From contig CM000432.1 in NCBI GenBank assembly GCA_000165345.1, positions 800,001 through 864,000 of the forward strand: DNA of 64,000 nt, given 5' to 3'. Below, piece after piece: positions 1-64,000 of the stretch. A program made the position numbers and the translations under genes. Each line of letters opens with the position of its first letter. The first letter of the stretch is position 1. A model generated the notes under the pieces. That model saw only the letters and a program-made list of their open reading frames with translations. It was not told where the DNA came from and did no database searches.

Positions 1-1253
1 TTATAGATTCGTGTAAACAATCTTGGGACAGCTATAAAGACCGTTGGTCTTGCAGCCTTCATATCATCTCCAATCTTCAAAATATCTCCTCCATAGAAAC
101 AAATTGTGCCTCCTGAATAAATTAATATATGGTTCACCTCGCGTTCAAAAATGTGAGCTAATGGTAAGAAACTTAGATACCTGTCTTTTGGTCCAAGAGT
201 GCAGTCTGATCTATTCAAAAATGATCTAAGAGAAGCAGATGCTCCTGCAATCCAATTCCCGTTTGTATGAATTGCACCCTTTGGAACTCCTGTTGTACCT
301 GATGTGAAATAAATTGAATTAACATCATCATAACCTGAGGGAGTTGGTTCCTTCAAATTCAATTCACCAAGCCTCATCACTGCTTCAAATGTTACAAAAT
401 TTACGTGACTCGGAATCTCATACTTTGAAAGTGAAACCTGGACACCATAAGCTTTGAGGGTATCCTTTGATAATTCCACTTTATCTAACGGATATTCTAC
501 ATCGCCTCCATCTTCTGGCCTTAGTAAAACAATATATCTGATCCCTGGGAGCCTTGGAAGTACATTCAAAATAGTGCTCAAAGCTTCCATTGAAACTACC
601 ACTGTTGAAGAGCCTACCAAATTAATACTATGTGCTACTCCGTCTGGGCCTAAAGCATCATACATTGGACTTAATACCATTCCGTAAGTAGAACAAGCAA
701 TTTCTGTCAAACTCCATTCCAGTCTGTTCTTAGACAAAATAGATACTGTTCTTATCGGTTTCTTAATATCTGGTGAATGGTCCACAAAAGGAGCTGAATC
801 CTTTAATGATAACAACCCTGAACCAAATTCAGCAGCCAATTTCAAAACCGACGAGTATCTAAACCATTCCATTAAAGGAATTCCCTTTTTCTTCTTTTTT
901 TTTGCTATCTTTGCATCATCACTCTCTGCCAATTTCGAAATTGGGTCATAGTCCAATGTCTTTTTCACTTGTCTTCTACCATACATATATCCATCCATAC
1001 TTGTTACCATACCACGTTTTATTAAATCTATCAAATTTGTTATTGATTCTTCAAAGTTGGCGATCAATTCAGCCTTGTGTTCTCTATGTCTGTAAATTGC
1101 ACTCATTAATGGATGATCATCAGTGCCTTCAACTGCCACGGAATGGATTGCATTCTTCCATCTTCCAAGGTAGTATTTACTCTTCATACTTCCTATTAAG
1201 TTTATCGACATCATAAACGCAAATACTAACAATGCTAATCTTAGAATCTTCAT
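1..1253 (-). CDS. Long-chain fatty-acid CoA ligase (acyl-CoA synthetase), 5' portion; the 3' end lies beyond the window start
   Basis: I translated the minus strand by hand. The ATG is at 1253-1251 and the frame stays open to position 1. The N-terminus is a hydrophobic signal/anchor (MKILRLALLVFAFMMSINLIGS). The AMP-binding signature IYFTSGTTGVPKGA lies around 270-310, and LPLAHIFERE is typical of the ACSL family. The + strand has only short ORFs here. Confidence 0.75.
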   Translation of the reverse strand, partial: MKILRLALLVFAFMMSINLIGSMKSKYYLGRWKNAIHSVAVEGTDDHPLMSAIYRHREHKAELIANFEESITNLIDLIKRGMVTSMDGYMYGRRQVKKTLDYDPISKLAESDDAKIAKKKKKKGIPLMEWFRYSSVLKLAAEFGSGLLSLKDSAPFVDHSPDIKKPIRTVSILSKNRLEWSLTEIACSTYGMVLSPMYDALGPDGVAHSINLVGSSTVVVSMEALSTILNVLPRLPGIRYIVLLRPEDGGDVEYPLDKVELSKDTLKAYGVQVSLSKYEIPSHVNFVTFEAVMRLGELNLKEPTPSGYDDVNSIYFTSGTTGVPKGAIHTNGNWIAGASASLRSFLNRSDCTLGPKDRYLSFLPLAHIFEREVNHILIYSGGTICFYGGDILKIGDDMKAARPTVFIAVPRLFTRIY

Positions 1254-1754
1254 ATCTATTCTTTATTGATATTTGTTCTCTTAATATCACTGTAATTAAA
1301 TAATCTCTAATTGGCTTTACAAATAGTTAAAACGCTGCTTCTTAATTAAATTTTACAATTAATTTGGCTTTATTTCCTTAACTAAGAATAAAAGTTAATA
1401 TTTAGAGACTATAAAATATGCTTTTAAAGCATTAAACAACTTTTCTTAATCCCTTAGTTTCAATTCAAGTGTGTAAACTGGTTTACCACTTATAAATTGT
1501 TACTATTCCACAAAAATAATATATCTTTGTAGTTTAAATTAAATATAACTTAATTATTGTCTAATTAAAATTATTACTAATTTGTATACTACGCACTATT
1601 TCTAATTATTTTGTTAAAAGGGATAACATGAGTTCCTATTTTGCCTACTAAAATCCATTATTAATTAATTTATACGCTATGTTTTACTATTAATATTTAT
1701 ATTTAAATACTTGTACGCTATACCGGTAGACCTATAGACCTACTTTCTATAAAT

Positions 1755-1767
1755 GCCGCCAAAAAAA
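1755..1767. promoter_or_regulatory. E2F-like box (GCCGCCAAAAAAA, reverse complement TTTGGCGGC) ~500 nt upstream of the acyl-CoA synthetase ATG
   Basis: It is a GC motif in an AT-rich promoter region. It matches the GGCGGG-type E2F-like boxes reported upstream of Cryptosporidium genes. An ACCGGT-containing motif lies nearby at 1718-1740. Confidence 0.4.
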
Positions 1768-2074
1768 TGCACTGCCCAATTTACAAATTGAGTTAACTGA
1801 TTCGAGATTCTTGCCATTTAATATGACTATCCTTCTAGTTCAATAAAATAATAAGTCAAGCTAGGTATAAATTCCAGTTAAGTCCTACTATCCCTTATCT
1901 TTAGATACCGTTCAGATTTTGTAATTCAAGTCTAAAAATTCTAGATTAAAACTGTTTATTTTTTTTTCATGCATCTGCGTACAATTCTATATTTGAATTC
2001 GTATGCTTTGAAGTATATAGTAAATATTATTGTTGCTATTCATACTAAACTAACAAATTATATAAATCATAGTA

Positions 2075-2110
2075 TTTCCCTCCTCCCCCCCACTCCACTC
2101 CTTTTTTTTA
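2075..2110 (+). repeat. Polypyrimidine (CT) tract TTTCCCTCCTCCCCCCCACTCCACTCCTTTTTTTT
   Basis: It is a strongly strand-asymmetric C/T run. Similar tracts occur at 40460-40530, 44030-44075, 44690-44725 and 45690-45740. Confidence 0.7.
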
Positions 2111-2484
2111 CCATCAAATTTCATTGCTATTTTATTCTCCCAAGGCAGATTGAACAAAAAAAAGAAAAACCCCACGCACACACAAACTTTCTAGAAATAT
2201 ATTTACTATTGAAATACTATATTTAATATTAAACTTTATACTAAGCTAGACTGGCTCGAATAAAACCCAAAAAAAATAATTTTCATATTAATGCTCATAT
2301 TTACAAGTAGCACAAAATATTTAAATCTAACGTATAATCTTATTTAAACTCGACAAAGAATAGCTATACATATACTATAGGACCTTAATTATATTATTAT
2401 TCATTTATACTATCAAACATCTTTTAATGACTAATAGCCCGCACAGACTGGACATAACTTTCATAAGACTTCTAAGTTTAGCAA

Positions 2485-2492
2485 GGCGGGAA
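2485..2492. promoter_or_regulatory. E2F-like box GGCGGGAA
   Basis: Sequence motif in the long 1254-3535 intergenic region. Confidence 0.35.
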
Positions 2493-2682
2493 TAAATTTT
2501 TATACATAATATTACATTTATTACAATTTCTTCAAACTGTACTTTTTTTCTTATGATAATCTATAAATTATTTACTCAGATTACTTAATTTACCCTATTT
2601 ATTTTCTATATATTATTATTAATAAGATTAGGAGCTACTACGCACACGTCTACAGCAGGCGGTGATCTGTGCATGTTGTCTA

Positions 2683-2694
2683 TTTCGCGGGAAA
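2683..2694. promoter_or_regulatory. E2F-like box TTTCGCGGGAAA, with an adjacent TCGCGA palindrome, in a short GC-rich island (2640-2710)
   Basis: GCGGGAAA is the reverse complement of the canonical E2F site TTTCCCGC. It lies ~850 nt upstream of the RRM gene. Confidence 0.4.
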
Positions 2695-2989
2695 CTGGGT
2701 ATCGCGAATATTATTAAAAAAATAATAGAGAAGAAAAAAGAGTAAAAAAGCAGATAAGAAATAAATGGTAAAAGGAGAAATAAATAGATTAATAAATAGA
2801 TATTTTGGCAGATTTATGAATTTGGATTAAAAAAAAAGTTGACCAAGATTAACAAGAAATCAGCGGGATAGTTTTTTCATATGGTTTAAATTTTTTCTTT
2901 TTTATGATAAATATATAATATTCAAGCTTTTACCTTCGTTAATATAAGGTCTAGTCTTTAATTACTAAAAAAAAATAATTATAATATTA

Positions 2990-3050
2990 ATATAATAATA
3001 AAATAATATAATAATAATAATAATATAATAATATTAATAATATAAAAGTA
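2990..3050. repeat. Intergenic (ATAATA)n-like microsatellite
   Basis: aataatataataataataataatataataatattaataatat. Confidence 0.8.
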
Positions 3051-3123
3051 ATCAAAATAGGGAGCGGCTAAGTATTATTAAAAAAACATATAAATAAAAA
3101 ATAAAAAAAATAGAAAGGACTAG

Positions 3124-3134
3124 CTATATAAGAG
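3124..3134 (+). promoter_or_regulatory. TATA-like element CTATATAAGAG ~400 nt upstream of the RRM gene ATG. It is followed by a GC-richer putative 5' leader (3180-3535).
   Basis: The TATAWAAG consensus is present, and base composition shifts downstream of it. This is inference only. Confidence 0.3.
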
Positions 3135-3535
3135 CTTATAATACTTAGAAAAAAAAGGGGAATAGGCTAGAATAGAATAGCTCAGGAAACTCTAAAGGTT
3201 GTAATAGAGTGGGCCTGTTCCTTTAGAAATAGAAAAAAAACGAAATAGGCGTGGATCTGGGAAAGTAGATCTTTTAAGGTTAGGAGGTACTTCGTACTCT
3301 GAGTAACGGGGTAATATAGGAAGTTCCAGATTGACCGCTGAAAAAGCGTCTGCTTTTATTTGGGACATAAGCTCAAACTCTAAGTAAGATGTTCCTTGAA
3401 GATTAGAACAGGGAAAGAGATTATAGAGAATAGCTGCCATAACAGAGCATATTACGGACAAGAAGAATCGGCCACTTTCCCGAAGAGAGTATAACAACTT
3501 TTCTCGGATCTCATTACTGAAAAGAACAGGAAAAG

Positions 3536-6256
3536 ATGGAATACAAATTAAGTCCGGATAGTGAATCTGGGGTTAGGCCAGAATTAGAGAATTTAACAGT
3601 TAAGGAGATTAATCTAGAACGCCAAGGGGAGGAGGAGGAAGATGATGACGAGGAAGATGATGAGGAAGCATCCAAGCATATTAATGAGCAGAGGTCTGAG
3701 GGGCCAATGTGTCTAAGCGGACTTAAGTCTCAGGTAGCTCGTGACTTTGTCTCGGAAAGGCAAGATCAGATGAAAGAGAAAAATAATGGTGGTTCTAAGA
3801 GTAATAGTAAATCAACTAGAAATAAGCCTAGTAGAAATAAAGCTAATAATCATAGAAATGAAGATAGCTACCAGCGTCATATTGAAGAAGATAGAAAGTG
3901 CTGCAAGAAGAATGACTTAAATGACGATTGTTCATATTACAATAGGTCATCACTTGGTTCGGCGAATGATGACTTGGAGCTGCCTAAATCTGCCTGCAAC
4001 TCTAACAAAACCGTTAATCAGGCTAATTATCAATTCGAATTTCATCATCAAGATCTCCGCCACTACCATGTTTCAGAAGGCTTTGAGAGGGAAGACCAAA
4101 GGCATAAATTCTTTGAAAATGCAAAGAATCGGGGAGATGAGCCATCATCACTACTAAAGGGAAGTGCTGACAGCTCAGTACTGGTTGACCGCGGGTCTTT
4201 AAATAGCTCAAAAATCTCTCATGAAGGGTCAGGACGCAGTATCATTCAAGACAATAACTCAAATACGATCAAAGGAATTGCCCGAGTATCCGAGTCTGAT
4301 CGACTTGACCACCGCTTCTGCAGTGATGGAAGCGCTACATCCCACACTGGAAGTAATTCTAATGTTGATCCAATCGTTTTTTGTACTCCACATAATTTTG
4401 GAGCGGGTTACTTTACTGTTCCTAACGCTTATCCTGCCCCTAATGTCGAGATAAAGCTGTTTGTGGGTAGGGTTCCAAGGAATATTGAAGAAGATGATCT
4501 CCGTGATTTATTTAAGTTGTATGGTCGAGTTGTGAATGTGTCCGTGATCCGGGAAAAGAGTACTGGAATCCATAGAGGAGCAGCTTTGGTTACCATGGAA
4601 TCTGTTGCGCAAGCAGATTTTGCTCTTAGAGAGCTAAATTCTATTAAGGTATTGGACGAACTTAGAGGGCCTCTTAAGGTCCAATACTCTACGGGGGAGC
4701 CTGAAAGACTGGGTTTTGAGAGTGAATCTTGCATTCCAGGAGTTGATCAAGTCAAGCTCTTTGTTGGAGCTCTCCCTAGAAATATCATAGAAGACGAGAT
4801 TAGGGAGTTATTTTCTCCATATGGGCAAATCAATGAAATATTCATTATGAGGGAGCCTCATTCTGGAGTGGGTAAAGGTTGTGCTTTTGTTAAATATGCT
4901 TTTAAAGAACAAGGGCTTTTCGCTATCAAGTCTTTACATGGAGCTTTGACCCTTGCAGATGTCAACAGACCAATTGAAGTCCGTTTCGCATCCAAGAACC
5001 ACCAGTCATCTACTAGCAGCTCCTTAATAGCTCAAGGAGCGCATTTAACTTTTGGAACACCTGCAGCTCTTAACTTTAACGGGCACTTCAACTTTGGCCA
5101 TCATTCAATTCAAAAACTCCATTCCCCCAGAATTGTTGGAGCCAGTAATAACGTTAACAATATTTTGTGTAATGCTAGCACATTAACTTCTTCGACCTCG
5201 CCAATGTCTCAACAAGCCCCTGGCAGCTCAAAGTCTTCAGTTGGAATTGGGGGAACAGCTTACCAATTCCACAACCATCAATCAGGACAACATTTTATTG
5301 GATGCAATTCTAAAGGTTTATCGCAAAGTTCAAGCCATCATTCTTTAACCGAACAGCTGCAAATTGGTCCATTTACTGGGGTTAGTGCAACTGGAGCCAA
5401 TGCTGTACAAGCTGGTCATCATCCCCCATGTGGAAGAGCTATCACGCTATTTGATCACAATGGAATGGCTGTAGCCACAACCACTTCCACGGCTGCGATG
5501 TTCTCTCGTTCTCGTGCAGTTGGTCTTCCCATTCCAGCATCCACAAGTGCTACAGCTGCAGCTGCAATTACTGCTAATTTGATGCCAAGGTGTATTGGCA
5601 TGTGGAAGGAATACTTCACTTCTGATGGTAAGCCATATTACCATAATGAATTAACGCAGGTAACGCAATGGGAGGTTCCTCCAGAATTTTTAAGTTTCCG
5701 TCCAAACTTTTCAAGAGAAGTTGTTGGTCCACCTGGAGCAAATATCTTCATTTTCAACGTTCCGTATGAATGGGATAAGAAGAGTCTTGTTGGACTCTTT
5801 TGTCGTTTTGGAAATATCCTATCTGCTCATCTTATGGTTGATAAGACTAGTGGCCGAAATAAGGGAGTAGCCTTTGTCTCATATGATAATATCCACTCTG
5901 CAGCTGAGGCCGTTAACCATATGAATGGGTTCATCACGGAGCAAGGAAGAAAACTTAAAGTTTCCATCAAGCAAGGTCAAGAACACTTCGTCCAGCATTT
6001 ATTGAAGAATAATTTGCCTCAGGGAGGATGCAGCCAAACGGGCTATATGGAGAACTCTCAAAATAATATTCAGAGTGATTCGATTTCTATCGCCATTTCC
6101 CAGAATTCTAATGATAATGTTAATGGTAATAATGAAAGTAATACTGATGATAATAGTAATAATAATAATGATGTAAATGTTAATATTAATAACAATAATA
6201 GTAATAATAGTTGCAATAATAACAACCACAACTTCAGTTCTGGACCGTCCTCATAA
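3536..6256 (+). CDS. CELF/Bruno-like RNA-binding protein with three RRMs (RRM1 ~4454-4700, RRM2 ~4753-5000, RRM3 ~5738-5980). It has an acidic N-terminal tract, a WW domain in the linker (~5597-5686) and an Asn-rich C-terminal tail.
   Basis: 906-aa ORF. RNP motifs include KLFVGRVPRNI...RGAALVTM, KLFVGALPRNI...KGCAFVKY and NIFIFNVPYEW...KGVAFVSY. The WW motif is WKEYFTSDGKPYYHNELTQVTQWEVP. An in-frame TGA lies 6 codons upstream of the ATG. Confidence 0.85.
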   Translation: MEYKLSPDSESGVRPELENLTVKEINLERQGEEEEDDDEEDDEEASKHINEQRSEGPMCLSGLKSQVARDFVSERQDQMKEKNNGGSKSNSKSTRNKPSRNKANNHRNEDSYQRHIEEDRKCCKKNDLNDDCSYYNRSSLGSANDDLELPKSACNSNKTVNQANYQFEFHHQDLRHYHVSEGFEREDQRHKFFENAKNRGDEPSSLLKGSADSSVLVDRGSLNSSKISHEGSGRSIIQDNNSNTIKGIARVSESDRLDHRFCSDGSATSHTGSNSNVDPIVFCTPHNFGAGYFTVPNAYPAPNVEIKLFVGRVPRNIEEDDLRDLFKLYGRVVNVSVIREKSTGIHRGAALVTMESVAQADFALRELNSIKVLDELRGPLKVQYSTGEPERLGFESESCIPGVDQVKLFVGALPRNIIEDEIRELFSPYGQINEIFIMREPHSGVGKGCAFVKYAFKEQGLFAIKSLHGALTLADVNRPIEVRFASKNHQSSTSSSLIAQGAHLTFGTPAALNFNGHFNFGHHSIQKLHSPRIVGASNNVNNILCNASTLTSSTSPMSQQAPGSSKSSVGIGGTAYQFHNHQSGQHFIGCNSKGLSQSSSHHSLTEQLQIGPFTGVSATGANAVQAGHHPPCGRAITLFDHNGMAVATTTSTAAMFSRSRAVGLPIPASTSATAAAAITANLMPRCIGMWKEYFTSDGKPYYHNELTQVTQWEVPPEFLSFRPNFSREVVGPPGANIFIFNVPYEWDKKSLVGLFCRFGNILSAHLMVDKTSGRNKGVAFVSYDNIHSAAEAVNHMNGFITEQGRKLKVSIKQGQEHFVQHLLKNNLPQGGCSQTGYMENSQNNIQSDSISIAISQNSNDNVNGNNESNTDDNSNNNNDVNVNINNNNSNNSCNNNNHNFSSGPSS
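6060..6240 (+). repeat. AAT-rich trinucleotide tract encoding the Asn-rich C-terminal tail of the RRM protein
   Basis: NSNDNVNGNNESNTDDNSNNNNDVNVNINNNNSNNSCNNNNHN. Confidence 0.8.
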
Positions 6257-6751
6257 AGAAATGCCTCCCTAACTGATTGTTCTGTAAATGATTCATATAG
6301 AAGCAAGAACAGACAGAAACCCCAAGCGAAAGTAAGACTTGATCCTGATTCCATAAAACTCTAATTTTTATAAAAATAAAAATGACTGCCAGATCTTAAC
6401 ACTGTGATGTTAATGATGTAAGATGATAAAGTCTCGACCTGATCTTCCTTCAGTTGTGAATATTGTATTTATATTATATTCTACGCCACCCTTCTTTGTA
6501 TAGGACTTACATTTTTTCTCTGTTTTTTTTTTTTTTGAGAGAAGCAATATATTAATCTCTTTGGAAATTACCCACTTCTTTCTGATAATGCATTTAGAGG
6601 ACCAGTGGAACGTTTACTTTATTCTGGGAAATTATTATTAACGAATATTCTGAGATAAAACAAACCGCTCAGATGGAATGGTCAAGGTATAAAATTATTT
6701 GGAGTCTTCAATTGGGAATATCATGGGAAGCCCACGTCACTAATAGATGAC

Positions 6752-6807
6752 TGCATGCAATACATGCAATTGAATCCAGAAATGGTAACAAATTTAGGCG
6801 GGTTCCC
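6752..6807. promoter_or_regulatory. Promoter-like motif cluster (TGCATGCAATACATGCAAT ... TTTAGGCGGGTTCCC) in the middle of a convergent 3'-3' intergenic region
   Basis: A GCATGCA box and an E2F-like GGCGGG box sit together with no annotated gene to drive. Confidence 0.35.
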
Positions 6808-7428
6808 ATATTATTTTTGCTTGAATTATATATTGCCTCTATCTCCATAATTTGTGTTCGTTTCCTCTTCAAAACATTAGCAATATATAATATTTGTAAT
6901 TGCCAGAGAAAGAAAGAACATTTTAATTGGTCGATGTCTCAAATTATTATAGTACATAGTTTGGTTTACCTTGATTACTACGAAACTTATAGAGGAGTAT
7001 TATTTTGACTGTTCCAGCTTATTCCAGACTTTATTTTCCAATAATCCAAGCGCCTTATAATAATTCCAGTTTTACTTAGACAATTTAAGGTTTATTGGGC
7101 CTCTTCCACTAGAAGCTTTCATAATTTTCCGAAATTATGTATCCAAATCTCATTGAATAGAATTTGAAATTTGTATTTAATAACCACTAATATTCCCATT
7201 TAAGTTAACTGAACATACTCTAACACTATAGAAATCCACTCGATCTAAATTGATTTCTATTTGTCTCATCATTGAAGAAGTGCCGAATGAAATAAAATGG
7301 AAAGTTTTTTGTTGGAAGTGTACAAGATGCAAATGTTTGCAATATTTATTTATTTTTTGTTTATTGAATTTGATGATAATTAATGTTATATTGGTTTTAA
7401 GTTTTTATTGTTTTTGACTTTTTCTTGA

Positions 7429-10299
7429 TTATGTTGGTCGAAGTTGTTGGTGTTGGCCGGTGTTATTTCCAAGTCTTAGAGCCAGGTTTATATGGAAGGC
7501 TGAGAGTTCATCTCTTTCAGGCTCGATTTCAAGATTTCTGTACAGCTGTGTCGTAAAATGTTGTATGGAAGTCTGGTCAAGCTGAGAATCATTCATTTGA
7601 GCCGCTTTTTTTTGTGCAATACGAAGAAAGACGATACTTTTGCTCATAATGACTTTTACATTATTAACATATGCCCTAGGAACGTACATCGCTGGAAAGT
7701 ATGACGGAAGTTCCAGAAAGAGAGAGGATAGCTTCTGTTGCTCATTGACCACCACCTCTAGTGTGCCATAGTGTAGTGGACCTTTGAGAGATACCACAAA
7801 TTTCCAGTTATTTCTCAGACTGTGCATCATGACCTGGCTTATTATACTGTATTTGTAAATGGTTGGCATGTACTGAGAGTATTGGACATATTGTTTTACC
7901 AAAGATTCGCCCAAAACCTGAGCCAAACTCGAAATGCCGCCCGTAAAGCTATTACCTAAAGTCGGCAGCTCAGACTCCAAAATACCTTTCACCATCATCA
8001 TCTCGTTGAGCTTTTGTGTTTTTTTTGTGTACCATTCTGACATGCTCAGTGTTAATGGTCGTGATAGTTCTTTGACTACACAGCCTAAAATTTTTCGTTT
8101 CGAGACCCACATGTAATTACTAAACATGACGTTTTGGCCTCTAGGCCTTAAATCTCGACTTCTAGCATCCGCATTAACCTCAATAAATTCTAAGGTATCG
8201 TTGATTCGGCTTCCTTTAGTCATATACTCCAATCTTGCATGTATCCATTCAAGGTAATCTATAGAGCCAAGAGTTGCAGCTAGCCTTCGAGCATTGTATT
8301 TTAACTCAGAGTTTATGTGATCATGGGAAACTGAAGTGAAAAGAATTCCTCCTGTAGTTGCAGCAACTTTACTGGTTTGAGTGGAGACTGTTGTAACCAC
8401 AGCTTCGACAATATTTTCAAATGAAGACCCTCCTGAATAGATGTTATTATTTGTAATTTTGTCTAGTGCTCTTTGTATGTTACATGAAATAATTTTTTGG
8501 TCTATATATGTTTGTACTATTTGTAAAACTAAAGCATTGAATTGTAGATATATATCGTCATAATCAATTAGATGTTCAATTTGTTGGAATACTGTATTAA
8601 TAAGCTGAGAAAGATTTTTAGAGGAGGTCCATATGAGAGGAATAGTTTCGTACTGCCCAAGGATGTCTGTCTCACGTCTTATTTGTATATTTTCTGTCAT
8701 TTTCTCATCAGGAGCCAGTTCTTTAGTTACTTTCTTTAGTAGAAATTCTTTCTCAAGTTCCAAAAATGATGCTAAGTATGGAACAAAACATTCAGTCAGC
8801 AACCTTTTAGTTTGGGGATATCTTATTTTCCCAGAATCAAGTGAGAAGGTATACTCTAGCATTTCTTGTTTAAGTTTATTTTTAGAGGATCCCAAATTGG
8901 AGTTTTTAGAAGTATTCAAATGTGAGATATTTCCGTATTCTGTTTTAAATTTCTTACAAAACTCTCTGATGACTTTATTATTGATTTTAGTATTTAGAAC
9001 TTCTTGAAGATTTTCCTTCTCTAGTTCTGCAAATAGTATTTTTTGATCATATAGCTGGGCAAATTTTGAAGATATATATTCCTCGAATTGATTACATTTC
9101 AAGCTGTATTCAAAAATGGTTTGATTATCCAATAGATATCCAATATATCCCAATGTTTGTAGTAAATCTTTCCTAGTATATGTGAAGAATTTTTCAGTTA
9201 ATATTGTTTGGAGTTCCCATTTTGTGAGAAAAATCTCTCCAAATTGTTGTTCATATTCTTTCATACACCTTCTATACCACCCAAACCTTCTTTCAATGAA
9301 TTCTACTCCAGTAGCTGATAACGTGACTTTTTCTTTGTTTTGTCCAATCATTTTGTTTTGAGTACCAAAGAAATTTTCTGTTTGACTATAACTAAATAAC
9401 CTACAATAAGGTTCAAGCAATTTTGTAGTGAACATGTCCACTATTTCGGCACGGAAATCATCCCCAATTAATTCCACGCAATAACAACATGATTTCATTT
9501 GTTTTCTGAACTCTTCTGGTGCCTCCAAGTGCTGAGGGGGAGTGATTTGAGAATTCATATTGTCTTGATGATCTATTCCTCCTAGGAATAAAATATATGG
9601 ATCTATTAGCGCTAGGAAATCTTCGGTAATTTGCTGTTTAAGTAAGCCAAAGAGCTTTTCCATTTCAGATAAGCTATTTTGAATTTCTTGATAAACCTTA
9701 TCCTGTTTGCTTTGATTAAAAATTTCTATCATAGCTTTGTTATTTTCTTTCTGGCTTCCCAAAAAAGTTGATAAGTCATAGGCCAAAATGAGTATTGGAA
9801 CCAATTCACTATATGCTCTGGAGCTCATAAGACTTTTAATCTCGGCTCTGATAATATTACCAATACTCAAACTTTCCAATAAATTCACAATATTAGTTAA
9901 ATTATTATGAACTTGATCTAATTCACAAATATTTCCCAAAATAAACTCAACATCTTTCTTAAATTGTTCATGCTGTACTTCTTTCTCTTTAATCATTGGA
10001 ATAAGTTCATTTTCAAATATTTTCAAGTTCTTCTCAAAACCATCAATTAAATTACTTGAGGCTATATTTCTTAATTCCTTACCAATTTCTAAATCTATTT
10101 CTTCTAAGATCTTAGTAGTTTCTTCAATTTTTTCAGGTAAACAGGACAAACTCTGTTCATTAGGAAAACTCTCATTGATGTAGCCATCCAAAGTAAAATC
10201 TTCAGATTCTAACTTATCTAACTTGTTTCCAAATAGCGCAAAAATGAGTTCTTCATCACCAGTTTCGCTCGCTTGTTCGCACATTTGCAAAACCTTCAT
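7429..10299 (-). CDS. Conserved-looking 956-aa alpha-helical protein with no signal peptide. Possibly a vesicle-tethering (exocyst/COG/GARP-like) subunit. Function uncertain.
   Basis: Single 2871-nt ORF with the ATG at 10299. The N-terminus is coiled-coil-like, the composition is ordinary, and there are no low-complexity tracts, unlike the neighbouring genes. Confidence 0.8.
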   Translation of the reverse strand: MKVLQMCEQASETGDEELIFALFGNKLDKLESEDFTLDGYINESFPNEQSLSCLPEKIEETTKILEEIDLEIGKELRNIASSNLIDGFEKNLKIFENELIPMIKEKEVQHEQFKKDVEFILGNICELDQVHNNLTNIVNLLESLSIGNIIRAEIKSLMSSRAYSELVPILILAYDLSTFLGSQKENNKAMIEIFNQSKQDKVYQEIQNSLSEMEKLFGLLKQQITEDFLALIDPYILFLGGIDHQDNMNSQITPPQHLEAPEEFRKQMKSCCYCVELIGDDFRAEIVDMFTTKLLEPYCRLFSYSQTENFFGTQNKMIGQNKEKVTLSATGVEFIERRFGWYRRCMKEYEQQFGEIFLTKWELQTILTEKFFTYTRKDLLQTLGYIGYLLDNQTIFEYSLKCNQFEEYISSKFAQLYDQKILFAELEKENLQEVLNTKINNKVIREFCKKFKTEYGNISHLNTSKNSNLGSSKNKLKQEMLEYTFSLDSGKIRYPQTKRLLTECFVPYLASFLELEKEFLLKKVTKELAPDEKMTENIQIRRETDILGQYETIPLIWTSSKNLSQLINTVFQQIEHLIDYDDIYLQFNALVLQIVQTYIDQKIISCNIQRALDKITNNNIYSGGSSFENIVEAVVTTVSTQTSKVAATTGGILFTSVSHDHINSELKYNARRLAATLGSIDYLEWIHARLEYMTKGSRINDTLEFIEVNADARSRDLRPRGQNVMFSNYMWVSKRKILGCVVKELSRPLTLSMSEWYTKKTQKLNEMMMVKGILESELPTLGNSFTGGISSLAQVLGESLVKQYVQYSQYMPTIYKYSIISQVMMHSLRNNWKFVVSLKGPLHYGTLEVVVNEQQKLSSLFLELPSYFPAMYVPRAYVNNVKVIMSKSIVFLRIAQKKAAQMNDSQLDQTSIQHFTTQLYRNLEIEPERDELSAFHINLALRLGNNTGQHQQLRPT

Positions 10300-10434
10300 T
10301 TATCAATATTTGGCACGAAATTAACCCAATACTCATTTACCCCACACCGTCTTTTTAAAAATTCTTTTCTATAACTAATTAATTTTCCATATTTATGCTT
10401 ACTATCCTTTTTCGTAATTTTTTTTTTTAGCTTG

Positions 10435-10513
10435 CCCGCCATGATTTGTTACACCGGTACTTGAATTACCACATGCACAATTTTTTATTGTTGCAGATTG
10501 CATGTGGATGCAT
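10435..10513. promoter_or_regulatory. Divergent promoter elements (GCCCGCCATG, TTGCATGTGGATGCAT) between the 956-aa gene and the 2128-aa gene
   Basis: E2F-like CCCGCC and GCATG boxes lie 140-215 nt upstream of the ATG at 10299. Confidence 0.4.
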
Positions 10514-11152
10514 TTTTATTGTATTTACATGCACATCAGAGCTCACACTGCATCTAAGAACAGATAAGTTTTGGTATTCTGAGTAAATCACTCCAGTAAA
10601 TAAAAATTGGGAAATTAAATAAAAAATTAGGATGTGTGCATTTGGGCAGAATATGAGAAAAAAAAACACAGAAATTGATTTAAACTCAAAATTTCAGGTG
10701 GAAAAGATTTAAAAATCAAACACAAATAGAAAATAATTATTAGTTCATGGATTTGTATATATTTTCATTATTGCCTTGTCATAAATCAAAAATTTATCAA
10801 TTTTTATAAATTATATTTCTGTATGGTCTACATAATTTAGAGGCTAATTTTGACGTATATATAAGGCTGGCGTCATGTCGTGCAGAATGATGGAATTAGA
10901 GTCATTACTTAACGATACTATATATATTGTAAATACATATATTACCAAATAAGTAAAAGAAGTTAATATTATCAATTGAAAATAAAATTAACAGATCAAT
11001 TAGAAAGAATTAACTCAAGCTATAGATTTGGGATGAATTAAGAAAATTGACTTGGGAGAAAAAATAAAAAATAATAAATTTAAGCCTCAAATACTTGAAA
11101 GAAAGGTCGAACGCAAAATCGATTAGGATTGTGGGAAAATCTTTCCTAAGTA

Positions 11153-14100
11153 ATGAAGAAGATTGGATTTATTTCTTTAATTTGTATTTTAATATATCTA
11201 AATATCCAAGTTACTTTGGGCGGAGATGCTCAGACTACCCTTATTGAGCAGGAAAAGCTGTATAAAATAGGAATCGAGGAAAATGAATATGATAAAGCGC
11301 TTGAAGATGATTGGATTAAATTCACTCCCGAGAAGAGATGCCAGCTAATAATAGATAAGTTAGAAAATGATGTAAAAAAATCGATTTCAAGTGCAAAAGA
11401 AAACTTAATAGTCTATACAATACTTAGACCAATTCCTGTTGATGATTCTGGGGCATGCTTTAAAAGGATCATATTATGGCATTATGAAAAAGTTGAATTA
11501 ATCAAGAACGATAGGAGCATTGTTAATTATGAGGATATAATTCCGGTAAGGTTGTTACTGTTGGGTATGTCTCCAAAACAAATTGAAAAAGAGCCAAAAG
11601 ACCTGGCAGAAATTCCAGAATTTCTTGATATAGCTTGCAAGCAATTACTTTCTCAGAAGCCAAGAATGAGATGGCCATTGTCAGGTGCAAGATATCATCC
11701 ATATATTTCGAATATTTTAGGTTTTCAAAAAGTCTGGATTTATCGTGTGAGTGAATTATTATCAGCCTGCGCTCAACATACATATCAATCTTCAAATGGA
11801 TACATTATAATGCTTCTTGTTTCAACAGAACAAATGGTGAATGATAGTATTTTTGGAGATTACCAGAATGCTTGGAAGGGTAGGCACGGACAAAAGGATA
11901 AGAAAGAAATCATATTTGATATGGATTATGACGTTAAGAAATCAAAAAAATCGAGTCCTACTGTGAATGAAGGTGAAAAAACACAAGAACGTAAAGTTAT
12001 TGATTTTGATATTCCAAAAGATGCAGAAAAAATAAATACAAATTCTTTTTCTCGTTACCCACAAAATAATGTGGTTGATATTGAGGTGATTAAACCTCCA
12101 AGTCATAATGGAGAGGAATATTATTCAGGAAAATTTCCAGTTTATGAGATTCCAAATTCTGTTACCTCAGAAATATGTCAAGAAGTTGGGACAAAAGAGA
12201 TTCCAGGCCAATCTAAGTATAAGCAATTTCCAATGTCAAGTTCAAAAAACTATGGATTTTCCTCATTTATTGTTCCTCCAAATAGAATTGTGGAAAGGCC
12301 AAAATACACAGCAATACTACCAGATGATAGAGTAAATATCAATTTGCATGAGTATAGGAATTTCTGGAAAAGGCCAAACTATGTGAATAAATATAGAAAT
12401 ATTGATTCTCTTTATGATTATTTGGTTGAAAAAGCAAATTTAAATTGGCCAGAAACTTCAAATGATTATTTGAAATTTGAAAATGAAAATTTGGTTAAGC
12501 CTTATATTATAAATAAGTCTGAATATTTCAAAGTTGATTCAGATCCACAACTTGTGATTTATCCAAGGCAAGGAGGAAATTTGGAAAGCCGGTATATTGG
12601 AGGAGAAGAACCATTAATTCAGCCGTTTCAGAGCTCAGAACTTGTAGATTCATATGAGTATGGATCATCTGAAAATGATCCACAGATTCAGAGGCTTGCA
12701 TATTTTGATAACAATGAATTACCTGAATATGAGAGGACTATGATAGATGATGTTCCAGATAAATTCTTTCCATTTCCTGTTCAAAAACAAGGAGTTACTC
12801 TACTGAATTATAAGGACCCTCTATTAAAAGTAGATTTCCAAGGAATGACGGGAAGGAAAGTCAATAAACAGCCATTTTTAAATTTTGAAGAAGATGAATC
12901 ATTTCAAGAAAGAGATATTTCTCAGGAAGATGATGATTCAATTCCATATTCTAAATTTAGAGACACTGCAAGGAATGCAATTGTCAAATGGTATATTGAT
13001 GATGATAATGAAGGAGATACCCGTTTAACAGGCAAGGATAGAAGAATAATAAAAAAGTTATTTTCACTTATTGAACATGTTGATCCAGATCATTATAATG
13101 AGTTAATGAACAGGGGGGATGATTATATTGTTAGACAAATAATAAGGATTGGTAGATCTAAGGATAAAAACTTTGAGAATATTTTAACAGCAAGAAAGAA
13201 TAGATCAGGAGTAGATGATAATTATTATGGTGTCTATAAGGAAAAGAAGACACCAACAAAAATATTAAAATATAAAAGTAAAAAAGGTAGGAGTAGAGGA
13301 AAAAATAAAAGAAATCGTGGAAGTAAGTCAAAAAAAAGAAGTGGAAAGAATGGAGGAAAGAAAGGGGGAGGATCGTCAAAAAAGAAGCAAGAATTTGCCA
13401 GTAATAGCAGTGAGACAGAGTCAGAATCATCAGAGGAAATTACAAAAATCCCCAAAGATATATTCATCCAGGATTTATTGAATGAAAAGTATGATTTCCA
13501 AAATATACTGAAAAAGGAAAGATTGAAAAGATTCCAAAAGCTATTAAAGGATTCACTGGCAGCAAGGGTGAATGAGATTGAGAAAAAAGAAAAAATGACT
13601 ATTCCAATAAAGAATGTTGAAATCTTGAAATCTTCTGTAAAAAATGAACAAAAGAATAGGGATCAATTAGAAAAGGAATATAAGAAAAATCTGGAAGAAC
13701 ATGCAAAAATACTCGATCTTCTCAAGAAGAACCAAGAAAAGCTACGTGAAAAAATGGAGGAAGAGCATAAGAAAAAGCAGGAGGAGTTAAAGAAAGAGAT
13801 GAAAGATTCAGTCAATCAGCTTGAAGCAGCATTAGATACTGCATCAGGAACTATAGGAGAAATTGAAAAGGAAAAAAGATTTTTAGATGAAAGATTGAAA
13901 AACTTAGAAGGAGATAATCAACATATTCGAACATTAATCAGTATGAAAGATAATTATATAAAGAAGATGGAAAAAAGTAGAATTGAGTTGGAGACAAAAC
14001 AGGAAATTGAATTGAAGGAAATGAAGAAGAATTATGAGAAACAATTGAATGAGTTAAGGAAAAATTTGAGTAAAGATGATACAATTTCTGGATTGAGTAG

Positions 14101-17100
14101 TATGGTGAGTAATTTAGAATTTGAAGCAAAAAAGAATTTAGAAAAGATTGAAGAAAATGCATTAACTGATGAGAAGATTAGACAAGCAATAGAACAGAGA
14201 TTAAAAGATAGAGAAAAACAATTAGAATTGTCATATCAAAAACAAAAACAGAGAGATACTGACTATTTGAATTATGTATTACAAATTTTAGAATCAAAAG
14301 AGTCAGAAGATGCTAAGAAAGTTATTAAAGACTTGAAGGGAAGAATTCTGGAATTGGAAGAAAAACAGGAAGAGTTACAACATACGAGAGAAGAATTGGA
14401 AATGATTAACAATGATTTAATACAAACAGTTGAAGAGCAAAACAAAATCATGGTTGAATTAATGAAGAAGGTAGAGGATTTGAAGATTCAGAAAGAAAAG
14501 GCTCAGGATGAGTTAGTTTTAGCTAAAGAAAAGTATAATGATATTACACAGGTTGAAAAACGATTAAAAGATCAATTAGAAGAAATTAAGAAATCAGGAG
14601 CTCCATCTGAAGAGATATTAAAACATTTGCAAAAGTCTTTGGATGTTGCCGAGAAAGAAAGAATGTTAGCATCTGAAATGGTTAAGAATGCTGAAGTGAA
14701 TTATGGTAATAGTGAAAATAATGTTAAAATAGCTATGGAAAAGCTTGAGAAGATGAAAGTCAGATCTGATAGTCAAAAAGAGTTTGAAAGGGAATTAAAA
14801 GCTGAAATTGAAAAACGTTTGGCCTCAAACAAAAATGCTTTGGTTATGTCTGGTCAAGGAGAAAGTGATCAAGGAGAATATTTAATGAGTAGTGAAATAA
14901 AACCATTGAGTAGAAAAGAGTTGGATGAATTGAATAAATTAAGAAGTTTAGGATTGGACGAACTTTCTGATGATGAAAAAAAGAAATTATTGATTTTGGG
15001 TCAAAGACAATTAGCTACTATGGAATTATCAGTTGTTTCTTCATTTGGAGAGTTGAATAATCAAATATCTAAAGTACTAGATAATGATGAAATTGAGAAA
15101 AGTAAAGTTTTATGGAACCAGGTTTCTGATTCATCTGTCAATAGAATGGAGGTTGAGAATTCTTTAGGAGAAATTTTGTTAGAGAAAATTGAAGGTCAAG
15201 AACAATCTTTGAATAATATGAAAAGTTTGTTGGAAGAAACACAAAATACTATTTCTGAGTTGAATAAACAATTAATTATTCAAAGAGAATTGTCTGGTGA
15301 AGCAAGTAATTATTATAAAAATATTTCTGATGGTAAAATCAAAGAGAAAAGTATTGGGATTTCTTCTGATCTTCATATATATGATAATAATGGTAATGGA
15401 AAAGAGGACCAAACTGAAGGAGTTACATCAGGTGAAAATGATGAAAACTCAAATAAGGTATTTGAAGAACTTAGTAACGATATTATTATTCCAGGTGAAG
15501 AGGATATGGAAGATATTGGTAAAGATTTGAAAAATAATAACTTGGAAAGTGATGGCCCTCCTGCTATTGAATCTCCTCCATTGCCAGGACAAGGATTAGA
15601 TTCAAGTGACTTTAAAGATCAAGTTGATTACTATGTTCAGGGAGAAGAAAATGATAATGGTGAAGGTATTGAAAATTTAAAGTTTAAAAAAGAATTAAAA
15701 AATAAAATGAAAGAAATTACTGAGAGAAGCAATCAACCAAAGAAAGAAAGCAATACAGAACAAGAAGAATCAACTGAGAAACATTTGGAAAACAAAAAAG
15801 TTGAACAGGATTCTGAGGAAAAAGAGGTTTCGAAGAAAAAAACTGAATCTGGATCATCAAGTTTAGGTAGAAAAGAACGTGTAAGTTCTCCATTATCAGT
15901 CCAAAAAATGATGAGTGATACTCCTGATGTAAATTTAAAGAAAACTCTTGTTGGTAATACTGAATATGAAAAGAATGTAAATCAACATAATCATCCTTTG
16001 GAAAATACTAATAAAAGTGATGGTGATAGTTTTTCAGACTGTTTATATATGTTACATGATGTTCAAAATGAAAGACCTCCATCATCTGGAATTACTTGTG
16101 AAAACATTATTAATACTATTAAGAGAAATTTGGATCTATTTTCTGAGTCTTTTAATTCTGAAAAGCCACAAAATATGAATGAAGTTATGACAAGAACTGT
16201 ATTGCCAGGAATGCAATATGATGAATGTTATAATTCTACAATGATTACTTTTGAAGATTTCCAAGAGAAAATGATTGAAAATGGAGTTTTTGTACGTGTT
16301 TTTGTATTATTAACAGATTTTATGGATACTTTAATGATTGGAGATATTAGTCGAACTGGTTATATTTTGAGTAATATTCCACTTGTAATTTATAAAGCAT
16401 TGGGGAATACAATAAATAAATCTTCAAATAATGATCAAAGTTTAGATACTATAGAAACTGTAATTAATAATTTCCCTTCAGAATGGATACATGAACATAT
16501 GAGGACTTGTAAGGAAATTTTATCAGGAAAGAGTTTGGATGAAATTACAAAATCTAAAAGTATATCAAGTCCTAATATATTTTCACCATTAAGATCACCA
16601 TCTTTTTTAAATAATAATTATAGTCGAGAAGGATTAAAAAACTTACCACCAATATTTTTAGCAAATATTGAAGTTTCACCAAGACCTGATAAAGAACCTT
16701 GTATTCGAATTATTAAGAGAATTAAACAAAGGATATCAGAAGTTAATGGATTATTGATAAGAAAAAGAGAGTTACAAGAGAAATTAAAAATTAAAGATGC
16801 TCAAGAAAAGCTCTTTGTATTTACTTTTGAAGATACTTTACCATATAATTTATCAAATCAAGCAACTTCTCAATATTGTGAAAAGTATTTATCAGAATTA
16901 TTCATTAAAATGAATAATATGGAATGGAGAGCAAAACCGAAGAATAATTCTTTAGTTAGGTTAATAACAATACCAACATCTTCTGATCAATCAAAGGTTA
17001 ATATAAAAGATGAAAGTCAAATCAACTTGAATGAATGGAAGAAAGAGGCGTTAAGATTGACTTTTGATTCATCAATTACAAATGAGTGGATGGGGAATTC

Positions 17101-17539
17101 TTTAATTGAATATTTAACAAATAAAAGAATTACAAAGAATTTTGGATTTTTGTCTAGTGAATTAGCTAGAACTCTTACAATTAAATTATTGGATACTATT
17201 AGTTTAAAAGATGAAATGAGTAAAGACATTTTAATGCAACATGGATGGGGTATAGGAACAGGATCAGGATCAGGATCAGGATCGGGATCGGGATCTGAGT
17301 CAGATGGAATGTTAAGCAAGATATTTAATAGTATTCAAGATACAATTTCATCAACAAATAATGTAAATATGATAAGTAATAAAGAATTTAAAACAATTCC
17401 TGGTGTAATATTAATATTAAGGACTAGTGATGATATTCCTCCGAATACTATGATTAATCCTTTATTATTATCTTTAAAGCCGGATGAATCTCCTTACATG
17501 ATTGAAACCATTAAAAATAAAAATAAGGTTCAAGAATAA
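11153..17539 (+). CDS. Large secreted protein (2128 aa). It has a signal peptide, a long K/E-rich coiled-coil region (~13450-15300), a basic KKGRSRGKNKRNRGSKSKK tract and an SG dipeptide repeat near the C-terminus.
   Basis: 6387-nt ORF with ATG at 11153. The N-terminus MKKIGFISLICILIYLNIQVTLG is a classic signal peptide. The (GGATCR)n repeat at 17264-17299 encodes SGSGSGSGSGSG. Confidence 0.85.
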   Translation: MKKIGFISLICILIYLNIQVTLGGDAQTTLIEQEKLYKIGIEENEYDKALEDDWIKFTPEKRCQLIIDKLENDVKKSISSAKENLIVYTILRPIPVDDSGACFKRIILWHYEKVELIKNDRSIVNYEDIIPVRLLLLGMSPKQIEKEPKDLAEIPEFLDIACKQLLSQKPRMRWPLSGARYHPYISNILGFQKVWIYRVSELLSACAQHTYQSSNGYIIMLLVSTEQMVNDSIFGDYQNAWKGRHGQKDKKEIIFDMDYDVKKSKKSSPTVNEGEKTQERKVIDFDIPKDAEKINTNSFSRYPQNNVVDIEVIKPPSHNGEEYYSGKFPVYEIPNSVTSEICQEVGTKEIPGQSKYKQFPMSSSKNYGFSSFIVPPNRIVERPKYTAILPDDRVNINLHEYRNFWKRPNYVNKYRNIDSLYDYLVEKANLNWPETSNDYLKFENENLVKPYIINKSEYFKVDSDPQLVIYPRQGGNLESRYIGGEEPLIQPFQSSELVDSYEYGSSENDPQIQRLAYFDNNELPEYERTMIDDVPDKFFPFPVQKQGVTLLNYKDPLLKVDFQGMTGRKVNKQPFLNFEEDESFQERDISQEDDDSIPYSKFRDTARNAIVKWYIDDDNEGDTRLTGKDRRIIKKLFSLIEHVDPDHYNELMNRGDDYIVRQIIRIGRSKDKNFENILTARKNRSGVDDNYYGVYKEKKTPTKILKYKSKKGRSRGKNKRNRGSKSKKRSGKNGGKKGGGSSKKKQEFASNSSETESESSEEITKIPKDIFIQDLLNEKYDFQNILKKERLKRFQKLLKDSLAARVNEIEKKEKMTIPIKNVEILKSSVKNEQKNRDQLEKEYKKNLEEHAKILDLLKKNQEKLREKMEEEHKKKQEELKKEMKDSVNQLEAALDTASGTIGEIEKEKRFLDERLKNLEGDNQHIRTLISMKDNYIKKMEKSRIELETKQEIELKEMKKNYEKQLNELRKNLSKDDTISGLSSMVSNLEFEAKKNLEKIEENALTDEKIRQAIEQRLKDREKQLELSYQKQKQRDTDYLNYVLQILESKESEDAKKVIKDLKGRILELEEKQEELQHTREELEMINNDLIQTVEEQNKIMVELMKKVEDLKIQKEKAQDELVLAKEKYNDITQVEKRLKDQLEEIKKSGAPSEEILKHLQKSLDVAEKERMLASEMVKNAEVNYGNSENNVKIAMEKLEKMKVRSDSQKEFERELKAEIEKRLASNKNALVMSGQGESDQGEYLMSSEIKPLSRKELDELNKLRSLGLDELSDDEKKKLLILGQRQLATMELSVVSSFGELNNQISKVLDNDEIEKSKVLWNQVSDSSVNRMEVENSLGEILLEKIEGQEQSLNNMKSLLEETQNTISELNKQLIIQRELSGEASNYYKNISDGKIKEKSIGISSDLHIYDNNGNGKEDQTEGVTSGENDENSNKVFEELSNDIIIPGEEDMEDIGKDLKNNNLESDGPPAIESPPLPGQGLDSSDFKDQVDYYVQGEENDNGEGIENLKFKKELKNKMKEITERSNQPKKESNTEQEESTEKHLENKKVEQDSEEKEVSKKKTESGSSSLGRKERVSSPLSVQKMMSDTPDVNLKKTLVGNTEYEKNVNQHNHPLENTNKSDGDSFSDCLYMLHDVQNERPPSSGITCENIINTIKRNLDLFSESFNSEKPQNMNEVMTRTVLPGMQYDECYNSTMITFEDFQEKMIENGVFVRVFVLLTDFMDTLMIGDISRTGYILSNIPLVIYKALGNTINKSSNNDQSLDTIETVINNFPSEWIHEHMRTCKEILSGKSLDEITKSKSISSPNIFSPLRSPSFLNNNYSREGLKNLPPIFLANIEVSPRPDKEPCIRIIKRIKQRISEVNGLLIRKRELQEKLKIKDAQEKLFVFTFEDTLPYNLSNQATSQYCEKYLSELFIKMNNMEWRAKPKNNSLVRLITIPTSSDQSKVNIKDESQINLNEWKKEALRLTFDSSITNEWMGNSLIEYLTNKRITKNFGFLSSELARTLTIKLLDTISLKDEMSKDILMQHGWGIGTGSGSGSGSGSGSESDGMLSKIFNSIQDTISSTNNVNMISNKEFKTIPGVILILRTSDDIPPNTMINPLLLSLKPDESPYMIETIKNKNKVQE

Positions 17540-17709
17540 TCATATTAATACGAACTTTCTAATTTAGATTAATAATAGGTTTTTTATATTTATTTACTTA
17601 AAAAAAGTTATCTTTATATAATTAATTAATTTGTTATTAAAATGAAAATATATTAATTTTGAATAATTTGGTAAATTTAATATAGTAGCTTTAAAGAGAC
17701 TTGACTTTA

Positions 17710-20097
17710 TTATGACTTCTTTTTTCTTTGTAACTTTAATACTTTCTTAAGTCTCTTATAATTCTTTTTAAAAGAATTCTTTTCAATGACCATCATTGGA
17801 ACGATCATCATTTGAATATTATTATTAAGTATCTTAGTTCTTAAGCTATTTAGCCACTCATTAATTATATCCATATCTTTTGGAGAATTAATATTATTAA
17901 TAGTGACCAGCCTTTTTTGACCTTGTTTTCTTTGCTTTTTATTTGTAGTAAATCCTAATAATTCACTTTCCTTTAATAATAAATCATTTTGATCAACAGT
18001 TTCCGTACCACCATTTTTCTTTAAACAAACTAAAGTAATTCTGACTGACTTAATTTTCTTTAAATCCATCAATAGGCGATTACAATCACTTACTCTGGTT
18101 AAGAAACCAAAAGGAAAGGCTTGTTGTAATATAATTACAGGTGAAGAATTATTAAATGTTCTTTGAAAACGATATTTCAAAGCATCAAAGGATCTTGCAT
18201 AATTATAAATAATTGAAAGATTATATTTATATAATCTGGATCCATACCAAATACTCTTTAATATACGATATCCATTCAAAGTAAAAATTGGTTGATCCCA
18301 TCTCTCAATCATATGGCCAAATAACTGATCACTATTTTTTTTTTCACATCCATATTTTTCATTTCCTATAGAAACAGGAAATAGGATAAATTTTGAAACA
18401 TTAGTGATTGGAGACGACTTTAACATTGCAATTGCTACTCTATTTATTACATTTGCAACTGAATAATTTGGAACATTACCCACAATACATGTAGATATTC
18501 TTTGTTTGTGTTTTAAAATCTTAAATATTCCAGAAACTAAACACACCCAAAGATTCTTCAAAACGGATAAATACACATGAATAGTATCAACATATACTAG
18601 ATTAAATCTTGCATCTTTTTGATATTGTGATTTTTTCATTTTTTTAAAAATCTTTTTAAAGTTTTTATACTTGTACTGTTTTTTTTGTGAAACTTGACCT
18701 TTAATCATTTCTTCAATAGCAGCATCATCCATAGGCAAGTTAATGGAAGAAACAGGAGATTTCTGATATCCAATAAATAATACTCTCTTACCTCTAGTAA
18801 GTTTAAATCTTTTAACTTTCTTAATATTTTTATTTACAGATTTAGTTAAGATTTGAAAATCTTGCTCAGTTGGTAAATAACTTCCCATAGCTGTGAATGG
18901 TATTGAATTAAACTTTTGTTGTATTGTATTAGTTTCTTTTTTAATTCTGCGTGGTAGTTTTTCATAATATCTGGAAGTGGATGCATATTTCGAATAAATA
19001 ACATAATTCATATAACACAACTCAAGAACTTTATTCATGCTATCAATATATAGAACAACATCCTTAACTTTGTGGTCATATCTTTTCCATTGGCGTTTTG
19101 AAAAGAATTCACTCATTGTTAAAAGTTGATATCTCTCTAATTTGGATTGATCATTTTCATCCACTTTTAATCCATGTTTCTTATTTTCTAAATCTAACTT
19201 TTTAAACCTTCTTAATAATTTCCGTCTCTTTTGCTTACTCAACTTATTCAAACTTTTGTTCTTGGATTTTTTAATAAAAATATCATATTTATTTTCTGGA
19301 CAATCTTCTTCTGATTTGCCAGTCACCATTAAATAAAGTCCATTTGGTGAAACGGTTGCTGCTGGTCTTTCTCTTATTTGAAGAAATGTATTTCTTTCTC
19401 TGACGGGTATTTTTTCGATAGAATCAAAATGAACCAAGGATCTTGGAACATAGTTCATTACATCAGCTGCCATATTTTTTTGATCCTGGTCGAATTTTGG
19501 CATTTTCTTATGATATTCATACCTCAAAGCTTCTTCTTTTTTGGTAACTACTGGGGCATTCAATTGATCATAACTTCCTTTATCATATACAATATTTTTG
19601 TCTTTAACTAAAACACTAATTGGTGTCTTTGAATAGTTTTCGTATTCATGCGACATCAATTCTTTAGGAGACTCCTCATAATATGTAAAACCGTCCCCAT
19701 TATAGTTTTCCTCTGGTTTATTTGAATTTTCATTACTTTGATCAGAACTCTCAGTTGAAATAGATGGCTTATTTCTTTTTTTTTCATCTTCACGATCTTT
19801 AGGAATTGAAGATCCTTGGTCCTGTAAAGCGTTTTCTGCTTCAACTGATGAAAGTTCAGAGTCATCATCAGAACTCATATCGGCGTATTCCACAAAGTTT
19901 CTTCTACTTCCTGGACTAACTTGGTTATTCTCTGTTTGAGCACCTATACCATTTTCCGATCCTTGCAACTCTTTGTTATTTTCCATTTGTAAACTATTAC
20001 TAGACGATTCTACCCATCCTATAATTAATATTATACTAAATAATATTAATATCAATCTTGAATTCATTATATCTTTATTTAGACTTTCTTTCCTCAT
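17710..20097 (-). CDS. Secreted lysine-rich protein (795 aa). Its C-terminal ~330 aa are paralogous to the C-terminus of the adjacent 2929-aa gene.
   Basis: ORF with ATG at 20097. The hydrophobic N-terminus is MNSRLILILFSIILIIGWV. The C-terminal stretch ...TCIVGNVPNYSVANVINRVAIAMLKSSPITNVSKFILFPVSIGNEK... aligns with ...TCIVGGVRSHFAAQKIYRVALKYLEMSPDLSLAKFLIIPLRIGKEN... of the neighbouring gene. The tails also match (VPMMVIEKN vs VPMIILPIFVDNN). Confidence 0.85.
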   Translation of the reverse strand: MRKESLNKDIMNSRLILILFSIILIIGWVESSSNSLQMENNKELQGSENGIGAQTENNQVSPGSRRNFVEYADMSSDDDSELSSVEAENALQDQGSSIPKDREDEKKRNKPSISTESSDQSNENSNKPEENYNGDGFTYYEESPKELMSHEYENYSKTPISVLVKDKNIVYDKGSYDQLNAPVVTKKEEALRYEYHKKMPKFDQDQKNMAADVMNYVPRSLVHFDSIEKIPVRERNTFLQIRERPAATVSPNGLYLMVTGKSEEDCPENKYDIFIKKSKNKSLNKLSKQKRRKLLRRFKKLDLENKKHGLKVDENDQSKLERYQLLTMSEFFSKRQWKRYDHKVKDVVLYIDSMNKVLELCYMNYVIYSKYASTSRYYEKLPRRIKKETNTIQQKFNSIPFTAMGSYLPTEQDFQILTKSVNKNIKKVKRFKLTRGKRVLFIGYQKSPVSSINLPMDDAAIEEMIKGQVSQKKQYKYKNFKKIFKKMKKSQYQKDARFNLVYVDTIHVYLSVLKNLWVCLVSGIFKILKHKQRISTCIVGNVPNYSVANVINRVAIAMLKSSPITNVSKFILFPVSIGNEKYGCEKKNSDQLFGHMIERWDQPIFTLNGYRILKSIWYGSRLYKYNLSIIYNYARSFDALKYRFQRTFNNSSPVIILQQAFPFGFLTRVSDCNRLLMDLKKIKSVRITLVCLKKNGGTETVDQNDLLLKESELLGFTTNKKQRKQGQKRLVTINNINSPKDMDIINEWLNSLRTKILNNNIQMMIVPMMVIEKNSFKKNYKRLKKVLKLQRKKKS

Positions 20098-21044
20098 TCA
20101 CATTTAAAATTAATTTATACAAATTACTCTTGAAGAAGGAAAAAAAAATTAGACTCTTTCTTGAACTTGACAATTATTGATTATTATATTTTTGATAGGC
20201 TTATACCCAAATCCAATTTAAAATTATTATTAAATATATTTTTTCCAATCTTAAATAACGAATTATTTATTAATCTTTTCATAAAAAATTGTGTGTACTG
20301 TACTCTCACAGATAATTTTTTGTTAAATACACAAAATACACATACTCTCAGTTAAATTTTTTTTTCATCCATTATTATTTGAAAAAAAGTTTATAATATA
20401 GTTTCTGAAGTTTCTTTAAATACACCAATAATGAAAATAATACTTAATTTTTTGAATGATTAGTTGTGAATAATTTTAATTTATACTGCTTTTCGAAAAA
20501 AAAAGGTGCACATAAAAATTGTCATTTATTTCATTAAATATTAATTTTATATAAAAAAGTTTTCGAATTCTCTTATACAAAAAACCATTACCACTTAAGA
20601 GCAGGTTAATAACCATTCAACTTAAATATTTATTTGCTTTAATAATTAATTTCCATTTTTTTAGCTTGTTTAAATTCCCACTTGCTTACCCTCGCATGCA
20701 CACAACTCATCCTTTTTTTTTTTTTTACAATAATTATAAACCTTCTAAATTAAATTAAGCCAAATTAAACACTTCAAAAGAAATTCAAATTTTATTTGAA
20801 TGTACTATTCATCACTCTCGATTGCAGTTTTTTCAAAACACTTGATTTTTTTTTTGTATTGGAAAAAAATGATAAAATTATTTGATTAATACTAACAATA
20901 ATAAAATAATAAAGCTGAAACTTGCATTCTTCATAATATATATATTAAAAATACATTACGTGTTTTTTTTCCACATTAATTAAATTAAATACCGGCGAAA
21001 AGTTTGCATATTTGCATGTATACATGAGTTTGCATGGCAAATAA

Positions 21045-21077
21045 ACCGGCATGCATGGGCATGTGGGGGGAGGGGGC
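21045..21077. promoter_or_regulatory. GCATGCAT box plus G-box (CCGGCATGCATGGGCATGTGGGGGGAGGGGGCAG)
   Basis: A GC-rich motif cluster with flanking TTTGCATATTTGCATG repeats (21001-21040). It lies ~950 nt upstream of the 795-aa gene and ~230 nt downstream of the 2929-aa stop. Confidence 0.35.
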
Positions 21078-21304
21078 AGAAATAGTGAGGTTTTGATTCA
21101 TGTATAGGCGAAAGAAAATAGTAAAATTAAAAATTAATTAAAATATAAATCTACAATATATCAATTAAAAGAATTTTCGGTGAATTAATACATTAACTCA
21201 TGTAAATTTGTAGCAATATAATTATATGGTTTTTTTTGTTTGCCAAAATTCTCTTCAAAAAAGAACTTTTAAATGGCTCATAATGATAGGTTAAGCTTGC
21301 TGCT

Positions 21305-31236: not shown

Positions 31237-33465
31237 ATGATGCTGAGATACGGGAGTTTCTTGATTTTAGTCAATTTATTGACACTAATGTTATTACAAG
31301 GCCATTTTGGACAAATTGGCTGCAAATCTTCAGACAAAGGAATTGTTAAGGATGAAATTAATTTTGAAGAAAATGCTGCCAGCTCATTTAAATTAGTTTC
31401 ACAGGATACTCCTGCTAATGAAGGTAAAGTTGAAGTAATAAGTTTGAATGATTTACTCAATGGAGCGTCAAGAAACAAAAATAATTCAATCAATGAATCA
31501 GTAGATCTTACAGATAGTGATTATTCTATTCCGACTGAATCAAGTAGTGATGGTAGACTAACAGGAATGAGTAGAGGAAGAAGCAGAAATAGGCGCTTTA
31601 AGTTCAGATTTGGAGAAGTACCTATAGATTCATCTATAGAAACAAGCAGCAGCTCTGCTAATTCAGAACCTGAAAGAGAGGACAAAGAAAAGGAAAGAGA
31701 GAAAATTCAAAATGTAAAAGAAAAGTTTTTTGAATCTGATACAAGCTTGCTTTCTGTTGTTGGAGGAGAAAAATCGACAAGTATAGAAATGATTGATAAA
31801 TCCGAGCCCTCCACAAATAGTGATGCTGAAACAGAGCCTGAAGAAATGAAGTCTCCTATTCCAATAATTCCGGTTGAAGAAGAGGTAAAACCAAATAATT
31901 CAGTAGATCAGGTCATTGAGCTATTGCATCAACAATCGAATTTGGATGCATTGAGAGAGCAGAAAAGAAAGAAGGAGTTAAAGAAAGAGAAATTAGAAAA
32001 TCAAGAGAAGGTTATGGATAAGTTAATATCTGTAATAGATTCTATGCAAAAGAGGCCACCCTTGAAAAAAGAATACGCCTATGGTGCAGTAATGAATCAT
32101 AACATTAGTGATCTGAAAAATCAAGAATTACTTTATGAGGGGTATATGGATTCTAAAAATGATGAAAATAAGGACTCTTTAAGAAGATTAAGAGATTACG
32201 AAGAAAGGAAAATCAAAAATGAGTTAAAGAATGCATCATTGACAAGGACATTCTACTCAAAACCTAGTAGCGCACTTGCTTCTGAACTGAATGCTTATTC
32301 GACCGCACTTAATTCCAGTCCAAAAAAGAATGGTTCCGGTTCAGGTTCAGGTTCAGGTTCAGGTTCTGATTCTGGTTCAAGTTCCAGTTCCATTTTTGAT
32401 TCCGTTTTTGGTTCTGATTCTAAGTCTGGCTCCAAAAAAGAAGCGGCCATATCAAGGAGTACAGATTTAAATAATCCCAAAACTAGATCTGTAAGTGTAG
32501 GGTTCTCGGATAGTTCTATTGAAGACTACTCTAGTGCTCAAAGCCATATTTCTGAATCCGGTAGAAGTTCTTCTGCAGATAACAATGTTGAGTCTAGAGC
32601 AAATACTGATGAATATGAAGGTTCAACAGAAGAAAATCTTCGCATTAAAACTCCAACACTGCCTCAAACTCATAAGAGTTATTCAACAAGTTCACCTAAA
32701 ACCTTGGATAATCTAGCTGAAGAAGAGGAAGAACTGGGCATTCCAGGTACAAATCCCGAAAAAGGACCCTCTGAAAGCCCCATAAAAATGCTTGAATCAG
32801 AGTTAATGAAACTACAAGATTTAGTAGAACTTGACTTAAAAAAGAGCACAGCCTCAAATAATTTTGGAAGGGTAAAACCAAAGACTTCTTATACTCAAGA
32901 TGAATATTTAGTTCGAACTTCAAGTCCAGAAGAAAACATCTTAAATACGGGAAAAGTAGGAATTGGTAGAATTAGAAGGACCAGAGAAAGCATAGAAAAT
33001 AAAACGCATTCCCCAGAAAACAAATCAGTTTCTAAGCCCTTTGTTACGGTTGGAAGGCTCAAATCTCCAACTAGAGCAACATCAATTGATAAAATGAGAC
33101 CTATTAAGGAAGATGATGACTCAAATTTTGACTATAACACAGCAACAGGAGTTTTCAATATTAGATCAACCAAAGTAGCCATGGATAGTCAAAATGCAAG
33201 GTTGAAAATGGAGGAGCAACTAAGAAACCCCTACAGTGCTCCATTGTTTTCTCCTTCTGACATCTTAGAAGCAAGAGAGACTCATTTTATAGGTGATAAA
33301 CCTCAGGCAAAAAGTCAGCCTAATACTTTCAGAAGAGGCATGATGGCTTCCATGTCTCAGAATATGGCGGGGAACTCATTTCCTGCAGGCCTCGGCCCCC
33401 CTCTTGTAAGAGTGCAAAAGGTTAAAGGAGAGGTAAGAAAGAATGTTATTAGAAGAAAAATGTGA
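31237..33465 (+). CDS. Secreted Ser-rich low-complexity protein (~742 aa) with a (SG)n tract
   Basis: The ORF track starts at a TTG at 31228. The first ATG is 31237 (MMLRYGSFLILVNLLTLMLLQG, a signal peptide). The (GGTTCA)n repeat at ~32333-32372 encodes GSGSGSGSGSGSDSGSSSSS. Confidence 0.8.
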   Translation: MMLRYGSFLILVNLLTLMLLQGHFGQIGCKSSDKGIVKDEINFEENAASSFKLVSQDTPANEGKVEVISLNDLLNGASRNKNNSINESVDLTDSDYSIPTESSSDGRLTGMSRGRSRNRRFKFRFGEVPIDSSIETSSSSANSEPEREDKEKEREKIQNVKEKFFESDTSLLSVVGGEKSTSIEMIDKSEPSTNSDAETEPEEMKSPIPIIPVEEEVKPNNSVDQVIELLHQQSNLDALREQKRKKELKKEKLENQEKVMDKLISVIDSMQKRPPLKKEYAYGAVMNHNISDLKNQELLYEGYMDSKNDENKDSLRRLRDYEERKIKNELKNASLTRTFYSKPSSALASELNAYSTALNSSPKKNGSGSGSGSGSGSDSGSSSSSIFDSVFGSDSKSGSKKEAAISRSTDLNNPKTRSVSVGFSDSSIEDYSSAQSHISESGRSSSADNNVESRANTDEYEGSTEENLRIKTPTLPQTHKSYSTSSPKTLDNLAEEEEELGIPGTNPEKGPSESPIKMLESELMKLQDLVELDLKKSTASNNFGRVKPKTSYTQDEYLVRTSSPEENILNTGKVGIGRIRRTRESIENKTHSPENKSVSKPFVTVGRLKSPTRATSIDKMRPIKEDDDSNFDYNTATGVFNIRSTKVAMDSQNARLKMEEQLRNPYSAPLFSPSDILEARETHFIGDKPQAKSQPNTFRRGMMASMSQNMAGNSFPAGLGPPLVRVQKVKGEVRKNVIRRKM

Positions 33466-33621
33466 ATACTCAATTAGATACTTTGAGAAGATCAAAATTA
33501 TAACCCAATTATCTATCTATCTGTTTTTATTTTGTTTTGCGCTCAATTGCATTTTTCTTCTACTTGGAAATTTTTTTTTAGTATTAACTAAACATGGCAT
33601 GAGGCTTTACATGCGATGCAT

Positions 33622-33633
33622 TTTTTGGCGGGA
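33622..33633. promoter_or_regulatory. E2F-like box TTTTGGCGGGAT, preceded by CATGGCATG...ACATGCGATGCAT
   Basis: ~400 nt upstream of the 441-aa gene ATG. Confidence 0.45.
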
Positions 33634-34025
33634 TCAGCAAATATTTAAATTTCAAAATATTAATAAGCAAAAAGAACAAGTAGATCAATTCTACTTTTAA
33701 AATTTAAAACATATGATGATTTTTTTGGTAGTTTGGTTATATTAAGGTCTATATAGGATATTCTAATATTTGAATTGTTGAAGTAGATGGATTTTTACCA
33801 AGTGTGTAAGTGAACAAATTTTTACACACAAAATTACCCAAATAGTACGTAGGTAGAATAGAAACATTAGGAAAATTCGCGAAAGGGTTAATAGCAGGTT
33901 TTTAAAGGAAAGAAGACATATTTAAAAAGACAAAATTTGGGCAGGGGTTAATGCAATAACGATTAAAGGCAGGAAAACTAAGCAAACATATAATTACTGA
34001 AGATATAGTAGTCTCATTCTGAATA

Positions 34026-35351
34026 ATGAGACTGTATTCATACTTTTTATTGGTTATCTTTTATTTTGTATGCTGTAATCTACACAAATTGGATACTGTA
34101 GATTGTATTAAGCTTCACAAAGGTGCTAATGACAATGTTCAGACGAAGGATGAATCAAAAGAAGGTAGTAAGGATATGAGCGAGGAAGAGCAATCAACCC
34201 AAGAAACAAGTAGTGATAGTAGTAATAATGATAATGATAATGATATTTCTTCAGGGACTGAGGAGAAATCAGATTCAGAAACTGAAAAAGGAGAGGATAA
34301 TAAAAGTGGCACTTCTGGAGCAATTGATGAAAAAAATGATGAGAATGCAAACACTGATTCAAAAGAGGAGCAGAATAATGCCACTAATGGTCAGGATGGA
34401 TCTCTCTTAAAAGGAGATAAAATGGAAGATGAGTCCATCGGTAATCAAATTAAGGATGCAGCCAAAGAAGAAGATGAGAAGAATGAACTAAAGAAGCTAG
34501 AAGAGTTTAAAAAAAGTGAAACATTAGATAAGGAGCCTGAAATAGAAAAGGAGCCATCAGAAAATCATGTGGAGAATGAAAAGAAGTATGAGATAGAAAG
34601 TGAGATCATTTCAAAGACTAGTACAAGTATTTCTGAAGTAAGAATGACAGATGAAAATGAATTTACAATAGATCATCCAACAGTGAATCAGGTAATTAAT
34701 AAGGTTATTCAGCCTTCAACTGAAGAAAAACAGCTTCAAATAGAGTTAAAGGATGACTTTGAACCAGAAAGTGGTATTGATGAAAGTAAACAGACTAAAT
34801 CTGTAATATTAACTTTTGATTTATCTTCTGAAGATCTTTTCAGTAAGATTTCTCTCATCTCTGATTCGAAACTAACATTAACAAGGTATATTGGTATGAA
34901 TCCACAAAAAGTAAAAATTACCTTAGTAGATCCAACAATAAGATTTGGCTCCCAACAGACAAGACTTTCTGAGCTAGCCAAATACGAATCAATGCAATTT
35001 GAGTTGAATCAAAAAGTTCCTGGAAAAGCTGATGTGATTTCTTTAAGTGAAATTTCAAACCAAATCCCTATAATACTTCAACAACACAATACAACAACTC
35101 TTAGATTCTTATTAGAAGCTGTAGACTCTCAGACCCAATTTGGTATACTTTCAAATATGGATGGAGTGGGGCCTACCATAGTGCTTGAGTTAAAGCCTAC
35201 AGTTGAATCAAATTCGACCTGGATGTATACCATTACAGGAGTTGCTGTAATTGTTGTCATTATTGGGGTTTCTATTGCTTTATACTTCCAAAATAAGAAT
35301 AAGGAATCTCAGAGGATTGAGAATATGCCTCTGTTAAATAACAAGGTTTAA
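34026..35351 (+). CDS. Type I membrane protein (441 aa). It has a signal peptide, an acidic low-complexity ectodomain and a C-terminal transmembrane helix.
   Basis: N-terminus MRLYSYFLLVIFYFVCC. C-terminal TM ITGVAVIVVIIGVSIALYF followed by a short cytoplasmic tail. Confidence 0.8.
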   Translation: MRLYSYFLLVIFYFVCCNLHKLDTVDCIKLHKGANDNVQTKDESKEGSKDMSEEEQSTQETSSDSSNNDNDNDISSGTEEKSDSETEKGEDNKSGTSGAIDEKNDENANTDSKEEQNNATNGQDGSLLKGDKMEDESIGNQIKDAAKEEDEKNELKKLEEFKKSETLDKEPEIEKEPSENHVENEKKYEIESEIISKTSTSISEVRMTDENEFTIDHPTVNQVINKVIQPSTEEKQLQIELKDDFEPESGIDESKQTKSVILTFDLSSEDLFSKISLISDSKLTLTRYIGMNPQKVKITLVDPTIRFGSQQTRLSELAKYESMQFELNQKVPGKADVISLSEISNQIPIILQQHNTTTLRFLLEAVDSQTQFGILSNMDGVGPTIVLELKPTVESNSTWMYTITGVAVIVVIIGVSIALYFQNKNKESQRIENMPLLNNKV

Positions 35352-35742
35352 GCATTATTAATATTATTTAATTACTACTATTACTATCCTTAATATACCT
35401 ATGTAATTTTTCTTCAAGCTGTTTCATCTCATGCATGCAAACATTAAGTATTATTAAAACTTCCTTTCTTTAAAATCTATCTTTAATTAACTGATTAAAG
35501 TAATTTGGGGAAGAGGAGGAGGAGGACAAAGACGAAGGCAAAAAAATGAAAAACTGGAAGGAATTGGCGAAAATATATATATTTTTTCAATATTTACTAT
35601 TGAACAACAGTTATGAAATTAGCTTAATATCTAATAGTTATTTTAACAAATAAATACCTTAGGTTATCTTGAACACTAAACTTTAAAATATTAATTTTAA
35701 TATTATTAATTTCTATTCTGACCCACTTTTTTTTCATGCTTC

Positions 35743-35755
35743 ATTTGGCGGGCAT
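35743..35755. promoter_or_regulatory. E2F-like box ATTTGGCGGGCAT
   Basis: ~230 nt upstream of the 368-aa gene ATG. Confidence 0.45.
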
Positions 35756-35979
35756 ACCGGAGTGACATGCAAAACTACTTGCAAGTAATAATCCAAATCC
35801 ATTAGTGGCGCCAAGTGAGAATTCGAGGATAAATAGGAAAATTCTGTGTCAGGGGGAAGAAGTAAAAAGAGAAGGTAAAAGGTGGAGAATTAATAGTGAA
35901 TAAGAGATAAGTAAGTTATTAAGACTTTGAGTAATGAAAGAGAGAGGTTGGTAGGCTTTGAGATTAGTAGAGGATAATA

Positions 35980-37086
35980 ATGGTCAAAAATCATTCAATT
36001 GTATTGATTTTCTTGACTTTAATATTATTATGGACTTTAGATAATGGGATTATAGGGGTTTTTTGCAAGAAAAAATCGAAGTATAAGATTGACAATCCAG
36101 AATTGGGACCAGAATCGAATTTAGATCGATCAAAAAGATTGAGAGAGGAGATTTTCGAACCAAGTGAGTTTGGAATTATTAAAAGTGATCGATTGCAGAT
36201 AATAGAGTCAGAATATGGCTCGATAACACAACTTCCAATTCGTGGTCACCAATCTTTTGATACTTCAAGGATTAGATCCCAGTCAATTTTGAGTGATCAG
36301 AATAATGGAATTGAGTTGATTAAACCTTATGAAGGTGTTTATGTTGATTATAATTTAACCAGCTTCTCTAATTTTATATCCAGAATTGTCGAGATGGATT
36401 TAGAAATGCATTTAACTTTTAAAGAGGTAACTGATAGAAAGTTATCTATTAGGAGAAGAGAAAGAGAAGTTTTAAGCCATTTGAATACACAATCCAACAC
36501 AAAAAATTCTCGTGAACAAAGCCATGAAAAACTTAATTCTATTGAGTTCCATAACATTAGCTTTCTATTTTTAGCAGGTTATTTTAAGAATGAGAATAAA
36601 TCATCAGGTTATGGTAATTCATTACAAGATTTTGTATTGGTATTTAAAGATAGCATTACATTGTCTAGACAAAATGCAAATCAATATTATGCTAAATATG
36701 GTATAACAACCTTCAAGGATAGGTTAACAGCAGTCATGAATTCAGAAGAAAGTATGTCAGTTAAGCATAAAGACCTTTTTTCAGATGGTAAAATCAATGT
36801 AGATCATCATAAGTTATCTTTTCTATATTTACCGCATAATGAAACGCGATTATATTTTTCAATGGATGGGACCCAGCGATTAATACTTCCAAAGTTGCAT
36901 ATTAAAGCAATTCAAACTCATCAAGAGGCAGATGACAAGCCAGAATTACCTTCTAAAGATGAAGATTCGAATTCAAAGAAGGTTGTAATTATTACATTTT
37001 TAATATTTACAATGTTTACATCTTTTATTATATTATTTTACATTATAATAACCTGGTATTTTAGAGGAATTCAAAAACATTCCTGA
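35980..37086 (+). CDS. Type I membrane protein (368 aa) with a signal peptide and a C-terminal TM helix
   Basis: N-terminus MVKNHSIVLIFLTLILLWTL. C-terminal VVIITFLIFTMFTSFIILFYIIITWYF. Confidence 0.8.
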   Translation: MVKNHSIVLIFLTLILLWTLDNGIIGVFCKKKSKYKIDNPELGPESNLDRSKRLREEIFEPSEFGIIKSDRLQIIESEYGSITQLPIRGHQSFDTSRIRSQSILSDQNNGIELIKPYEGVYVDYNLTSFSNFISRIVEMDLEMHLTFKEVTDRKLSIRRREREVLSHLNTQSNTKNSREQSHEKLNSIEFHNISFLFLAGYFKNENKSSGYGNSLQDFVLVFKDSITLSRQNANQYYAKYGITTFKDRLTAVMNSEESMSVKHKDLFSDGKINVDHHKLSFLYLPHNETRLYFSMDGTQRLILPKLHIKAIQTHQEADDKPELPSKDEDSNSKKVVIITFLIFTMFTSFIILFYIIITWYFRGIQKHS

Positions 37087-37230
37087 AATTGTTCTCATTA
37101 TTCATTAAAATAGTAGTTATATAGCTATATATACTTCTAAAACACATTAATAATAATATTGGCATTCAACAAGTTTAGGTTTCTAATCAATATATACACC
37201 TTTCAATTGTTATTTATTATATTATAAATA

Positions 37231-38831
37231 TTAATTTTCGTTTGATTCTTCAATTCTTTCAATGTAGATTGGTGACATTGGGTCTGCTTCTTTAATAAGA
37301 CTTAGATCAAATTTATGTTTAGCTATCTTTGAGTTACTATTCAAAGGAGGCATTTTTGATATCTCAAGTTGATTTATTTTCAAGAAGTAGACATTCTTTT
37401 CGATTGAGTCAACGTTATCAATTACAAGTAATTGTGCTATTCCTTGTATTGGACTCTGTTCCATCATAACTTCCTTATTATCATTGCAAATCACTATATA
37501 TAAAATCTACGAATAAAAGTCAATTAGAGTTCGTTATTCCTCCAATAATATATATATTAGTGGAAGACTTGATGACTTACCTCATTTTTAAGTACAAAAC
37601 TACTTTCTGAAATAGGGTATTCAATCCTCCCATTACAAGGCATCTTTATTAAGATTTCTTTTGAAGAACTTGGAAATCTTTCCTCACCTAAATTGATCCC
37701 ATTCAGTTCAAGCCACATAATACCAATTGGGTCTGCTATTTGAATAATAGGCGAATTAAAGCTTTGATCTAAAAAGTTGATAGTTGTCTTATTCTCAGAT
37801 TTGTTTTGTTGAAGAGATTCTGTATAACCTCTAGAAGGTGAAATTAAATGTTTTATGACAATTTTCTCTTTTTCAATACAAATAAACTCAACAATTTGTT
37901 CTCCTTTTACAAATACTTTTCCATGTTCTTTTCCCCAAGCTACTCTTCCATTACAAGGCATAAATAATGGAATTGCAATTAAATTACTTTCAAATATGGG
38001 AGGGTAATAGTTTTCAAGTATTCTAAGTATAACTTCTCCTTTTCTAACAAAGAATTTTTTGTTTAAATCCAATTTTGAGTTAATATTATCAGATATATTT
38101 AAAATCATTCTTCCATTTAAAAATTCAATTACTTTACCTTTAAATGGACTATATCTCTCTTTAATATTTCCATTCATGCAATAAATTATATAAAGAGATT
38201 TATTTTCATGAAAAATTAACGTCTCCTCAAGTTCTATATTGAATTGTATTTCTCCATCACAAGGTGAAATTAGAGATGCCCATATATATTCAGAGTTTTC
38301 TTTTAAATTTATGTTGAGTTGATCTTCTTTTTCAAGTTTTCCAAGGTTATTTAGATTGAGTTTATTATCTCCTCTGTAGAATATTACATTGGATTTTTCT
38401 AGAGTTCCAATTCCAAAATCATTATTGATTGAATTTGCTGTGTTATTTTTAAAGTTATTTTGAATTGGTTGTCCAAATCTAGAAAATTCATTAATAATAG
38501 GAATAAATGATTTGTTTGAGAAAATTTCTTCATCTGTAATATTATTATTATTATTATTTTTAATTTTCCATATTTTATTAATTTCTTTAATACCAATATA
38601 GTCTTTATAATACCAATAAAGTTGTCTCTTTTCAAATTCAGAAAGTTCTGATTGTTTGGAGATTTTTGGAGTTCTTTCTTCATAAGGCTTGAATTTTTCT
38701 TTTTGTTCTTTAATAATTCTGAAAAATTTCACTATTACTGAGCATGTTATTTCTTTTGTAAAACTATGAAATACTCCAAAAAAAACAATAATATATATAT
38801 ATATTAAATACCTTTTATTAACAACCATCAT
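37231..38831 (-). CDS. Secreted protein (~505 aa after splicing) containing 3-4 repeats resembling biotinyl/lipoyl-type barrel-sandwich hybrid domains. Two exons, 38831..37581 and 37506..37231, joined by a 74-nt intron.
   Basis: The 424-aa ORF ends ...FVLKNE followed by VSHQVFH*. Exactly after the KNE codon the minus strand reads GTAAGT (complement of 37575-37580). An acceptor TTTATTCGTAG ends at 37507, and the downstream 87-aa ORF is in phase (exon 1 ends phase 0, exon 2 starts on a codon). The repeat unit (MPCNGRV...KGEQIVEF...IEKEK...ISPSRG, then MPCNGRIEY...) continues across the junction (EVMMEQSPIQG, MSPIYIERIEE). The N-terminus MMVVNKRYLIYIYIIVFFGVF is a signal peptide. Confidence 0.7.
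37507..37580 (-). other. Predicted 74-nt intron (GTAAGT...CGTAG)
   Basis: It has a canonical donor and a T-rich acceptor. The flanking ORFs are phase-compatible and the repeat continues across the junction. Confidence 0.65.
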
Positions 38832-39028
38832 TAATATTATTTGCTTAGGACGATTTATTACTTATTTTCCTTTTTTTTCGCTCTTTTTTTGTTCTTTTTA
38901 CTTTACTCAAATAAGTAAGTTTTGCAATAAATATTCATATTTTCTTCTTTTTTTTTAATATTTTTATTCAATTTATTTTTTACCCCATGCAAAAAAATAA
39001 AATTTAACGGTATAGCAAACCAAATTTC

Positions 39029-39062
39029 TATACCGGTGCACTATTTTTCCTATACCGGTGCA
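39029..39062. promoter_or_regulatory. Direct repeat of CTATACCGGTGCA (2 copies, 21-bp spacing) in the bidirectional promoter region 38832-39263
   Basis: Two exact copies of the 13-bp unit TATACCGGTGCA (palindromic ACCGGT core) at 39029-39041 and 39050-39062. A related CGGTATAGCAAACC lies just upstream. Confidence 0.35.
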
Positions 39063-39263
39063 TTTGCATTTTTTTCAATTTTTTTGCTTATCACCCACCC
39101 CCACACAAATTTATAATTATAATGGAAACTTTAATTTATTATTATTTAATATGAACAATTAGAACCTAGAAATTAGAAACTAGAATTATAATACATATTA
39201 ATCTCAAGTTAGTCAAATTTAATGCAAGAATTTGGTAAAGTTATATTATGTTAAATATAAATA

Positions 39264-40365
39264 ATGTATATGTTATTAAAAAAAATATTATTGTCGATTT
39301 TTTTTTTAAATTGGTTTTTAATAATAAAAAGAATTAAAGGGATTGATTTGAATGATGATAAGGAAATATTAATAAGAGAATTGGGTATCCCTTTAAGAAT
39401 GAAACCATTTGGAGAAAATAGAGTTCCTAGTTTAAGAAATTTTAATTATAAAACTCAAGGAGAAAATAATAATTATAGAGTGGAAATTAATAATTTATAT
39501 ATTAATGATAGATTTCAATTATCTTACTATTTGAAAATAGGTGATAAAAATGCTAAGTTTTTGTCTTGTGGTTTCAAGTTTAGGTTTAATAATACAACTT
39601 TACCAATGCTTGTAAATAGAGGAGAGGTAAGTTTTAATAAATTAAAGAAAAAAGGAAATTATTTTAGTTCAATTAATTAACTAATTATATATTGAAAATA
39701 ATTTTTGTCAGATATTAGGAACTTTGATTTGTGGGGAAAAAATGAGCTCTAAAAAAGAGCTGCCAATATTATCTTATTGTTATGGACAGGTTCAACTGGC
39801 TTATCCATTTCTACCACTTCCAATAATTCTTTTAAAAGAAGAAGATACGTTTTTGATTCAATTATGTGCAAAAAAGTTTCCAGATTATAAAGGAATTCCT
39901 TATAAATTTCCAATAATTCCTCAAGATCAGAAGATTTCATTTAATAATACATTATTTGAAACAAATTACTTAAAACTTGAGAATAAAAGTTCAAAGATCA
40001 TTTATAAAGTTAATGAGAAACAATCCAATATAATTGAATGTGTAATAAATCGATTATTTGATGGTAAAATCTTTCAAGTATTGGAATATTCCATTATAGG
40101 AATAATTGCATGCAAATTAAAGATGAAAGATCAAAAAATACAAATAGAAAGAAAAGTTATTAGAGCTTTTTGTAGTGGTAGTTCAAGTTTTCAATCTGGG
40201 AATAATACTGATTTTATTTATGGTGTTTTTAAAGTAAATAAAAAATTTCCATTTAATTGGATAGAATGTATTTCAAATCCTGAAGATTTGTTAGAAAAGA
40301 AATTAATGAATCCAGATCAAGCCATAAAAGATGCTTTATATGAAATGGATGAAGAAGAATTTTAG
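39264..40365 (+). CDS. Secreted hypothetical protein (~338 aa after splicing). Two exons, 39264..39626 and 39712..40365, joined by an 85-nt intron.
   Basis: ORF 1 has exactly 121 codons up to ...GGAGAG|GTAAGT (39627-39632). The acceptor ATTTTTGTCAG ends at 39711. Exon 2 starts at 39712 in frame with the 213-aa ORF (ILGTLICGEKMSS...). The ORF track only gave that ORF a start because it accepts TTG. Signal peptide MYMLLKKILLSIFFLNWFLII. Confidence 0.65.
39627..39711 (+). other. Predicted 85-nt intron (GTAAGT...TTTTTGTCAG)
   Basis: It has a canonical donor, a polypyrimidine-AG acceptor and phase-0 continuity between the two ORFs. Confidence 0.65.
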
Positions 40366-40596
40366 TGGAAGGTTTTCTTTCTTTATAATGTTTACAATCG
40401 AGTGTTTTATCAAACTGTAGTTAACGTTTGACTAAAAACTAAAGAATATATCCTTTTTTCTCATTTTTCCTGTTTTATCTCCTTCCATCCATTTGCTTTG
40501 TTTCCCTATTCTCTTTCTCAATCCTCATTCTTTATAATTTTCTTTTTCTTCAAAATCATCTTATATAGTACTTTACAAGATGAAGAATATACAATA

Positions 40597-43500
40597 TTAA
40601 AGATTATATATATATGTATTATTTGTTAAATTAATTATACTATGCTTTCTATTGCTCCAAAAAGATTCAAATTCTATGAATTCTTGAATTTGTTGATTAA
40701 AGGAAATAGATTGATAAATTGAATCAAAATTTTCTTTTTGTTTGGTTTTAATCAAGTCTTGAATTATTCTTTCTTCATCAATCATGAATTTAACTTTAAT
40801 TGTTGGGACTTGAATTTCAAGATTATGGCTATGCTTTTTGGAAGTAATTTGTATTGTCTCAGATTTTGATCTAAGTTTTGAATTATATTGGCTATATTCA
40901 CTTTCAGATCTTCTTTTTCTTTTCTGTTCTCTCTTTTCCAAGAAAGATTGCTTTGGATTTGGTGAATTTTGACTTCTTTTTTTGACCTTCTTATTATTTT
41001 GGAATTCTTGTTTTTCCTTGCTGTTTTGTGATCTTGATCTTGATCTTGGCTTTGATCTTGACTTTGATCCTGATTTTGACCTTTTCTTTTCTTTTCTTGA
41101 AGATGTAATAGATGATTCTCTATAACTTGGAGAGAAATCTTGTTTCTTTGAATGACTCATTTCTGAACTTTGATCTGGATTTTGTGACTTTGATCTTTCT
41201 GTGGCATTTTTATTGGAATTTGGTTCTAAAGTAATTCCATTGGTTGTATTGTTTGTTGAATACTGTGTTTGATTTGAAATTGGAGTTAAAGAAGAATTTT
41301 GAGCTGGATATGGAAAAGGAACTGGAGAGTATGGAAAAGGAGTTAAATGGTATGGGTAAGGATATAGATATGGATATGGAGTTGGAGTTGGATAAGCAAA
41401 AGAGGTTGGAATTGGATATGGAGGTGCCAGATAAGTCAACGCAGTTGGAGCTAAGGTTGGACCTGGAACTGGATGAGGAACTGGAGTTGGATATGTAGCT
41501 AAGCTTGGATTTGGGGCCGGAACTGGAGCTGGACCTGGGGTTGGAGCAGAAGCTGGAACTGAAGTTGAAGAAACCATTGTTTGTGAAAGACTCGGATCCC
41601 TTGAAGGTTCTACTTGAGATATATATGAACCAGGAGCCGAAGCTGAAGCTGGAACTGAAGCTGGAACCGAAGCTGGAACCGAAGCTGGAACCGAAGTTGA
41701 AAAAACCACTGCCTGTGAAAGACTCGGATCCCTTGAAGGTTCTACTTGAGATATATATAAACCAGGAGCTGAGTTTGGAACCGAAGCTGGAATTGAAGTT
41801 GGGGAAGCCACTATTTGTGAAAGACTCGGATCTCTTGAAGGTTCTACTTGAGATATATATGAACCAGGAGCCGAAGCTGAAGCTGGAGCCGAGGCTGGAA
41901 CTGAAGTTGGGGAAACTACTTTCTGTGAAAGACTCGGATCCTTTGAAGGTTCTACATGAGTTATAACTGGAGAAGCTGCTTTCTGAGAAAGACTCGAATC
42001 AACAAATGTATTATCTACTGAAGTCAAATGAGATCCTCCAAAAGGTCTTGGAAGACGCTTTAAAGATTTTTTACTATCTTTTGAGTCTGGATTTGAAACA
42101 TCAAATTTATTATTTGTAATAGGCTTTGATGGTTCTAAAATAAAAGTAGAAGAAGATATCTGAGAATTTAATTTTGAAAAACTATTAGAATGAGAATCTT
42201 TAGAATTTGGAGAATTTTGAGATCCTAAAGAGAATAATTCTTGAGGTGAATTTTGAGAATTAGCAATACCCAATGATGATGATTTTGAAGAAGAAAAATT
42301 ACTTTGATTTATACCTGAATCTTTCAAAGAAGTTAATCCATAAGATAAATCATTTTCATTGTTATAATAATGATCCTCACCATCAATATCTGAATCAAAA
42401 ATTGGTGAAATATCCTCCGCTGGTAGGGATATAACTTCTTTTTTTAAACCATTATCTCTCTCAATTTTATCTTTAGTAGAAAAAGAATTACCATTACAAT
42501 AAATATTATACTTTTCAAGATCCATCTTATCATAAAATGGTAAATTAATTTGAAATCTTGTATTACTGCTACTCACTGTATCCTCATACCAAAATCCTCT
42601 ATTTTTTAAAATTACTAAAGAATTAAATTCTATTTCATTTTCTGAAGGAAAAATCTCCAAATCACAATTTGGACATTTAAATATATCATTACAATTTAAA
42701 CAATCTTCTTGTGAATCTACAGATGATTTTCCAGCATTCCTAACTGCTTCCATTTTCAAATCATTGTTAATCTTATCTCTAAGAATTACCATCTGTCTAG
42801 CATCCATATCCATTCTTTCATCTTGTTCTTTATTTATTGTATTCATTAATGATCTTCTAAATATAAACTCTTGTCTTAATAATTCCATCTTATTTTGATC
42901 TATATCAATCTTCTTCTTTCTATGTGATCCTAAATTATCTATTATTGACTTTTCTCTATATTCTTCTCTTATAAATATATAATGTAAACTACTTATTATA
43001 CCAGAATATGAAAATATACCTATATGTTGCATATTCTCACCTATTCTAATTGGTGAATAATATCCTTTTCCTTCATATATATACCAAACCCCTTTAAATA
43101 AAAGAATACTTATTGTATTATTTTCCAACAAATCTTTATCCAAATCCTTTATTAACTCTTTTGGAAGTTTTTTTCCATATTTAAAACCTGACCACATATT
43201 TATATCAACATATTTATATATACAATAATTTATTGAATTATCAATTACTTCGCCAACTAAAACTGGAAATAAACCACTAAATGGACGCATTTTACTAACT
43301 TCTTTAATAAACTTTATTTCTTCCTTCTTTCTTAATTCTACTCTTATTCTTCTATATAATCCTATACTTTGTAACTTTGCATCATTATTAAATTTTTCTA
43401 TTACATCTTTTTTTGCCTTTTCTATACATTCAAGATGATCCACAACAAATAACATTAAACTATCAGTAAATATGTTTCTTTGTTCTGAATATGGAAAAAC

Positions 43501-43608
43501 TGAATTACTAGTATTTATTGATTTTATCCCATTTATATTATTTATTACTATATAAGAGAATATAATCCATTTTAACAAAAAATTTATTAACATTAATTTC
43601 ATCATCAA
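40597..43608 (-). CDS. Secreted mucin-like Ser/Pro/Thr-rich protein (1003 aa). It contains four tandem 36-44-aa repeats, a Pro/Tyr-rich PYPYLYPYPY tract and a basic RS-like C-terminal region.
   Basis: ATG at 43608. Signal peptide MMMKLMLINFLLKWIIFSYIV. The repeats read PSLSQKVVSPTSVPASAPASASAPGSYISQVEPSRD x4. They are encoded by ~105-140-bp tandem DNA repeats at ~41570-42000. Confidence 0.85.
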   Translation of the reverse strand: MMMKLMLINFLLKWIIFSYIVINNINGIKSINTSNSVFPYSEQRNIFTDSLMLFVVDHLECIEKAKKDVIEKFNNDAKLQSIGLYRRIRVELRKKEEIKFIKEVSKMRPFSGLFPVLVGEVIDNSINYCIYKYVDINMWSGFKYGKKLPKELIKDLDKDLLENNTISILLFKGVWYIYEGKGYYSPIRIGENMQHIGIFSYSGIISSLHYIFIREEYREKSIIDNLGSHRKKKIDIDQNKMELLRQEFIFRRSLMNTINKEQDERMDMDARQMVILRDKINNDLKMEAVRNAGKSSVDSQEDCLNCNDIFKCPNCDLEIFPSENEIEFNSLVILKNRGFWYEDTVSSSNTRFQINLPFYDKMDLEKYNIYCNGNSFSTKDKIERDNGLKKEVISLPAEDISPIFDSDIDGEDHYYNNENDLSYGLTSLKDSGINQSNFSSSKSSSLGIANSQNSPQELFSLGSQNSPNSKDSHSNSFSKLNSQISSSTFILEPSKPITNNKFDVSNPDSKDSKKSLKRLPRPFGGSHLTSVDNTFVDSSLSQKAASPVITHVEPSKDPSLSQKVVSPTSVPASAPASASAPGSYISQVEPSRDPSLSQIVASPTSIPASVPNSAPGLYISQVEPSRDPSLSQAVVFSTSVPASVPASVPASVPASASAPGSYISQVEPSRDPSLSQTMVSSTSVPASAPTPGPAPVPAPNPSLATYPTPVPHPVPGPTLAPTALTYLAPPYPIPTSFAYPTPTPYPYLYPYPYHLTPFPYSPVPFPYPAQNSSLTPISNQTQYSTNNTTNGITLEPNSNKNATERSKSQNPDQSSEMSHSKKQDFSPSYRESSITSSRKEKKRSKSGSKSRSKPRSRSRSQNSKEKQEFQNNKKVKKRSQNSPNPKQSFLEKREQKRKRRSESEYSQYNSKLRSKSETIQITSKKHSHNLEIQVPTIKVKFMIDEERIIQDLIKTKQKENFDSIYQSISFNQQIQEFIEFESFWSNRKHSIINLTNNTYIYNL
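41570..42000. repeat. Tandem ~105-140-bp coding repeats (4 copies) with nested 12-bp GAAGCTGGAACC sub-repeats
   Basis: Near-identical DNA blocks are visible directly. They generate the spurious + strand ORFs 41244-41498 and 41505-41966. Confidence 0.85.
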
Positions 43609-43889
43609 TATTTTATTAACTATAAAATGCTCATCTTTAATATATATATATCACGCTTGTTATTATTTTATTATTAATATACTAAATCAAATTTTAAAAT
43701 TTTTTTAATAAAAAAAAAAAAGTAAAATAATAACTTCCTTCAAACTCTTTTCTTATCTCCTTTCTATTATTTGAAAAAAATCACACCGATTTGTTGTTAT
43801 CTTTCTTTTTTTTCTTTATCTTCTTCTATTGCAATTTTTATTTATATTAAGATCTTTTTTTTATATAAATACTATACTAATCACAAAAT

Positions 43890-43952
43890 TACCGCCAAAC
43901 TCCGGTATGTAAAAAAAATTTACTATGGTATCGGAATGCATGCATGTGCATG
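43890..43952. promoter_or_regulatory. E2F-like TACCGCCAAACT plus AATGCATGCATGTGCATG, ~290-340 nt upstream of the 1003-aa gene ATG
   Basis: Sequence motifs on the promoter side of the minus-strand gene. Confidence 0.45.
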
Positions 43953-44413
43953 AAGAATAAAAATTAATATTCCATTCAAAATTAATAGATATTCCCAAAA
44001 GGTCTAAATATAGAATTCTTCTATTTCCCTCTCTATTTCACCACCACCCCCACTCCCTTCCTCTCCTCTCTTCCCCCATATATTTCTATTTAAATTTTCC
44101 TTGCTTTAAACAACTTTTTTTCCCAAAAAAGAAAAATATTTGGAAAATAATTTTAAAATATTCTCTACAAATCCCACTTTGTTTTTAAAATATGTTTTTT
44201 AAAATATCAAGAAGAGGGAAAAGAAAAAATGTATTAAAAAAAAAAAAAAAGTCGTCTCCTACACTCCTATCTACTTTCTAGACTTTAATATAAACTGTTA
44301 CATATAATACTTAAAAAACCTAAAAATAATCAAATAATTTGTCTAAAAACTCAATTTCTCGAAAACCTAATTTCTTTAAAGTCATAACTTCTTCAAAACT
44401 CAGAAATGCATGT

Positions 44414-44460
44414 AATGGCGGGAGAATTCCTTTCTAAGATTATATTTATATTTGCATGCA
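44414..44460. promoter_or_regulatory. Second motif cluster (AATGGCGGGAGAA ... TTTGCATGCATCCC) ~800 nt upstream of the 1003-aa gene, inside a 2.2-kb ORF-free region
   Basis: E2F-like and TGCATGCA boxes. Confidence 0.35.
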
Positions 44461-45839
44461 TCCCATCCACACAATATTTATAATCAAAATGGAAAACACA
44501 AAAAAAGACAATAATCTAAATAATAATTAAGGTGCTATTTTTTTTAATGATTCCTCTCATTAATCACTGAGCTCCTATTCTTATTAACTCATAACTGAGT
44601 ATAAAAGCATCATAGTTTCTAATACCCAGAAAATAAACACTTGGTATAAAAAGGCCAACGAGTGAAATAATACCTGTTTCCCCAAAAGTAATTTCTCTTA
44701 TATTGTCTCTCTCCTCTCCCCCTTTGTAAGCCAGCTGCTTACTTTTTTTTTCAAGAATAAAGAGGAAAAACTTGAGTCATCATTGAATAGTGATGGAATA
44801 TAATAGTGGCATAAATACATATATAACATTTGAAATAATTTACTTTTCACTCTTTTTTCTACCTCTCTGGCAAAAAAAAAGAAAGTTTTAAAAACTCTTG
44901 TAGGAATACCATTAATTATTTCTAAATGGTAAGAAAAATCAAGAATTTAATAACTTCTGGTATTTTATATATATACATATCCCCACCATCTACAATATAT
45001 TGTATAGAATTTGAAATCCTATAATTACAATATACCATCCACCAATATATCAAACCTCTTTTTATTTATCTCTCTTCATATTTTGAGATTTTGTTTATTA
45101 TTCTTTCTTTAACTCTTCTCTAAAATATAATAATCATTATCAACTAGTAACTCAACCTCATAGCATAAACCATTCATTAGATTGATGAACATTTATAATG
45201 GAAAACCCCAATATTCCAACAAATCCAAAATATTATATATTAATGAGGACTGAAAGATTACAAGAAAATGATAAGTATAATTTCCGTTAATGGAGTTTAG
45301 TATTATCTAGAACACCATAAAATCGACGAAAAGTCAAAGAAACCAAACAAACTATTTCCCATCAATAAGCCTTTCCTCACTCTTAGGACCTTGAGTATTT
45401 TTTACTTGTTTAAATAATTAGTGTTTATTGGAAACTAAAGAAACTTTGAAGGAATACTTGGCCTTAACTTTAATGATGAATACACCCCTTAAGGTGGCTC
45501 AAGCTGTTCTGTATTAAGATATAGGTTGGGTATAATCAATCATCTTATGTGATGACAAAACCGTAATAATACTAATAAAAACTCGAATGATCAAACGGAT
45601 TTGCTGATTTTTTTTTGTACTGTGTACTCTTGTTACCATTAGTTTAAGTATAATCTTAAAGAAATCAAATAATCACAATGTTACACACTATTCTTTCCCT
45701 CTCTTTCTCTCCCTTTCAATCTCTTTCAATCTAACTAATCTCATAAATTCTGGTGAAAATTAAACCAGTATAAATAAAGAGTAATAAAAAAATGTATAAA
45801 TTGTTATCATATTTGATCTAAACTTGCTTTACTTCTTTC

Positions 45840-48800
45840 TTAATTGGAAGAAGGAAAACCTGACTCCTCACAAGCCTTGAGAATTGCACTACTTTGATTA
45901 GTAGTAAATGGATGACCATCATGAGAGGCTTGTTGTTCAAATGCTGATGAGCACTCATAAGCAAAGAAGGATGAGAATGTTTCATTCTTCTGTAAAGAAG
46001 CCTTCATAGATTCAAATACATGGCAAACTAAATGGAATGGAATAGATGAGGATGGAATAGTTCCAACAGTCTGAAGTTTGTGAAGAATTGAATATAATTT
46101 ATTAGCTCTTTCTTCCTCAAGTGGAGAAAATGCATAAGGAGAAGAGGTTCTGTAGCTCATCAAAGAAGAACATCCTTCTACCTTTCCATCAATACCTATA
46201 GCAACACAAACTTTCTCTACTCTGCTCTGTGAAACTGTGTAACCAAGTCTAAGTAATGTTGGATAGAGAACTCTAGCACATTCCTTTGCTGTCTTTGTTT
46301 CTTGAATTGATGATGAAATATCACATGCATTTCTTCTATCCATTGTACTGACAGAACTTCTTGGAAGAATCTTTGTTGACTTCATATAAAGTCTGAAGGC
46401 AATTTGGTTACCTCTAACAGTCATTGAAGAATATCCCATTCTAGTACAAAATACATCTCTGTTTTGAGGTTTAATTGAACTGGAAACCTCAGTCTTTTGA
46501 CCTCTAGAAGATCTTACTGGCTTTCTTGCTGCACTTCCTGGTACAACATATCCTTCAGGATATAAACCCGGAGTCTTTTGTCTAACTAATGCTTTCTCAA
46601 CATAATTCAAAGCTTTTTCTCCAACCTTTGAACCTACAACTGGACCAGAAGTTATTGGAACTCCTCTTTCATCTCTTCTTACATTAGAATAGTTAATTCT
46701 TGATTTTGGAATTGCTGGTCTTCTGAAATATGGAATAGCTGGAAGAACAAGCTTCTTTGGCTTCTGATAACCTGGAGCTGGTTTTGTAAGAACCTCTGGC
46801 TCAACAATTGATGAAGGAGATGATACAGAATTGAATTCAGAGATAGAATTGTCTTTCTGTGATGTAACACCCTTCTTTGAACTAGTATCAGAAAACATCT
46901 TTTCAATAGTAGACTGTTTCTCAGCAATTTCAGAAATCATACTATTGATCTTAATACCATCAGCTGAAGTCTCTGATCTTTTTGAGTAAATCAAGTAATT
47001 CTTGAGGAGTAACCTTTGTCTACTGTAAACTTCCATAATCTGATCAAAGTATCTTAAAGCAAAATCTGCCAATTGAACTTGGTTATGAGTAGATGAAATC
47101 TTGACCAAAAGCTTATAAAGAACGCTAAGTCTAGGCTCAACATCGGCAAAGAACTTCTTCAAAGCTCTTCTCTCAGTCTTTTGGAGCCTTCTCTCCTTAA
47201 GAGCAGACAAGTACTTCTCAATTTGGCTTTGTACATGTTGAATTCTGACGAGAAGAGATGAAATCTTTGAAGTACTGCTTGGAAGAGGAGTTTTAGAAAG
47301 AGTTGATTGTGTGAGAATTGGAGAAAGGGATAATGATGGAGTAGCATTCATTGTCTGAGAATTTCCTGAGATGTTTCTATCCACAGATTTAAGTTTCTCA
47401 GTTAATTGACGTGAAGCATGGAGAAGCTTTTGAAGAATCTTCTTAAACTCTTCAATTTCAGACTTTGACTTGAATGAGATGTTTGGTTGCTGGAGCTTCT
47501 TATTAATCTTAGAAAGCTTGGAAGATACCTTATGAACCTTCTTTGTTAAAGATTCAAAATCATTCTTAATAGAAGAATCACTAATTGGAGATGAACTAAT
47601 GGTTTGAACTAATCTCTGACATTCCTTGTTAGAATTTGAAATATCCATGTATAAGGTCTTGAGTTCAGTAATGGATGAATCAAAAGCGGTTTTATCAGTT
47701 GATGATGGAGAGATTGAAATTGATGAAGATAATGAAATTGATGGTGAATCTGCGACTCCTGAAATAGATGCAGGAATTGAAGAAATAGCATCCTCAAGTT
47801 GTGAAGCTAATTCAGATCTTCTGCTCTCAGTATCCTTAAGAATCTCCTTTGTAAGAGATCTATCTTCTTGAGAGAGTGAGGGACTTCTTAAAATGCTTTC
47901 TAACTGAGCAATCTGTGAAGAGAGTGCATTTTGCTGACTTGAAACTCTATCAACAAATATACCTGCAACAGAAACTTCAATTGAAGCTTCAGCTGACATT
48001 TCTAAAGTTGTCTTAGGCTCTGGAACTGCAATTAGGATTCTTTGGATTTGTTGAATTGGAGAAGCAGCTATAATTTCTTGTTCTACAACCTTTTGTTTAT
48101 CATTAAGCTGCTTAATAACACCAACTATTTTGTGCATATCAGAAGCAGAAAGTGGATTCTCTAAAATCTTACTAATACTTTGTTGCTGTTCTTGAAGGAA
48201 TTTTTGAGTCTTTGATTGTTCATCAAGAACCTGTAAAGAAATCTGAAGTGCTGGAGAAAGATCTGAAACACTTTGTGGTGGTAAAGATGTATGTGGACTT
48301 GCTGAGACATCTTTTGGAAGAAGAACTTCAGTAGTTGTTCCTGTTAGAGTTAAACCATAGAATGAAATGGTTGTAGCCCCTGATAATAATGGAATTAAAT
48401 CAATTGGGAACAACTTTGATGAGAAGATAACAACATCTACTCCATGTGGCATTGCCTTATTGAATGCAGCCTGAGCTGAAGTACAAACGCTTTGTACTGC
48501 ATTATTGCTGAGACCATAAATGCTTTCTGGACCATAACTGGTGGAGAATATCTTAAGACATTGAGCATAGAATGATGAAGCTGAAGTAAGAGAATTGTAG
48601 TCAAATTCAGAAATCATCTGATCCAAATCATTAGAGCTTGAGAAAGGAGCAGAATCATAAGAATATGGAGCTGAGCCAAATACAGCAAGCTTTGCAGCAA
48701 ATAGCTTTAATTGATCTCTATTGGGAATGATTTCAGAGTATTCATTCAAGTAATATGAATATTTCTGACAGATTGAATCAATAAGAGATTCTTGGAAATC

Positions 48801-50576
48801 AGCAGATTTAAAGAGTTGAGAAACAACAGATTTGCATGTTGCAAGTGATGTTCCATCAACATGTTTAGCAATAGTGGCAAATTGTTCTTCAACATAGTAA
48901 TTGGTAAGTACTGAAACAGCTTCTTGATCGGCTTGGATTGAAAGTTTGAAGATTGCTCTTAAAGTAGATGGAGTAAATGTCTTGTAGAATCTAACCATTT
49001 CAGTATATGACTCTCTCCATACTTGTCTACAAACCTTAATGGCATCAGATGAGTTATAAGAAGAACCATTTCTTAGATTCAAATGTTTAAACAATAAATC
49101 TACCTCAAAGATACAACTCATTGCAAAATTGATCAAATTGATCTTGGATGTAACACTTGAAGCATACTGATTGAGCTGAGCTTGATCAGTGAAATAGCTA
49201 GAGAGAGCAGATTTCATGAACTTGGTAATATCAAATTTCTGGAATTTGGAAGATGTAGGCATTGCTGTGGTTGTGATGGTAGTAGTGTCTGTTGCAATTG
49301 CACTAATTGATACATCTTTTGGTGTAATAGCAGAAAGTTCAGGAATAGACAAAGTTTCGGGTGTCTTAACTGGTTTTTCAACTGAAACATCTGGAGATGC
49401 TGGTGATTCCTCTGGAGCACCAGTGGACTCTTCTGCTTCCAAACCATGTGAAGCGTCATAACTATTTGGATTCATATCAATATCAGAGCGCCTTGATGCA
49501 AGAGATAAATCATCCTGGATATAACTCTGCTTAACCTCAACTTCTGGCTCTTTAAGAATTTCCAATGGTTCAACTGGAACACTAGAATCTTCATGAATAT
49601 CCAACTGAGATTCAAGAAGCTTAATCTTCTCATCAGTACGTTTAATTCTCTCCTCAATGTTAAGTTGTTGTTTCTTTGCCTTAAATACAAGGTCAATAGC
49701 ACTGTCTCTCTTTCTCTTCTCAGACATGAAGTGCCCATAAGCCTCTTGATATCTTAATTTAAGTCTTGCAATTTCATCCTCTTGAGCAACAATTGAGACA
49801 TTTGGAACAGTTCCAGACTTTTGCATATTTAGTAATTGCTCTTCATGTTGAGCAATAGCATCCTTAATTTGGTTAACTGACAAAATTAAAGACTTAATGT
49901 TATCGTCAATGGATTTACGATACTTCTCAGCATCAGAAACAACTTTGAGTACTTCAGAAAGTACCTTCTTTTCATTAGCAACTTTTTCTTTATATGAATA
50001 ATAAAGTTCACTATCTTTAGAAACATCTTTTCCGATTTCATATTCGTCAAAGCTTACTTCTGGTTCAACAGTGTACTGTAACTGTTTAATATCTCTAAGC
50101 TTAGCTTTTTCAGAATCAATTGGCATAGTGTAAATGTATGGCTCTTCCTTAATTTTCTCAAATTGAACAAATTCCAAATCATCAGTACTTGTTTGTTTAT
50201 CAAATGGAGAAATAACACCTTCTCTCTCTGAAACTTCTTCAATTTCACCTTGGAATTTTGGTGCTTTTGGAATAACCACTTTATGAGTTTCAGTGCTTGT
50301 TCCTTGATCAGCTTGAGAATATTCCTTTGGTGCTGGAAAGTCTCCACTTGGATCCATCAAAGCAATAGAAATATCTGGAGATTGCTCATTTTCTCCCTCA
50401 CTAGAATCTGCCTCCTCAGTCATACTACTTTCTTGATTACCAGAACCTGTTTGTGTGGATTGATCTACAGCCTTTTTTGGGCTTGATCCCAAAGTTTGAT
50501 TAATAGTCAAGAATAAGAGTACTAAAAAGATACAAAGCCATGCCAACTTGGCTCTGCTAGCAAAAATTGCCTTCAT
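45840..50576 (-). CDS. Large secreted protein (1578 aa) with coiled-coil segments, S/T-rich stretches and a Cys-containing C-terminal region
   Basis: 4737-nt ORF with ATG at 50576. Signal peptide MKAIFASRAKLAWLCIFLVLLFLTINQTLG. Confidence 0.85.
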   Translation of the reverse strand: MKAIFASRAKLAWLCIFLVLLFLTINQTLGSSPKKAVDQSTQTGSGNQESSMTEEADSSEGENEQSPDISIALMDPSGDFPAPKEYSQADQGTSTETHKVVIPKAPKFQGEIEEVSEREGVISPFDKQTSTDDLEFVQFEKIKEEPYIYTMPIDSEKAKLRDIKQLQYTVEPEVSFDEYEIGKDVSKDSELYYSYKEKVANEKKVLSEVLKVVSDAEKYRKSIDDNIKSLILSVNQIKDAIAQHEEQLLNMQKSGTVPNVSIVAQEDEIARLKLRYQEAYGHFMSEKRKRDSAIDLVFKAKKQQLNIEERIKRTDEKIKLLESQLDIHEDSSVPVEPLEILKEPEVEVKQSYIQDDLSLASRRSDIDMNPNSYDASHGLEAEESTGAPEESPASPDVSVEKPVKTPETLSIPELSAITPKDVSISAIATDTTTITTTAMPTSSKFQKFDITKFMKSALSSYFTDQAQLNQYASSVTSKINLINFAMSCIFEVDLLFKHLNLRNGSSYNSSDAIKVCRQVWRESYTEMVRFYKTFTPSTLRAIFKLSIQADQEAVSVLTNYYVEEQFATIAKHVDGTSLATCKSVVSQLFKSADFQESLIDSICQKYSYYLNEYSEIIPNRDQLKLFAAKLAVFGSAPYSYDSAPFSSSNDLDQMISEFDYNSLTSASSFYAQCLKIFSTSYGPESIYGLSNNAVQSVCTSAQAAFNKAMPHGVDVVIFSSKLFPIDLIPLLSGATTISFYGLTLTGTTTEVLLPKDVSASPHTSLPPQSVSDLSPALQISLQVLDEQSKTQKFLQEQQQSISKILENPLSASDMHKIVGVIKQLNDKQKVVEQEIIAASPIQQIQRILIAVPEPKTTLEMSAEASIEVSVAGIFVDRVSSQQNALSSQIAQLESILRSPSLSQEDRSLTKEILKDTESRRSELASQLEDAISSIPASISGVADSPSISLSSSISISPSSTDKTAFDSSITELKTLYMDISNSNKECQRLVQTISSSPISDSSIKNDFESLTKKVHKVSSKLSKINKKLQQPNISFKSKSEIEEFKKILQKLLHASRQLTEKLKSVDRNISGNSQTMNATPSLSLSPILTQSTLSKTPLPSSTSKISSLLVRIQHVQSQIEKYLSALKERRLQKTERRALKKFFADVEPRLSVLYKLLVKISSTHNQVQLADFALRYFDQIMEVYSRQRLLLKNYLIYSKRSETSADGIKINSMISEIAEKQSTIEKMFSDTSSKKGVTSQKDNSISEFNSVSSPSSIVEPEVLTKPAPGYQKPKKLVLPAIPYFRRPAIPKSRINYSNVRRDERGVPITSGPVVGSKVGEKALNYVEKALVRQKTPGLYPEGYVVPGSAARKPVRSSRGQKTEVSSSIKPQNRDVFCTRMGYSSMTVRGNQIAFRLYMKSTKILPRSSVSTMDRRNACDISSSIQETKTAKECARVLYPTLLRLGYTVSQSRVEKVCVAIGIDGKVEGCSSLMSYRTSSPYAFSPLEEERANKLYSILHKLQTVGTIPSSSIPFHLVCHVFESMKASLQKNETFSSFFAYECSSAFEQQASHDGHPFTTNQSSAILKACEESGFPSSN

Positions 50577-50840
50577 TCTTTGCTAATAATTTGTATTATA
50601 TATATTTACTATAAGATGATATATTCTTCGACTTGTCTTCCTATTAAATCCCCTATTTTCCCTAAATAGTTTCCTGGCAGAACCTATTATTCACTCTCTT
50701 AAACTCTACCTTCCTTTTCTTCCTAACAAACTGATTTTATAATTCCCTTGTAGAATTAATCACTCAATCTCCTTCACTGAATGAGTTCTCCCTCATTTCC
50801 TGATCTATTTCCTATACTGAATCTATTAATTCATTAGATC

Positions 50841-50879
50841 GCATGCCGCCTGAAGCATGCGCGCCAACCCCATGGGCGC
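50841..50879. promoter_or_regulatory. GC-island promoter element CATGCCGCCTGAAGCATGCGCGCCAACCCCATGGGCGCG
   Basis: It contains GCATGC x2 and E2F-like GCGCGCCAA. It lies ~270 nt upstream of the 1578-aa gene ATG (50576). A second element, TTGCCGCCATTTTTTGGCAA, lies at 51246-51265. Confidence 0.45.
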
Positions 50880-51623
50880 GTTATCTCGAAATTATTTAAA
50901 GATTTAATTCCGGTAAAGTATTTATAGTAGAAAAGTTTATTATTATTTTCCTTTCTTCCAGCAAATGTTTGTTAATAATTTGTTTGAATACTCTTTTCAG
51001 TTGTTGGAATTATTTCTAAAACAAAATAGAGGAAAAAAATGTAATTTGTGACTATTATACTATATTATTCAAAAAGAGTCCATTAATACTATTTCTATCT
51101 ATCTAACTTGCCTTCTCTAAAATTCTACATTTTAAATTATTTTCAATATTTACTCCTAATAGTGTTGATGTTATTAGTAATATTAATAATTGAAAAGGAG
51201 GTTAGTTTTTACTATTCTCTTGTAAATTAATAGTTAATTTGTGAGTTGCCGCCATTTTTTGGCAACTTTAATTTACATGCAATTTCCCCACATGGTTACT
51301 TTATCCAATAAATATCCAATAGACATAACAGAAATATACATATGGACAGTACATGTATGGATATTTGCCATATTATTGGTAACGCGTTTAGATCCAATTA
51401 ATTTCATATCTGGAATTGTTTGGCTAAATTTGTAGTTTTAATATTAACGAGGAGCAAAAAAAACTTTCAAGTTTACTTATAATTAAAAGAGTGGGTTAGA
51501 AGTTAATAGTAATTGTGAACATTGTTAAGTGGTTAACAGCACTTTTATCTAAATTGTTATACATATCGTTTTCTTAATAATTGTTTTTAATATAATTTTA
51601 AAGAAAAAAATAAAGAAATTAAA

Positions 51624-64000: not shown

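Follow-up and report, generated by a model that had tools for sequence, protein, structure and literature searches.

Two adjacent, co-oriented genes on chromosome 4 of Cryptosporidium parvum Iowa II encode secreted proteins of 795 and 2929 aa, and the locus raises the question of whether their C-terminal regions have a common origin and, if so, what two proteins of such different size would do with the same domain. Cryptosporidium builds a unique extracytoplasmic niche with secreted proteins, most of them without recognisable domains. We analysed a window of 64,000 nucleotides in which the gene for the smaller protein (S) occupies positions 17710..20097, matching the C. parvum Iowa II records XP_625920.1 and Q5CQT2 exactly, and the gene for the larger protein (L), defined by its ORF and translation, occupies 21305..30094; both genes, and thus all features within them, are on the minus strand. 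According to the ORF map, a spacer of 1.2 kb (20098..21304) separates the L stop from the S start. The two ORFs are present exactly as described by the first-pass annotation, each beginning with a signal-peptide-like hydrophobic segment.

The locus is internal rather than subtelomeric, at ~0.54 Mb of the 1.1-Mb chromosome, and the genes lie within a series of genes with signal peptides, one of which, cgd4_3530, encodes a candidate dense-granule protein by hyperLOPIT. Gene identifiers were anchored on cgd4_3400, an acyl-CoA synthetase at the start of the window, and cgd4_3410, an RRM/WW protein at 3536-6256, with cgd4_3530 as a further anchor. The RRM/WW gene, Vps53, a gene encoding 2128 aa, S and L follow one another with no further gene called in between, and therefore, counting consecutive numbers off cgd4_3400 and cgd4_3410, S is most likely cgd4_3440 and L cgd4_3450. 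The alternative assignment, in which counting back from cgd4_3530 gave cgd4_3450 for S and cgd4_3460 for L, was ruled out once cgd4_3410 proved to be the RRM/WW gene. The 2128-aa syntenic neighbour (11153..17539, plus strand), probably cgd4_3430, has a signal peptide and a long coiled coil, and a profile search found no homology between it and either S or L; cgd4_3430 is listed in the 3-6 h secretome (PMC12604037).

The signal peptide of S was placed at residues ~11-33 (MNSRLILILFSIILIIGWVESSS; 19999..20067) from hydrophobicity and orthologue annotation. Only residues 8-16 give strongly hydrophobic 19-residue windows, besides a marginal one at 510 (KD 1.67) in the shared domain, and an alternative start at Met11 gives rise to 785-aa models. 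Orthologues of S, present in at least eight Cryptosporidium species, are annotated as 'signal peptide-containing protein' and have hydrophobic N-termini across species. The signal peptide is followed by an acidic, Ser/Asn-rich low-complexity linker (residues ~34-150; 19648..19998), delimited by composition and conservation and itself poorly conserved (18-31% identity, with gaps, across species; dN/dS 0.34), and then by a conserved S-specific region without a counterpart in L (residues 151-392; 18922..19647), which is 62-84% conserved across species, with a dN/dS of 0.084. The remainder of the protein is the shared domain. Its first lobe (residues 393-584; 18346..18921), defined by BLASTP, hhalign and invariant columns, carries the motifs SY.P, RV(L)F, LP, L..C(519), TC(537)IVG.V and KF.L.P...G.E, and its second (residues 585-795; 17713..18345), defined by global profile alignment and secondary structure, carries FP, LLL and VPM, plus a basic C-terminal helix.

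Orthologues of L are annotated as 'large low complexity protein with signal peptide', and those with a complete N-terminus are hydrophobic there. In C. parvum, the signal peptide (residues ~1-28, MNTAIGRFYSQLSLLLIILSPFSKIAEC; 30011..30094) was read from the sequence and from orthologue annotation, and lies below KD 1.6 in 19-residue windows; the sole windows above that value form a marginal segment at residues 2601-2604 (1.61-1.89), inside the shared domain. The L-specific N-terminal 2480 residues (22562..30010) alternate between charged low-complexity stretches, with dN/dS values of 0.25-0.29, and blocks at residues 500-1000, 1200-1300, 1800-2000 and 2400-2511 that stand out as conserved in a profile across species; the dN/dS is 0.09-0.14 for the conserved N-terminal blocks and 0.09-0.29 over all blocks. 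Within this part, residues ~1546-2012 (24059..25459) contain a helical motif, ..G...AL..LL..L.I., of ~35-45 aa in five or six copies: a regex scan placed copies at 1546, 1746, 1817, 1864 and 1978, and a sixth at about residue 1923 (...APQALEYFLKSTDLD) was read off the sequence. Lobe 1 of the shared domain (residues 2512-2684; 22043..22561), identified by BLASTP, profiles, hhalign and invariant columns, includes Cys2614 and Cys2637, which correspond to Cys519 and Cys537 of S, and lobe 2 (residues 2685-2929; 21308..22042), identified by global alignment and secondary structure, shows the tightest constraint anywhere in L (dN/dS 0.042). The N-terminal parts of S and L had been described as unrelated low-complexity sequence; they are indeed unrelated to each other, but S151-392 and the L blocks are conserved and under purifying selection, and for these the label of low complexity is too simple.

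Several comparisons confirmed genuine homology of the C-terminal regions, with a match far above chance once composition was corrected for. Pairwise BLASTP with compositional adjustment gave one significant HSP, between S393-580 and L2512-2680 (E = 2e-9, 22% identity), and profiles of S and L built from six species matched each other reciprocally (E 1e-11 to 5e-4 across species) and matched no other ORF among the 96 in the window; phmmer searches with single C-terminal sequences returned self matches only, and missed the similarity. When enlarged family profiles were aligned with hhalign, the match extended over 280 columns (S374-679 / L2493-2794; 97% probability, E = 1e-10), and the core, S393-584 / L2512-2684, scored 79.7 against 13.4 ± 2.3 for column shuffles (E = 1.8e-12, z ~29), with a z of 14.8 against composition-preserving column shuffles in a global profile test. 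The first-pass annotation had made its claim depend on significance after compositional correction, and significance was retained both in BLASTP and in the profile-profile comparisons (E ~1e-10 to 1e-12).

The second half of the domain, S585-795 / L2685-2929 (210-245 residues), was non-significant in the local test (16.8, against 14.0 ± 2.1 for shuffles), and hhalign -glob gave degenerate or non-significant output, after which we applied an end-to-end profile alignment with 1000 shuffles. The observed score of −33.0 was reached by 0/1000 of these (null −83.9 ± 12.7). The flanks N-terminal of the domain, S150-392 and L2100-2511, showed no similarity in the global profile test (z = 0.5). Predicted secondary structure in lobe 2 of the two proteins agrees as far as the C-terminus, with a Q3 of 0.86 compared with 0.35 ± 0.08 for shifted controls, although this agreement is not independent, because both alignments contained both families. 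The global test and the absence of similarity in the flanks therefore give a shared region of ~400 aa; BLASTP and the profiles bear out the common C-terminal domain that had been proposed, but its length had been put too low, at ~330 aa. The motifs originally quoted for it, RV.., TCIVG.V, KF(I/L).P..IG.E and VPM, are invariant or near-invariant columns in both families and in all species.

Across the two families, 31-45 columns are invariant (31 in a set of 16 sequences with C. muris L among them), and they yield a signature at the C-terminus of proteins whose N-terminus bears a signal peptide, SY.P ... RV ... L..C ... C.(V/I)G.V ... K(F/Y)...P...G.E ... FP ... (V/I)P(M/I). Both window proteins and all orthologues carry this signature, with the exception of substitutions at some positions of the C. 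muris and C. andersoni L proteins and of some N-terminally truncated gene models. The shared domain is predicted to be a C-terminal globular unit of ~400 residues made of two alpha/beta lobes, the AlphaFold2 model of the S domain showing an alternation of strands and helices. Confidence in the models is low to moderate (pLDDT 54 and 65, pTM 0.43 and 0.48), with lobe 2 as the best-modelled part of S (pLDDT 70-88) and lobe 1 of L mostly at pLDDT 65-86. The two invariant cysteines may form a disulfide.

The first-pass annotation did not recognise the domain, and our searches likewise gave no Pfam or PDB sequence match. No Pfam family was found at E ≤ 0.01 for full-length S and L, searches with 12 domain sequences at E ≤ 10 returned sub-threshold noise only (Ribosomal_L28e 0.0055, Helicase_Sgs1 0.07), and the sole match in a profile search of PDB sequences was to 60 residues of a chalcone-synthase-like enzyme at E = 2.1. 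A search for further family members, which had also been suggested, was run with profiles against 1.84e9 representative proteins and returned four clusters, all of them Cryptosporidium S or L orthologues; this points to there being no further C. parvum paralogue, because any such paralogue would be its own representative in the search. A word-indexed homologue search with the 481-aa C-terminus of L found only a C. hominis fragment, full-length L orthologues being recovered only by full-length alignment. By these homology searches, S and L are shown to be the only two members of a putatively secreted family restricted to Cryptosporidium.

Both proteins have an N-terminal signal peptide, conserved in most orthologues, and no transmembrane anchor, as expected of dense- or small-granule cargo in Cryptosporidium. 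In published data, cgd4_3440 and cgd4_3450 are enriched in an anti-DG8 pull-down from 3-hour infected cells, together with DG3, DG5, SG3, SG4 and CP2 (PMC13241007 S1 Table), and are absent from the four hits common to the anti-DG8 and GFP-DG8-C pull-downs (PMC13241007). Because the anti-DG8 list also includes ribosomal proteins, actin and EF2 (PMC13241007), the enrichment is weak evidence; by way of gene-id mapping, the published data point to expression of the S and L proteins at 3 h post-infection and to their co-purification with DG8. A literature search by accession, orthologue locus tag and cgd4_3450 found no main-text mention.

The explanation that we favour, and rate a little above an even chance, is that S and L are a genus-restricted, anciently duplicated pair carried as granule cargo to the host-parasite interface, where the shared domain would serve as a binding or assembly module. 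The proteins would enter the secretory pathway by means of their signal peptides, would probably be packed into dense or small granules, and would be released at or shortly after invasion to join a multi-protein layer at the interface. The common domain could bind S to L, or both to a single partner or ligand, and the differing N-termini would supply different reach or scaffolding.

Three other roles for the domain can be envisaged. The invariant residues lie in the loops following the TCIVG and KF.I.P..G.E strands, and such loops, each behind one of two adjacent strands, could form a catalytic or ligand-binding pocket as readily as a surface for protein binding. It is conceivable, if rather unlikely, that the domain is catalytic, being a divergent alpha/beta hydrolase, a transferase or a phosphatase-like protein whose substrates, from host or parasite, would lie in the vacuole or at the interface, with S and L as a short/long isoform-like pair; the hallmarks of P-loop NTPase, AAA+ and RecA-like proteins, namely a Walker A sequence (GxxxxGK[ST]) in the loop that follows strand 1 and the acidic residue of Walker B, were not found. 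We give a similarly small chance to a sorting or packaging module that steers both proteins into one secretory organelle, or keeps them condensed there, and has no role after secretion. The conservation of the domain on two otherwise unrelated secreted proteins, its place at the very C-terminal end with a basic helix behind it, and the recovery of both proteins with granule proteins would all suit such a module, but a sorting signal would hardly be expected to span 400 residues at a dN/dS of 0.04-0.11, and none of the other granule proteins of the proteome carries the domain. Just as improbable, in our estimation, is that the region is a new fold or module of the Cryptosporidium lineage, through which S and L would heterodimerise, or bind a common host or parasite ligand, and so help to build the genus-specific attachment/feeder interface; were that so, the pair would be indispensable structural parts peculiar to the genus, and might serve as targets for intervention.

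The ancient duplication that forms part of our favoured explanation is drawn from synteny and divergence. The gene order L - S - 2100-aa gene - Vps53 is kept in C. ubiquitum, C. ryanae, C. xiaoi, C. felis, C. canis and C. muris, and the spacer between the tandem genes, 0.5 kb long in C. muris, measures 1.1-1.3 kb in each of the remaining five species. The C. muris orthologue of S, of 824 aa, scores E = 4e-259. From such comparisons, one ancestral gene is shown to have been tandemly duplicated, as far as sequence can tell, before the gastric species (C. muris and C. andersoni) parted from the intestinal ones, and both copies are shown to have been retained side by side since. The dN/dS of 0.04-0.11 for the shared domain (C. 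parvum against C. ubiquitum) reflects strong purifying selection on both copies and, with the significant homology, bears out the proposal of tandem paralogues with a functional C-terminal module. The accompanying model, in which the module was duplicated recently and the large copy then gained low-complexity sequence at its N-terminus by runaway expansion, is now very improbable. The N-termini are unrelated and differ ~6-fold in length, and parts of L are low-complexity, charged and less constrained, with the dN/dS of 0.25-0.29 given above; however, C. muris and C. andersoni have both copies, with sizes unchanged, L measures 2674-2983 aa in 7/7 species, including the distant C. muris, it has conserved N-terminal blocks and almost no tandem repeats (Tandem Repeats Finder detected two tiny arrays only), and S and L are ~22% identical, compared with ~50% for orthologues of C. 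parvum and C. muris where these align, over their C-terminal 500-520 residues. The difference in size between S and L predates the gastric/intestinal split among the sampled species. Finally, the idea that composition or chance produced the similarity, both proteins being rich in Lys, Asn and Ile and coming from an AT-rich genome, as the identity of just 22%, the blank phmmer result and the failure of the second half in local tests might suggest, was tested and can be rejected with near certainty on the composition-adjusted BLASTP value, the composition-preserving shuffles (z ~29 for the core in hhalign, p < 0.001 for the second half), the dissimilarity of the flanks under the same test, and the profiles, which match only each other among the 96 window ORFs and the 1.84e9 proteins.

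The uncharacterised pair, which by gene-id mapping co-purifies with the DG8 interface complex, consists of ancient paralogues sharing a strongly constrained orphan domain, present in all Cryptosporidium species sampled and nowhere else. The domain offers a defined module for expression, structure solution, tagging and deletion, and knockout of S or L singly may be masked by the paralogue. Lineage-specific secreted paralogue pairs are common among apicomplexans, and the pair alone opens no long-standing question, its relevance being chiefly to Cryptosporidium specialists.

Among known systems, the MEDLE, SKSR, FLGN/NFDQ, WYLE and CpLSP families of Cryptosporidium are thought to be active at the host-parasite boundary. 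Like S and L, they are genus-restricted, with a signal peptide, no domain found elsewhere and adjoining paralogues (compare PMC6532270 and PMC12604037). S and L nevertheless have no detectable homology to them, the profile search having matched no other C. parvum protein, and differ in having two members only and an internal rather than subtelomeric locus; whereas those families vary in copy number and evolve fast, S and L have strongly conserved one-to-one orthologues in every sampled species. The DG8 / SG4 / cgd4_3530 interface complex (PMC13241007) resembles them in being made of large signal-peptide proteins without a transmembrane segment or known domain, although neither S nor L matched cgd4_3530 in the profile search. 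At the level of fold, we count three-layer alpha/beta sandwiches (the alkaline-phosphatase/sulfatase superfamily, P-loop kinases and AAA+/RecA-like tandem lobes) among the closest systems. The same window also contains a second adjacent small/large secreted pair with only a C-terminal domain in common, a Kazal/mucin protein and its 240-aa neighbour; the domain in this case is a cysteine-rich region of ~175 aa at 38% identity, and neither protein is related to S or L, but the evolutionary pattern, in the same gene cluster, is the same.

The two reading frames called adjacent secreted proteins in the first-pass annotation were present on translation, with S (17710-20097, minus strand) encoding 795 residues and L (21305-30094, minus strand) encoding 2929, each with a signal-peptide-like hydrophobic segment at its N-terminus. 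The S frame has an identical counterpart in Cryptosporidium parvum Iowa II, XP_625920.1/EAK87782.1/Q5CQT2, and the chromosome that carries it is ~1.1 Mb long; G+C across the window is 23-43%, and among its reading frames are long, intron-free ones with eukaryotic products (Vps53, an RRM/WW protein and an 11-Kazal-domain protein). A hydrophobic-window scan found no convincing transmembrane segment in S or L; besides the S signal peptide, the only windows above threshold formed one marginal segment per protein, within the domain that the two share. S has two candidate start codons (20038-20097, minus strand): from Met1 the product has 795 residues, with 10 polar residues preceding the signal peptide, and newer annotation of C. 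parvum and C. hominis uses 785-residue models that begin at Met11. The latter looks like the true start, the hydrophobic core then lying at the extreme N-terminus. Existing annotation describes the two genes only as hypothetical or as 'large low complexity protein with signal peptide'.

The similarity of the C-terminal regions was missed by phmmer with single sequences. Compositionally adjusted BLASTP of S against L gave a single significant alignment (S393-580/L2512-2680, 22% identity, E = 2e-9), so that homology stands after compositional correction. Orthologues of both proteins were taken from the encoding contigs of C. ubiquitum, C. ryanae, C. xiaoi, C. felis, C. canis and C. muris, and the S and L profile HMMs matched each other's family with full-sequence E-values of 1e-11 to 5e-4 across species, while matching no other reading frame in the window. 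Alignment of the two profiles with hhalign covered 280 columns (S374-679/L2493-2794; 97% probability, E = 1e-10), and for the core only (S393-584 and L2512-2684) gave E = 1.8e-12; the core scored 79.7, where controls with shuffled columns reached 13.4 ± 2.3. In local tests the last 210-245 residues were not significant (16.8 versus 14.0 ± 2.1). Aligned profile to profile from end to end, the second halves (S585-795 and L2685-2929) scored -33.0 against a null of -83.9 ± 12.7, none of 1000 composition-preserving shuffles reaching the observed value; in the same test the core gave z = 14.8 and the regions immediately upstream of the domain z = 0.5. Given these shuffled controls, chance similarity is rejected. 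The joint alignment holds 31-45 invariant columns, from SY.P through to the VPM tail, and together these tests confirm the homology; the length first proposed, ~330 residues, was too short, as the shared region spans ~400 residues and extends to the C-terminus.

A search for further family members with the domain profile (HMMER, 1.84 billion representative proteins) returned only four clusters of orthologues, one of S and three of L, all from Cryptosporidium and including C. muris CMU_018600 and C. andersoni cand_016280. In C. muris an 824-residue S orthologue lies immediately downstream of the L gene, and the order L, S, a gene of 2000-2140 residues on the opposite strand and Vps53 is identical in all seven species, in keeping with the tandem paralogy originally claimed. 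From the profile search, the C. muris pair and the retained gene order, it follows that the family comprises exactly two members per genome and is confined, at HMMER sensitivity, to the genus Cryptosporidium, and that the duplication is older than the split of the gastric and intestinal species sampled.

Both proteins are under purifying selection, the dN/dS values against C. ubiquitum being about 0.08 for S151-795, 0.11 for L2512-2684 and 0.04 for L2685-2929, compared with 0.25-0.34 in the low-complexity parts. The N-terminal parts are unrelated, as had been said, but are not low-complexity sequence only: residues 1-150 are the sole poorly conserved part of S, S151-392 is conserved and S-specific, and L has multiple conserved blocks with charged low-complexity stretches between them. 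A recent or runaway N-terminal expansion of L is ruled out, because L has 2674-2983 residues in every species; tandem repeats are almost absent from L at the DNA level. Between residues ~1546 and 2012 of L (24059-25459, minus strand) a helical motif of ~35-45 residues recurs in five or six copies, for example GVKNALDYLLDELEN, GPKEALEELLDNLDI, GDEKALNKLLNVLKI, APQALEYFLKSTDL and GCRDALSEIYDELGI, an internal repeat undetectable in the DNA.

The domain had not been recognised at first reading, and we likewise found no Pfam family and no sequence relative in the PDB. AlphaFold2 models from 16-sequence alignments had pLDDT 54 and pTM 0.43 for S300-795, and pLDDT 65 and pTM 0.48 for L2490-2929. In both, strands and helices alternate in the same order, and on the sequence alignment their secondary structures agree with a Q3 of 0.82 over the full length and 0.86 for the second half, compared with 0.35 ± 0.08 in shifted controls, although the two predictions are not independent because each input alignment held both families. 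Foldseek against the PDB gave nothing at E ≤ 0.001, the top matches being two-lobed ATPases with TM scores of about 0.13-0.2. We therefore class it as an orphan alpha/beta domain, probably of two lobes, in which two cysteines are invariant (C519 and C537 in S, C2614 and C2637 in L). Weak fold neighbours common to both models were alkaline-phosphatase-superfamily proteins and P-loop kinases, none of them convincing, and the shared domain lacks a Walker A motif. On the best-supported reading the domain would serve as a conserved binding or assembly module; we consider an enzymatic role unlikely, and a role in sorting is similarly improbable.

Three genes anchor the published numbering: published CRISPR guide and repair primers for cgd4_3530 map at the 3' end of the frame at 45840-50576 (minus strand), the gene truncated by the start of the window encodes an AMP-binding acyl-CoA synthetase, as cgd4_3400 is described, and the RRM/WW protein cgd4_3410 is the frame at 3536-6256. 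As the annotated order RRM/WW, Vps53, 2128-residue protein, S and L has no intervening gene called, consecutive numbering would make S cgd4_3440 and L cgd4_3450. The searchable papers name neither identifier in their main text; a supplementary table lists both among the proteins enriched when anti-DG8 serum was used for a pull-down from HCT-8 cells at 3 h post-infection (cgd4_3450, 21 unique peptides, log2 fold change 2.94, p = 0.026; cgd4_3440, 7 unique peptides, log2 fold change 4.07, p = 0.017), together with DG3, DG5, SG3, SG4, CP2 and cgd4_3530, and likewise some ribosomal and cytoskeletal proteins (PMC13241007). Expression of S and L at 3 h and their co-purification with DG8 thus come from the literature, by way of this identifier mapping.

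The gene adjoining S (11153-17539, plus strand), probably cgd4_3430, which is listed in a published 3-6 h secretome (PMC12604037), encodes a 2128-residue protein with a signal peptide, a (GS)n run and, across the middle third, a long Lys/Glu-rich coiled coil. Its synteny with S and L holds in every species checked, and it has no sequence relationship to them. Gly-Ser dipeptide runs (GSGSGSGSGSGS) lie near the C-terminus of this protein (17254-17295; TRF period 6, 7 copies) and, at ~32300-32400, within a 745-residue secreted protein (31228-33465), a low-complexity feature common to unrelated neighbours. The majority of genes at 11-57 kb carry signal peptides (reading frames at 11153, 17710, 21305, 31228, 34026, 35980, 37557, 40597, 45840, 51624 and 53086), the frame at 45840 being cgd4_3530, a DG8 partner and dense-granule candidate by hyperLOPIT. 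They cluster densely at ~11000-57000, which has the look of a neighbourhood of genes for secreted proteins, internal to chromosome 4. This stretch holds a second adjoining small and large pair, probably cgd4_3540 and cgd4_3550, with only a C-terminal domain in common: a 240-residue Cys-rich secreted protein (51624-52346, plus strand) and a 1229-residue protein that combines 11 Kazal domains with a poly-Thr mucin stretch (53086-56775, plus strand) share a Cys-rich domain of ~175 residues (38% identity, BLASTP E = 9e-35). Two frames of 138/139 and 213 residues, head to tail on one strand with a small gap (39261-40365, plus strand), may be two exons of a single intron-containing gene rather than two genes. 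The acyl-CoA synthetase cgd4_3400 (1-1262, minus strand), of the 'bubblegum' type (PMC11005404), has a hydrophobic signal-peptide-like N-terminus, MKILRLALLVFAFMMSINLIGS.

The best-supported reading is that S and L are secreted paralogues, a pair specific to the genus; they would probably be secretory-granule cargo and probably end at the host-parasite interface, as part of its protein layer. In the literature searched, their paralogy and domain appear undescribed. In kind, the pair adds another family to the lineage-specific secreted proteins of apicomplexans, so its general interest is modest, but the finding should be useful in the cell biology of Cryptosporidium.
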